From Heptranchias perlo (lineage: Eukaryota): DNA of 64,000 nt. Below the pieces are notes generated by a model. It saw nothing but the letters and a program-made list of their open reading frames with translations. It ran no database searches and was not told the origin of the DNA. The DNA lies in NCBI RefSeq assembly GCF_035084215.1, contig NC_090352.1, forward strand, positions 1,612,001 to 1,676,000. The letters run 5' to 3'. Position 1 is the first letter of the stretch; every line of letters begins with the position of its first letter. Made by a program: the position numbers and the translations under genes. Of this stretch, positions 1-64,000 are shown in pieces.

Positions 1-1
1 G

Positions 2-1346
2 GACGTCTCAGCACTCTACACCAGTATCCCCCACGATGACTGCATCGCTGCAACAGCCTCAGTACTCAACACCCAACAACAGCCAATCTCCAGACGCCAT
101 CCTACAACTCATCCGCTTCATCCTGGATCACAATGTCTTCACCTTCGATAACCAGTTCTTTACCCAAACACATGGAACAGCCATGGGGACCAAATTCGCA
201 CCCCAATACGCCAACATTTTCATGCACAAGTTCGAGCAGGACTTCTTCACTGCACAGGACCTCCAACCAACGCTATACACCAGATACATCGACGACATTT
301 TCTTCCTATGGACCTATGGCGAAGAATCATTGAAGAGACTACACGATAACATCAAACTCACCATGGACTACTCCTCAGAATCGGTTTCATTCTTGAACAC
401 ACGAATCTCCATCAAAGACGGGCACCTCAGCACCTCACTCTACCGCAAGCCCACGGACAACCTCACGATGCTCCACTTTTCCAGCTTCCACCCTAACCAC
501 GTCAAAGAGGCCATCCCCTATGGACAGTCCCTGCGAATACACAGGATCTGCTCAGACGAGGAGGAACGCAATGGGCACCTACAGACGCTGAAAGACGCCC
601 TCGTAAGAACGGCATATGACGCTTGACTCGTCGATCGACAGTTCCGACGGGCCACAGCGAAAAATCGCATAGACCTCCTCAGAAGACACACACGGGACAC
701 AACCAACAGAGTACCCTTCGTCGTCCAGTACTTCCCCGGAGCGGAGAAACTACGCCATGCTCTTCGCAGCCTTCAACATGTCATCGATGACGACGAACAC
801 CTCGCTAAGGCCATCCCCACGCCTCCACTACTCGCCTTCAAACAGCCACCTAACCTCAAACAGACCATCGTTCGCAGCAAATTACCCAGCTTTCAGCAGA
901 ACAGCGTCCATGACACCACGCAACCCTGCCACGGCAACCTCTGCAAGACATGCCAGATCATCGACACAGACACCACCATCACACGAGAGGACACCACCCA
1001 CCAGGTGCATGGTTCATACTCCTGTGACTCGGCCAACGTTGTCTACCTCATACGTTGCAGGAAAGGATGCCCCGGAGCATGGTACATCGGCGAGACCATG
1101 CAGACACTGCGACAACGGATGAATGGACACCGCACAACAATCGCCAGACAGGAGGGTTCCCTCCCAGTCGGGGAATACTTCAGCAGTCAAGGACATTCAG
1201 CCTCCGATCTTCGGGTAAGCGTTCTCCGAGGCGGCCTTCGAGACACACGACAACGCAAAATCGGCGAGCAGAAATTGATAGCCAAGTTCCGCACCCATGA
1301 GGACGGCCTCAACCGGGATCTTGGGTTCATGTCACGCTACACGTAA
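2..1346 (+). pseudogene. PLE reverse transcriptase / GIY-YIG endonuclease ORF, disrupted
   Basis: Frameshift near 70-75 and an in-frame TGA at 624-626. ORFs 36-626 and 1005-1346 share a frame and the sequence between them is open. Confidence 0.92.
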
Positions 1347-1626
1347 CCCCACCAGCAAAAAAACGTTATCTGTTTTTAATACAACTGGTCATTCTCTCTC
1401 TTTCTCTGCCTTTCGGGTGTGTCTCTCTCTCTGTCTTTGTGTTCTGACCGCTTGTGTATTCAGTCGTCTGGGATGTAATGTTTCTCTGTCTGAACACCAC
1501 CCACTCCTTTGATTGCTTTGATTACATCTATGCCGAGGTGTGATAACGGGCAGTTGGAAAGATTATCTGTAATCACCAGGCATTGTTCTCTGACTATATA
1601 TGCTGTGCATTTACATAATCCTACAC

Positions 1627-1663
1627 TCACCTGACGAAGGAGGAAAGCTCCGAAAGCTTGTGA
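1627..1663 (+). ncRNA. Minimal type-I hammerhead ribozyme motif in PLE pLTR
   Basis: TCAC-CTGACGA-A-GGAG(gaaag)CTCC-GAA-AGCT-T-GTGA: stem I TCAC/GTGA, CUGANGA and GAAA cores, stem II, palindromic AGCT in place of stem III; AATAAA follows. Confidence 0.85.
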
Positions 1664-2449
1664 TTCCAAATAAAGCTGTTGGACTATAACCTGGTGTTGT
1701 AAGACTCCTTACATCTTTTCACTACCACAGAGAAGATTAACAAGAGACTTCCACCCATTGGTCATCTTCTGGATTCTGTTGACTGGATACTCTCTGGACT
1801 TTAATCCATCTGTACATCTCCCACAGTACTCCACATCTTCTGACTTCCTGGCAATGTTTTTCTCCCCTCCTCTGGACTAATAAGTCCCTATGAACACCTT
1901 GTATGTAGGTTCCTTCATTTTAATATTGTTACATACTGATTTTGCTTTTCCATATTTCTACTGTGTTCTAACTCCTGTACCACCTGCTTGTGCAGAGTAG
2001 TTGCCACTATGGACCTCGCTCACCCATCCTCTTTGTTTTCCTCTTACCTGTCTAGTTCTGGTTTTTCTGCTCCACTTTGCAATAAATAATAGGTCAGGCC
2101 ATATGTCCCACCTTTGTGGGGTGGTGAGTTTGATCCACTGACACTGCAGTGAACCACCATTAATGTATTCATTCTCTTTTCAACCATTTTCATAAATGCC
2201 AGTTTTAAAGGTGGGCAGGTGACCTGGGATGGGTTGACATCTTGAGCAGTGCTGCACTCTGGCTTTTTGGTAGGAAGCTGAAGTGTGACCTGAGGTGGAG
2301 TCCCTTCTGATTTTTCAGCCAATTCCATTGCTGCTATTAGTATATTCGGTATTTAAACACAAGCACATATTTTAAACAAGCTGCCAAATATGGTGTGCTA
2401 AGGCTAGTCTTTTTATTTTATGTTGATTTTTAAAATGTTTATTGAAGAT

Positions 2450-2730
2450 GAGTTCCTTCAACTCTGGCCTCTTGTGCAACCCCCACTCCCTTTGCTCCAC
2501 CATTGGCAGCTGTGCTGTTAGTCATCCAGGCCCCATGCTCTGGAATTCTCTCCCCTTCGCCTCTCCACCGTCCTCTCTTCCAAGACCGGCCTTAAAACCT
2601 ACCTTGACCAAACTTTTAATCAGCCCTCCTAATAGCTCCTTTTTTGGCTTGGCATCAATTTTTTTTGCCTGATTTACACCTCAGGATTTTTTTTACATTA
2701 ATGGTGCTATATAGATGCAATTTGTTGTTC
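2450..2730 (+). mobile_element. L2 LINE 3' end fragment
   Basis: Matches the L2 3' ends at 44425-44785 and 61260-61515 (ctctggcctcttgtgca...gctatatagatgcaatttgttgtt). Confidence 0.75.
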
Positions 2731-3602
2731 ATGATGGCACCTTACTTATTAAAATGAGAAACTAGTGCTGATGTAGTAAAAATAAAGTGGATGGCCTTGT
2801 GACGTAAATCTGCGGTGTCTGGGTTGCAGCAGTATCTGGTTGGTGTCATCACCTGATCCCTGCGGTGTGAGTTGTGCTGTTTGTTTATCATTATTAGTTT
2901 AAATTCTCGTTTCCTATGAAAAGAAAAGTTATGGAACTAATTTTTGTTCCTATCAATATGTTGGAGAAGTTTTGAAAATCCCAGGAGTGTAGTAAGCTCT
3001 ACTTTAAAATGTTTGAGCTTTCAAGAAATATTTCTCTGCCTGAGGTGTAGCTGGAGTGATGATAGAAAAGTGGAAAAGTTGAAGTCTGCTTTTACTCAGC
3101 TTCATCTTGCAAAACATAATAAATATAACTGTTTTTCTTCTAAAAGCCTCGTGTAATGATTTATATTTGTATTTTGAAATAGATTGCCACATTAATATTA
3201 AAAGTGTTTAATTTGGCAAGGATGGTCTTGGAGGCCAATCCTTTGGAATCCAGCTGTTCTCAGAACATCTTTTTGATTTAAAAAAAAAATTGAGCTTAAA
3301 TCACCTGTTAAAGCTTACATCAGTTTATCAAACAATAATGAATAGCATGAGTCACCAAGAAAAGACTAGAAGACTAATGCCCGGATACTGCAAATTACCG
3401 AGTTACAAATTGCACTAAACCCTTTGCGTTCTCCTGACAATAGTAATGTAAAATGCTGTAGCAGATTTCCATTTGAGTAAAGCCACCTTTCTTTGATCTG
3501 ACGATTAGTATATTAATATGTGATGACAAACAAAATGCCCTTTAACCCTGTTACTGGAATTAACTTGTGTGTATTTTAAACAAATGCCTTTTAAGTTATA
3601 TC

Positions 3603-3925
3603 ATAAGAACATAGGAACAGGCCATTCAGCACCTCGAGCTTCTTCCACCATGCACGTAGATCATGGCTAATAAGTACCTCAACTCCACTTACCCGCTTTT
3701 GTTCCATATCTCGTGATACCTTTGCCTAACATAAATCTGTTGATCTCAGTCTTGAAAATTTCAATTAACCCAACATCCACAGCCTTTTGGGGGAGAGAAT
3801 CCCAGATTTCCACTACTCTTCGTGTGAAAAAATTCTTCCTGATTTCACTCCTAATTGACCCAGCTCTAATTTTAAGATTATGCCCCCTTGTTCTGGATTC
3901 CCCCATCAGAGGAAAAGTGTCTCAG
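3603..3925 (-). mobile_element. CR1 LINE 3' end fragment
   Basis: ORF2 C-terminus GESRTRGHNLKI..RKNFFTRRVVEIWDSLP plus CR1-type 3' UTR/tail. Confidence 0.85.
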
Positions 3926-6801
3926 TGCTAGCTAGTCAGTTTGTAACACTCTTACCTCAGATTCAAATACCTATATTACACAAAGGCATTGCACCCTCTC
4001 AACGTGCAGCTTGGTTGCACGCCATAATAGAAGTGAATGCTCTCTTTCCTAGGAGATGTCAAGATGCTTTCATTTGAAGACAATTCACTAAACTAGTAGT
4101 CTTTAATCCTAAAGGCAAGACTTCGCGTGCTCCAGGGAGATCAAGGCTACCCTCTACAGCTATGGCTGATGATGCCCATGGACTTTCCCAGAATACCTAC
4201 TTAGCACACTATAACGAGGTCCTTTCATCATTGAGCACACCATTGGTATGTTGTAGATGGGCTTCAGGGACTTGGATTGATCTGGGTGTGTGCTGCAGTC
4301 CAGTTCAGTTAGTGTCTGAAGGATCGTACTTGTATGCTGCATGTTGCACTACTTCGGCTTGCAAAGAAACCTTATCATAGAGGCCCCAAAGGACAAAGGC
4401 CCCCATAAACAGCAAGGGGATTATGCAGTGGAAAAGCAACATGTTTCAGAGAATGCTGAGGACAACTTGTGCTGGCTGTAAGACATGTTTGTGCCATACC
4501 GATACCTTCTCTTGACTACCACTAGTATGTTATCCATTGATCAGTGTAGTTTGCATTAAAGTTCTAACATTCAAAATATGAATTTTATTTAATGTATGGT
4601 ATGAACACAATATAAACAGCTGTGGGGTATATCTATAACTCACTTAGGACTTGCAGCATATCGCATCAGCCAACTTGAGGATTCAGATTGCATCACAACT
4701 TCACATCATCACTGCTGCTCCTCCCATATATTTGTGCCATAAATTTATCAAAAAACATTTTTTCATTCATATATCCTAGCAAAGGAACATGCATTTAAAG
4801 CTGCAGTTATACTGTAAGATTTGTGTCAGTCCCAAGTGGTTTGCACATTGATGCGGAAGTGGCAGTTTAGCTCAGGAGTTGGGGCCCAGTTTAAAGCCAA
4901 GAGATCTGACCAGAAGGCCATCTCTCAGAGCATGGCTGGAGTGTAAATCCAGGCTAAACATCTTTCACATCACACCTCTGAAAACTGCATTTTTTAAAGA
5001 TGTTTTCTGGAAATCTTTTAGAAATGTGAACGATTAAATGGGATGTGGATTTTCCCCCTTCCCTGATGTCTGCATCTGGTAGGCTCTCCATGATCATAAG
5101 CAAAGTGCGAATATGTTGTTGAACAGTAGTCTATCAGTAGTGGAGAGACATGGTGGTGAGATTAAATCAGACATTCACTGAGCTGCCACACTTTTAATGT
5201 CAGGCACCCACTGTTCTATGCACTGTTCCTATTGGCGATCTTGGATGTGTAATCAACTCACCCTGGCATAATTTCTGATCAAAAATCAAAAATGGAACTC
5301 TTGTATATATTAAATAGATAACAGGTGGCAAATGCCAGAATTAGAGATGGTTTTGATTGTATTTGCGCAAGTGGAGCCTGATCCCAAATTAACAGGGCTG
5401 GATGCACAAACCTGTAATGTATCTATGATGAGCCATTATATATAGAGATAATAAAATATGAACTTATTGAAGAAAAGCAAATATGAAATAGACAGTTGCT
5501 TTACATTGCCCCTCTAAGCTGCTGATCTGCCAAATTTAAATCGATATATTCAAAAGCAACTGTCCAGTTTAAAACTTTTTCTGTGGATGTGTTGAACAGT
5601 TCACACTCATTCCCAGTTGCTACTGGGCAGTAGAGTAGGTTGAGCAACTTGTACATGCATGAAAACCAGGCTCCAGCTGAGAGACATTACAGGCTTCTGC
5701 TTCTCATTGTACTCCTACTGAGACTTGTGGCAAAAAAAAATTCCTCCTTGCCTGGCAGAGTGAAATCTGATGATGTACTTTTCTGAAGACTCACTTGAAA
5801 TACAGTTCTGGTGTGAGAGAATGGAACAAAGTACTGGCAATTAATTGGAAGGGTATGTGTAAATTGGAAATGGGCAGACATTAGAACTTGGGTACTCACT
5901 CCCTTGTTACTACCACTACCACTGCCAAGCCCTTAGTGCTGAACAGAGGTCTGGCTGTGGGGTGAGATGGTTGGAAGTTCCATTCGACATTCTGTAAATA
6001 TTGCTGGTGTGTAAGAGACTATAGGATATCAAATAAAAGTACATTTCTGGACTTGGAAAAGCTCAGGAAAAAATCACCAGGGTTAAACAAATTTTATGTC
6101 AGGGAAAAGCTAGGAGAAGGTGGAGAATGCGCTCAATGACTGCCTATTCGTAATCACGGTGAGAACTTATAGGTCAACATTTCTCTGCCATCTGAATTCA
6201 CTGATGCATATGCTCAGTTCATTTGAAGAAACAAACTATGGAGTTTTTACATCTGCAGACATAGGGCCCGATATTAGCACCTGCTATCGGGTGCGTTCCT
6301 AGCGGGGGGGCTCTGAAAATCGGGCAAATCCCGGAGTGGGTTGGGAGCCCGGCTCCAATCCGTCCACTTCTGGGTTCCCCACAGACGCGCTGACGTGCGC
6401 GCGCAGCCCCCGCATGTGGGACTCCCGCAGGCAATTAAAGCCGGCGGGGTGCCACTTAAAGTATTTATTGTGCTATTTCAGGTCGTTAACAGACCTGATG
6501 AAGGGAATATGGCAGGAGGGGTGGGATTTTAGAAACAACTGGGACTGTTTCCCGTACTGGGAGAAACACTCCCAGTTGAAATGGACGTGTTGCAGCCATC
6601 AGCCTGTGGCAGCTGCAAAGGTCCATTTGACAGGTGGGGGGGAGACCCTCACTCATTGCAGGAGGCTACTCTGTCACTTTGGACAAAGTTTGGCCTCCAC
6701 CACCCTCCTCCTAACAATCAAATTCACAAACTTGCACACTTACCCCGGGGTCCAGACACATGTACCTACCTTGCGGACCCCCTCAGATGTACATCTTCCG
6801 G

Positions 6802-7245
6802 ATGGGGGCCGCCGTAGCTGCAGTCATGACCTCCTCGGAGGGCGAACAGCATCACCAGCCTCGCCGGCCAAGCCGTCCACCTCTGACACGTGGAGCTCCA
6901 CAACACAGTGCTGTGACACATCCACCTACACAGCAGGAGGGAGGGCAACTGCGAGAGAGATGCGTCGCAGAGGGCACTACCCTCGCCACAGGGTCCACAG
7001 ACCGAGGCTCAACTACCTGGACCTCTCTGAGCAGCAGTGCACACGGAGGCTCAAAGTCACTTGACATGTAGTCGTGGACATCTGTAGCCTCCTTCATGCC
7101 GAGCTGCTCCCGGTTGGCCCGAGCACCATCTTCTTACCTGTCGCTGTCAAAGTCACCACTGCCCTTAACAACTTCTCCTCCGCATCCTTCCAGGGTGCCA
7201 CCAGGGACATCGCCGACGTCTCTCAGTCGTCTGCACAAAAGAGCC
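6802..7245 (+). pseudogene. Harbinger (HARBI1-like) transposase N-terminal remnant
   Basis: RVHRPRLNYLDLSEQQCTRRLK and LPVAVKVTTALNNFSSASFQGATRDIADVSQSSA resemble the Harbinger N-terminal HTH region; frameshift and stop present; no DDE domain follows. Confidence 0.8.
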
Positions 7246-7806
7246 CTGCAAATACACCTACACTCACTCTGCAGTGACACAATGGGTGGCATCAGGTGTG
7301 GGTCTTCATTGTGATCCTCAGGAAAGGGCATTATTGCACAAACCAGACAAGATTCGCAAAGATGTGGCAGTAGTGGTGCCAATATAATATGTGATGTGAG
7401 TTGGTCAGAAATTAAATATAAGTAAAAACCATGACAAACCCTCAAACACCCTTGTGCATCCACTTCATGCTCACAACACGTTTGCCTTACGCTTCCTACT
7501 GCACATATGTGATGCATGCCCTGTGGCTGCAGCACAGGTAGTGGCAGGTTGAGTGAGGCTGACCGTGAAAGAGATGCATGAGAGGGTGAGTATGAGATAG
7601 AGCCATGAGATTGTATGAGGATTGGGTTGAGTGGTAGTGGCGGGATGAGTACTGGAGAGGTGAGTAAGTGCAGGTAAGATGAGGATGAGGTTTGAGTGGG
7701 TGTGAGGGGTGATGTGACAGAGTAGTGTTGGCAATGCAGAAGGAGATGTGGGGTGGGGGTGGTGATGTGGCAGACGGTGTGTAGGGGAATGAGTAAGCAT
7801 ACTCAC

Positions 7807-8055
7807 TTTGGCTGACCTACTTAGGTCATTGCAGCGCCTCCTGCACTGTATGCAGGTGGGCGATATGTTGGTGGTGCAGGTGACCTCCTCTGCCACCTCG
7901 AGCCAGGCCTTCTTGGTGGCAGAGGCAGGCCACTTCCTCCCGCCCGCCGGGGGGATGATCTCTGTCCTCCCCCTCCTCCTCCTCACCCCATCCAATGATA
8001 CCTGGAGTGAGGCATCATTAAACCTGGAAGCAGCCTTCCCCCTGGGCTGCTCCAT
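7807..8055 (-). pseudogene. Harbinger ORF2 Myb/SANT-like DNA-binding protein, exon 1
   Basis: RFNDASLQVSLDGVRRRR..KKAWLEVAEEV..IQCRRRCNDL is a trihelix/Myb pattern; GTGAGT donor at 7806-7801; TATTTAAA at 8113-8106 upstream. Confidence 0.8.
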
Positions 8056-8316
8056 GCTGTACTTTTTCCTATTTCTTGCAGCATTGGTCAGTGGAGGACT
8101 GCCCCTTTAAATAGAGCTCCTCCAGCTGACAGACCTTACTGCGCATGCACAGTCAGCCCGACGCCCAGCTCAGCAGTGGGGAACCCGGAAGACTAGGTAA
8201 ATGGATCCAATTAAGCTGCGATCGCGCGCGGGGCAGACTGATTTCACTGGGCGCGTTACCCACGTGCCCAGTCGCCCCCACCGCCGTGAACCCGCAGCCC
8301 TCCTAATATCGAGCCC

Positions 8317-10980
8317 ATAGGGTCAGCTTCTACATGTGTGCTGATGACACCCAACTCCACCACCTCTCTCGACCCCTCCACTGCCTCTGCGTTGTCAAGC
8401 TGCTTGTCCGATATGTGGATGAGCTGCAATTTCCTCCAATTGAACATTGGGAATCATAGAATCATAGAAGTTACAACATGGAAACAGGCCCTTCGGCCCA
8501 ACATGTCCATGTCGCCCAGTTTATACCACGAAGCTAGTCCCAATTGCCTGCACTTGGCCCATATCCCTCGATACCCATCTTACCCATGTAACTGTCCAAA
8601 TGCTTTTTAAAAGACAAAATTGTACCCGCCTCTACTACTGCCTCTGGCAGCTCGTTCCAGACACTCACCACCCTTTGAGTGAAAAAATTGCCCCTCTGGA
8701 CCCTTTTGTATCTCTCCCCTCTCACCTTAAATCTGTGCCCCCTCGTTATAGACTCCCCTACCTTTGGGAAAAGATTTTGACTATCGACCTTATCTATGCC
8801 CCTCATTATTTTATAGACTTCTATAAGATCACCCCTTAACCTCCTACTCTCCAGGGAAAAAAGTCCCAGTCTATCTAACCTCTCCCTATAAGTCAAACCA
8901 TCAAATCCCGGTAGCATCCTAGTAAATCTTTTCTGCACTCTTTCTAGTTTAATAATATCCTTTCTATAATAGGGTGACCAGAACTGTACTCAGTACTCCA
9001 AGTGTGGCCTCACCAATGCCCTGTACAACTTCAACAAGACATCCCAACTCCTGCATTCAATGTTCTGACCAATGAAACCAAGCATGCTGAATGCCTTCTT
9101 CACCACCCTATCCACCTGTGACTCCACTTTCAAGGAGCTATGAATCTGTACTCCCAGATCTCTTTGTTCTATAACTCTCCCCAACGCCCTACCATTAACG
9201 GAGTAGGTCCTGGCCCGATTCGATCTACCAAAATGCATCACCTCACATTTATCTAAATTAAACTCCATCTGCCATTCATCGGCCCACTGGCCCAATTTAT
9301 CAAGATCCCGTTGCAATCCCAGATAACCTTCTTCACTGTCCACAATGCCACCAATCTTGGTGTCATCTGCAAACTTACTAACCATGCCTCCTAAATTCTC
9401 ATCCAAATCATTAATATAAATAACAAATAACAGCGGACCCAGCACCGATCCCTGAGGCACACCGCTGGACACAGGCATCCAGTTTGAAAAACAACCCTCT
9501 ACAACCACCCTCTGTCTTCTGTCGTCAAGCCAATTTTGTATCCAATTGGCTACCTCACCTTGGATCCCATGAGATTTAACCTTATGTAACAACCTACCAT
9601 GCGGTACCTTGTCAAATGCTTTGCTGAAGTCCATGTAGACCACGTCTACTGCACAGCCCTCATCTATCTTCTTGGTTACCCCTTCAAAAAACTCAATCAA
9701 ATTCGTGAGACATGATTTTCCTCTCACAAAACCATGCTGACTGTTCCTAATTAGTCCCTGCCTCTCCAAATGCCTGTAGATCCTGTCCCTCAGAATACCC
9801 TCTAACAACTTACCCACTACAGATGTCAGGCTCACTGGTCTGTAGTTCCCAGGCTTTTCCCTGCCGCCCTTCTTAAACAAAGGCACAACATTTGCTACCC
9901 TCCAATCTTCAGGCACCTCACCTGTAGCGGTGGATGATTCAAATATCTCTGCTAGGGGACCCGCAATTTCCTCCCTAACCTCCCATAACGTCCTGGGATA
10001 CATTTCATCAGGTCCCGGAGATTTATCTACCTTGATGCGCGTTAAGACTTCCAGCACCTCCCTCTCTGTAATATGTACACTCCTCAAGACATCACTATTT
10101 ATTTCCCCAAGTTCCCTAACATCCATGCCTTTCTCAACCGTAAATACCGATGTGAAATATTCATTCAGGATCTCACCCATCTCTTGTGGTTCCGCACTTA
10201 GATGACCTTGTTGATCCTTAAGAGGCCCTACTCTCTCCCTAGTTACCCATTTGCCATTGTTTTTTGCCCCTGCCACAAACTCTATATACTCTCGGCACTG
10301 ATCCCATCCCCCTCCCCGGCCATTGGCTCAAGCCAAACAAGATTATTTGCAACCTGGGTGTCCTTTTCAACCTCGACCTCGGGCTTGGCTTCTTGGCTCA
10401 TATACTCTCCACAAGGACCACCAGCTTCCACCTCCGTAACATTGTCCGCCTCTGCCTCAACCCATCTGCCACTGAAACCCTCATCCATGCTTTTGTCCCA
10501 TTTAGACTTGACTATTCCAATGCTTTCCTGGCCGGCCTTCCATCCTCTATAAACGTCAGCTCACCTAAATCTCTGCTACCCGTATCCTATTCGGCATCAG
10601 GTCTCGCTCACCCATCAACCTTGTCCTTGCTGATCTATATTGACTCCTGATCCCCCACTCTTCCAATTTAAAATTCTCATCCTTGTGTTTAAATCCCTTC
10701 ATGACTTTGCCCCTCCGTCTGTAACCTCCAGCCCCACAACACCCAGAACTTTTTGTTCCTCTGTCTCTGGCCTTTTGTGCATCCTCCCCTCCCTTTGTCG
10801 CACCTTTGGCAGCTGTGCCTTCAGCTACTTAGGCCTCAATGTCTGTAGTTCCCGCCATTAATCTCTTCACCTCTCTCTCCTCCTTCAAGAACCTCCTTAA
10901 AAGCCACCTTTTTGACCAAACCTTTGGTCACCCCTCCTAATCTCTCCTTGTGAAGCGCCTTGGGACATTTTTCTACGAAA
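8317..10980 (+). mobile_element. L2 LINE 3' portion (pieces ~6248-6263, 8317-8450, ~10253-10980) split by Harbinger and CR1 insertions
   Basis: Decayed SFYMCADDT (YADD), FLQLNIG, then ETLIHAFVPFRLDYSNAFLAGLP and FKILILVFKSLH; colinear with the L2 at 60575-61515. Confidence 0.8.
8451..10252 (-). mobile_element. Young 5'-truncated CR1 LINE (RT domain, one nonsense codon)
   Basis: ORF 8990-10276 has KSPGPDE, PGNYRPVSLTS, DFSKAFDKVPH, GVPQGSVLGP, FADD; TGA at 8990-8992 replaces TGT of the copy at 31.3 kb; (ATTCTATG)n-type tail at 8451. Confidence 0.95.
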
Positions 10981-11020
10981 GAGATCCCCAGTCTTGAAAG
11001 CTGCAGGGTCATCAGTGGCA

Positions 11021-11290
11021 CCCTTGTGAGCTCAGTGTGTTAAACGCATCACGTGGTTTGAGTACTTGGCCATACAGACCAGTAAGATTCCAGCTTCAGT
11101 ATTTGGTCTGTGCTTAGTCAGCTGATCTAAGCTCAGTGTCCCTGAGCTAGGGAGAGAGCAAAACAGAAATTTCTTGCTTTTGACTTGACACTGAGTGCCA
11201 GGTACAGGCTCTTAGCATGAAGGACAGAAAGGTGGGGCTGTCCATGGGATCATAACTCAGAATGAGTTACTATCTTCAGGAGAAAACGCT
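11021..11290 (+). mobile_element. Old tRNA-derived SINE copy (family A)
   Basis: A-box-like gagctcagtg, then ggccatacagacca...tctgtgcttagtcagctgatct shared with copies at 24.7, 27.8, 32, 34.2 and 44.2 kb. Confidence 0.6.
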
Positions 11291-12478
11291 GTTCTCTTCA
11301 GTGGGATAATTTGGTTGTAGTGAATGCAGCGTTGTGCTATTGCACAATTCTCTTCACCCTGGCAAAAGTGCTTAGAAAGTCTGCAGAAAAAGCATACTGC
11401 AGTTGTAAGAGGCCCTTAATAGGAATTGGGGCATTTATTAAAGATGATACTAAGTAAGAAGTAATCTTACAATTGGTAAGTCCAATTAAGTCCCATGGTA
11501 TTGTGTTCTCATTTTTTTCATGCATAAACAGTCTAGTTAGGCTCTTTCAACTATAAATGGCTTGTTTATGTAATGTGACTTGAGGCCAGTTAATGGAGCA
11601 GTTATATAAGTGAACTCAGCCTCTTCAATTGCACATTCATATGAGACATATAACACTGCAGCTAGAAGAGTAAGTCAGCAAATGAGTGAAAGAGACATAC
11701 AGGAGAGTACGAATATGACGCTTCATTGAGGTGAGGAGGGAATCAGGGAATTGCCATTAGCATGAAGAACATGCTGCAAAATGAGCATAACTGACAGTGT
11801 GAATATAGTAATTAGGGCTGATCTACTGGCACCATGCCTGAGCTGGCTGACTAGAATCTAACACAGTTAATTATAACTGTGTTAACACAGAGTGTGGACA
11901 GTTATCAGTGAGGCACTTATGTAGCCCAGCATGCAGACCTCACTAATGCATTTACCTACTGATATACGTGGAGTGCGAGCTGAAGGGAACCTTGTTACAC
12001 TCCTATGGAAGCTTTTTTTTGTATTTATTTTTCATGTGACTGAGGAGTAATGAAGCTCAATGGTGCAGAGTATTTTTCAGCCTTTGTGTAAGTTCATATA
12101 GTTTCTGTATAGGAAGCACCATATGTGAAGAACATTAAATATTTTTTGTTTTCAAGAGCATAATTTTCCCCACCTGGTTACTCTTTAGGCCTACGCAAGT
12201 AATATTTATTATTGTACATGTAGTTTTGTGTCAGCAGCAAAAGTGCGTAGTAATGCTTATCTAACTGACTACCTACTTCTGGTGCAGTTGAGCAGGGAAT
12301 GCAAGTAAGATTTGGGGCAGTATGGCATTCATATTATGAGATTATTACACGAGGGATTGTGCACCTAGGTGGGGAGGGGCTCGGTTGGGGTATCCTTGGC
12401 CCATTAATTGTAAGATCAGACAAAATAGTCAAGAGAAAAGTTGCCTAAGGGACACCAATTCAACAATAAATCATTGTC

Positions 12479-12724
12479 AACAAAAAAGCAAATAACTGAA
12501 GATGCTGGAAATCTGAAGCAAAAACATAAAATTCTGAAAACACTCAGCAGGTCAGGCAGCGTCTATGGAGAGAACAGACTAGTTAACGTTTCTGTTACGG
12601 ACCCTTCTTCAAAACTCAAGCAGGGCCTTTTGAAGAAGGATTTGCACCCAAAACATAAACTGGTCTCTTCTCCACAGATACATCCTGACCTGCTGAGTGT
12701 TTCCAGCATTTTCTATTTTTGTTT
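12479..12724. mobile_element. Inverted pair of PLE pLTR tails (second family) with decayed hammerheads
   Basis: Arms cactcagcaggtcaggcagc / cctgacctgctgagtg are inverted; 15-bp TSD CAATAAATCATTGTC at 12464-12478 and 12725-12739; minus-strand AGTT-TTGAAGA..GAA-ACGT-T-AACT at 12581-12616. Confidence 0.8.
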
Positions 12725-15700
12725 CAATAAATCATTGTCTCTTGTTTGGTCCTCAATTGTTCTCTTCCAGATTATCACGCGTGATGATCAAAAACCAGCA
12801 ATTCCCATTGTAGACCTCTCCAGAGTCCTGCTCTTTCACTGCACGTTTCATCATGTGATCCTTTTTCCCCATGCTCTATTCAGTAGGCTGGATCATTTCT
12901 CTTCATTTTTTGCCCTGCCAGTTTGCATCCAAGAATTTATTTTTCAAAAAAATACACTGCAGATTCCATGTTTGCCCTGTGGGCATAAGTTTCATGAAGA
13001 TATTTCGTATGTTCCTTTGTTTTTAGGGGAGAGGTAGTTAATTATTTTATGCCATGACTGGTTTTGAAACTGAGCAAGCACCTAGGAGACTTTCCACTGT
13101 CGTGAATGATTGTGACCAGTATGTCTGATGTTTTCCTTCTGAAATTACTGTTTGAGGAGAGATCCAAGAAAATATGTTTCAAAAGTTGGAGAAGATGATT
13201 AAGGCTGGGAATTTGTGATACTAACTATTGGTGCATCGGTGTTGTCCTATTTATACTCTTCATCCCTATTCTCAAATTGTGAAAAGAGAAAAGCGCTGAA
13301 ACGATCAGAGAGCTATTGTAACCATCCCATTGGATCTGGAACTCCATGTTGAAGTTGCTAGAGATAGGGTGCAAGCATCAGATGATAATGCTGTTGAGAA
13401 GGGACACTTTAGAGATTTATCAACAAGTCGAGTGTGAAAATCGTCATCATATCTAGAGCTCTACAGCATAAGGAAATGGTGACCAACTGTTGATTCTGCA
13501 GTTGTGCAGTTTTCCTTCCTGCTCCTGTGTGGTACGTTGGTGCTAATGTTGGTATTGGTAGCAAGGCTTGTGCCAGTTAACTCCGCTTTTGTAGCTTCAC
13601 TGCTGCTCCTAGGATCTCGGATAGCAAAGTCCAAGATCGTGTCACGTGAAAATTAAAGTTCTAGAGCATCAGCTGGTACACCAGTAGATTTGTGGTCATT
13701 TGGGCTAATGACAAACCACTCCTAAGACTCTGTCCCTCTGCACACATGCCTGCTTGAAGGCATATATCATGTCTCAGGAGTAATGTTAAGATCAAATTGA
13801 GTGGTTTACCTTTTGATGGAAAACAGCTCTTTGATGAGTAAATAGAGGAAAACGTTGCCAGATTTAGGAATCCCAACAGAGCAGTAGGAGTTTCCCAGAA
13901 CTCACCTCTTGTCTATTCTTGCAAAAAGGTCAATGCCACAGTTGCTATAGTATAAAGATTCGCTTTTGTTGCCACAAAAGTCCATTTTTGGCAGATTGCA
14001 ACCATCCTAGTACACTTCAACTTTGGGCAGAACCTCCCAGTCCAGGAAGAGTTTGCCAATCAGAACTTGACCATTCCATGGGTCATAGATGTCTGAAGTG
14101 AAGTATATATTCCAATGTGTAAAGTAGCCTCTGCTACTACTCTATGTAGAGTGTATACAACTTTACTCAGCTTTTTGTTTCTCATTAGGATTGGGCAAGC
14201 AACCACAAAGGGAAGAAAAGGGAATTTGAAGGGAGAGGTGTCCCCAAGTGCTCGCATGGATCTCCTATAGATTGCCTCCAGTGGTATTGGGAGGGAAGCC
14301 TGAGAGCAGGTTGCTTGTGCACCATTTGACTGCATGGTCTGGAGGGAAAAACAGAACGATTTGATAGCCTTACAAAAAAAAGTGGTATCGTCACAAAAAA
14401 CGAAATAAAATTTGTTTGACTGTCTCCTCCTCACCTGAGTGGAGCAGAGATTGTCCAGCATTTCAAACAAAAGACTTGTTGGCTGATAGTGATTTTGTAT
14501 ATAGAGGTAGATTGTATCAACTGTAAGGTATATGTCACCAGTTTACACACATCACACTCTCAAAACTGAAATGGGCTAGCCAAGACAACTAGCACGCTTT
14601 ATTTGGTTTGGGCAAAAAGTTTGTTTCCCTGGAATTGTTGGCAAACTTACTAAACTACTCTCCAGAATGGAAAGGGTAATGAGAGAAAATGGCATGTTGC
14701 ACAAACCACTGGAAGAGAAGATAATATAACAATACAGTGTATTCTCACGTCTGGAACCCAGTCATCGTTGAACATTATTAGGTCAGACGTAGAATAATAC
14801 TTTTACTCTGTTACATGTTCCTTAACTGAAAGGGAAGAGGAGCTGTCCCTCCTGTACTGTTGGAGCAGTTATGTACTGTGGATTTAAATAATTAGGAACT
14901 GGGTGAGCCTTCCTAAACTTATCTTGCATAGAATCCACATGTGCTGCTTTTGAACCTGGGAATCGTACATGAAATGGCATTGTGAATTGATATGATTTAA
15001 AGTAGGAGTTGGCTGAGTGAGTCACATATACTTTCTGTAGAAATAGGAAATTGAGAATTGCTGCTGTTGGTGAGTTCAGGGTTCTCTGACATTGCACCTT
15101 GCTTATGCTGTCTTTTGAATGCAGGAAAAACTCTGCACTTTGAATGTATTGTGACATGAACAAAAACCTTACATCAAGACTTGGTTTTTGTGTTGAGTTG
15201 GTTTGAAAGTAATACAGTTCAAATGGAATGTGGATTTTCCCCTTTCTCTGATGTCTGCTAATGGTTGCCTCTCCAGGGCCATTGGCAAAGTGTAGAAATG
15301 TCGGTGAACAGTCTATATCAGCAGTGGAGGGGCATTGTGATGATCTCAGTGTAACCATTGAGATTAGAGAGCAGCCTGTATCCAAACTCCTGTTTCTACA
15401 ACAAGACCTATTCTAAACAAAGTGCTGAAAGATTGAAATGGAAGGTGTAAGTTAATGATATAGTGTGTCTCCAAATATAATTTGGGTTCAGGCCTGTTGA
15501 GTCTGACACGACTACACATATGTATATATATATATATTTAAAAATCAATTTAATTTTTATTTATGACAGACTTCAAGTATACCAGAAAAGCAGTAATATG
15601 ACCCTAGCAGTAAGAGAACATTGCATTACATTCCTGCTATTGGGCAACTGCACCAACAGGATACAGTGATTATCTCTGTCCTGGGAACTACTTCAATCAA

Positions 15701-16729
15701 GGTTTTATTTCTTCTGTGGAGGATTCTCTTTAGCTCCCCGTCTAAGTGTAGACCCCCTTCTTTTATACCCTTTGTTATCATTGCTATGTGATGGCCCTGC
15801 TGCAGCTCCCTTTCGTTTCTCAGATTTCACATGAACTTTATTACACGTGTCTGAGCAGATGGCGCCCTTTGCTGCTGATGCCCGTGCATTTAGCACCGGT
15901 AAACATCAACTACCTTTCACCCAGCATGTTCTTTCCATGCTGATGGCCATTCGACTTTAGGAGTCATCCAGCCTACATGTCCACAGACCCCTTTCACACA
16001 TCCAACCTCATTGTTTCCCTCACAGGTATTTGCATGCTATCTGATTTGTTTCTATACAGGCTTCATTCCAAACGTCCCAGACGTTGATTAGCTACTTCAA
16101 AATATTATGGTTTAAAACTACATCAACTACATTATTATGTTTCAGAAATGAAAAGTTAAACTTTTACATAGTTACAATAATAAAAAGCATAGCGAAACTA
16201 CGCTAACGGGTCTGTTCGAAGAATCAGTTATGTCTGCTGCCGTATCCCTGATTAACCCTTTTTCCATCTTGATCTCTGACATTCATCCACAGTTATTATC
16301 CAACAGATGGTACCCTTTATGAATTAAATGCTTGATTAGATTTATGTAAATCTGCTTTATGTTAATTGTGGAAAAGTTTTTAAATAAAGTTGGAGGATGG
16401 GCTTGGGTCAGAATTTGAGACTCCCAGGCATTTTAAGTAAACAGTTTTCTCTGAAGGACTGTTAAGTTTTGGGACCACTAAATCTTATTGTGTCTTATGT
16501 TGAATCTTGTCAGCATACCTTTTGGAATTCATCCGAGAATTTCAATACTTTTGCAGCAGGTCCAAAAATAATATGAGATTAACATTTACTGTTTTTCTTC
16601 AGAGTACAGTACAATTAGAGACATGTTCCATGTGTTTTGTGGTTTGAAGAGGTGGAGAAAGGGAAATAGAATTTTTAATGTGTATACAGGACTCCTTTCT
16701 TACCCAGTATGTGAGAAGAGAGGAATCAC

Positions 16730-18965
16730 TGCTGGATCTAGTAATGGGAAATTAACCGGAGCAGATCAGAGAAGTGAGTGTAGGGGAGCATCTAGGCAAT
16801 AGCAACCATAACGGTTTAAAATAATGATTGAGAAAGACAGAAGTAAGACAAAAACCAAAGTAATGGATTGGAAAAAAGCTAATTTTGAGGGGATGAGAAT
16901 GGAACTAGGGAAGGTAAACTGGAAAAAAAAATTAACAGACAAAAAGATAGAACAGCAGTGGGAAATATTTAACGCGGTGATCAATACAGTTTAGGACAAA
17001 TATATTCCTATTTAAAAAAACAAGAACAAACTAGCCAATAATAAAACACCATGGATGAATAAAGAGATAAGGGTAAAAATGAAACGAAAGAAAAAGGAAT
17101 ACTCTAAATACATCATAGACAATAAAGGAGAGGATGACAAAAGGTAACACAAAGAGGTTAGGAAAGAAGTCAAAAAAACAATTGGGAGAACAAAGAGGAA
17201 CTATGAAATTAAATTATCAAGGAATATCAAAAGAAATAGTAAAGTATTCTACAGACCCACAAATAACAAAAGAAAAATCAGGATAGGGCCACTAGGGGAT
17301 GCACACGATAAACTCACAGGTAATGACAGCAAAGTGGCAGAAATATTGAATAGTTACTTTGCCTCAGTATTTACCAGGGAGACTAACAAGGTGGGCATGA
17401 CATTAGAAGAAAAGATCAAAAAAGGGATAAAGACATTCAAGATTGAAAGGGTGGAGATAATTGATAAACTAATCAAACTGAGAGAGGATAAAACCCCTGG
17501 TCCGGATGGATTACATCCGTGCATATTAAAAAGAAGTTAGGGAAGCGTTAGGGAGGCACTATTATATGATTATAAAAATTCATTAGAAAAGGGAATAGTG
17601 CCAGAGGACTGTCAGACAGATAATGTTATTCCTGTGTTTAAAAAGGAAGATATAACAAGTCCAGGAAACTATAGACCAGTTAGCTTAATGTTGGTGGTAG
17701 GACAGATAATGGAATCTTTACTCAAAGATGTAATAGAAAAACATCTAGAAAATGAAAATATAATAAAGAATAGTCAGCACGGATTTGAGAAGGGAAAGTC
17801 ATGCTTGACCAACCTTATTGAATTCTTTGAAGAAGTAACAGAAAGAGTAGACAAGGATAATGAAGTAGATATAATATTTGGATTTTCAGAAGGCCTTCGA
17901 TAAGGTACCGCATTGTAGACTCAAGACTAAGGTCAGAGCATGCAGAGCCAGGGGACAGGTAGCAGAATGGATAGCAAGCTAGGTCCACTATTGTTCACAA
18001 TTTACATTAACAATTTGGACTCTGGAATCGGAAGTACAATTTCAAAATTTTCGGACTGCGCCAAATTGGGGGTGTAGATAATGCAAAGGAAGAATGCGTC
18101 AAAATGCAAGAGGATATTAATAAACTTGCAGAATGGATGTGTAATTGGCAAATTAATTTCAATATAGATAAATACTGAGGTGGTACATTTTGGTAGGAAG
18201 AATAAGGAGGCCACATGCTGCTTGGATAATAAGAGTCTAAACGGGATAGAGGAGCAAAGGGATCTCAGGATACAGATACACAAATCACTAAAAGTAGCGA
18301 TGCAGGTTAATAAGGCCATAAAAAGGCAAACCAAGCACTGGGATTCATTTCTAGTAGAATAGAATTGAAAAGCAGAGAAGTTATGTTAAACTCCTTTGGG
18401 TAAAAACCTCCTCGACCATATTTGGAGCACTGTGCACAGTTCTGGTCTCCATATTGTAAAAAGGATATAGAGGCATTGGACAAGGTGCAAAAATGAATGA
18501 CAAGGATGATACCAGAACTGAGAGGATATGCTTATCAGGAAAGACTAAACAACCTGGGGCTCATTTCTCTAGAAAAGAGAAGGCTGAGGTGTGACCTGTT
18601 AGAGATCTTTAAGATAATGAAAGGGTAGAGAAAATGTTTCCACTTGTGTGGGATTCCAAAAACTAGGGGTCATAAATATAAGATAGTCACTAATAAATCC
18701 AGTAGGGAATTCAGGAGAAACTTCTTTACACAAAGAGTGGTAAGAATGTGGAAAATGGTACCACAAGGAGTAGTTGAGGCAAATAACTTAGATGCATTTA
18801 AGGGGAAGCTAGATAAGCACACGAGGGAGAAAGGAATAGAAGGGTATGCTGATCAGGTGAGATGAAGTAGAGTGGGAGGACGCTTGTGTGGAGCATCAAC
18901 GCCAGCATAGACCAGTTGGACCGAATGGCCTGTTTCTGTACTGTGCACTCAATGTAACTCAATTT
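16730..18965 (+). mobile_element. Decayed CR1 LINE ORF2 and 3' UTR
   Basis: AEILNSYFASVFT, KTPGPDGLHP, PGNYRPVSL, KSCLTNLIEFFEEVT, TRGHKYKI..RRNFFTQRVV; many frameshifts and an internal deletion near 17985. Confidence 0.92.
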
Positions 18966-20719
18966 TATGTTCTGATATGCACACTTCCCAGAATGTAATT
19001 TTAACCCTTTGACAACCACAGTAGGGTTCCTACTTGAAAATAAAGTATAACAAGGAGACCAATGCTGTAATTTATTTAAAGAAACCAGTGAATTAAAAAA
19101 ATTTAGCTCCAATTCTGTATTGCTCAAGAAAATCATTTTTGCAGAAGGACGTGTTTATCATTTAAAGACAGATTTAAAAAGCTGAACCCAATCCTCATGT
19201 AAAGTCGGTTTTAATATTGTTTGGTGGTTTTGCTCAAATGCTGGTACCCAGTTTCCTATAGGTCCATAAACAAAGGTGGTGACTAATTGTGCAGCATGTA
19301 TCATCTTCTCATCTGGTGTTCCTCGGGGAATTTTTATTACTGTAATCTCTGAAACTCATAGTAACTTTAATTAAAGTTTAAAACATTGGGAAGACCAAGT
19401 GAAAATCAATTAAATTTAATATTTAGGTTGCCAAAGGTTATGAGTAATAATGGGATGCTGCTGTATATACATTTGATTTTCGACTGCCGTTAAATTCTAA
19501 GATGAAAAACTGTGTGGAGCACAGTGATTCTGGTATTTGCACGTCTGGAGTGCTCAGTAATGCGGATAAGCTAGCTGTGTACTATTGTGGATCAGTACTC
19601 CACATTATCTGCCTTTCTGGGCTGTCACAGTATTATGATATATCACTCATAACGTAAACTCTTCTGATTTTGCTCTGCTCATTGTGGTTATTGTAAGTGA
19701 AAAGAATTTTACTGGTTAACACAAAAAGGGTTCCAAAGAAAACATGTTTTACCAGGATAGTCACTATCTTGTATGTGTCATGTATGGTCTTCGACTTGGT
19801 CCTGTAAGAGTACATTCCTTCCTTTATTGAGAGTATTATGGATGTTTTGTAATACTGTAAAATGTATATCTTAGTTCTTGAACTAGTTATCATCAGACAT
19901 AAAAAATATTGTGACATTTTTACTTTGACTGCAGTATGTACAGTTGTTAAGTTGGTTGATCATAGTGATTAAGTTAATGACTTCCTTATTCACCGTATTC
20001 AACTCTCTATGTATGGAAAGCTGAATAGTGCTTTTAAAATACAGATATTCTGCACAGCAATAAAGCTCTTTCCACAGCCACAGAACACTCTTTTCCCAAA
20101 TAAATTCTGGATGTAAATGTAAAGTTTAAGCATCTATTCTCTACTCCATCTTTCACTGATTTCAGAATAATTATACTTTCTAATCAGACATTTCAAAAAC
20201 ATCTTTCTGCAACTTAGTGTTGGATATATGCAGAACCATTGATCAGTTCATAATTCCAAAACTTCTCTGAATATAATGTGTGTTCATTATTAGATTAATT
20301 TGCTGTCATAATGTTAATGTGGTATATTTCTACTTCAGTTAAGATGGTAGTGCTATCAGTGGGGGGAGTACAGAGGACAGGGGAACACTTTCAGGAATAT
20401 ACTATTGTCAATATAAAGTAACTATATACCACTAGGTAAGAAGTACAGTAGAGTAAAAAGGAGATTGATATGGACAACAAAGGAAGTAGTACAGAGGGTA
20501 AGGGCAAGAATAAGAGCTTTCCTCAAGTATAAATCGGCACATAAACTGGAGGACAATGATCAGTCCATAAAAATAAGGTTAGGGAGGGGACAAAACTGGT
20601 TACGAGAGTCAACACAGACTGCAAGATTAGAATAGCAGAGAATATAAAACTCAGAGGGGCCCCTGAAGGACTCAGAAGAGGACATTATAATCAAACAATC
20701 AAGGAATGGCAAGTATTCC

Positions 20720-22290
20720 AAATGTGTCTTTGTGTCTGTGTTCACATAGGAAACCTCATCTATGGTGTAGACATATGGAAACCCTCAGAAAAATAGATGT
20801 AGCTGATAAAGAGGTGATGGGAATTGAAGGAAATCGAGGGCTTGAGTCCAGACAGATTGCACTCTAGGGTAGTTGAGGAAGGCGCTCATGAAATTGGGGA
20901 TGTTCTAGTGGGCATCTTTAGGGAACCTTGGAAACGGGGACAGTGCCTGAGGGTTGGAGAAATGGGTCACCAATCTATAAAAAGGCACAGAGAGCTAACC
21001 CAGAGAATTACAGGTCAGTCAGCCTGACATTCACTGTAGGGCAAGTACTGGAGGGTGTTATGATGGAATGAATGAAGAACCTGGAGAAACATAGAACTAT
21101 AAGATTGAGCCAACATGGATTTATGGGAAGAAAATGAGGCTTGATGAATTCTTTGGAGTTCTTTGAGGTGGTAACAAATCTTGGGGATAGGGGGAAGTTC
21201 AGTGGATGTTTTTCTTTCAGATTTCAGCAAAGCTTTTGATCCGATGCCACACAGGAGATTGATCCATACGATTGGAAGACACAACATAGTAGGTGGAGTG
21301 CTCCAAAATGGATCGAAAATTGGCTGAAGCAGCGGAAGCAAAGAGTGGTTGTAAATGGAGATGTGTTGTCATGGAAGAGGTAACTAGTGAGGTGACTCAG
21401 GGATTAATGCTGGGGTTGTTTAATATGTACAGAAATGACCTGGGACAGAATCAAAACTCCATGCTTGCAGATGATACCAAACTGGGAAGGACTGCAAACA
21501 ACAGGAAACAGGCTGATCAAATACAGAAGGACCTGGATAGATTGGCGAGTGGGGCTAATGAGGGGAAAATGTCATTCAATGTGGGCAAATGCAAAGTCCT
21601 GAGATTGCGAAAAGATAATAAGCAGTGGCAATGTAAGCGAAATGGGATTATTATAGGACATGACACAGGAGAAAGGGATTTAGAATACTGTTGATGTCAT
21701 TAACACACAGTTTGGCCACGGTAAAAAAACAAATAGGACCTTGGGCTGTAACCAGAGGGGTAGAGGGCAGATCTCAGGAAGTGATTCTACATTTGTCCAG
21801 AGCATTGGTTCAGCCCCACCATAGAATCAAAGAAGTTTACAGCACAGAAGGAGGCCAATCGTGTCTCTGCTGGCTCTTTGCTAGATTACTTTATACAATA
21901 ATGATTTCTATATTATTAGATATCTAGGCACTGGAGAAGATGCAACAAAAGCAACTGAATTGATAGTTGGAATTAGATGCCCGAGTTATGGGGAGAGGCT
22001 GCAAAAGCTGGGAATGTTTACACTGGAGAAGAGAAGGCTCAGGGGTGATCTTATAGAAGGATTCAAGATCCTAAAGGGATAAATGTGAATATCTTTAACA
22101 GTCACAGAATCCCCAATAAGAGGGCACAGCCTCAAACTTAGAAGAGGGAGGGTGAAAAGACAGTTTAGATATAATTACTGTACACAGAGGGTGGGGAATG
22201 CAGAGAATGGGCTGCCCAAGCAGGCAGTGGGATCCGATTGCATCAACAAATTCTAGGGCAAGTTGTATAGGTACCTGGAAAAAAAAGTGG
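20720..22290 (+). mobile_element. Highly decayed CR1 LINE
   Basis: Remnants of SPDRLHSRV, DFSKAFD, LADDTKLG, FNVGKCKVL, EKRRLRGDLIE. Confidence 0.8.
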
Positions 22291-22294
22291 ATGG

Positions 22295-22600
22295 AAGGAT
22301 ATTTCCACTTGTGGGGAAGTCCAAAACTAGGGGTCATAAATATAACTAATAAATCCAATAAAGAATTCAGAATAAACTTCTTTACTCGGAGAGTAGTTAG
22401 AACTTGCTACCACATGGAGTGGTTGAGGTGAATAGCATAGACGCGTTTAAGGGAAAGCTAGATAGGTACATGAGGGAGAAAGGAGTAGAAGGATATGCAG
22501 ATTGGGTTAGATGAAGTAGGGTAGAAGGAAGCTTGTGTGGAGCATAAACACCGACATGGACCAGTTCGGCTGAATGGCCTGTTTCCTAATTCTACGATAT
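22295..22600 (+). mobile_element. CR1 LINE 3' end fragment
   Basis: Closely similar to 18635-18950 (tttccacttgtgggg..aactaggggtcataaatata..gtggagcataaacacc). Confidence 0.85.
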
Positions 22601-23717
22601 TATGGGATATGATATTTCCTAAACATTGGGTCTGGCCAGATGGGCTCTTTCAGCCCTGTGTATTCTTATGTTCAGATACGTTTTCTTGGGGTGAAGGAAG
22701 AGTTAATCTGGTATGTCCTGTCCTGGCCCCCTTCCCCTTCCATTCCCTTTCCCTTCCCTTCTGATTATGCCATGGGTATTCTGAAATATTGTCTCGAATG
22801 TTTGATGCCCTGGAGTTTGCTACAGCAATAAGAGTTCTCTTGAGATTACAGATTGTAATGCATTAATGAATGGACAGAATCACTCTGGACGCCTAAGGTG
22901 AAAAGCTATCGCAGTTTGAAATGAGGCGAGTGTCTGACTCCTGCACTCTGACAGTAGACGGGTACAGCTAAGTGCGGCGGCGATTGGACGCATGAAGATG
23001 TGAAAGGGCAAAGACCTTCTTCACACCTGAGAATTGAATGAATAAATAAAGTAGGAAAATTAAAAATGAGAGATAAAAAAGCAACAACTTGGATGAACAT
23101 GGGAACCATGAAAAAAAGGGTTGCTACGAAATGGAGAAAGTGGCACCTCTCTCACCCCCGACTGATCTCTCAACCAGATCCCCCTTTAATATAATTTTTC
23201 TTCTTCCCCAGTGACATCTGTTTGCTGTTCATATAGCTCAATTCTTCAAGTCAAAGCTTTTCCTGTTCAATGACTTGACTATTGCTTTGACCATTGTGTG
23301 AGTGTAGATTTAGAATCCCATTAATTTTCAAGGATAGATAATTGAAGTTCCTCCAAATGACTATTAGGAACCAGGAATGTTACATAGGTTGTGTTATTAG
23401 AGGATTTATTGAAGTTTTTGGATAGTTTCCAGGACTTTACAGAATGTTCGGCTCCTATAGTTAAAGGGGCTCATAAAAGCATCACAGAACAATTAATTAG
23501 AGAAGTTTAATGGTTGACACAGATTGCTCCACTTCAACTTTTTAGTAACCTGTACTTTTAGTGCACAGCACTCACTTTGAACAAATTCTTGGAACAACCC
23601 CAGTTTCTACCTTCCAGTGTGCAATGCAATATTGCTGGTGTATACATAAATAAATAAACTTACAATTTATACAAGAGAGACGTTTATTCAATATAGTGTT
23701 TGTATTTAATGTACTAT

Positions 23718-24530
23718 TAGGTAGCATGGGCAGACATGTAGCAGATGAAACTTAACGCAGAGAAATGCAAAGTGATACATTTCGATAGGAAGAACGAGGA
23801 GAGGCTATATAAACTAGAGGGCACAATTCTAAAAGGGGTAGGAACAGAGAGATCTGGGGGTATTTGTGCACAAATCGTTGAAGGTGGCAGGGCGGGTTGA
23901 GAAAGCGGTTCAAAAAGCATACGGGATCCTGGGCTTTATAAATAGAGATATAGAGTACAAAAGTAAGGAAGTCATGATGAACCTTTATGAAACACTGGTT
24001 CGGCCACAACTGGACTATTGCGTCCAGTTCTGGGCACCGTACTTCAGGAAAGATCTGAAGGCCTTAGAAAGGGTGCAGTAGAGATTTATTAGAATGATTC
24101 CAGGGATGAGGGACTTTAGTTACGTGGATAGACTGGAGAAGCTGGGGTTGTTCTCCTTGGAACAGAGAAGGTTGAGAGGAGATTTGATGGAGGTATTCAA
24201 AATCATGAAGGGTCTAGACAGAGTAGATAGAGAGAAACTGTTCCTGTTGGTGTAAGGATCAAGGACCAGAGGACATAGATTGGCAAAAGAACCAAAGGTG
24301 ACATGAGGAAAAACTTTTTTACACAGCGAGTGGTTAGGATCTGGAATGGACTGCTCGAAGGGGCGGTGGAGGCAGATTCAATCATGGCCTTCAAAAGGGA
24401 ACTGGATAAGTACTTGAAAGGAAAAAATTTACAGGACTACGGGAAAAGGGTGGGGGAGTGGGACTAGCTGGCGCAGACTCGTTGGGCCGAATGGCATCCT
24501 TCCATGCTGTAACCTTTCTATGATTCTATA
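23718..24530 (+). mobile_element. 5'-truncated CR1 LINE
   Basis: KAYGILGFINRDIEYKSKEVMMNLYETLVRPQLDYCVQFWAP; ttctatgattctat tail; same subfamily as 48899-50310. Confidence 0.92.
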
Positions 24531-24704
24531 GGTGGAAAGTACACTTTCAGGCTCACTATATTCTCTTCACTTAGCACCAGTTGTTGAAGAGTTTCTGGAA
24601 TTTTTTGAGAATGCACTTGTGTATTTATTAAATGTGGATGACACTGTATGACACTCTGTGAGAACTAGCATCACCTATAATTTTCTAATCTTGTTTCTAT
24701 GGTG

Positions 24705-24840
24705 AGCTCCCGACAGCTCAGTGGGTGAATACACTATGTGATATACTGGGCCATGCACATCTTTCAAACAGCCTACCAGCACTTGCTGCTAGACTCAACA
24801 TGAAGAGTGGCCACTTGGGCAAGATTCAAGAGGGGTTGAA
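24705..24840 (+). mobile_element. SINE family A copy, internally deleted
   Basis: Head cagctcagtgggtgaat joined to 3' block catgaagagtggccacttgggcaag. Confidence 0.55.
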
Positions 24841-25335
24841 GTAGGTAGAGATAGAGAGCTACAGTGGGACACACAAACGAGAAGGGGGAGAGAAGGAATG
24901 AGCTCTGCACATGGAGAAAAGAAACACTGCTAGAGAGAGAGAGAGACAAGCCATCCCCCTTTACACACATACTCGTGTGTGTGTGAGACAAAGACACACA
25001 GATGAACAGGCAGCTGAAGCGTAAAGCATACAGACAGGGATTGAGAGAGATGGATCGTATGTGAGCGAGATGTATAGACTTACAGGAATGCAAAGAGAGA
25101 CGTACAGATTAGCAAGTAGAAAGGAGGATGGAGAGAATGAAAGAGACAGACACAGCTCAGCAGGCAGAGACATGTACAGAAACATGGGGAGTAGAGGTAG
25201 GGAGTATGACTGACTGGGCAAGAAAGTCTGGCACACAAAACAAGGAGAGAAAGACAGAGTACAAGAGGGAGCAGGAGAAATGCAGATCAATGGACAGGAA
25301 GGGAGGGAGAGAGAGATGATAGCAACACACGCACA
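24841..25335. repeat. GA-rich low-complexity tract with (GA)n/(GT)n remnants
   Basis: Strong purine skew; agagagagagagag, gtgtgtgtgtg. Confidence 0.8.
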
Positions 25336-26469
25336 GGGACACTAATTGACTGCCTTACTCAGCTTATATTTAACCAAATGCAGTGTTGAAATAGAAACAA
25401 GTGTTACCCTTTTGTGGGGGGGCTTGCCTGTAAAATGCAGCAGAAATCTGTGAAGCCACTTTTAAGTTATGTTGCTTCTGTCATTTTGCTAGACAGACTG
25501 AATAGTACGCCACTATAGTCCCTCTTGCCGTTCAGAAGGAGATAGTAAAAATTGATGAAGCTTAAAATATTGTTTACATTCGTGGTTTTCAAGCTTTCCT
25601 GTGTAGGCGACCCCCTGAATATGCTCATGTGCCGTTGTCCTGTCATGGAAAAAAATGGTGCTCAGGTGATAGGAATGAACTGTTTGTACAGATCAGTTTT
25701 GGAATGTGAAAAGTCCAAGTACCAGCCCTGCCACCTGCAGAAAGAGTTTCATGCACTTGAGCCGACTGCTGGTGGAATCCTGAGTCAGACATGCTAAAAG
25801 TTTTCTTAATTCCTTTTCTGTGTTGTTGACAGTGAGAAATTGTGCCCTACATAGGCAGGAGTGAACCAGTGTAAGAGTCAGCTCAAGCTGGGAAACGTGC
25901 AGTGAGGATTGGTAGGTGTGGAATCCAAGGAGCAAAAGCACAGCACAGTAAGCTAGCCAATGAATGTGTGTGCTGGCTCATGTCAGTGCCTGTAGCCATT
26001 GCACCATTGGTGTTCCCATTTCAAGTTGGTTGACTGGCCTGTTCCAGTTGTCTCATTGGTTAATGAACAGAATGATGAAACAGAGCGTTAAGTGCGTTCA
26101 GCACATGTGCGCATACACTCGGTCAATGGTTAGTCCAACTTTTTGAATTCATATTAAAAATGTTGAAACTGTAACTTGACAATGATCTCCCAGACCCTCT
26201 GGAAACCTCTTGAAGACACCAGTTTCTAAAGCACTGCTGTGCCTATTTCAAGTGGAATGTAATCTAAAATGTGAACCAGAATTGATGGGTAGTTAAAGTG
26301 TACCTTGTCCGTATTACAAAAGCAGTAGTATAGAAATTTGAAGTTTTTGACCATTAGTGGTAAATTTATATTCTAACTCATTGTAGTAAAAATAATAAGT
26401 AGCTTTCGTGAATACGTTAGAAGATGATATATTGGTGGCCAGTATAAGCCTCTACAGAATTGAGACATT

Positions 26470-27660
26470 ATTTGAGACTGACTGTGGTATGTTATCTCTC
26501 CTAATCATTCAGGATCTTTCTGCATCCTTCAACATGGTTAACCATAACATCCTGTTCCATTGTCTTTTCTCTGTAGTCCACCTCCCTGACACTGCACTCT
26601 TATGGTTCCAGCCTTACCTGTTCCAATATAGCCAGTATATCTCCTGCAATGATTTCATGTCCAGCATTGACATAATCACCTTCACTGCACCACAAGGTTC
26701 TAACCCTGGTCCCTTCCTATTCTTCATCTATATGTTGCCCATCAGCAACATTATCTAAGCACAGGTCCAGCTTTAATATGTATCCAGCTTTAACTCTCCA
26801 GTATCACCCTTGAGTCCACAATTGTCACTATTCTGTCAGGCTGTTTGTCCAACATCAAGTTATGGACGAACCAGAATTTGTTACAACTCAGCCTTGGCAA
26901 GACTGAAACCATCTTGTTTGGCTGATGATGGAAACTCCTTCCTAGTTCCTTTCCCATTTCCCTTCCTACATAACAGTGAATGCATTTGGTAAGTTGGTTG
27001 TGAAGCACATTGAAAGTCCTGTGGATGTGATAAAGTGCTGTATAAATGTGAACTCGTCCTTTTGCTTTCCATGCCCGGCCCAAGCTCGGCCATATGGCAT
27101 GCAAGCTTGGCAGCTGCCAGTGAGCTGAACTTCAAACCCCACATCCACGTCAAGGCTGCCAATTTCGGCCTCTAGAACATCACTCGTCTCAACTCCTTCC
27201 TCACCTCCACTGCCACTGAAACCCTCAGCTGCAATTTTGCTACTTTTGGACTCGACTTTCCCAGTGCCTTCCTCGCTGGCCTCTTATCCAGAACTCCACC
27301 TATCCTGCACAATGTCCCGCTCACCTATTGATCCGATACTCGCTGACCTCGATTCGCTATCTGTCTCTCAGTGCATTGGTTTTAAAATCCTCTTGTTTAT
27401 CCTTCCACAGCTGTGCCCTTTGTTACTTCCACAGCCTCCTGCTTGCCCTACCATTGGTGGTAACGCTCTCCACCATCTTTCCCTTGCACTCTGGTGTTCC
27501 TTCCCTAAACCCTCTCTGTTTCACCACCTTCGAAACCCTTCTTAAAACCTACCTTTCTGACTATGCTTTCGGTCACCTCTCACCTACTCCTGCACAGGTC
27601 TTCCAACTGTCGGGCCATGGAATGTTTCATTGCATTAAAGATGCTATTTGTTGTAATCTT
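26470..27660 (+). mobile_element. Decayed L2 LINE, with a SINE-tail insert at ~26960-27060
   Basis: DLSASFNMVNHNIL, ALLWFQPYL, APQGSNPGPFLFFIYMLP; L2 3' end. Confidence 0.85.
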
Positions 27661-27729
27661 AAACCCAATATCCACTATTGCATTTCCAGCAGGGGTCACT
27701 TGATAGCAATCCAGAATGAGGCTCCGGGT

Positions 27730-27860
27730 GCATTTGTTTTGCTTGACCCATGTTGTAGTCACTTAAAGCATCCCTACTACTGCCCTGGCTGAGATCGGTT
27801 GATCAGCACAGGCCAGAGATCAAACTTGAGATCTTACTGGTCTATATGGTTGAACGCACA
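27730..27860 (-). mobile_element. SINE family A 5' fragment
   Basis: Reverse complement of ccatatagaccagtaagatc..ctgtgctgatcaaccgatctcagccc matches 11070-11130. Confidence 0.55.
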
Positions 27861-29614
27861 TTACTTTTTCTTTTTAGGGAAAGAGCATTGGCTAGTCCCC
27901 CCCATCGTGATAGTGCATGCTAAATTTAAAGTTTCCTTTCTTTGACATGGTATTTCTACATTTTCAGGCTTTTTGTAAAAATGATCATTTACTTTTATTT
28001 ATTTTAAACATTTCAGTGTGTGTATATATATATGTACTTAAATGTACTAGGAAAGATATAAAATTAAATGGCAATTTTTGCATAGGAGGATGGACTGTAA
28101 TGAATAGATTCGGATGATAACAGTGTAGTACCTTACAACTGAAAAGTAAACTGGATATTCTACCTTTAATGTAGTCTAGAATTTTAACCTAACTTTAAAC
28201 TATTTTGTTCCTTTTTGATTCAGTTTTCGCTTGAGAGTTTGATAGTTATACATGCACACATACAGAATACATTTATTCTGCCTTAATTCAGTACTCCAGC
28301 TGAAATTTCTGTGCAGTGAATTAGATTGGGAGGTTGAATGCTTTCCCTGTGGAATTCAATCATGTTGAGAGCGCTGAGTGCAGGACATCAGTCATCAGTC
28401 ACTGTCTAGCGTTGCTGTCTGCAGTCAATCAGTCATAGTGTCAGCTAGTCATGTCTGTGGTAATGTGTCTTTCGTAACATTCAATCAGTTGTGTGTTAAC
28501 ACTGTTATGTGGACGCTTGTGTTTTTGGGATGAAAAAAGAGCTGATGGTTTTAACAGGAAAGGGAAGTAGCCGTGTTTGCTTATCTGTGAAAAAAGTAAT
28601 TTGTCAGAATCAGTAGCAACACATTCTATCAGCAGTGTGACGACTCTGTACTGGAATTGCAGTACAGTGAGTGATTTCATTCAGTACATTAGTGACCTAC
28701 ATTGAAAATTCTGCATGTTCAGATTCCATGCAGACAAATGGCAGACACCTTTTCTTTTTCTTTTGTTTAAAGCAGACCTCGACTACACTAGTTACTCCTC
28801 AGGACGAGCTTGTTGGATGTCATGATTTCTTAATGCAGTTTCATCATTAATAAGATCAATGGCCCATTTTTTAAATATTTGGCTCTATTATACTTTTTAG
28901 ATATGTAATTATATGAACATGTCAAAACAGTAATTGTAGTTCATAATATTCAAGCATCCTGCAGGTCTCTGAATATCTGGTACAACATAGCAATTTATTC
29001 TGCAGAAGAGTTGTATTACAATGCAGTTTTAGGTTTGCTTCACTGATGTGCCTGCCTGAAACTGGTTAGTAACAATCTTGGGAAATTGTTAATCAGAATC
29101 TATCAGCTTTTAATCAGTTTTCAATTGTGTGTAGCAATCTTGCTAATCAAATCCTTCAAATAATTTTGAGACCCATCAAGTGAGGTGAAAATTGAAAAGG
29201 CGCAGTTAAGTACTTTACGTTTGTAAGATTTATTTGCATCTCAGCACTTTGTGATTGTCTATTTCAAAAACAGCATTCATCCTTTCATGTAATGATATTG
29301 AGGTTTTTCTATCCGACTGATATTTGTGCTTGCTTCTAGTTTCATCTATTTCATTCTTACTGCACATTTTGCCCAAAAGATCAGGAATAAATTGCAGTAG
29401 AAATACTTGCAGTAGCTGTGTTTATCCTTACCTATGATGCACCCTCAGGAGTTGCTACAGGACTTTCGCTTGGAGGTGTGGATATTGTGAACTCATGCTT
29501 TTTAATTTTGCTTGGTTGTGGTAATTACACAGTGTGGTCGTACCAGACCAGAAGATCTAATAATGGCTCCCATGTTGAGTAGGTTGGCAACACTCACTAT
29601 CAAAGTTTACACAT

Positions 29615-30755
29615 AAACAGAAGGAGGCCATTCAGCCCCTAGAGCCTGTTCTGCCATTGTATTAGATCTTGGATGATCTGCACCTCAACTCCATGATCCA
29701 CATCCCTTGCTACTCATATCTAACAAATATCTATCTATCTCAGTCTTGGAAATGTTAATTGACCCAGCATCCACAGCCTTTTGGGAGAGAATATTCCAGA
29801 TTCCCAATACCCTTTATGTGGAAAAAGTGCTTCCTGATTTCACTCCTGGATTTTCCTTTGTTCTGGATTCCCCCACCAGAGAACATCGTTTCTCGGTACC
29901 TACCCTATCGAAACCCTTTATCATTTTAAACACCTCGATTAGATAACCCCTTAACCATCTAAACTCAAGGGATTACAACCCAAGTTTATGCAACCTGTTC
30001 TCATAATATATAACCCTTTAAACCCCAGTATTGTTCTGATGAATCCAAGGCAAAAATATATTTTGTGAGGTTCGGTACCCAAACCTGAACACAGTATTCC
30101 AGATGGGGTTTGACCTCTGTACAACTGAAGCATCAATTCCTTACTTTTGCATCCAGTCCCCTTGAGATAAAGGCCAACATTCCATTTGTCTTTTTGATAA
30201 CTTTTTGTACACTGGCTCTTAGTGATTTGTGTACCTGGACACCTTTGCTCCTCCACAGCTCCTAGTCTCTCCCCATTAAGAAAATATTACAATTTGTCTT
30301 TCTTTTAATGGATGGTGTCACACTTCCTCATATTGAACTCCATCTGGCATAGTTTTACCCACTCCCTTAATCTGTCTATGTCCCTTTGTAATTTCCTGCT
30401 CCCATCTACACAACTTACTATGCCTCCTAATTTATTGTTGTCTGCAAACTTGGATATACAACTCTATTCCTTCATCCAAGTCATTGATATATATGATGAA
30501 AAGCTGAGGCCCAATATAGATCCTCGGGGAACACCACTTGTCACATCCCACCAATCATACAAATGTGAACATCAGAGAAATTTCCCTTTATCCCTACTTC
30601 CCACCTCCCAAACAATTGCCAACCCATGTCACAAGGTCACCTCCAATATCGTGTTCTTTCATTATTGCTGATAACCTCCTGTGTGGAACCCTAACAAATG
30701 CCTTCTGAAAGTCCTTATGGACAATATCCGTAGACACTTCCCTTTCCACCATACT
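29615..30755 (-). mobile_element. Decayed CR1 LINE
   Basis: Minus-strand remnants DFQKAFVRVPH, SGVPRGSILG, FADNNKLGG; CR1 3' UTR at 29615-29760. Confidence 0.85.
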
Positions 30756-30757
30756 AG

Positions 30758-31801
30758 GATAGAATCATAGAATCATAGAATCATAGAAGTTACAACATGG
30801 AAACAGGCCCTTCGGCCCAACATGTCCATGTCGCCCAGTTTATACCACTAAGCTAGTCCCAATTGCCTGCACTTGGCCCATATCCCTCGATACCCATCTT
30901 CCCCATGTAACTGTCCAAATGCTTTTTAAAAGACAAAATTGTACCCGCCTCGACTGCTGCCTCTGGCAGCTCGTTCCAGACACTCACCACCCTTTGAGTG
31001 AAAAAATTGCCCCTCTGGATCCTTTTGTATCTCTCCCCTCTCACCTTAAATCTGTGCCCCCTCGTTATAGACTCCCCTCCCTTTGGGAAAAGATTTTGAC
31101 TATCGACCTTATCTATGCCCCTCATTATTTTATAGACTTCGATAAGATCACCCCTTAACCTCCTACTCTCCAGGGAAAAAAGTCCCAGTCTGTCTAACCT
31201 CTCCCTGTAAGTCAAACCATCAAGTCCCGGTAGCATCCTAGTAAATCTTTTCTGCACTCTTTCTAGTTTAATAATATCCTTTCTATAATAGGGTGACCAG
31301 AACTGTACACAGTACTCCAAGTGTGGCCTCACCAATGCCCTGTACAACTTCAACAAGACATCCCAACTCCTGCATTCAATGTTCTGACCAATGAAACCAA
31401 GCATGCTGAATGCCTTCTTCACCACCCTATCCACCTGTGACTCCACTTTCAAGGAGCTATGAATCTGTACTCCTAGATCTCTTTGTTCTATAACTCTCCC
31501 CAACGCCCTACCATTAACGGAGTAGGTCCTGGCCTGATTCGATCTACCAAAATGCATCACCTCACATTTATCTAAATTAAACTCCATCTGCCATTCATCG
31601 GCCCACTGGCCCAATTTATCAAGATCCCGTTGCAATCCTAGATAACCTTCTTCACTGTCCACAATGCCACCAATCTTGGTGTCATCTGCAAACTTACTAA
31701 CCATGCCTCCTAAATTCTCATCCAAATCATTAATATAAATAACAAATAACAGCGGACCCAGCACCGATCCCTGAGGCACACCGCTGGACACAGGCATCCA
31801 G
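30758..31801 (-). mobile_element. Young 5'-truncated CR1 LINE with open ORF2 C-terminus
   Basis: WMPVSSGVPQGSVLGP..FADD..GYGPSAGNWD uninterrupted; (ATTCTATG)3 tail; about 98.5% identical to 8451-9481 by eye. Confidence 0.95.
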
Positions 31802-31859
31802 GTAAAAAAAAACCACACAAATGTATTCTGCTTTTCAGATGGATGATTCTGCCATTTCA

Positions 31860-32288
31860 CCTGTGTATTTCCCCCACCCCCACTTTTGATCTCTGACTCA
31901 TGTTGGGGTATGATTTCACAGGAGCTGGCTGCCCTTCGATACTTTATTTCAAATGGCCATTTTTTGTATATGAGCCTAAGGGGAAGTCGGGGAAGTCTGT
32001 TTAACTGTGGGGGCATCGCAGCTGAGCTTAATCCAATCTTTCCAGTGTCCACATAGGCACACTTCCTAGGAGCATAGTGATCAGGGATGAGGCACCTGGC
32101 TGATTCTCCCCCTGCCCCATCCATCTCTCTCTCTCTCTCTCTTTCTCTCTCTAGCCTGGATCACCGAGGCTAATTATAGTACTCATACTACCACCAGTGC
32201 AGCCCAGGAATTGAATCTGGGGTCACCCTAGTCTATATGACTCAGTACCACGTTGGTTGATGCTTTTAACCATTGAACCATGGGAGGG
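31860..32288 (-). mobile_element. Near full-length old SINE family A copy
   Basis: Minus strand has an A-box-like tggttcaatgg and B-box-like agattcaattcc, plus body blocks shared with 34165-34455 and 44140-44915; contains a (CT)n expansion. Confidence 0.65.
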
Positions 32289-32689
32289 TGAAGCTATGGT
32301 CATAATTTCCCAGTGCAGAATAAAAATCTTGAGCACTGATGTTGGACCAGGGTTTCCCACAGCAAAGGCTGCATAAATTGACTCAATTGATACCTTCTTT
32401 AAACATCTGATAAATACACATTAGAACATTTACTGATGCAGCAAATCAGGATTGCATGCAGACACAACTCCGTGAATGCAAATTGGGCTTCTGATCCATA
32501 GTAAAAATCCTCATGCTGCACTGCCAGTTTTGTTTGGAGCTGAGGTGCAGGGCAGTTGCACCAAGATAGTTTACAAGGCTGAGGTGAATCTCCTGTGGGT
32601 TTTAGCTGCTAATCAAAAGTCAACGCATGCGCTGGATAGGTAATTTAATACCTCCTGGTGCATGAACCAACATTGGATAGCTCTCTGTA

Positions 32690-32760
32690 TTAGCCCCTGG
32701 GGGATTGCATTCAGTTCAGGTTATCCTGACCTGAACTGAATGAGATCTCTGTGGGGCTGA
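32690..32760. repeat. 71-nt inverted repeat / hairpin
   Basis: Perfect 14-bp stem CATTCAGTTCAGGT/ACCTGAACTGAATG, 7-nt loop, extended by GGGAT/ATCTC and TTAGCCCC/GGGGCTGA. Confidence 0.8.
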
Positions 32761-32889
32761 AACCATAAACAGGACTTTAGAGAAAATGTTGATCTTGAGA
32801 CTTTGAGGTAGAGGGCATCTCTCAGCATTCCATTCAATGGTTGGGGACTTGGGGCCCCTTTTTATTCTATCTCTGCCTGTCACTGATTT

Positions 32890-32995
32890 TTGTAAACAAT
32901 TTTACAACACCAAGTTATAGTCCAGCAATTTTATTTTAAATTCACAAGCTTTCGGAGGCTACCTCCTTCCTCAGGTGAACGATGTGGAAAATCAT
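32890..32995 (-). mobile_element. 106-bp PLE pLTR 3'-end insertion
   Basis: Homologous to 1625-1714; flanked by direct repeat TGTCACTGATTT at 32878-32889 and 32996-33007. Confidence 0.88.
32941..32979 (-). ncRNA. Minimal type-I hammerhead ribozyme motif
   Basis: TTCAC-CTGAGGA-A-GGAG(gtagc)CTCC-GAA-AGCT-T-GTGAA on the minus strand. Confidence 0.83.
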
Positions 32996-34164
32996 TGTCA
33001 CTGATTTAGTATTTAGGTATAAAATGGCTCAATCAAAAGTTGATTTTCTTACCACAGAGGGAAGGCCAGCCTGCTGTAGTAATCTTATAAATTATTTGGG
33101 ATTTGCGAATCATTGTTTTAGGTAGGCAGGCTACTAAAATGTGCAGTCATTATCATCTGGATTTTGATAATTCTGGATTGAAATACTTCCTTGCGTTCTC
33201 TTACCGTGAGCACGTTCTAGTGCTAAAGTAAACTCAAATTCTCCATGTTCTCACTTGTAATGTTCAATATTTCCTTGTATTTTACAAGATTTACACAATT
33301 TGTTGCAGTTTTACAGCCGGGGGAATAACATTTTGATGTGAACCAGTCTTACTCTCTTTTATGTAAAAGATCACAGTTCACTGAAAATCATTATGTTTCA
33401 TGCTTTCACTACCGATGGCTTTTGCAGCTGTGTTCCATATTTCTTCTCGACCACAAGCAACAGCTCCTGATTTAGCACAATGACTGTATGTGTGCTGTTC
33501 TCTGCTCAGGCAGATTCCATGCACAGAATGAGCTTTTAACTTAATAGATGCTGCGGAGGTGGCAGGCTGCTGACAGTACAGTGCCTGGAATTGTCCTCAG
33601 ATTTTCTTATAAAATGTTTCTCCAGTTTATCAACTTTGAATTGGGCACAAATTGGTCACTTTTCCAGAAATGAGATAAAAATCAGGCTATACTAATTGTT
33701 TCAAGAGGATTCCTTGTGACTCAAACTCTAATGCTTCCAGTTTTTCTTCGTGTAAATGTCTGCATCTGCTTTGTGTTCTTTGTACTAATGCAATAATATG
33801 AAAAGCTAAATTTCTACATTAACAAAGAGCAAACTTTGAACAGCTATTTTAAAAAGGAACCATGACATTGGTTTTTAACAAAGCTTCCATCCTGCAGCCT
33901 GAGGGAAAGAAAGGGAAATATTTCTGTAACTTTACACCAATTGGTTTTCATCTCAATAACTCAATCACTTGCAGGAAACTTAGTATAATTGTTTACTTTA
34001 TCATGATAACATTTAAACATACGATAGACAGTAAAATTCAAGTTGGCTGCCTCCATATTTGAAAATATGGTAATTATTATAGGTCCAGCACTAGAAAAAT
34101 GTTGTAAGGTTAGTCTGCAGTTTTTTTTTAAAAAACCCCATAGATTAGGAATGGCACAGGCCCA

Positions 34165-34455
34165 TTCTGTGTCTCTGCTATGTTAAGCAGTCTCAGCTAG
34201 GATGATGGTGAGAGCATAACAGTTGGCCGATGGAGGGAAAAATTGGCCACGATTCAATTTTGTGATTCATGTCCAATGATTCATACTGGAAGTATGTTCG
34301 ATGAGAGCAATTCTTAATAGATCCTCATTCGAATACTCTGTCAACATCACATGAAGAATGACCACTCAAGTAAGGTATCGGAGAGATCTTGATGCCCATG
34401 AACTTGTATTGAAACTTGAGCCACCGCCACCAGAAGAAGAGAGGTGATGCGGGAA
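34165..34455 (+). mobile_element. SINE family A copy
   Basis: tctctgctatgttaagcagtctcagctaggg..catgaagaatgaccactcaagtaaggtatcggag blocks. Confidence 0.6.
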
Positions 34456-34619
34456 AAAGGTTGTCTAAATTTCTTTTACACTTTTTAGAAAGTAATGTGA
34501 ATTTAAGCAGAGAAAATTAATTCCAAAAAGGAATGAAGTACTTTTGGTTTAATTAAGAAAGTTGTAGCAGGCCACTTGAAAAAGGAAAAAAATAAAATCC
34601 CAGAGGATGAAAAGGGTAT

Positions 34620-35270
34620 TAGACCATTAAGGCCAATCAATCCAGAGTCCTTGTACGATTATTCTATAGTGGACTAATCCATCCCTACTTGTACCTACCA
34701 CCTGCTCATCCCCCACCTTAAAGAATATTAAGTTACTTCCCCACCTACCTTCCTAAAACAAATAGTGTTGTTAATATCTCCATAACCCTCAAGTCTGCTT
34801 CACCAACAGATATTGATCCAGCTTTCTTTTAAAGGTGGCAGATGAGGCTGAATCACTACCGTCTCCGGGGGCCTGTTCTACATTTCCACTTTTCCTGTTG
34901 GGGGAGTGGGGGAGTTTAATCTCTAAACTTTCTTAAGATGTGTGAGCTTTGTATTGTGTCCTCTAGTCCTACACTTCTTGTCCAAATTAAAGAGATTCTT
35001 GCTTCAACTTGATCTGTCATTATTTAAAGACCAGGATCATGTCTCCCCGAGCCTGTTTTTTTCCACTTGATCTTTTCTCTGTAACAGTACTCTAAGGCCT
35101 CGAATCAACTTGGACATCTTTCTGTGAACTCTTTTTAATGCATCTATATTGTTTTTGAGGTAGATTGACCAAAACTACACACCATACTCCAGAATTGGTC
35201 TCACTATTGATCTGTGCGATATTTTGTAACTTTTCTCTGTGTATTAAGTTGTGTGGCTTAAAAACTGCTT
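34620..35270 (-). mobile_element. Very old CR1-like LINE 3' fragment
   Basis: Minus-strand remnants of LY..LV..LEYGV.FWS and TRGHN motifs. Confidence 0.6.
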
Positions 35271-35999
35271 CTTTTAAGAGGTGTGCAATCCTCAATGTGG
35301 CTGTAACATTTCATGCTGGAAAATTGGCTATGCTTCTCTGGCCTCGCATGAAGCATATCAGAAAAAAGTGAAGCTGTTCATTATTAATAAACATAGTACC
35401 CGAGAAAAATAATATCCTAAGTACAAGGAACACTTAACATGGATCACTGGGCAATTAATCAATGTCGCAGTCTATTCAGGACAACTGTCATGTTTCAAGA
35501 CTACAGAAAGGATTTGGAAAAGGTGTCACTTTTAATGTTAAATTTTTAAGACAAAATGTATTCTAACAAGCTTATAAAAAGGTACCTAGACGAAAGGTTA
35601 ATATGCTAAATAAAAGTTGTTTTCCCCTTAACAATAGCTTGTCTAAGTAATTGAAAAACACCTCACACCCATTGTGTTGAAAATCTCTGATCCCTGTTTA
35701 TCTATGACGAAAGGGATAAATAGAGATACTCTTTTGAAACAGAAAGGTTGTGAAGGGAGTCAGATTTTGTTAAAGAAAAAGATGTGAGGACCTTTGCTGA
35801 GGCAAAGAGGTTAGAAATGCTGGAGGATTGTTAGAAGACATCCTATTGTGGGGACCGATGTGGGTAAGCATGGCATATTCTTTATTTTGAGTTTTTACTC
35901 AAAGATGAGTTGTACTGATTGCAATAAGTGAATATGATTATAACTTCTGTATGTTCACTCACTGTGAAATAAAGGAGCTTAACAATGCATATCAAGCCT

Positions 36000-36415
36000 T
36001 GCCTCGCCAACTGGGTGCACTATTGAGCTCCACACTTTAGGGAGGATATTGAGGCTTTCCAGAGGATACAACACAATTCATTGGGATGCTGCCTGGTTTG
36101 AGGAAATACAAATATAAGGAACGAGGTTTTTATTCATTAGAACAATGCAGATTATGGGTGTTTAAAATTGTAACTAGGTAGATAGAGTAGTTGAGTGGTC
36201 AAGAACGAGGGGCCATAGATACAAGATTAAATGTAAGAGATTTAGAACAGAGGGCAGGAGAAACTTTTTCACAGAGAGGGGCTGTGGAATTCACTTCCAG
36301 GGACAGTGGCTGAGGCAGAAACTATGTCATAATTCAAGATTAGATTCGATAGGTAGATGAAGGAAAAGGGGTTGAAGGGATTTGGGAACAGGGAGGGTAA
36401 ATGTGATGAGGACTA
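36000..36415 (+). mobile_element. Old CR1 3' fragment, resuming at 41357-41435
   Basis: RTRGHRYKIKCKRFRTEGRRNFFT; the 3' UTR (gggccaaatggcctgtttc..gtaacttctatg) lies after the nested LINEs. Confidence 0.8.
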
Positions 36416-37213
36416 TTTTTTTATTCGTTCATGGGATGTGGACGTCGCTGGCGAGGCTGGCATTTATTGCCCATCCCTAATTGCCCTTGAGAAGGTGGTG
36501 GTGAGCTGCCTTCTTGAACCGCTGCAGTGCGTGTGGTGAAGGTTCTCCCACAGTGCTGTTAGGAAGGGAGTTCCAGGATTTTGACCCAGCGATGATGAAG
36601 GAACGGCGATATATTTCCAAGTCGGGGTGGTGTGTGACTTGGAGAGGAACATGCAGGTGGTGTTGTTCCCATGTACCTGCTGCTCTTGTCCTTCTAGGTG
36701 GTAGAGGTCACGGGTTTGGGAGGTGCTGTCAAAGAAGCCTTGGCGAGTTGCTGCAGTGCATCCTGTGGATGGTACATACTGCAGCCATTGTGCGCCGGTG
36801 GTGAAGGGAGTGAATGTTTTGGGTGGTGGATGGGGTGCCAATCAAGCGGGCTGCTTTGTCCTGGATGGTGTCGAGCTTCTTGAGTGTTGTTGGAGCTGCA
36901 CTCATCCAAGCAAGTGGAGAGTATTCCATCAAACTCATGACTTGTGCCTTGTAGATGGTGGAAAGGCTTTGGGGAGTCAGGAGGTGAGTCACTCGCCGCA
37001 GAATACCCAGCGTCTGACCTGCTCTTGTAGCCACAGTATTTATATGGCTGCTCCAGTTAAGTTTCTGGTCAATGGTGACCCCCAGGATGTTGATGGTGGG
37101 GGATTCGGCGATGGTAATGCCGTTGAATGTCAAGGGGAGGTGGTTAGACTCTCTCTTGTTGGAGATGGTCATTGCCTGGCACTTGTCTGGCACGAATGTT
37201 ACTTGCCACTTAT
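36416..37213 (-). mobile_element. APE-RT non-LTR element (CR1-group), copy 1, 3' part
   Basis: KWQVTFVPDKCQAMTISNKR..YKAQVMSLMEYSPLAW; 3' UTR with AATAAA and A-rich tail. Confidence 0.92.
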
Positions 37214-37278
37214 TTTTAAAAAAAATTTGTTCACGGGATGTGGGCGTCGCTGGCAAGGCCGGCATTTATTGCCCATCC

Positions 37279-40170
37279 CTAATTGCCCTCGAGAAGGTGG
37301 TGGTGAGCCGCATTCTTGAACCGCTGCAGTCCGTGTGGTGACGGTTCTCCCACTGTGCTGTTAGGAAGGGAGTTCCAGGATTTTGACCCAGCGACAATGA
37401 AGGAACGGCGATATATTTCCAAGTCGGGATGGTGTGTGACTTGGAGGGGAACGTGCAGGTGGTGTTGTTCCCATGCGCCTGCTGCCCTTGTCCTTCTAGG
37501 TGGGAGAGGTCGAGGGTTTGGGAGGTGCTGTCGAAGAAGCCTTGGCGAGTTGCTGCAGTGCATCCTGTGGATGGTGCACACTGCAGCCACAGTGCGCCGG
37601 TGGTGAAGGGAGTGAATGTTTAGGGTGGTGGATGGGGTGCCAATCAAGCGGGCTGCTTTATCTTGGATGGTGTCGAGCTTCTTGAGTGTTGTTGGAGCTG
37701 CACTCATCCAGGCAAGTGGAGAGTATTCCATCACACTCCTGACTTGTGCCTTGTAGATGGTGGAAAGGCTTTGGGGAGTCAGGAGGTGAGTCACTCGCCG
37801 CAGAATACCCAGCTTCTGACCTCCTCTCGTAGCCACAGTATTTATGTGGCTGGTCCAGTTAAGTTTCTGGTCAATGGTGACCCCCAGGATGTTGATGGTG
37901 GGGGATTCGGCGATGGTAATGCCGTTGAATGTCAAGGGGAGGTGGTTAGACTCTCTCTTGTTGGAGATGGTCATTGCCTGGCACTTATCTGGCGCGAATG
38001 TTACTTGCCACTTATCAGCCCAAGCCTGGATGTTGTCCAGGTCTTGCTGCATGCGGGCTCGGACTGCTTCATTATCTGAGGGGTTGCGAATGAAACTGAA
38101 CACTGTGCAGTCATCAGCGAACATCCCCATTTCTGACCTTATGATGGAGGGAAGGTCATTGATGAAGCAGCTGAAGATGGTTGGGCCTCAGACACTGCCC
38201 TGAGGAACTCCTGCAGCAATGCCCTGGGGCTGAGATGCTTGGCCTCCAACAACCACTACCATCTTCCTTTGTGCTAGGTATGACTCCAGCCACTGGAGAG
38301 TTTTCCCCCTGATTCCCATTGACTTCAATTTTACTAGGGCTCCTTGGTGCCACACTCGGTCAAATGCTGCCTTGATGTCAAGGGCAGTCACTCTCACCTC
38401 ACCTCTGGAATTCAGCTCTTTTGTCCATGTTTGGACCAAGGCTGTAATGAGGTCTGGAGCCGAGTGGTCCTGGCGGAACCCAAACTGAGCATCGGTGAGC
38501 AGGTTATTGGTGAGTAAGTGCCGCTTGATAGCACTGTCGACGACACCTTCCATCACTTTGCTGATGATTGAGAGTAGACTTATGGGGCAGTAATTGGCCG
38601 GATTGGATTTGTCCTGCTTTTTGTGGACAGGACATACCTGGGCAATTTTCCACATTGTCGGGTGGATGCCAGTGTTGTAGCTGTACTGGAACAGTTTGGC
38701 TAGAGGCGCAGCTAGTTCTGGAGCACAAGTCTTCAGCACTACAGCTGGGATGTTGTCGGGGCCCATAGCCTTTGCTGTATCCAGTGCACTCAGCTGTTTC
38801 TTGATATCACGTGGAGTGAATCGAATTGGCCGAAGACTGGCTTCCGTGATGGTGGGGATATCGGGAGGAGGCTGAGATGGATTATCCACTCGGCACTTCT
38901 GGCTGAAGATGGTTGCAAACGCTTCAGCCTTGTCTTTTGCACTCACGTGCTGGACTCCGCCATCATTGAGAATGGGGATGTTTGCAGAGCCTCCTCCTCC
39001 CGTTAGTTGTTTAATTGTCCACCACCATTCACGACTGGATGTGGCAGGACTGCAGAGCTTTGATCTGATCCGTTGGTTGTGGAATCGCTTAGCTCTGTCT
39101 ATAGCATGTTGCTTCCGCTGTTTAGCATGCATGTAGTCCTGAGTTGTAGCTTCACCAGGTTGGCACCTCATTTTTCGGTACGCCTGGTGCTGCTCCTGGC
39201 ATGCTCTTCTACACTCCTCATTGAACCAGGGTTGATCCCCTGGCTTGTTGGTAATGGTAGAGTGAGGAATATGCCGGGCCATGAGGTTACAGATTGTGCT
39301 GGAATACAATTCTGCTGCTGCTGATGGCCCACAGCGCCTCATGGATGCCCAGTTTTGAGCTGCGAGATCTGTTCTGAATCTATCCCATTTAGCACGGTGG
39401 TAGTGCCACACAACACGTTGGATGGTGTCCTCAGTGCGAAGACGGGATTTCATCTCCACGAGGACTGTGCGGTGGTCACTCCTACCAATACTGTCATGGA
39501 CAGATGCATTTGCGACAGGTAGATTGGTGAGGACGAGGTCAAGTAAGTTTTTCCCTCGTGTTGGTTCGCTCACCACCTGCCGCAGGCCCAGTCTAGCAGC
39601 TATGTCCTTCAGGTAGTGGTGCTACCGAGCCACTCTTGGTGATGGACATTGAAGTCTCCCACCCAGAGTACATTTTGTGCCCTTGCTACCCTCAGTGCTT
39701 CCTCCAAGTGGTGTTCAACATGGAGGAGGACGGTAGGTGGTAATCAGCAGGAGGTTTCCTTGCCCATGTTTGACCTGATGCCATGAGATTTCATGGGGTC
39801 CAGAGTCAATGTTGAGGACTCCCAGGGCCACTCCCTCCTGACTGTATATCACTGTACCGCCACCTCTGGTGGGTCTGTCCTGCCGGTGGGACAGGACATA
39901 CCCAGGGATGGTGATGGAAGAGTCTGGGACGTTGGCTGAAAGATATGATTCTGTGAGTATGGCTATGTCAGGCTGTTGCTTGACTAGTCTGTGGGACAGC
40001 TCTCCCAATTTTGGCACAAGTCCCCAGATGTTAGTAAGGAGGACCTTGCAGGGTCGACTGGGCTTGGTGTTTTGCCGTTGTCGTGTCCGGTGCCTAGTGG
40101 TCCGTCCGGTTTTATTCTTATTATGACTTTTCGTAGCGAGATTTTACAACTGAGTGGCTTGCTCGGCCAT
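37279..40170 (-). pseudogene. AP-endonuclease / reverse transcriptase ORF, disrupted
   Basis: KVLLTNIWGL, PDIAILTESYL, RQDRPTRGGG, GDFN (shifted frame between ~39612 and ~39727), PTRGKNLLDLVLTN, SDH, KAMGPDNIP, LDIKAAFDRVWH, GVPQGSV*GP, FADD. Stops at 40144-40146 and 38188-38190. Confidence 0.92.
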
Positions 40171-40404
40171 TTCAGAGGGCAATTAAGAATCAACCACATT
40201 GCTGTGGGTCTGGAGTCACATATAGGCCAGACCAGGTAAGGACGGCAGGCTTCCTTCCCTAAAGGACATTAGTGAACCAGATGGGTTTTTACGACAATCC
40301 GGTAGTTTCATGGCCATCATTACTGATACTAGTATTTTAATTCCAGATTTTATTTTTTAATTAATTGAATTTAATTAATTAATTGAATTTAAATTCGCCA
40401 GCTG

Positions 40405-40494
40405 CTGTGGCGGGATTTGAACTCATGACTCTGGATTTAGTCCAGGCCTCTGGATTACTAGCCCAGTAACATAACCACTATGCTTCCGTACCCC
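40405..40494 (-). promoter_or_regulatory. tRNA-Thr(AGT)-like head with Pol III A and B boxes
   Basis: A box AAGCATAGTGG (40485-40475); D-stem GCAT/ATGT; anticodon arm CTGGG-CTAGTAA-TCCAG; B box GAGTTCAAATCCC (40424-40412). Confidence 0.75.
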
Positions 40495-41356
40495 AAGCCT
40501 GGATATTGTCCAGGTCTTGCTGCATGCGAGCTCGGACTGCTTCATTTTCTGAGGGGTTGCGAATGGAACTGAACACTGCAATCATCAGTGAACATCCCCA
40601 TTTCTGACCTTACGTTGGATGGAAAGTCATTGATGAAGCAGCTGAGGATGGTTGGGCCTAGGACACTGCCCTGAGGAACTCCTGCAGCAATGCCCTGGGG
40701 CTGAGATGATTGGCCTCCAACAACCACTACCATCTTCCTTTGTGCTAGGTGTGACTCCAGCCACTGGAGTTTTCCCCCTGATTCCCATTGACTTCAATTT
40801 TACTTGGGCTCCTTGGTGCCACACTCGGTCAAATGCTGCCTTGATGTCAAGGGCAGTCACTCTCACCTCACCTCTGGAATTCAGCTCTTTTGTCCATGTT
40901 TGGACCAAGGCTGTAATGAGGTCTGGAGTCGAGTGGTCCTGGCGGAACTCAAACTGAGCATCGGTGAGCAGGTTATTGGTGAGTAAGTGCCGCTTGATAG
41001 CACTGTCGACGACACCTTCCATCACTTTGCTGATGATTGAGAGTAGACTGATGGGGCGGTAATTGGCCGGATTGGATTTGTCCTGCTTTTTGTGGACGGG
41101 ACATACCTGGGCAATTTTCCACATTGTCGGGTAGATGCCAGTGTTGTAGCTGTACTGGAACAGCTTGGCTAGAGGTGCAGCTAATTCTGGAGCACAAGTC
41201 TTCAGCACTACAGCTGGGATGTTGTCAGGCCCATAGCTTTTGCTGTATCCAGTGCACTCAGCCGTTTCTTGATATCACGTGGAGTGAATCGAATTGGCTG
41301 AAGACTGGCTTCCGTGATGGTGGGGATGTCGGGAGGAGGCCGAGATGGATCATCCA
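40492..41356 (-). mobile_element. APE-RT element copy 1, 5' part (5'-truncated)
   Basis: Resumes where 37213 stops (cacttat|cccaagcctgg; copy 2 reads cacttatcagcccaagcctgg); LKTCAPELAAPLAKLFQ..NPANYRPISLLS. Confidence 0.92.
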
Positions 41357-43492
41357 TTGCTTCTGAGGAGGGTAAATGTCGACATGAAGTGGTTGGGCCA
41401 AATGGCCTGTTTCCATATTGTAACTTCTATGTATTTCTGTGCTCCACCTTTGTTCAGATTGAAGAAGCACATGTGTGAAAGACATGCATATCTGGTCCAG
41501 GTCACAAAGGTATCATTGTTACACTTGTGGGTTACACTATCATACAAGTAGATATAGGGCAGTGTGAATCAAGTCTCATTTAAAAAGTACTGTGCTCAGA
41601 CTGCTTACGAGCATGACTGACACCACTGGACCCAAGAAGGTGTACCTGAATTTGTAACATCAACTTTAGCTTGGACAGCCCTGTTGACCCTTCAGGTGGT
41701 GTATGTGTTAATGTAGCTGGCTGCTCAATGTACTTTTAATTGCCGTGGTCTCACAAAGGCCACAAATCCAAGAGTGCGAGCGGTATTCGTTTTGGACATT
41801 GTATCCTAATTTATGATTTTGACCAAGCCTCAATGGGCAGAGGCAAGGCATGAACTCCATGCCTACATTATCCCAAATACGACTACAACCAAGAGGGATT
41901 AACATGCCACTGAGCTGTCAAGAATTCTATTAATTGAAAAGTTAGCAAAGAAAAAGCATTGAAAGGAAATCAACCAATTGGTTTGTCTGTTTTAACTTTT
42001 TCATGAACTGGGTGAAAACTACTGTTATTTGAGCTCGATCACTTAATAAATCTGATTTGGTAATGCAGCCTGATACAGAAGTGTCTGGTATGACTGTTAT
42101 TAATCATCCTTGGAAGTGAAGTGGGTCCTTGGTAGAAATCCTGTGTCTAAATCCAGAGACAACAAATGGGTCTTGTTTACCCAGCACATGCTTTTTGTGA
42201 ATACTTGGTACATTAAGTATCGCTTTGGATAGTAGGGGAAGAATGTGCTTGCCTACAGGAGTGGATTTTTGTGTAAGGCACGAGAAAAGCATCTGGTAAC
42301 AGCTTGAAGCATAACTGTCAGCGTACTTTATTCTGAATTGTAATCCAATGCTGTCCTAATGCATTTCAAATCCTAATTTGCCTTATTTATGACTAGTTTA
42401 TACTAACCAGATGGATTCTGAGTCTGATCAATATTCACTCCCAAATCTTTTTTCTTTTCAGCCTTTGCCAGTGGAAATCCTTCTATGTTATTCACAGGTT
42501 CAAAATTCATCTGCTATATATCAGCCTATCTACATAATTGATCCAAGTCTTTCTGAAAGTAATCAATCTGCTTTGCAGTCATGGCCTGCCCACATAGCCC
42601 TTGACAGTAAATTTAAAAATGTTATACTTCAGGCATTCTGCTTCATATCATTCACAAGTACTGTAAATAAAAGGGAGCCCAGAGCAGATCCCTGGCTTGT
42701 TTTCCCCAAGCAGCACGATATTCATTTATCCCCAAATGTTTTTAATGAAGAATTGGAGATGTAGGGATAAGTGCATTATGTTACATGTAAGGTGGTGAAT
42801 TGCTATGTTTTCACCTGAGGCTGAAAGTAACTTTGCCTCAACCAGTTGGGCAAGTGCACTTTTCTAGCTCTTTTCAAAACTGGGTCATTCTCATAAAACT
42901 CAAGGTGGTTGTGTGTTCTGTTTTGGTTTTGGTGTCCTCTTTGATATATTTGCAACAAATCTGCACATAGACAGAGCTAAACGTTCTGCGGATTTGCTTC
43001 AAAAGAACTGCTCAATTAAAAATCAGGCTATATTGGTTTTAGTAACCATCAATAGCATGAGAAATTATCATATTTGGACCATATTCAGCAGTTCATGTGT
43101 CCTAGCATCTAAGGTTATTGCTGTACCTTGGAGATAAATTTCCTTCAAAGAAATAAAAGGTAATCCCATTGTTTCCCTTCAACGTCATGAAAACAAATTT
43201 AATGCATAAAAATAAAACAGGTACATACAAGGTTTTTCACTAAGAACTCTGGGATTTGTTACACATTAATTGCTTTATATGTGCTCATATGGCAAGTCCT
43301 TTGACTTCCTTGGCAATGCTGACTTTATAATTTGAGCCTCATACTGTGCTGTTTCAGAACATTTGGAGGCTGAAATGGGAAAAATAAAGATTGGCTGTGA
43401 AAAGTGAAGGCTGAAAATGAAAACCCATCTGAAACAGGATTGGATTAAATTTAGTGTTTTCCTTGAAGACCTCTTAAATCATTAGTAAATTA

Positions 43493-43612
43493 AGAATGAA
43501 CATAGAAAATAGAAGCAGGAGTATGCCATTCAATATGATCATGGCTGATCCCCTATCTCAATACCATAGTCCCGCTCTCTCCCCATACCCCTTGATGCCT
43601 TCTGTGTCTAGA
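43493..43612 (-). mobile_element. CR1 3' UTR fragment
   Basis: agaacatagaaaatagaagcaggagt..gatcatggctgatc, as at 58175. Confidence 0.7.
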
Positions 43613-43859
43613 AGCAGTAGGGAATTGGAATACAGAATTTATTTACAAGCAAAGACCTAATAATTTGTAAGTGATAACATTATATATTGCAGTTCCCTGT
43701 TGTTTTTTTATTTATACTAATTGTATCACGTAAAATTTTAAATATTTTTTATCCTAATTTCTTTTCAAACATCAATTTTGAGGACTGTAGTAAGCATTCA
43801 TTTAATTTTTCTTGATGGGTCATTTGAGTTGCTTCCCAATACAGCTGGGAAGCTGCCAC

Positions 43860-44000
43860 CTCATGGCAGAGCATGGGGCCTAGGCAGCTGAAGGCACAGC
43901 CGCCTATGCTGGGTCGAATGGAGGGTGGTGCACAAGAGGCCAGAGCCAGACAAAAGGGGTGGGGTGGGGTTGTAGGCCTGGAGGAGGTTACAGAGACAGG
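43860..44000 (-). mobile_element. L2 3' fragment
   Basis: Reverse complement is highly similar to 44440-44570. Confidence 0.75.
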
Positions 44001-44139
44001 GTGTTTGGCCCTAAATGAGGATGAAGAATAAAGTTTACTGCTCCATCTCAATCCCAAGTAGAATGCACTACGGCATTGAAAGAGTGTTGAGGTTAAAAAA
44101 AATCTTTACAAAAAATTGGTACTTTAACAAACATGTTGG

Positions 44140-44915
44140 GGGTTCCCTCGATGTTCAATGAGTTTATCCAGTGAGTAGCTCAGCCAGCCAGTTGAGATCC
44201 TTGACCTGTGAAGTTAGCTGATCTGAGCTAGAATATTGGTGGGGGTACTATTATTGGAATGTAATCAGTACACTAGGCTAGGAAGAGGCAAATTGAAAAG
44301 GTTCCTGCTCCTGATTGATGTCCATTGACCTCTGCTGGAAGTACACTTGGTTGGACATAGGTGAGGATAGGATTGGTCTTGGCTGCAAAGTCTCCTGCTA
44401 TTGTGTTAAAATGCTTTTGCGGCCTTGCCTCACCATGTCTGTGTAACCTCCTCCAGGCCTAAACCCCTCCCCCTGCGCTCTCCTTTTGTCTGGCTCTGGC
44501 CTCTTGTGCACCACCCTCCATTCGCCCCATCACAGGCATTTGTGCCTTTAGCTGCCTCGGCCCCATGCTTTGGAATTCCCTCCCTAAACCTCTCTGCCTC
44601 GCTACCTCCCTCTCCTCCTTTAAAAACCTACTTAAAACCTACCTCTTTGACCAAGCTTTTGCTCTCCTGCCCTAATATCTCCTTCATTGGGTTGGCGTCC
44701 ATTGTTTTGATTACGCCTCTGTGAAGCACCTTGGAATGTTTTTCTATGTTAAAGGTGCTATATAAATGCAAGTTGTTGTTGTTGAATAGCTTGCCAGCAC
44801 TGTCATAACCCACATTTGAATAATGGCCACTTGGGTGAGGTACTGGAGGGGCTACCTATACCTGTTGAACAGTGCCCAGCACAGTCAAGGCCTTAAGGGG
44901 AGGTATTGAGAAAAT
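44140..44915 (+). mobile_element. SINE family A copy interrupted by an L2 3' end (44425-44785)
   Basis: SINE blocks agttagctgatctgagc and gaataatggccacttgggtgaggtactggaggg flank an L2 tail ending gctatataaatgcaag(ttg)n. Confidence 0.7.
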
Positions 44916-45486
44916 CGCAAACATTAGCAAATGAAGCACATTGCAAAACGTTAAGGCATATTGGTTTAACTACGAATTTATGTAGAAAATGCTAAATAAC
45001 ACTTGTGACAATTGACAAGCACACTTGTCCGTTGTGTGTCAATGTAAAGTGACAGTGTAATCAATGAAGTTTTGTGGACTGACCAAGGTTACTAATTTAC
45101 TGCCAACTGGCATAAAATGGTCAGTTTGTGCAGAGGATATGCATTTACTAGGAACTGGATGGGACTTCTGCAAACTCACTGGAGCTGGCAGAGAGGAGAA
45201 GCTTTCATATTGTCAGTCTGGGTTGCATTGAAACCCATGTTCCACAGGTGATAGGATGTACGGATATACAAAAAAGGAGTTCAGGTGAATACTAGTTGGT
45301 CTATTGAGTCTGTCGTGACCTGGCTTGGTGTAACTTGTACACGATTACCCCCAGGAGAAAAACCTGAATTTTCTCTCTGGTCCCTGAAAGCGGTAAAGCA
45401 AGCTCCATGAAATCAGGGTGACCGGTGACACTATTCCCCCAATGGCCCACCAACTTCTGTATGTCGAGAAGTATCTCCTGACATCT

Positions 45487-46086
45487 TAGAATCATAGAAT
45501 TATACAACTCGGAAGGAGGCCATTTGGCCCGTCGTGTCTGTGCCGGCTCTTTGATAGAGCTATCCAATTAGTCTTATTTCCTTGCTTTTTCCCCATAGCC
45601 CTGCAAATGTTTCCCCTTCAAGTATTTATCCAATTCCTTGTTAAAAGTTATTTATTGAATCTGCTTCCACCACCCTTTTAGGCAGTGCATTCCAGATCAT
45701 AACAGCTCTTGCGTAAAACATTTTTTTCCTCATGTCGCCTCTGATCCCTTTGCCAATTACCGTATATCTATGTCTTCTGGTTACCGACCCACTGGAAACC
45801 GTTTCTCCTTATCTACTCTATCAAAACCCTTCATGATTTTGAACACCTCTATCAAATCTCCCTGTAACCTTCTCTACGCTAAGGAGAACAGCCCCAGTTT
45901 CTCTAGTCTCTCCATGTAACTGAAGTCTTTCATCCTTGGTACCATTCTAGTAAATCTCCTCTGCAGCCTCTCTAAGGCCTTGACATCCTTCCTAAAGTGC
46001 GGTTCCCAGAATTGGCTACGATACACCAGCTGGGGCATAACTAGTGTTTTATAAAGGTTTAGCATCACTTCCTTGCTTTTGTACAT
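45487..46086 (-). mobile_element. 5'-truncated CR1 LINE
   Basis: YKSKEVMLNLYKTLV..RKDVKALERLQRRFTRMVP; tagaatcatagaat tail. Confidence 0.9.
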
Positions 46087-47307
46087 ATAGTCTAGTTCTA
46101 TGCTTTCATAACATATGTCTCCTGGTCCTCTGTAACCTATCTAGCTCAAATAGCCTATTTACATGGATATAATCTAACCCTTTCATTATTTTAAAGATTT
46201 CAATCAAATCTCCTCCAGGCCTATGGTTTTCCAAAGTAAAAAGACCTAATTCTCATAATCTGTCCTGATAACAAAGAGCCTTAAACTTAAACTATTAATT
46301 GAGTAGCCCTCTTCTGAACCTTTCCAGGCCTCTATATCTCACACCCATGTGAGGAGACCAAAACTGGACAGGTGAACAAATTGTGCCACGCATCCCTAGA
46401 AAATATATACATCTTTTAGTAGCAAAGAGGAATATGAACGAGAAGGAAGGAGTTTGCAATCTCATTAACATTACTGATCAGTTCTGTTTAAATTAATTGG
46501 AGCAGTTAGTTAGAAGTATTGCTTTAAGGAGAGAAATGAAGCATTACAAACTTATTTGAACAATCTCTGCTGGAAAGTGCTTCACCCTTTGAGAACCAGA
46601 TGATTCCAGTTTGTGAGAAATGTTTCTCATCTCCTCATATTTTACTAAACTTAATGCTTCGATGCGCAAAAAGTTAGAATTAAAATAATTAAAGCTTCAT
46701 TTATTTGATATCAAGATTCTGTCTGAACAAAGTTGTGCCAAAACAGGGTTTGTTCTACTTCCAGTAGTTTTTCGTTTAAAGTATTACATTGATTTACTTT
46801 TCTCTAGCATTGCCATTGTACATTTAATGGAACATCTAAGTAATCTATATATTATTTAAAGAAATGGGGTCCCTGCTGTTGTAACATGCTTGTGGTACGA
46901 TTCCAGCAATACCTTTAGATTAAAAGGCTTTAGTCCAACTTTAAAGCAAATGTCTGTTGTTAACAATTATGAATCACAGTGAGAATAGTAGTTGGAAACA
47001 GGTCTTTGTTTTTGCAATGCTCTAATTAGAGTTTTTTTTTACAGGAGTATATTAATGCACTCTTAAACTCACACTAGATCTCTTTCTGTAGTTGGTTAGT
47101 CGTATTTTCTGCAGTACTCAGATGATTAATATTTTAGTCAGAATGCAAGGATTCTTATTCAATCAGAGGGTGTAATGGCACCAGGGATGGGCTGTCATTT
47201 ATTTTACATTCATTTCTGAGAAACTATTTTGTGCAAATTCATGTCCCAGTAGCGTGCCATTTTCAGAGCTCTGCTCCAGGCCGAAACTGCTTTTGTGCTC
47301 TAAATAA

Positions 47308-47410
47308 GAAAAACACTTGCATTTATAAAGCACCTTATCAGGTCTCAGAAACATCCCATAATGTTTCAAATACAATGAATTATGTTTTGCAGTAGCTGTT
47401 ATGTTGGTGA
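47308..47410 (-). mobile_element. SINE/L2-type 3' tail fragment
   Basis: Minus strand gggatgtttctgagacctgataaggtgctttataaatgcaagt, similar to 26960-27060. Confidence 0.55.
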
Positions 47411-47529
47411 ATAAGGCTCTAAAGAAAGTTTGGATGATGTAGGTGTTAAAGGAAAACTTAGAAATCAGGGACCAGGCTCTGGCCATGTTGTGTGTTGATT
47501 GAAGAGATTAGTCCCTGTCATTGGGCTCT

Positions 47530-47900
47530 CAATACGCACCCCCTCCACCACTGGCGTACTGTGGCTGCCAAATATATTATCTACAGGATGAACTGCAGCA
47601 ATTCACCAAGCTTACTTCAGCATCTCCCAACCCCAACCTCCACTATCATGAAGGATAAGAGCAGCAACATCATGATAACCAAGTTCCCCTCCAAGTTGCA
47701 CATCATCCTGACTTCGACGTATTCTGACGTCCCTTCATCGTCGCTGTGTCAATATCCTGGAAATCCCTCCCTAACACCATTGTGGGAGCACCTTCACCTC
47801 AAGGACTACAGCGGGTTGAGGCCACCACCGCCTTCTCAGGTGGGCAATAATTGCGGCTTTGCCAGCGTCAGCCCACATCTCAAGAACAAATAAAAAAAGA
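47530..47900 (+). mobile_element. Old 3' fragment of the same APE-RT family as 36416-41356
   Basis: HPLHHWRTVAAKYIIYRMNCSNSPSLL; 3' UTR gggcaataa..gccagcgtcagcccacatc..aataaaaaaa. Confidence 0.85.
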
Positions 47901-48097
47901 TGAACACCTCCTTTTCAGACCTAATGATGAACTCTGACGAACCTTGGAACACTGAAATGTTGAAGGCCTAATTTAGCAAGTGCTTCCCATTTTTCTAAGT
48001 TATCTTTCTCCCTCATTTATCAGTTAGCCAAATAAACATTTAGGAAAACATTTTGCAAATGATTAATTTGAGAACAAGCTTCGATTAATAGTACATT

Positions 48098-48355
48098 GTT
48101 TATTTTGCTTTATTCATCTCTGTCGATTTTTAATTTAGAAAAAAACAGGGACTGCTGATGACATCATTGGGGTACAAGCCTGAAGGAGTTATTGTGCCTG
48201 ACAGTGCAGTGGAATTGAATCTACGTGCTGAATCATCCCTGTGAAAATTCAGCTCGCTTGCACTGTCACACACACTGACTAATTCAGGCCTGTACCCTGA
48301 TTATGTCATCAGCAGTCACTGTTTAAACAACTGACAGAAATGAATGCAACAAACG
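48098..48355. repeat. ~260-bp imperfect palindrome (old hairpin-type element)
   Basis: aacagggactgctgatgacatcattggggtacaagcctgaa pairs with ttcaggcctgtaccctgattatgtcatcagcagtcactgtt; inner tgacagtgca/tgcactgtca; outer attcatctctgtc/gacagaaatgaat. Confidence 0.8.
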
Positions 48356-48898
48356 AATGATAATCATAATTCCTTGTAATCATTGGATTTTCAACATTCT
48401 GATACTGTGGCTCCTCCTTTAAAGCTGCTTTGCACCATTTAGTATTGTTCACCCGAGAGGTCGGCAGTAAATGACCTCTCTCCCATACCGTTCTTAGTTG
48501 GCTGCTACTAGATGTGTGACAGTGGTCTGGCCAATCTATCCTCCATTTCCCCCTTTTCTTTCAGATGTTCTATCAATTTACTTTAATATGTATTTATATT
48601 GGGGGTAAATTTAATAGCACCTGTCTAGCTGTATTTAATCTTTTAGTTTTATTTGTCTAATTCTCAGTCACTAGTTGTAATGAGCGTAACAAAATACAGT
48701 TTGAAGCATTTTGATAATTCTAAATTCATTACTCTTTATCAATTGTAAAAAGGAGGGAATTGTCTCCACAGCTAGCATATTCCACTGGAGCTTGCTTCCC
48801 TTACTCTGCAACACTGACTTTCATTCAGAACAACATTTAAACAGGGGTTCATTTGACTGTGTAAATTTAAGCACAATGTGAAGTCAACCAACTTAAAA

Positions 48899-50310
48899 AG
48901 AATCATGGAGAGGTTACAGCACGGAAGGAGGCCATTTGGCCCATCGAGTCCGTGCTGGCTCTATGCAAGAGCAATCCAGCTAGTCGCACTCCCCTGCCCT
49001 ATCCCCGTGGCCCTGCAAATTTTTTACTTTTGAGTACTTATCCAGTTCCCTTTTGAAGGCCATGATTGAATCTGCCTCCACCACCCCCTCAGGCAGTGCA
49101 TTCCAGATCCTAACCACTCGCTGCGTAAAAAAGTTTTTCCTCATGTCACCTTTGGTTCTTTTACCAATCACCTTAAATCTCTGCCCTCTAGTTCTTGACC
49201 CTTCTGCCAATGGGTACAGTTTCTCTCTATCTATCTCTGTCAAGACCCTTCATGATTTTGAACACCTCTATCAAATCTCCTCTCAACCTTCTCTGTTTCA
49301 AAGAGAACAACCCCAGCTTCTCCAGTCTATCCATGTAACTAAAGTCCCTCATCCCTGGAATCATTCTAGCAAATCTCTTCTGCACCTCTCTAAGGCCATC
49401 ACATCTTTCCTAAAGAGCGGTGCCCAGAACTGGACACACTACTCCAGTTGTGGCTGAACCAGTGTTTTATAAAAGTTCATCATGACTTCCTTACTTTTGT
49501 ATTCTATGCCTCCATTTATAAAGCCCAGGATCCCGTATGCTTTTCTAACTGCTTTCTCAACCTGTCCTGTCACCTTCAACAATTTGTGCACTTATACCCC
49601 CAGATCTCTCTGTTCCTGTACCCCTTTTAGAATTGTGCCCTCTAGTTTATATTGCCTCTCCCTGTTCTTCCTACTGAAATGTATCACTTCACATTTTTCT
49701 GTGTTAAATTTCATCTGCCACATGTCCACCCATGCCACCAATCTGTCTCTATTCTCTTGAAGTCTATCACTGTCCTCCTCACTGTTCACTACCCTTCCAA
49801 GTTTAGTGTCATCTGCAAAGTTTGAAACTGTGCCCTGTACACCCAAGCCCAAGTCATTAATTTATATCAAGAAAAGCTGTGGTCCTAGTACCGACCCCTG
49901 AGGAACACCACTGTACACCTCCCTCCAGTCTGAAAAACAACCGTGCACCACTACTCTCTGCTTCCTGTCACTTAACCCTGTATCCATGTTGCTTCTGCCC
50001 CCTTTAGTCCATGGGCTGCAATCTTGATGACAAGCCTACCATGCGGTACTTTATTAAACGCCTTTTGAAAGTCCATATACACCACATCAACTGCATTGCC
50101 CTCATCTACCTTCTCTGTTACCTCATCAAAAAACTCTATCAAGTTAGTTAAACACTTAGGGAAGTTAGGGAAAGCCAGTAACTGTTAATTCTGTCCCAGA
50201 TTATCGTTTCTAAAAGTTCCCACCACCGGGGTTTAGCTGACTGGCCTGTAGGTGCTGGGTTTATCCGTACACCCTTTTTTGAACAAGGGTGTAACATCTG
50301 CAATTCTCTA
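48899..50310 (-). mobile_element. CR1 LINE with an internal deletion near 50155-50200
   Basis: FADDTKLGRVVNSEEDSDRLQ, KFNTEKCEVIHF, SRTRGQRFKVIGKR, RKNFFTQRVVRIWNALP. Confidence 0.92.
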
Positions 50311-50659
50311 TTTCTGTTGTATTGACCACAGAATTTTTGGTCTAATTTTGAGGGTAAATTGAATATTTCATCAAAGAACATGGGCAGTTGCTGATTCAGT
50401 TGAAGTGCCTCATGGCATCACCTGAACGTGGTACAACGTGTACAGTGCCTTCACTGTCTAGATAAAACACTTCTGTAAATTGAAAGGCCAGTTCAATTTT
50501 GCACAAGGCAATAGTTGGACAGAACAAAGACAGATGATTTAAGTAATGATGGGAAATCCTTCCATTTTTGGAAGTCATAAGCATTACTGGCAGATCCCCA
50601 TTATGTTCATAGTGGATACATCACAGGAGGAGGCCATTCAGCCCACCGTGCCTGTGCTG

Positions 50660-50865
50660 ACTCACCTGCTGGCATCTGTTCCCTGGGTGCTCCCCTGTCC
50701 GACTGACAGCCAGCCTGTCAACCTGGCTGGCTGTTGGGTGGGAAACCCAAAGGAAAAAATTGAAAGATGTCCTTACGTCAAAATAGTAAGGACATCCAGG
50801 AAACCCGTACTTCTGGGTTTCCTGTCACGAATCCCCCCCTTCCCGGCTTCCCATTAAAATTTACC
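50660..50865. mobile_element. Possible terminal fragment of a Harbinger-type MITE with three short palindromes
   Basis: Three 10-11 bp inverted repeats; ACTTCTGGGTT is shared with the Harbinger subterminus at ~6367. Confidence 0.4.
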
Positions 50866-51289
50866 TTTTTATACCTGATATGTTCCTCCGGGATGTGCTA
50901 AGGAGTGCATTGTTTAGCTTGTTTGGATGAATACCTTTCTGGGCAGGTTGATGTTCAGATAAATTTTGCTTGTGTAGGCTGTTATATAATGCAGGTCACC
51001 CAGGATTCTCTTGCTTATTGCCTGTTAATTCTGACATGAAACTGAATCACATCACTCTGCTTCTAGCATCAGCAGTTCTATTATGGTTCATGATTGGATC
51101 TTTTCTGTTTTGAGGTTCCTTACATTCAGAGAAAATGAGCAAAAATATAAAAACATAAAAAAGCTTTGTGAAATGATGTAGATCCAGTTTTAAGCTGCTG
51201 AACAGAAAAGTTATTTAACATGCAACCTGAACTTCATATTGATAGAAAGTTAGGAGATAAAGAGGTTATGGCTAATGGGTGTTGCTCAG

Positions 51290-52242
51290 ATTGAAGAGTA
51301 CCCCATGGCTCGTCAATCCCCATGGGTCAGTGCCAGATTCACTTTTTGTTCTCAATATACAGTGTATAGATGATTTAGACTTGGGTATAGTGAGCACGAT
51401 ATCAGCAAAAAGTGGGGGATTTGGCAAACATGAGGATGATTGTACAAGACTTCAGGAGGACATAGGTTAGTCGAATGGGAATACAGGTGGCAGATGGAAT
51501 GTAATGTGGAGAAGTGTGAGGTAACACATTTTATGAGGAAAACAAGTAATGGGAGTATACAATTAATGAAAATCTGCTGAAGGATGTGGATGCTCAGTGA
51601 GACCCAGGGCTTCAAATACATAATTCCTTGAAAGTGCAAGTGCAGGTAGATAAAGCCAATAACGTTTTGGGTTTCATGAAGAGCAAAGAGATAATACATT
51701 TGTATAAGGTTAGGCCTGAGTTTGAGTACCATGTCCAGTTTTGAGAGCCCCATTATCAAAAGGACATTAAAGCCATAGAGAACGTACAGTGTAGATTCAC
51801 CAGGATGATGCCAGCGATGGAAACTATAGCTATGAGGAGAGACTTGTGATACTGGGATGACTTCCACTGGAGCAATGGCTAAGAGCAAATTTAATAGATT
51901 TTTTTTTAGTTATGAAGGGTTTTGAAAGGATGAATAGGAACAGGCTATTTCCTCTGGTGGGTGAGTCAGTGATGAGGGATCATCAACTTATAAAAGTCAC
52001 AGAGCAAGGAGAGAGATTAGGAGAAATTTCTTAATGTAATGTTATTGCAGCATGGAATGCTTTGATACAGGGAGTATTGAAGTGGAGATCTTTGCATATT
52101 TTAAAGGAAAAGTAGATAAATATTTGAAGCAGAAGACGACACAGGGCAGTGTGATGAGTTTTGGATTGGTCTTGCAAAGAGCCGGCACAGACACGATGCA
52201 TTGAATGACCTCCTTCTGCGCTGTAAACCTCAATCATTCTTA
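51290..52242 (+). mobile_element. Decayed CR1 LINE
   Basis: PHGSVPDSL..IDDLDLG..DCTRLQEDI; WQMECNVEKCEVTHF; CR1 3' UTR. Confidence 0.85.
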
Positions 52243-54140
52243 AAAATTCCATTTAAAATTTTGTTTCTGGTTTGTGGTTTATGGCTGGATTTCTTCTACT
52301 GCATAACACATGGTGCATTTTAATTCCCGTGAAATTGTGGGATTTATATGCTGGTCACTGAATTGTTACTGTACCTTCTACATGTAAAACTGAAGACAAA
52401 ATATATTTTGAGGATGGTGAAGTTCAAGTATCCATGTTTCCCCCTTCCACCGCTCCCCCTGCCCACAAAAGTAACCAGACGATTTAGTAGTTCTAACAAT
52501 GGAAGAGGATTTGTTACAAATAATTCATTGTAGTGTGTCAGGTCCTCTGGCGCCTTCCAGAAGGACCTCACCATAGTTAGTCATTAAAGCTGTTATGCTC
52601 TCCTGATCCTGCAATGTCTTATAAATCAGAAACCTTTTGTACTGGATTTTAAGAGTTTTCCTGCTGTAGAAATCCTGGTTACGATTATAGGTGTGCCCAA
52701 TTATATAAGCCCAAATGGCTGCCTAGTTAATTTTATTTGAACAAATAAAAATAGAATTTCTAAAGGAACTTAAATTTATGGAGCTACAGGATTTTGTTTT
52801 TACTGTAAATTGGATACATTATTCATTGACCTTTTCATACAGTGAGTGATTATACTTCAACAGCTAGTTTTGGATTAACTTTTATATAGTGAAGGAAACA
52901 AATATTTTTGACACACTTTTAAGCCAGTCTAATGAAGAAAAACCACAAGATGATTCAGTGAATCTGTAATCGAGTCAGTCAAGCAAAGCTCCTTGTGCTG
53001 TCACTGCAGAATATTCATGGTTCTCCCACATTTAGAATGTTTCTATATGGATTGTTTTTTGTGAGCTTTGATTGTCATTGCCCAGGACCAACTAAACACG
53101 TGGTTGTCTGGCAGCCATTTTAACTACAGAATTTGGCTTATTGTAGTTGGAGCGTAGCAAATTTAAGTCCAAGTTTAAGTGTCCTGTGCTTCTGTAGCTG
53201 TTGTGGGCTTTTGGGCAGTTGGATTTTTTTCTCAGCTGGGCCAATTATTTTCCTGATTTTGAATTTCGACTGACTACCTTGTTGCTTTTGTGCAGAATTT
53301 AAATATCTGGGCAAAGATTGGTTTGCCAAACAAACATTTTGGTAATGGAACTGACACAGACACGATGGGCCAATGGCCACCTACTGTGTTGCAAAGTTCT
53401 ACAGTTAACAAGAGCAGTGAATTATTCTTAATTGAGTTTACGATCTTTCTTTTTCCTGGTGGTGATGATGGGGAGGGTGGGGGAGTAGGGATAATTGCAA
53501 GGTTGCTTAAGGGCAGAGGGAATAACAGAACACCTGTTCTAAAATTAAAGACAGTTGGAGATAGGGAAGCAGCTTCTTGAAGGACCTTGACCCTTGTCGG
53601 CCTGCACCTAAATTCTCTGGGCTTGGGTAATTTGGAAGTGCACTCCATATGAGGCAAACAGAAAGTGAGTACGAAAATGAGTACTTCAGTGAATTTTTCA
53701 GTAGTTTGGTTTGAAATCTCTTAAGCATGGTGATGAGTTTCTACATGTGTCAGACTGAATAATAGAAAAAATAATTTGATTGGAGCCATTGGACTGGGAT
53801 GAACATCTGAGAATTTGGATAAAGGATGAATGGTGCAGCTAGACAGCCTGCAGTATGCCTGTTTAAATAATTTATTACTGGACAGCAATGAAAACTTTTA
53901 CATGCACTGAGGTGATGCCATCACTTCAGATAAGGCCTCGTGACCCTCAGCCTAACTATATTCAAAATATTTTTATACTCTTAAAAGAAAGACCCCAAAC
54001 GCCTCATTGCTTAAAAAGATCTTTCTTCCATTGTGTTCATTTGAATCATGCTTGCGATATGACTTGGCTAAACTGTTGATCTTGAGGAGTGGAAGTCCTT
54101 TTGAGATTTAGTGCACAGGGTGTACCCCATGACAGATTAG

Positions 54141-54398
54141 TGTAAGGAATCTTACAACACCAGGTTATAGTCCAACAGTTTTATTTGAAAATCACAAGCT
54201 TTCGGAGGCTTTCTCCTTCGTCAGGTGAGTGTGGGATTCCATGAATGGTACCGCATATATAGTCAGAGAACAATGCCTGGTAATTACAGATAATCTTTCC
54301 AACTGCCCGTTATCAAGGCAATCAAAGGAGTTGAATAGTGTTCAGACAGAGAGGCATTACATACAGGACTACTGAATATACAAACGGTCAGAACCCAA

Positions 54399-54433
<35 letters not shown>

Positions 54434-54480
54434 TCCGAAAGGAAGAGAAAGAGAGAGAATGACCAGCTGTATTAAAAACA
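54141..54480 (-). mobile_element. Solo PLE pseudo-LTR
   Basis: Colinear with 1370-1714 including the (CT)n tract and terminal ggactataacctggtgttgtaagattccttaca. Confidence 0.92.
54192..54228 (-). ncRNA. Minimal type-I hammerhead ribozyme motif
   Basis: TCAC-CTGACGA-A-GGAG(aaagc)CTCC-GAA-AGCT-T-GTGA on the minus strand. Confidence 0.85.
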
Positions 54481-55160
54481 GGAAGTTAAGATAATGGACC
54501 AACCATATTGTACCCTTATGCAGTGATGTGGAAGAGCAGAGGGGTTCGGGAATTAAAAGCAGCAACTTGCGGATAAGGCCATAAAAAAAGCAAATGGAAG
54601 AATACTGGGTTTTCTAGAAAGAGGTATGGAACATAAAAGTCAAGATGTAATGGTGAATCTGCACAAAACCTTAGTAAGACCACAGTTGGAGGACTGTATG
54701 CAATTTTAGGCTCGACACTATAGGAAGGATGAGGAGGCAATAGAGAGGGTACAGTGCAGATTTACACTGGATGCTGCCTGGTATGAGGAAGTACAAAAAT
54801 GGAAAATTGGGGCTGTTTTTGTTAGAACAGAGGAGACCACAGGGTGATCTGACAGAGGTATTTAAAATTATGATGGGATGTGACAGGGTAGATAGAAACA
54901 GACTGTTTCCAGTGGCTAAGGACAAGGGGACAGAGACATAAGATTAAATGTAAGAGATTTAGGACAGAGAACTGGAGAAATCCTTTTACGCAGAGGGCTG
55001 TGAGGCTGTGGAATGCACGACTGGAGTTAGTGATTGAAGCAGAGACCAGGTCAACATTTAAGAGTAGGTTAGATAGGTGGTTGAAGGAAAGGGTGATAAA
55101 AGGAGATGGGAACACGGGGTTAGTGTACTGCTCATGTGGAGGATAAACACCAATATGTAA
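54481..55160 (+). mobile_element. Decayed CR1 3' portion
   Basis: Remnants of LVRPQLEDCMQF and RRNPFTQRAVRLWNA; same subfamily as 36000-36415. Confidence 0.85.
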
Positions 55161-55339
55161 TATGTAGTTGCACGTGTTGGATCCCTCATACAATGGAATT
55201 GGGGCTGGTATTTAATATACTCTGGGGTCATCCTGAGTTGGTTGAATCCTTTCGTATTCTCACATCATCAGTGAGAATGGTGATTAAAAACCTCTACCTA
55301 TAGTGCAAATTAAAAAGTGCATTGAACATCTTAAAACTA

Positions 55340-55828
55340 TCATCCATGCAGGTCTTGTCTAGCCAGAAGACTCCATATAGGGTGATCTCCGCGAGTACTT
55401 TTCTTAAGTAGCAAATAAGAGAACCTCTCCTAAATAGGGAGACATGCTTCTGTATTTAACTGTTAGAAAAAGGTAAACCAGATTCTAATAGCTGATCTCA
55501 TACAGATTCTCCTTACGCTCTCACTGGAGCTCTGTTTGCAGCAATGATCAATTGAAGAGGTTTCTGATAGTTGTTGCTAACACTGCATCCTCTTGAACTG
55601 GGCACCAGCTGAACCTGCAGGATGACAAATACATTCAAGTGCTTTTTAACATCTAGCATCCTGGTAAAAGGTGAGGCTTGATGGTGGGTGGAGGGGGTGA
55701 TAAATACTTTAAATACAGGAGCATGTCTCCCTATTTAGGAGAGGTTCTCTTTTTTGCCACTTAAGAAAAATACTCATGGAGATCACCCTATATGGAGTTT
55801 TCTGGCTAGACAAGACCTGCGTGGATGA
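55340..55828. repeat. Long inverted repeat: 120-bp arms (55340-55459, 55709-55828), 249-bp spacer
   Basis: Ungapped alignment by eye gives 8 mismatches in 120 bp. Confidence 0.92.
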
Positions 55829-58174
55829 CAGATTCATTGGGTTCATCTCTGGCTGCCATTAGTTGAGGAGGAACCGGCATCTCTCCTGGTGATGGATGCC
55901 AGTCCCGGTGTTCAAATGTAGCTGAAAAGTTCAGTACCGACTCATAGAAATTACATGCTCAGCTGTGTCCTATGCCCCTAGTAGTTTGTATTCGAAGACT
56001 TCTAATTCTGAAAAATATGAAGTAATTTTTGAAGTGAGTATGTCTACATGAGTTGTAGCTGGTTGTCAGGGTAAAGTTGCTGTGTATGACCGGATTTTAG
56101 GCAAATGAATAAATATAATTGTAGAGGAAAAACATTTTCTCTTACTCCACATTTACACAGTGTACTTGTTGCAGTATGAGGTTGAAATATGAATTGTCAG
56201 TTTAAATTGATAGCCAACATATTGAAAGTTGACTATAATTTGCCCTTTGAGAATAGTAATACAGAGAGGCAGATGGGTTTTCAGAGTAACAAATTACAGT
56301 GTATATATAGTTGTGGCTTTTGAACACCTTCACCTTCATTGTAGAACAGCCACCGATATCTGTTATCCAGATTGGAACACCAACACACATAACCATGGTA
56401 AAGAACATCCTCACAAAGATTGGTGACAGGCAGGGGAGGAAATACCAGACATGTACGGATGCAGGATAGCGGTGAACAGAATTGTTTGCAGTTGGTCACA
56501 TTGCAGTTTAAACGTGGCATGTGAGAAATTTGTTGGCCATTTGTGGCCATTCTTTTATGGCGGATCCAGTTTTTGTAAACTTTTTTAAGAGGTAACGAAA
56601 ATGCAATTTGTGTATTAAATTTATATCAAAATTGAGAAGACAATTGTCTTACCCCTGCTTTTTTTATTCTAAACCTATACATCCTATTACAGTTTAAAAG
56701 TAGGACACCATAATTGGCAGTTGTAGGATGTAACTTAGAAGTCTTAACCTATTATAAAAGCAAACGTTTATATTGTGACAACAGCATCAGAAAAAGTGCA
56801 TCTTCTAGGAGTAGTGCAGCAACAAGACTGTATGTCTTGTTTCTTGATTTTTTGGCATGAGTGGGATTGGAGGTAAAGGTTCACTGGGAATCCAGAGATA
56901 TAATCTCTACATTTTCTCATGTAGATTGTTTACATCTTGGCTATCTACCTGTCACGTATTGCATCTTAATTCTGAGAGTAGCAGATCAGCGCACCCACAG
57001 TAAGGTTAACAGGCTTTTGTTAATGGGGATTGAATGATTTACATTTTGATATTGTACTACTTTATCATAAGCAACAACACGTGCTAGACCATGTTCCTCC
57101 TATTTTGTATCCTCATAGATGATGTGCTGCCAGCTCAAGACATTCAGTTTTATAAAGGGAAAGCAGATATACAGTAAACAAAGAGCCGAGACAGCTTGTT
57201 GTTATCAGAAACTGGGAGATTACTTGTTACTGCCCACAGCCAAACTGATGGGTGCAATGTTTTCAGTCAATTTGTTTCTCATTTTCACATTAGGGCTGGA
57301 ATTGTTTGCAAAATGTTGCAACATCAGCAGTTATTCTGATTTTAATTGATTTTATTCTTACAGAAATCATAGCCAACTTCTCAGTCAGTTAGCACACAGT
57401 TGAACCTCACAGCAATTTGGTTTTTGCTTTGTGTAAAATGCATCATATCAACATAGTTTTACATTCTCTAACACCCTTTCTAATCATGTTAAAACCGTGC
57501 ACTTGAAATAAAAGATCCATCTATTTAAAAAAGCAGCTGATTTGTCAGGTTTTTTTGTCCATTAAAGGTGTAAATTAATGAAACTTATCCCAATAATTAA
57601 TGAGATTAATTATTACAGCAGTGGTTCAGATGCACCTTTACAATCATTTGTGTCTGTCAGATAGACCTCTAACATTAGTACGTGGGTTTTAAATTTAAGA
57701 CGCAAGTTTACTGCTTTGGTTTGAGCCATGTTCCTGACAATTGAATGAGACTTGCCAATATTTAAGGGTTTGTATTAAAGGAAGTATGGTATTTCCTTGA
57801 CAGAAACCCTTTATTTGAAACATTGAGCAGCTGTCCTTTATTAAGTGCCTAATCACTTCCTTCTAACAATGTGCTTTAGCCTTCTGCAGGTTGTGATTTT
57901 AACTGTTTCAGAACCAACTGCTTATATATCATTCTTAATTTCATTTAAAGCAAAGAATAATTTGTACAATTAACTAACATTTTGGTTACATCAACAATAA
58001 AAGCTAATAAGTATCTTAAAAAAACACAAAATTCAAATCCTGTGAAATTGAAGAATTTTTTAATTTTTCTGCATTCTACAGTATGATAAAAAGATCAATC
58101 TGTGAATGTTTATTGACAGCGTTATAAAGAATTGGAAGAAATTGTGGATCCACAACAATTCTTCAGTTGCAGTA

Positions 58175-59362
58175 CATAAGAACATATGAGTTAGGAGCAG
58201 GATTAGGCCATTTGGCCCTTCAAGCCTGCTCCGCCATTCAACGAGATCATGGCTGATCTGATTCTGGCCTCAACTCCACTTTCCCGCATGTTCCCCATAT
58301 CCTTTGACTCCCTTGCTGATCAAAAATTTGTCTAACTCAACCTTGAATATATTCAATGACTCAGCCTCCATCGCTCTTCGGGTAGGCAACACAGTCTTCG
58401 GGACTAACCGTCTTGGCTGCAGAGAACAGTATCTATCCCCCTAACTATACTGTCGCTACTACTACCACCTTCCTTTTTATTCCCTCCCACTTGAATAGCC
58501 TCCTGTACCATGGTGCCGCGGTCAGTTTGCTCATCCTACCTGCAGTCCTTGCTCTCTTCCATATGGCCTGCAAGAACCTCGTAACTGTTAGACAAGTGCA
58601 GGGGCCGAGGCTCCTGCAATGCTACCTCCTGGATCCCCGTACCTGCCCCACTTGCAGTCACACTTTCCTGTTCCTGACCACGGGCCAAATCTAAAGTGTC
58701 CAGGTAACTTTCTCCCTCCCTAATATATCGCAAAGTCTGCAGACACTTACTGCAGATATGTCCAGTAGCTCCCACATGTTGCAGCTGCAAGACATCTCCT
58801 GCCCTGCCATATCTATAGTATTTATTTAATTAATTACATCACTGTCAATCAAATTATTTATAAATTTGATGTAACTAACCTTGTTTAATTTATTTAATTA
58901 AGTTTAGTTAATTATAAATTTAGTTTTATACTATACGGTTTAACTGTAACTTAGCCCACAGTCCTAAGAAAAAGAAATACTCACCACCAATCACCCACCT
59001 GCTTTACCTGTGACGTCACTCTTCTGCTTTTTATCAGAATGCGGTCGGTCCGCTCTCGCTCTGCGCTGTTTTTATCGCTGTTTCCCGCTGCTCTGGTGAA
59101 CTCTTGCTCTGCGCTGTTTTTATCCCCGCTCCACGCTGTTTTTATCCCCACTCCACGCTCGCTGTTTCCCGCCGCTCTGGTGAACTCTTGCTCTGCGCTG
59201 TTTTTATCCCCGCTCCACTCTCGCTGTTTCCCGCCGCTCTGGTGAACTCTTGCTCTGCGCTGTTTTTATCCCCGCTCCTCTCTCGCTGTTTCCCGCTGCT
59301 CTGGTGAACTCTCGCTCTGTGCTATTTTTAATCCCCGCTCCACTCTCACTGTTTCCCGCCAC
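58175..59362 (-). mobile_element. Bipartite CR1: 5' UTR and ORF1 start joined to 3' end
   Basis: 3' UTR 58175-58385; ORF1 remnant HICSKCLQ..EGESYLD..LHLSNSYEVL 58430-58810; 5' region with tandem repeats. Confidence 0.75.
59053..59362. repeat. 62-bp tandem repeat, about 4.5 copies
   Basis: gctgtttcccgccgctctggtgaactcttgctctgcgctgtttttatccccgctccactctc recurs at 59161, 59223 and 59285. Confidence 0.92.
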
Positions 59363-59802
59363 TCCTACCCCATAAAGAATTAATCATCAAGGAATATTTA
59401 TAATTTTTGCACCCTGTAATCATACCCTATTGCTAGTGGAAGTGCTCAATTTTCCACCTCGCTCCTATCAGTTCACCTCCCATTCACATTCCCACTACCC
59501 CAATCTCTTTGAATTACCTGCTCAACCCCTGTGTCTTCCTCTCCCCCTAGCTCTGCTGTCACTTATTTCACCCTTAAACCTTCTATCCATTCCGTCCCTC
59601 AATCCCACTCCCTCCATTAAGAGCAGATGATGATACTAGAGGCCCCTCTCACCCTAGGCCTTTTTCCATTCTCCCCTTCCCTCCCTTTCTCTCCCACCCT
59701 CCCTTTCTACCCTACCTGTTTCCCTCAGAGACTTTGTTGGCTTTAAAAATTCAAATTTTTTTTTAAACAGAAATCAAATTAGAATGAAGAAAGAAACTAT
59801 GA

Positions 59803-60016
59803 GTCTCTCTCTCTCTCTCCTCTTCCTCCCCCCTCTGTCTTATAGGTATTAGAGATTCTGTCTTATAGGTGTAAATGATTGGCTAACTGTCAATACAACA
59901 CAGGTGAGACGATTAGCTGGCTTCAAAATTCAACTGGTGTTTTGAAAATTGAATTAACATAATGTGAAAAAGTTTCTCTCTTCTTCCCCACCTCCCTCTC
60001 TCCTTTCACTGTGTGT

Positions 60017-60048
<32 letters not shown>
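59803..60048. repeat. (CT)n and (GT)n microsatellites
   Basis: (CT)n at ~59804-59820 and 60020-60047; (GT)n at 60010-60019. Confidence 0.85.
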
Positions 60049-60049
<1 letters not shown>

Positions 60050-60204
60050 CAATGTAACACACCGTTTTAAGTTTATAGAACATTAAACAATAGCTATAGT
60101 AAGTGTTAAATGTATTTTTTTGCACGTACACATTTAAAAAAAAATCCCTCAATATAAATTTTACTTCAGTAAAGGCTTGTTCTTCAAAATTATTATTGTA
60201 TGTT

Positions 60205-60305
60205 GATAGGGTACGATGAAGTAAGGAGGCTTGTGAGGAGCATAAACACCAGCATAGAGCTGTTTGGCCGAATGGCCTGCTTCTGTGCTGTAAATACTAT
60301 GTAAA
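60205..60305 (+). mobile_element. CR1 3' UTR fragment
   Basis: gaggagcataaacaccagcatagagctgtttggccgaatggcctg, as at 18885-18945. Confidence 0.7.
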
Positions 60306-60574
60306 AGCTACTGACCAGAAAGTGCTAGAAGCTGAAGAAAAATATTCCAACGGCACTAATACTTCCTGGGAAAGTAGGTACGCTGCACATGCTCAGAGTA
60401 CACATTCTGCACATACTGAATTTGTAATCTTAGCCACGCCGTTGTTACAAGGCACGAAGGAGATGTGTACCTCTATACGGGGGCAACTTGTCTAGCCTGC
60501 TCCTGGGTACCTTACGGTATTAGTAGAGGCTAGGGAGTAGGTTTCCTAGCTGTTCTTTTACAGGGATGGTGCAA

Positions 60575-61515
60575 CACCTACATGCTTCCCCTGAGCGACA
60601 TCATCCGAAAACACGTCAAGTTCCACATGTACACTGAAAACACCCAGCTCTATCTCACCACCAACTCCTTCAACCCCTTCACTGTCTCTCATTTGTCACA
60701 CTGCTTATCCAAACAAAAATTTCCTCCAACTGAATTGGGAAGACCGAAGCCATTGTCTTCATTCCCTAGCCACTGACTCCATCCCTCTCTCTGGCCACTG
60801 TCTGAGGCTGAACCAGACCGTTCACAACCTTGGCGTCCTATTTGACCCTGAGATGAGCTTCTGACCACACATCCGCTCCATCACCAAGACCGCCTACTTT
60901 CACTACCGCAGTATCACCCGTCTCCGCCCTGCCTCAGTTCGTCTGCTGCTGAAATCCTCATCCATGCCTTTGTTACCTTTAGACTTGACTATTCCAATGC
61001 TCTCATGGCTGGTCTCCCATCTTCCACCCTCCATAAACTTTTGACCTCATCCAAAATTCTGGTGCCCGTATCCTAACTCGCACCAAGTCCCATTCACCCA
61101 TCGCCCCTGTGCTCGCTGACCTACATTGGCTCCTGACCCGGGAATGTCTCGATTTTAAAATTCTCATCCTTGTTTTCAAATCTCTCCATAGCCTCACCCC
61201 TCCCGATCTCTGTAACCTCCTCCAGCCCTACAACCCTCCGAGATCTCTGCGCTCCTCCAATTCTGGCCTCTTGCACATCCCCAATTTTAATCGCTTCATT
61301 GTTGGCGGCCGTGCTGCCTAGGCCCTAAACTCTGGAATTCTCTCCCGAAACCTCTCCGCCTCTCTACCTCTCGCTCCTCCTTTAAGAGGCTCCTTAAAAT
61401 CTACCTCTTGTCACCTGTCCTAATGTCTCCTAATGTGGCTTGATGAAAATCGCTCCTGTGAAGCGCCTGGGGACATTTTACTATGTTAAAGATGCTATAT
61501 AAATTGTTGTTGTTG
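60575..61515 (+). mobile_element. 5'-truncated L2 LINE with 18-bp TSD
   Basis: MLPLSDIIRKHVKFHMYTENTQLY, LADLHWL, FKILILVFKSLH; (TTG)n tail; TTTACAGGGATGGTGCAA at 60557-60574 and 61516-61533. Confidence 0.93.
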
Positions 61516-61720
61516 TTTACAGGGATGGTGCAAGATGTAGGAAGACTAAATGGTGGAAAAATAACAACGTTAGCCTCAGGTTAGGGGTCTGCAAAGGTGC
61601 TATCTTAGTTTTAAAGGACATGTAAATTAACACTATGTCCAAAGTGGTAAGTTGCGTGCCACTTTTCAACAGTAAGGAGTTGCACAACACCAGGTTATAG
61701 TCCAACAGCTTTATTTGAAA

Positions 61721-61757
61721 TCACAAGCTTTCAGAGCTTTGCTCCTTCGTCAGGTGA
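61721..61757 (-). ncRNA. Minimal type-I hammerhead ribozyme motif (left arm)
   Basis: TCAC-CTGACGA-A-GGAGC(aaa)GCTCT-GAA-AGCT-T-GTGA on the minus strand. Confidence 0.83.
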
Positions 61758-62332
61758 AGTGAAGAGATGCATAAAGGCACAGCATATATAGTCAGAGAAC
61801 AATGTCTGGTGATTACAGATAATCTTTCTAACTGCCCTTTAATCACACCTCGGCAGAGAGATAATCACAGCAATCAAAGGAGTGAATGGTGTTCAAACAG
61901 GTTAGTCAGGGAAACATTACATCCAAGAATACTGAGGTGGGGTCATAAGGGGTCAAATGTAGCAGATGCTGGGGTTTGTACTGAAAACAGATAACATTTT
62001 TTTGCTGGAAATCGCAGCAGGTCCGGCCGCATCTGTGTATGGAGACTCCATACACAGATGCGGCCGGACCTGCTGCGATTTCCAGCAAAAAAATGTTATC
62101 TGTTTTCAGTACAAACCCCAGCATCTGCTACATTTGACCCCTTATGACCCCACCTCAGTATTCTTGGATATAATGTTTCCCTGACTAACCTGTTTGAACA
62201 CCATTCACTCCTTTGATTGCTGTGATTATCTCTCTGCCGAGGTGTGATTAAAGGGCAGTTAGAAAGATTATCTGTAATCACCAGACATTGTTCTCTGACT
62301 ATATATGCTGTGCCTTTATGCATCTCTTCACT

Positions 62333-62369
62333 TCACCTGACGAAGGAGCAAAGCTCTGAAAGCTTGTGA
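62333..62369 (+). ncRNA. Minimal type-I hammerhead ribozyme motif (right arm)
   Basis: Same motif on the plus strand, followed by AATAAA at 62375-62380. Confidence 0.83.
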
Positions 62370-64000
62370 TTTCAAATAAACCTGGTGTTGTGCGACTCCT
62401 TACATTTGTCCACCCCAGTCCATCACCGGCATCTCCACATCATGACTTTTCAACAGGACTGCAAACTGCCTGTGCTGAGGTATTTCCTGCATTTGGTAAC
62501 TGACAATACATGGGTCTGTTTTGAAAAATAGTATGCAGCTGAAGAATACAAGAAGGAAAAATGATGAGCTGTCTAATTTGGATGAGGTCCAAATCTAATG
62601 GGACCCTTTTTGATTGTATGGTCTGCATGGTGGTTAATCTGGCCCTGATAGAAACATTGTTTCATGAAATCTATCTTTAAGAAAGAATTCCTGTGTATCT
62701 TAGAAGCCATGGCAAGCAGTATAACATTATCTGGTAGCAATAGATTCAATCACTGAATGCGTCATAAGTGGAAATCTTTCACTTTGATATGGTTTTCTCT
62801 GCGTAAATGGAATGTTAAGAATGGGATTGGAGGAGAGAGGTGTTGGCTGGTATTGAGGCAGAGGGAGGGGATACACTTTGTGTTACGAGTCTATTGCTGG
62901 TTTATAATGGCAATTGTCTAAATTCTCCTTGGCATGAGACCTAAACTGAGGTGCTTCTGGTTGTGCTCGTGCTTGATTTGAAGCTTGCGAGTTTGTAATG
63001 GTAAACAGAGATCGAATTTAAAGATTAATTCACCTTTGTGGCTACGTGTGAGATATTAATGAACAATACATTCCCTTTTATAAGCACTCTTTCCACCAGT
63101 CTTACAACACAGTAAGAAGATTTACTGGAAAACTAATTGCACAGTGTTGACTGCATGAAAGCATGTTTATGGTTGAGATGAGCAAGAAAGGTTTGGATAG
63201 TCCCTTTTGATGTTTGCCTGTTTTCACTCATGACAGGTCTTGAAATAAGTGGTGTAACAGCCAAGCTGTACACAGTCAGCAACGCCTGCTCACCACTCTA
63301 CAAGTTTCAGTTTTCATTGTGATTGAAAACTGTGCCACAGTTTTGAAATGAAACTCACTGGTACATACATGTTCCAAAACCTGGTACAAGATTGTACTAC
63401 AAAGCAGTTTCACAATTTGTTGTCGTTTCTGCCTTGCATATTGGGAAATTAGCAAAAGATTCAGATTTGATGTGTCACTTTTTGGGGTATTTTTGCGGTT
63501 TAAATAATTTTTAAAAATGCTTTGCTGTCTGTCTTGATTTTTCCATATCCACAAATGTAAAAAAAATTATAGATTGCTTTAAAACGTATTGCAACTCACA
63601 ATTTTGTAGTGCACGATTGACTCTGTAGTGAGCACAATGCTATCAGTAGATCATTTTGAACTTTACATGGCTGAGGTGTAGTCTTTCCAATCCCGTGGAG
63701 CTTGGGGAGTGAAATTATAAACAACAATTTGTACTGTACAACAGTATGGGCTGAAAGCTGTTCTGCTTCTTTTGCATTTGTTGTTCAGTTTGAGGCTAGC
63801 TGAATGAATCCAGAGTGGCACCAGGTGTTGGTCTCTCATTATTCTGTTCAGAATAACAAGGAATGTGGGAATGTAAAAGGGTGAGATGGCAGCAGAGGCC
63901 TGTCATTGTGTGTGTGACAGACCACTTCATAAATAGAAAGTGACAGCTGGGCTAATGATGTCACCAAAGAAGGAACAACTGCACTGCATCTCATTATCTC

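Follow-up and report, generated by a model that had tools for sequence, protein, structure and literature searches.

An APE-RT retrotransposon of 3.28 kb, running on the minus strand from position 40493 to ~37214 of the window (the whole analysed stretch of 64,000 nucleotides from Heptranchias perlo), represents a decayed full-length copy (37214..40493) of an elasmobranch Zenon LINE of the CR1 group, whose members combine a tRNA-like 5′ head with a single open reading frame devoid of a start AUG. Head and AUG-less frame are features of the entire family, and from their sequences we infer transcription by RNA polymerase III (Pol III) as well as a translation start by tRNA mimicry. As the best explanation for the locus as a whole we tentatively propose a decayed Zenon copy with a tRNA-like head, a likely Pol III RNA and a predicted hairpin–GCU start as in dicistrovirus IRESs. 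A more far-reaching reading, and a rather doubtful one, would be an autonomous coding retrotransposon that bypasses Pol II and canonical initiation altogether, with an uncapped 3.3 kb RNA, a tRNA mimic loading the ribosomes and repeated shedding of SINEs by template jumps. If true, an animal genome would for the first time be shown to harbour an IGR-IRES-like element; two rules would fall, the one limiting Pol III to short, non-coding RNAs and the one tying coding retrotransposons to Pol II, and SINEs would arise from a LINE in one step. The AUG-less ORF and the tRNA-like head alone already alter the annotation of these abundant shark elements and touch the open questions of how ORF1-less LINEs synthesize protein and where SINE heads and bodies originate, for which dozens of intact natural copies and a 5′ module of 350 nt, conserved among both sharks and rays, provide a resource.

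The window copy is 97% identical to intact copies over its own length, and the layout of its 5′ 400 nt equals that of the published Zenon consensus rows. Its ORF (37279..40143, minus strand) comprises 973 amino acids in intact copies, with Pfam matches to RVT_1 and, weakly, to Exo_endo_phos (E = 0.012); the nearest named protein match, to a shark gene model, covers part of the query at 94% identity. The frame is preceded by a UTR of ~350 nt, leaving no room for an ORF1, which bears out the initial description as an ORF1-less APE-RT LINE, and is followed by a short 3′ UTR with AATAAA and an A/T-run tail (37214..37278, minus strand). In the window the ORF is broken by a 23-nt deletion (39724), a 19-nt deletion (39612) and a TGA at 38190, indicating a dead copy, and it also contains an in-frame 15-nt deletion at 40096 that is common to other copies. 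The insertion host is a 5′-truncated copy of the same family, 96% identical, whose 5′ part (40492..41356) and 3′ part (36421..37213) flank the element on the minus strand; the insertion removed ~3 nt of the target and created no duplication. An older 3′ fragment of the family, 72% identical, lies on the plus strand at 47537–47893, and fragments of other LINE families with 22–39% protein identity to the ORF are located at 8807–10162, 16860–18172, 31126–31791 and 49424–49918. Furthermore, the window contains a near-perfect inverted repeat of 342 nt with 1 nt between its arms (61703–62387), related to repeats at ~1370–1713 and 54141–54481. Pieces of the LINE protein are also included in the shark gene models P0002, P0009, P0016, P0021, P0030 and P0031 of public databases, either as exons or as misannotations.

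To delineate the family, we searched the genome with the 5′ 795 nt of the element, scored 40 of 1522 candidates and fetched 30 loci. The tRNA-like head forms the 5′ start in all 30 of these head-selected loci, each with unrelated flanks. A second sample, collected with the distant protein P0004 to avoid selecting for the head, yielded 47 matches with frames of 968–1000 aa, 42 of them without internal stop. Here, 25 of 30 copies start within the first 39 nt of the element and the other five are cut inside the UTR; a headless full form, an ORF1-bearing form or another 5′ part was observed in none of the 30. The sequence-only reading had claimed that head and ORF entered as one unit, and had named beforehand full copies without the head or with an ORF1 as the outcome that would speak against it; the sampled copies contain no such form, and the unit is family-wide (30/30 head-selected, 25/30 protein-selected). 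Likewise, a one-off template-switch chimera can be ruled out, as these loci share the head and five other species display the same layout. A reading of the headed form as such a chimera or as a non-autonomous passenger, its ORF never being translated, is most improbable: whereas the lack of a start AUG and the broken window copy would fit this scenario, thousands of hairpin matches, dozens of intact frames, purifying selection on the frame, the layout in the five species and the 30 protein-selected copies all contradict it. The copies diverge from the column majority by 1.2% on average, and 7103 exact genomic matches were counted for a 23-mer from the UTR hairpin versus 0 for the reversed control. 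The LINE family is abundant, young and recently active in sharks.

A 16-mer search together with a by-eye comparison of the first 400 nt matched the family to the named Zenon consensus, and the features characteristic of Zenon, namely APE and RT within one ORF, absence of ORF1 and A-run tails (70 tails listed), were all observed. The main text of the report on these elements (PMC13343379) describes the Zenon elements of sharks and rays as all lacking ORF1, ending in poly-A, a feature peculiar to Zenon among CR1-group elements, and missing from repeat repositories, so that the missing ORF1 is unsurprising here. Like the window LINE, the consensuses CarCar, HypSab, RhiTyp, ScyCan and SquAca_Zenon have a single APE-RT ORF, no ORF1, poly-A and a length of 3.2–3.3 kb, and head, body, hairpin and GCTA all recur within the first 400 nt of these five elasmobranch rows as printed. 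In contrast, the hagfish and coelacanth rows do not have the head in their first 400 nt. The sequence-only reading allowed that the family may sit in repeat databases; a consensus is in print, and the repeat repositories are reported to lack Zenon (PMC13343379). The clade is known, whereas its 5′ design is not described in the main text of PMC13343379, where tRNA, start codon, promoter, polymerase III, translation and methionine are not mentioned. Among the papers listed by full-text searches of mostly open-access literature, none gives an account of a tRNA-headed or IRES-driven Zenon.

In a quick tree of 77 RTs, P0001 groups weakly (SH-aLRT 89) with proteins encoded on 3.4–4.0 kb contigs. Relatives with the shark-type UTR were found neither among 80 metagenome loci nor among 22 GTDB loci, and a viral scan resulted in 0 loci. 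The 22 GTDB loci (L240–L261) are eukaryotic LINE sequences within bacterial and archaeal MAGs, likely reflecting host contamination. Visual comparison indicates a motif common to the UTR of one metagenomic relative (L101:290–370) and the 5′ region of the published coelacanth Zenon; Rfam gave no match. Other Zenons may possess a different conserved 5′ structure.

The tRNA-like head (40413..40493, minus strand) is composed of an A box (40484–40475), an anticodon loop CTAGTAA with the triplet AGT (40461–40455), a duplicated anticodon-arm-like insert (40445–40429) and a B box (40424–40413), and is followed by an AT-rich spacer (40330..40400, minus strand) that varies in length and lacks a T4 run in the alignment of 30 copies. 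The A box, AGT anticodon arm and B box at the 5′ end agree with the tRNA-Thr-like Pol III head of the sequence-only reading, but the likeness at the model level is weak, with Rfam tRNA scores of 15.1 bits (E = 5) for the window copy and 21.9 bits for an older copy relative to a gathering score of 29, and the Thr label derives from the AGT loop alone. ARAGORN detected 0 tRNA genes. Both boxes are kept at the 5′ end in all five published Zenon species as printed, and the 5′ ends are sharp, most full copies beginning no more than a few bases away from where the head starts. Sense-strand TTTT is absent in 32/38 and 25/30 copies versus ~20 AAAA runs per copy, and other LINE-like repeats of the window, of which four stretches of 0.8–1.3 kb were considered, contain 1–8 sense T4 runs each. 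The proposed check for TTTT depletion was positive for most copies, but the comparison with shuffles yielded P values of only 0.03–0.11. Tails combining an A-run and a T-run occur in 9/70 LINE tails versus 16/408 control A-runs (P = 0.005), where at least two of the nine T-runs may be flank. These features point to a LINE that is probably transcribed by Pol III from its head. A length of 3.3 kb would be unusually great for a Pol III transcript. At one insertion (L059/L030), the first 40 nt of the head are inverted at the 5′ junction.

Alternatively, the head could be a captured SINE 5′ end working with Pol II, or the element could ride along on host transcripts; the RNA would then be capped, and ribosomes would reach the ORF by leaky scanning or reinitiation. 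In favour of this, PMC5786205 regards Pol II as the polymerase transcribing LINEs and their bipartite derivatives, the element has a 3′ AATAAA and poly-A, and its TTTT depletion is statistically weak. This alternative appears unlikely, however, in view of the 5′ ends lying close to the head start in most full copies, the A and B boxes kept in all five published species, and the UTR itself, which contains nine upstream ATGs, disfavouring scanning, but no in-frame AUG.

We next consider the start of the coding frame under the preferred reading of a Pol III transcript. The ATG at 40170 indeed shares the endonuclease frame, as originally noted, but translation from it is contradicted by a TAA at codon 9 (40144..40146, minus strand), which is found in the window copy and in 30/30 head-selected copies and is kept in 26/28 protein-selected copies that retain the hairpin. 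An open frame from MAEQATQL, the proposed amino-terminus, hence does not exist in any of the 30. In addition, codon 3 is TAG in 15/30 copies, the upstream ATG is replaced by GTG in 18/40 aligned rows and in many old copies, and in the published whale-shark row a 6-nt linker places the upstream ATG as well as the TTG before the TAA out of frame, in agreement with the whale-shark protein P0182. Initiation at ATG 40170, with or without readthrough, was rejected on this basis. Stop-free frames of 968–987 aa follow directly after the TAA in 8/39 fetched copies, and the first methionine in four intact copies is residue 246–287, behind the endonuclease.

The nature of the substitutions was analyzed for this frame. 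For 18 copies and 1530 sites, the lineage differences amounted to 11 synonymous versus 5 replacement changes, compared with 162 versus 400 for singletons (P = 0.0013). Third positions make up 21/30 of the ORF variant places among the rows listed (40 of 103) from contigs of other organisms (P = 4e-5), and the test on the old lineage gave P = 0.028 and 0.053. A first test against a single copy, confounded by the changes of that reference copy itself, was not significant (12 versus 14, P = 0.08). At the level of substitution patterns, these data demonstrate purifying selection on the AUG-less frame. As no AUG occurs before residue 246 and the frame is selected, the protein would have to be made without a start AUG.

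The region ahead of the frame contains an anticodon-arm-shaped hairpin (40150..40175, minus strand), which holds ATG 40170 and was delineated by folding and the 7103 23-mer matches. Its apical stem of five pairs ends in the 7-nt loop CUAGCAA (C-U-AGC-A-A; 40165–40159), and GUA, a linker and GCUA follow the hairpin. A stem of five pairs closing a loop of seven nucleotides is the geometry of a tRNA anticodon arm. The in-frame codon GCT(A) (40134..40137, minus strand) is complementary to the loop segment UAGC and represents a candidate pseudoknot partner. In the published rows the hairpin loop is unchanged and GCTA is kept in 5/5 species, GCTA also recurring in loose-end consensuses that stem from other organisms and were chosen without regard to it, while the 6–7 nt linker between them differs: it reads AAATCTC in the window family, CAATCTC or TCAAACC in older lineages and is different again in each published species, being 6 nt long in whale shark. 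Visual reading places GCT within the endonuclease frame for 4/5 published species, SquAca_Zenon-1 being one base off as printed, and the same holds for 3/5 old LINE copies. For the hairpin-selected copies of the old lineage, most of which are deletion products, GCT is kept at its position in 8/23 (10 with ACT). In the window copy a G replaces the loop U at 40164, the most mutated T of the element (27/64 copies) within a general CTAG hot spot.

Covariation within the 5′ module is limited. The loop–codon pairing, for which only 3–4 bp are possible, showed no two-sided change in 40 rows; these represent the 40/84 loci past the coverage filter and were picked by hairpin or GCTA, so that the invariance is partly built in. 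The fifth stem pair is A.C, G-C (18/40 rows) or A-U (stingray, as published). Upstream of the hairpin, the conserved UTR body (40176..40316, minus strand) is predicted from the minimum free energy (MFE) fold of an intact copy to form a long helix of 40281–40272 with 40219–40209 around a hairpin with the loop CUGCC (40248–40244), although its z-score of −1.07 is not significant for this one copy. The body helix exhibits one lineage-level U-A/A-U swap (19 versus 15 of 40 rows), and by eye two series of two-sided changes are evident across the published rows, including an A-U/G-U/G-C series in the body and none in the loop–codon pair. The folding z-scores ranged from −0.25 to −1.58 without reaching significance, RNAalifold preferred a different long-range fold, and no Rfam IRES family was recovered at E values up to 10 or 5. 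In intact copies the A-box region contains GTAGC (40485–40481, minus strand), which is likewise complementary to GCTAC (40137–40133), providing a rival long-range pairing.

Based on these elements we propose a mechanism in which the tRNA-like head would direct Pol III transcription of the LINE, the resulting RNA would be uncapped, the anticodon-like hairpin loop would pair with the in-frame GCU just 3′ of the hairpin, and a ribosome loaded on this pseudoknot would start decoding from the codon after GCU. The pseudoknot and the ribosome loading are a possible, still tentative part of this scheme, suggested by analogy to the type 6 (IGR) IRESs of dicistroviruses, whose pseudoknot I is described, in the sections considered, as a similar loop–codon pairing at the start of an AUG-less frame with a short variable linker (PMC12221177; 10.1101/2024.04.17.590008). 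The non-AUG ORF start typical for this class is found in the LINE, where no AUG precedes residue 246 of a selected frame, and the loop CUGCC in its upstream structured body recalls the SLV loop CAGCC of the IGR IRES. In contrast to an IGR IRES, the LINE offers 3–4 bp only, without covariation, and neither PKII/PKIII, L1.1 nor SLIV/SLV were recovered by the Rfam search, which gave no IRES match, or by RNAalifold, which gave no such fold. Its structure furthermore resides behind a tRNA-like head in a DNA-integrated retrotransposon. IGR IRESs have been raised as a possibility for non-LTR elements, in which case ORF2 definitions would need to be revisited (PMC3894237, in part).

Head-driven transcription could also be combined with a non-AUG start by another route, such as factor-dependent internal entry, shunting or, following a tiny upstream frame of the type AUG-GCC-UAG, reinitiation independent of AUG, with the hairpin and GCUA kept for RNA folding, ORF2p binding or an Ala-Thr-Lys amino-terminus. 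We grant this option a modest chance. The loop–codon pair without covariation is compatible with it, as is the in-frame ACG of the young family, and PMC3894237 treats the initiation of LINE ORF2 as an open question for which it names several non-canonical routes. Furthermore, the distant relatives P0004, beginning with MATKK, and P0075, containing LATKKK, display Ala-Thr-Lys-like amino-termini, so that GCT-ACN-AAR may be kept for a coding reason. On the other hand, the ACG is ACA or AAA in 4/5 published species and the stingray has exchanged Thr for Lys while GCTA stays, and the upstream ATG is GTG in 18/40 rows and lies outside the frame in whale shark. By eye, GCT is followed by ACG, ACA or AAA, showing no conserved near-cognate start, and both the TTG before the TAA and the ACG after GCT were ruled out as general near-cognate starts across the published species.

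Internal deletions of the element yield SINE-like copies with head, body and LINE tail, as had been anticipated, in 5/30 loci picked by the head alone. The left break points of these five lie at element positions 360–404 and the right ones at 3118–3176; the one junction examined is single-copy. In the old lineage, 20/30 loci retrieved with a pattern requiring GCTA join the tail at many different points, 6–25 nt behind the G of GCT, and 134–146 contigs of two other organisms contain a hairpin-to-tail join at a fixed position. Such clustering could result from an RT that leaves the tail and jumps to RNA ends trimmed back as far as the border of a protected 5′ module. SINE2-type SINEs derived from bipartite LINEs (RTE, Vingi) likewise arise by an internal deletion joining 5′ part and 3′ tail, but there the head is added after the deletion, whereas the window LINE, a member of the CR1 group, itself carries the head; in the sections considered, RTE, Ingi, Vingi and R2 are the only sources given for bipartite elements (PMC5786205). 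Set beside the window family by description rather than by sequence, SacSINE1 and the Deu-SINEs of cartilaginous fishes share a tRNA-related head, a conserved body, a LINE tail and a similar length (up to 463 bp), while the reported SacSINE1 tail is L2-2_CM or CR1-4_DR-like, unlike that of the window family. The body is not classified here as a Deu/Nin domain.

Besides these structural features, the young copies show a distinct substitution profile. In 66 of them (L031–L069, L180–L209 and the window copy), T within TpA is changed to G, C or A at 4.0% compared with 0.7% for other T. Within CTAG, 13% of T and 5.7% of A are substituted, the latter with a mirrored spectrum; the sites are unlinked, and other repeats exhibit only a mild excess. 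Candidate causes of this TpA/CTAG excess are a mutational signature of the RT, a host process or assembly error.

What the first reader, a model, noticed from the sequence alone, without database searches (positions are those of the whole stretch)
61661..62456. Near-perfect 0.77-kb fold-back element with a hammerhead and polyA signal on each strand, inserted as one event
Seen: 335-bp arms, one mismatch, 1-nt spacer (GGAG-A-CTCC); outer arms continue after a 15-nt deletion in the right arm; a ~41-nt tail (62404-62444) on the right only; 12-bp TSD; no coding sequence. Known: PLEs form inverted pLTR structures with a short one-sided tail and carry HHRs. Inference: snap-back priming of cDNA made a hairpin intermediate. 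Transcription either way gives a 335-bp dsRNA in which the HHR is sequestered by its own antisense, a potential siRNA/ADAR substrate against the family. Such spacerless palindromes are normally unstable, so it is young or maintained by conversion.
Basis: partly seen in the sequence, partly recalled or inferred. Interest (0 to 1): 0.8.

Follow-up and report, generated by a model that had tools for sequence, protein, structure and literature searches.

The report
Mirror-image Penelope retrotransposon stump
This fold-back DNA is an ordinary, truncated insertion of a very common Penelope-type jumping gene that usually lands as two back-to-back copies; its many sister insertions hint that each half is copied separately from either end of the cut site.

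Summary
The palindrome, one-sided 41-nt tail and 12-bp target duplication are in the assembly as described. It is a 5'-truncated, head-to-head insertion of a Neptune-type Penelope-like element (PLE), and this is the family's normal product: 6616 motif hits; 25 divergent pairs and no other close pairs among the first 100; 73 of 78 complete inverted loci have one tail, none two; duplications mostly 12-13 bp. The junction is unique, so the unit does not propagate. Snap-back is the published guess but fits the family poorly: the tail sits on the arm without the spacer in 45 of 71 loci, and arms disagree at subfamily-diagnostic sites 31 of 432 times (3.5 expected from one template). Best reading: both target ends prime separate cDNAs at the two known start sites, then the cDNAs are joined. 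The near-identical arms mean youth or conversion (unresolved). The 1-nt spacer is doubtful: contigs from two runs of one sample show an asymmetric centre (7-nt spacer) at single-locus depth. The hammerhead has lost G10.1-C11.1. No RNA evidence. The scan noted mini versions before in another genome.

The parts
61661..61672 (+). Left target-site duplication (12 bp)
   Evidence: 12-13 bp in 49 of 73 one-tailed inverted loci
61673..62044 (-). Left arm: 3' end (pLTR region) of a Neptune-type PLE, starting about 47 nt behind the ORF stop and ending at the inner (tail-less) end of the family
61710..61715 (-). AATAAA in left pLTR (function untested)
61721..61757 (-). Minimal type-I hammerhead motif, left copy; C11.1>U at 61733
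62045..62045 (.). Centre of symmetry in the assembly (1-nt spacer); read contigs of one sample show a 7-nt asymmetric centre instead
62046..62403 (+). Right arm: same pLTR region; carries a 15-nt deletion after 62380 and the mismatch at 62170
62333..62369 (+). Minimal type-I hammerhead motif: stem I UCAC/GUGA, CUGACGA, extra A, stem II GGAGC/GCUCU, GAAA, palindromic AGCU helix III; C11.1>U at 62357 (CpG decay)
   Evidence: features listed in PMC4209133
62375..62380 (+). AATAAA in right pLTR (function untested)
62404..62444 (+). 41-nt tail: the sequence that follows the pLTR in tandem copies and ends with the ORF's start ATG (62442-62444)
   Evidence: (L090)
62445..62456 (+). Right target-site duplication (12 bp)

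Best explanation
A routine, single-event, 5'-truncated insertion of a high-copy Neptune-type Penelope-like retroelement (identity about 0.95). Mechanism (inferred, about 0.6): the element's GIY-YIG nuclease makes staggered nicks 12 bp apart; both freed 3' ends prime reverse transcription, one at the outer start site (giving the tail, which ends at the ORF's ATG), the other at the inner site 41 nt away; the two cDNAs, made on two RNA copies that mostly come from the same source lineage, stop early and are joined at their 3' ends by short microhomology, bluntly, or with a few added bases; repair fills in. Here the two cDNAs stopped within 1-5 nt of each other, so the spacer is tiny. Shown: anatomy, family, ORF, tail and duplication statistics. 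Inferred: two priming events, two RNAs, joining. The near-identical arms most simply reflect a young insertion from a somewhat diverged source (about 0.55), with arm-to-arm conversion (0.35) or consensus smoothing in assembly (0.1) not excluded.
For: Family ORF with RT and C-terminal GIY-YIG-type end, DKG and CX4CxxC motifs. 6616 exact hits of a pLTR 24-mer; among the first 100, 25 neighbour pairs within 2 kb, all divergent; 8 of 12 apparently solo hits also had an inverted partner. Of 78 complete inverted loci: 73 one tail, 0 two, 5 none; tail on the arm that lacks the spacer in 45, on the arm that has it in 26, 2 equal; 35 of 53 for spacers over 10 nt, 19 of 32 over 100 nt. Arms disagree at 31 of 432 non-CpG diagnostic site comparisons; 3.5 expected from one template plus mutation, 169.5 from random pairs; whole-haplotype switches in L116 and L021. 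Two clustered outer ends match the two adjacent RT start sites, both strands cleaved and extended, and the predicted dimer of the anole PLE (PMC11167929). Junctions away from the hammerhead hotspot: 26 of 67 with 2 or more nt microhomology, 4 with 1, 7 blunt, 30 with inserted bases.
Against: Most discordant loci differ at one site only (23 of 27 listed), so site-specific hypermutation or later short conversion from other copies could explain part of the 31. No locus has two tails or a clean excess of no-tail insertions, which free choice of start site at each end would predict; an extra rule (one outer, one inner) is needed. For this locus alone nothing separates the models: both arms agree at 9 of 9 diagnostic sites and share six rare variants. 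Loci were chosen by similarity or by motif pairs, not at random. No paper found that shows two-ended priming for PLEs; it is not tested in vitro here.
Confidence: 0.6

Rival explanations
1. Self-priming (snap-back): one cDNA, or an antisense RNA, folds back and is copied into a hairpin; the nuclease then trims the tail from one arm or the other.
For: Proposed for palindromic inverted junctions in PMC3846280; nuclease-made tail suggested in PMC8557442. Recurrent junction at the natural mini-hairpin TCA-CC-TGA at hammerhead stem I (9 loci with the same breakpoints). Arms mostly agree at diagnostic sites (401 of 432). This locus's arms share six rare variants.
Against: A fold-back copy cannot extend past the start of its template, so without later trimming the tail must lie on the spacer-bearing arm; it lies on the other arm in 45 of 71 loci. 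A self-copy cannot carry another subfamily's haplotype (L116, L021). The family sequence upstream of this junction offers no homology for a 1-nt loop; the stable fold needs a 3-nt loop.
Confidence: 0.25
2. The locus is of ordinary age and its arms were homogenised after insertion by arm-to-arm conversion through hairpin or cruciform formation; the asymmetric centre in the read contigs is a stabilising revision of the tip. (This concerns later history and is compatible with either insertion mechanism.)
For: Arms differ at 2 of 351 sites against a median of 2.65% in 54 other long-arm loci (Poisson P 0.005), yet each arm is about 2% from the family majority. Six rare variants are shared by both arms; two variant pairs occur nowhere else in the assembly (2 hits, both arms; 100% only in the two arms among 40 scored of 1157 candidates); best other copy 98%. 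Two of three unshared events lie in the outermost 37 bp. Cells revise palindrome tips by asymmetric deletion (PMC8701086 passages).
Against: Equally similar arms occur with long spacers (L068 220 nt, L119 185, L038 371, L013 577), other short-spacer loci are not homogenised (L102 6 nt 16/403; L115 7 nt 10/332; L029 13 nt 20/443), arm divergence does not follow spacer length (rho 0.14, P 0.32), and the share of shared orphan variants is not clearly higher for spacers up to 20 nt (P 0.07 with, 0.13 without this locus).
Confidence: 0.35
3. The perfect 1-nt centre is a consensus artefact: the true locus has the 7-nt asymmetric centre seen in the read contigs, and the assembly symmetrised the tip. 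(The whole element as a fold-back artefact is far less likely, about 0.02.)
For: In X1 and X2 the only contig laid over 62046 carries the asymmetric centre, at about the depth of the unique flanks; no other locus in the assembly folds back within this stretch or carries that junction among 14 other copies that depart from the family at the two positions before the arm start. The assembly centre equals the left half of that junction plus its own mirror image.
Against: Contigs drop alleles, the sample may not be the assembled individual, and a contig's orientation inside a palindrome is not fixed. Zero to 2-nt spacers exist at short sister loci (L031, L033, L053, L054). Target duplication, tail, deletion and both outer junctions are real.
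Confidence: 0.3
4. A self-propagating palindromic non-autonomous element (MITE- or retrozyme-like) copied as a unit.
For: A recurrent short junction class exists at hammerhead stem I.
Against: This junction occurs once in 3.25 Gb; long-arm junctions all differ; the recurrent short class spans several stem-II subfamilies and both tail orientations.
Confidence: 0.03

Closest known systems
EN+ Penelope-like element insertions with inverted pLTR and one-sided tail (PMC8557442 Fig. 2 text; PMC3846280, e.g. Pen2a_Av)
   Same: Head-to-head inverted 5'-truncated copy, 30-40 bp tail at one end, short target duplication, hammerhead in pLTR, tail running into the ORF start.
   Different: Here both copies are cut down to the pLTR region and end within 1-5 nt of each other, so no ORF lies between; duplication 12-13 bp rather than 8-10; thousands of copies allow statistics.
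Poseidon of Anolis carolinensis, in vitro TPRT (PMC11167929)
   Same: Two adjacent RT start sites bounding the tail; both target strands cleaved and extended; predicted dimer.
   Different: Here the linker carries the CX4CxxC motif of Neptune/Nematis, and the tail ends at the ATG rather than 111-118 nt into the ORF; that paper (parts read) does not explain inverted copies.
LINE-1 twin-priming inversions (recalled, no call)
   Same: Both target ends prime cDNA and the two cDNAs are joined by microhomology; target duplication kept.
   Different: In L1 one RNA gives two non-overlapping segments; here the same segment is present twice, which needs two RNA copies or a tandem RNA.
Minimal PLE hammerheads (PMC4209133)
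   Same: CUGANGA core, extra base between 9 and 10.1, palindromic helix III without stem.
   Different: G10.1-C11.1 is G-U in both arms of this copy; the two motifs are on opposite strands, so one transcript cannot form the active dimer from them.

Membership tests
EN+ Penelope-like elements | Single ORF with RT followed by C-terminal GIY-YIG nuclease (in longer family copies) | tested here: met
   RVT_1 above cut-off in L036 frames; GIY-YIG E 6.7e-4, 20.3 bits, just under the 22.6 cut-off, in L038; DKG and VYLIRC..C..WYIGET motifs read. The locus itself has no ORF.
EN+ Penelope-like elements | pLTRs in partial tandem or inverted arrangement | tested here: met
   Partial tandem in L090; inverted here and in 78 complete loci
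EN+ Penelope-like elements | 30-40 bp tail at one end | tested here: met
   41 nt here; one tail in 73 of 78, two tails in 0
EN+ Penelope-like elements | Short target-site duplication | tested here: met
   12 bp; 12-13 bp in 49 of 73. Empty site not seen.
Neptune clade | CX2-5CxxC motif in the RT-EN linker (shared with Nematis) | tested here: met
   CHGNLCKTC; definition from PMC8557442
Neptune clade | RT phylogeny groups with Neptune rather than Nematis | not tested
   No reference sequences were fetched; no tree built
Minimal type-I PLE hammerhead | CUGANGA...GAAA core, base between 9 and 10.1, palindromic helix III, stems I and II | tested here: met
   Sequence and fold with stems I and II (z about 0, not more stable than shuffles); Rfam 0 hits
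Minimal type-I PLE hammerhead | G10.1-C11.1 pair | tested here: not met
   C>T at 62357 and 61733; family C in 186 of 194 arms
Minimal type-I PLE hammerhead | Self-cleavage (as dimer or protein-assisted) | not testable with these tools
   Needs an in vitro assay
L1-type twin-priming inversion | Inverted segment does not overlap the 3' segment (one RNA) (recalled definition) | tested here: not met
   Both arms cover the same 372 nt; works like it, is not a member
MITE / fold-back DNA transposon | Symmetric terminal inverted repeats and many copies of one unit | tested here: not met
   Ends asymmetric (tail); junction unique
Non-LTR retrozyme | Hammerhead units in head-to-tail tandem | tested here: not met
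   Two units head-to-head; definition from the abstract listed

The most novel reading that the evidence does not exclude
Inverted PLE insertions are made by two-ended priming: a PLE dimer primes both target strands, one obligatorily at the outer and one at the inner start site, on two RNA molecules, and joins the cDNAs tip to tip. That would settle the stated open question of how PLE inverted repeats and one-sided tails form, against the published self-priming guess, and this genome holds thousands of natural products to test it. In addition this locus may have been caught with two centre alleles, a perfect one and a revised asymmetric one, i.e. palindrome tip repair and arm conversion in a vertebrate germ line.
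Probability: 0.5. Interest if true: 0.6.

Novelty: new member of a known kind. Interest (0 to 1): 0.3.

Why it matters
The locus itself is ordinary. The family-level counts matter because PMC8557442 names the formation of PLE tandem/inverted structures as unexplained and PMC3846280 offers self-priming as a guess; tail position and arm haplotypes give a direct, scalable test between one-template and two-template models. PLE proteins are being studied as gene-insertion enzymes, where paired priming at both ends would change what products to expect. The disagreement between assembly and read contigs at the tip is also a warning that 'perfect' palindromes in assemblies need read checks.

Tried and rejected
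Rfam scan: 0 hits. Host-gene context: Pfam on 104 of 110 stop-to-stop frames of 62 aa or more from window 44001-64000 and the next 10 kb found only RT fragments and one sub-threshold UL49 hit; short exons would be missed, so intronic or intergenic is open. Expression: no RNA holder listed; not evidence either way. Orthologous or empty site in two other organisms: flanks almost uncovered at 88%; no verdict. Truncation hotspot (shared RNA 5' end) at the arm start as the reason for equal arm lengths: 6 of 156 arm starts fell at backbone 1500-1503, but the genome-wide pattern found only 2 other true truncations among 14 other loci, the rest being point variants, duplicated loci or one unrelated junction; not supported. 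Family-wide homogenisation of short-spacer palindromes: not supported. A source or sibling copy with this locus's variants: none found (BLAST searches score only 40 candidates). ADAR or APOBEC signature among the shared variants: mixed changes (one A>G, one A>T, two G>A, one C>T, one insertion), too few to say. Direction of diagnostic differences relative to the tail: no consistent rule. Literature searches for two-ended priming in PLEs listed nothing that proposes it; subscription papers on Penelope structure were not seen.

Full report
OBSERVATION. The window is G000:C31:1612001-1676000 of a 3.25-Gb assembly. That the repeats look shark-like is my recall and comes from no call on this genome.

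WHAT IT IS. Each arm is the 3' end of a high-copy repeat (2430 candidates, best other copies 97-98%). [quoted passage not shown] By the definitions in PMC8557442 (passages) this is an EN+ Penelope-like element with the Neptune/Nematis linker; no tree was built. In the partial tandem L090 the pLTR is followed by the same 41 nt and then the ORF, whose ATG is the last three bases of the tail. The window element is therefore two pLTR regions back to back, starting about 47 nt behind the ORF stop, plus the tail. The hammerhead is the minimal PLE type of PMC4209133 (passages) but both copies have C11.1>U, against C in 186 of 194 family arms; Rfam does not detect it. The AATAAA lies 62-67 nt upstream of the ORF's ATG; its function is untested.

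HOW COMMON. A 24-mer of the pLTR has 6616 exact hits. Among the first 100 listed there are 25 neighbour pairs within 2 kb, all divergent like this one, none convergent or tandem; of 12 apparently solo hits fetched, 8 had an inverted partner. I analysed 119 distinct loci (126 fetched by then, 7 duplicates dropped; chosen by similarity or by motif pairs, not at random). Of 78 complete inverted loci, this one included, 73 have one tail, 0 two, 5 none; 21 have spacers of 10 nt or less. The target duplication is 12-13 bp in 49 of 73. The junction of this locus is unique in the assembly. So it is a by-product of integration, and a typical one. Inverted copies with a one-sided 30-40 bp tail are described in PMC8557442 and PMC3846280 (passages).

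MECHANISM. Self-priming is the published guess (PMC3846280, Discussion passage), and PMC8557442 calls the origin of these structures undefined. A fold-back copy cannot run past the start of its template, so the tail should lie on the arm that also holds the spacer. It lies on the other arm in 45 of 71 loci (35 of 53 with spacers over 10 nt; 19 of 32 over 100 nt). A self-copy should also match its template at subfamily-diagnostic sites; arms disagree in 31 of 432 comparisons at 12 non-CpG sites, where 3.5 are expected from the background (421 of 21867) and 169.5 from random pairing; L116 and L021 switch whole haplotypes. Against over-reading: 23 of the 27 discordant loci differ at one site only, so hypermutation or later conversion may contribute, and most arms clearly come from one source lineage. 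The outer ends fall in two clusters about 41 nt apart, as do the two RT start sites of the anole PLE, which cleaves and extends both target strands and is predicted to be a dimer (PMC11167929, parts 1-2 of 4 read; its supplements, not seen, may bear on this). I therefore favour two-ended priming: staggered nicks 12 bp apart, one cDNA from the outer and one from the inner site, joined at their 3' ends (microhomology of 2 or more nt in 26 of 67 junctions outside the hotspot, inserted bases in 30). It works like L1 twin priming (recalled) but duplicates one segment, so it needs two RNA copies. Confidence about 0.6; a hairpin intermediate trimmed on either arm remains the main rival (0.25). The absence of two-tailed loci needs an extra rule in my model. 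For this single locus the models cannot be separated. Searches listed no paper proposing two-ended priming for PLEs; older subscription papers were not seen.

WHY THE ARMS ARE SO ALIKE. They differ at 2 of 351 sites; the median of 54 other long-arm loci is 2.65%. Each arm is about 2% from the family majority, through six rare shared variants (62094, 62109, 62144, an extra T near 62248, 62285, 62357 and their mirror sites). Two pairs of these occur only in the two arms, and no sampled locus shares more than two. This fits conversion. But three loci with spacers of 185-371 nt are even more alike (L068, L119, L038), other short-spacer loci are not homogenised (L102, L115, L029), there is no trend with spacer length (rho 0.14, P 0.32), and shared orphan variants are found at similar density in long-spacer loci. 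Youth from a diverged source that is not in this assembly is enough. I put youth at 0.55, conversion 0.35, consensus smoothing 0.1.

READS. Contigs of runs X1 and X2 (one sample, possibly the assembly's source, so not independent) cover the right junction with 0-1 differences and, in X2, the left junction, though with under 31 letters inside the element. At 61981/62109 the non-family letter has depth 38.6 in X2, about twice the flank (18.7-20.6), in keeping with both arms carrying it; X1 is less clear (17 and 24 against 10.6). At the centre both runs show the same departure from the assembly: two bases missing and one C>A at 62046-62049, which replaces CTCC by TA and gives a 7-nt spacer, at depths 11.2 and 23, close to flank depth. 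No other assembled locus folds back there. Either the assembly symmetrised the tip (about 0.3), or two alleles exist and the tip has been revised, as cells do to palindromes (PMC8701086, passages), or the contig belongs to an unassembled locus. Contigs drop alleles, so absence of the perfect centre in them is not proof.

dsRNA. Any read-through transcript would fold (inference), but no RNA data bear on it, host-gene context is unknown, and the property is shared by a large share of the family's copies.

VERDICT. A real, ordinary member of a known insertion type; interest 0.3, owed to the family-level test of an open mechanism and the doubtful centre, not to the locus.

Noticed in passing
window 60557-61533: A decayed LINE-like insertion with a (TTG)n-type tail, flanked by a perfect 18-bp direct repeat (60557-60574 and 61516-61533), 128 bp left of the finding. 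The L2 label is recalled.
   Followed up: no
window 1-1722, 32891-32979, 54141-54315: Other copies of the same or sister PLE subfamilies; the one at 1-1722 holds an open 239-aa nuclease end (627-1346) and a tail-less pLTR end.
   Followed up: partly
L042, L046, L051, L052, L055, L056, L060, L062, L064: Recurrent about 210-bp mini-palindromes whose junction sits at the natural TCA-CC-TGA hairpin at hammerhead stem I, in several stem-II subfamilies and both tail orientations; 33 of 156 arm starts fall in backbone 1780-1799, suggesting a common RNA 5' end just upstream of the hammerhead.
   Followed up: partly
window 62396-62418 (tail start): The tail-less ends stop at CTCCTTAC, a branch-point-like motif, followed by a pyrimidine tract and CAG before the ATG: looks like a 3' splice site of a 5'-UTR intron (consensus recalled; no RNA test).
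   Followed up: no
L002 etc., about 60 nt upstream of the arm start: A second, degenerate hammerhead-like stem (CTGACGT..GAGTC/GACTC) right behind the ORF stop, followed by sequence resembling another PLE family's pLTR (resemblance recalled): possibly a nested or captured pLTR.
   Followed up: no
L053, L056, L058, L059, L031, L063: Several insertions land in the same few nucleotides of another repeat (target duplications TAGAAGGA.. or its complement), hinting at a target preference.
   Followed up: no
L133-L136, L145; L143-L144: One inverted PLE insertion is present five times (four on C23, one on C1594) and another twice on C1403, probably as parts of segmental duplications.
   Followed up: no
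L037 543-1550 (-): A C2H2 zinc-finger array ORF of 336 aa with PLE fragments close by.
   Followed up: no
L035: Divergent pLTR ends 5.5 kb apart with LINE RT frames between them: possibly an inverted PLE split by a later LINE insertion.
   Followed up: no
window 43867-44572 and 55334-55834: Two further inverted repeat pairs of 126-143 bp (85-92%) unrelated to this family by BLAST.
   Followed up: no
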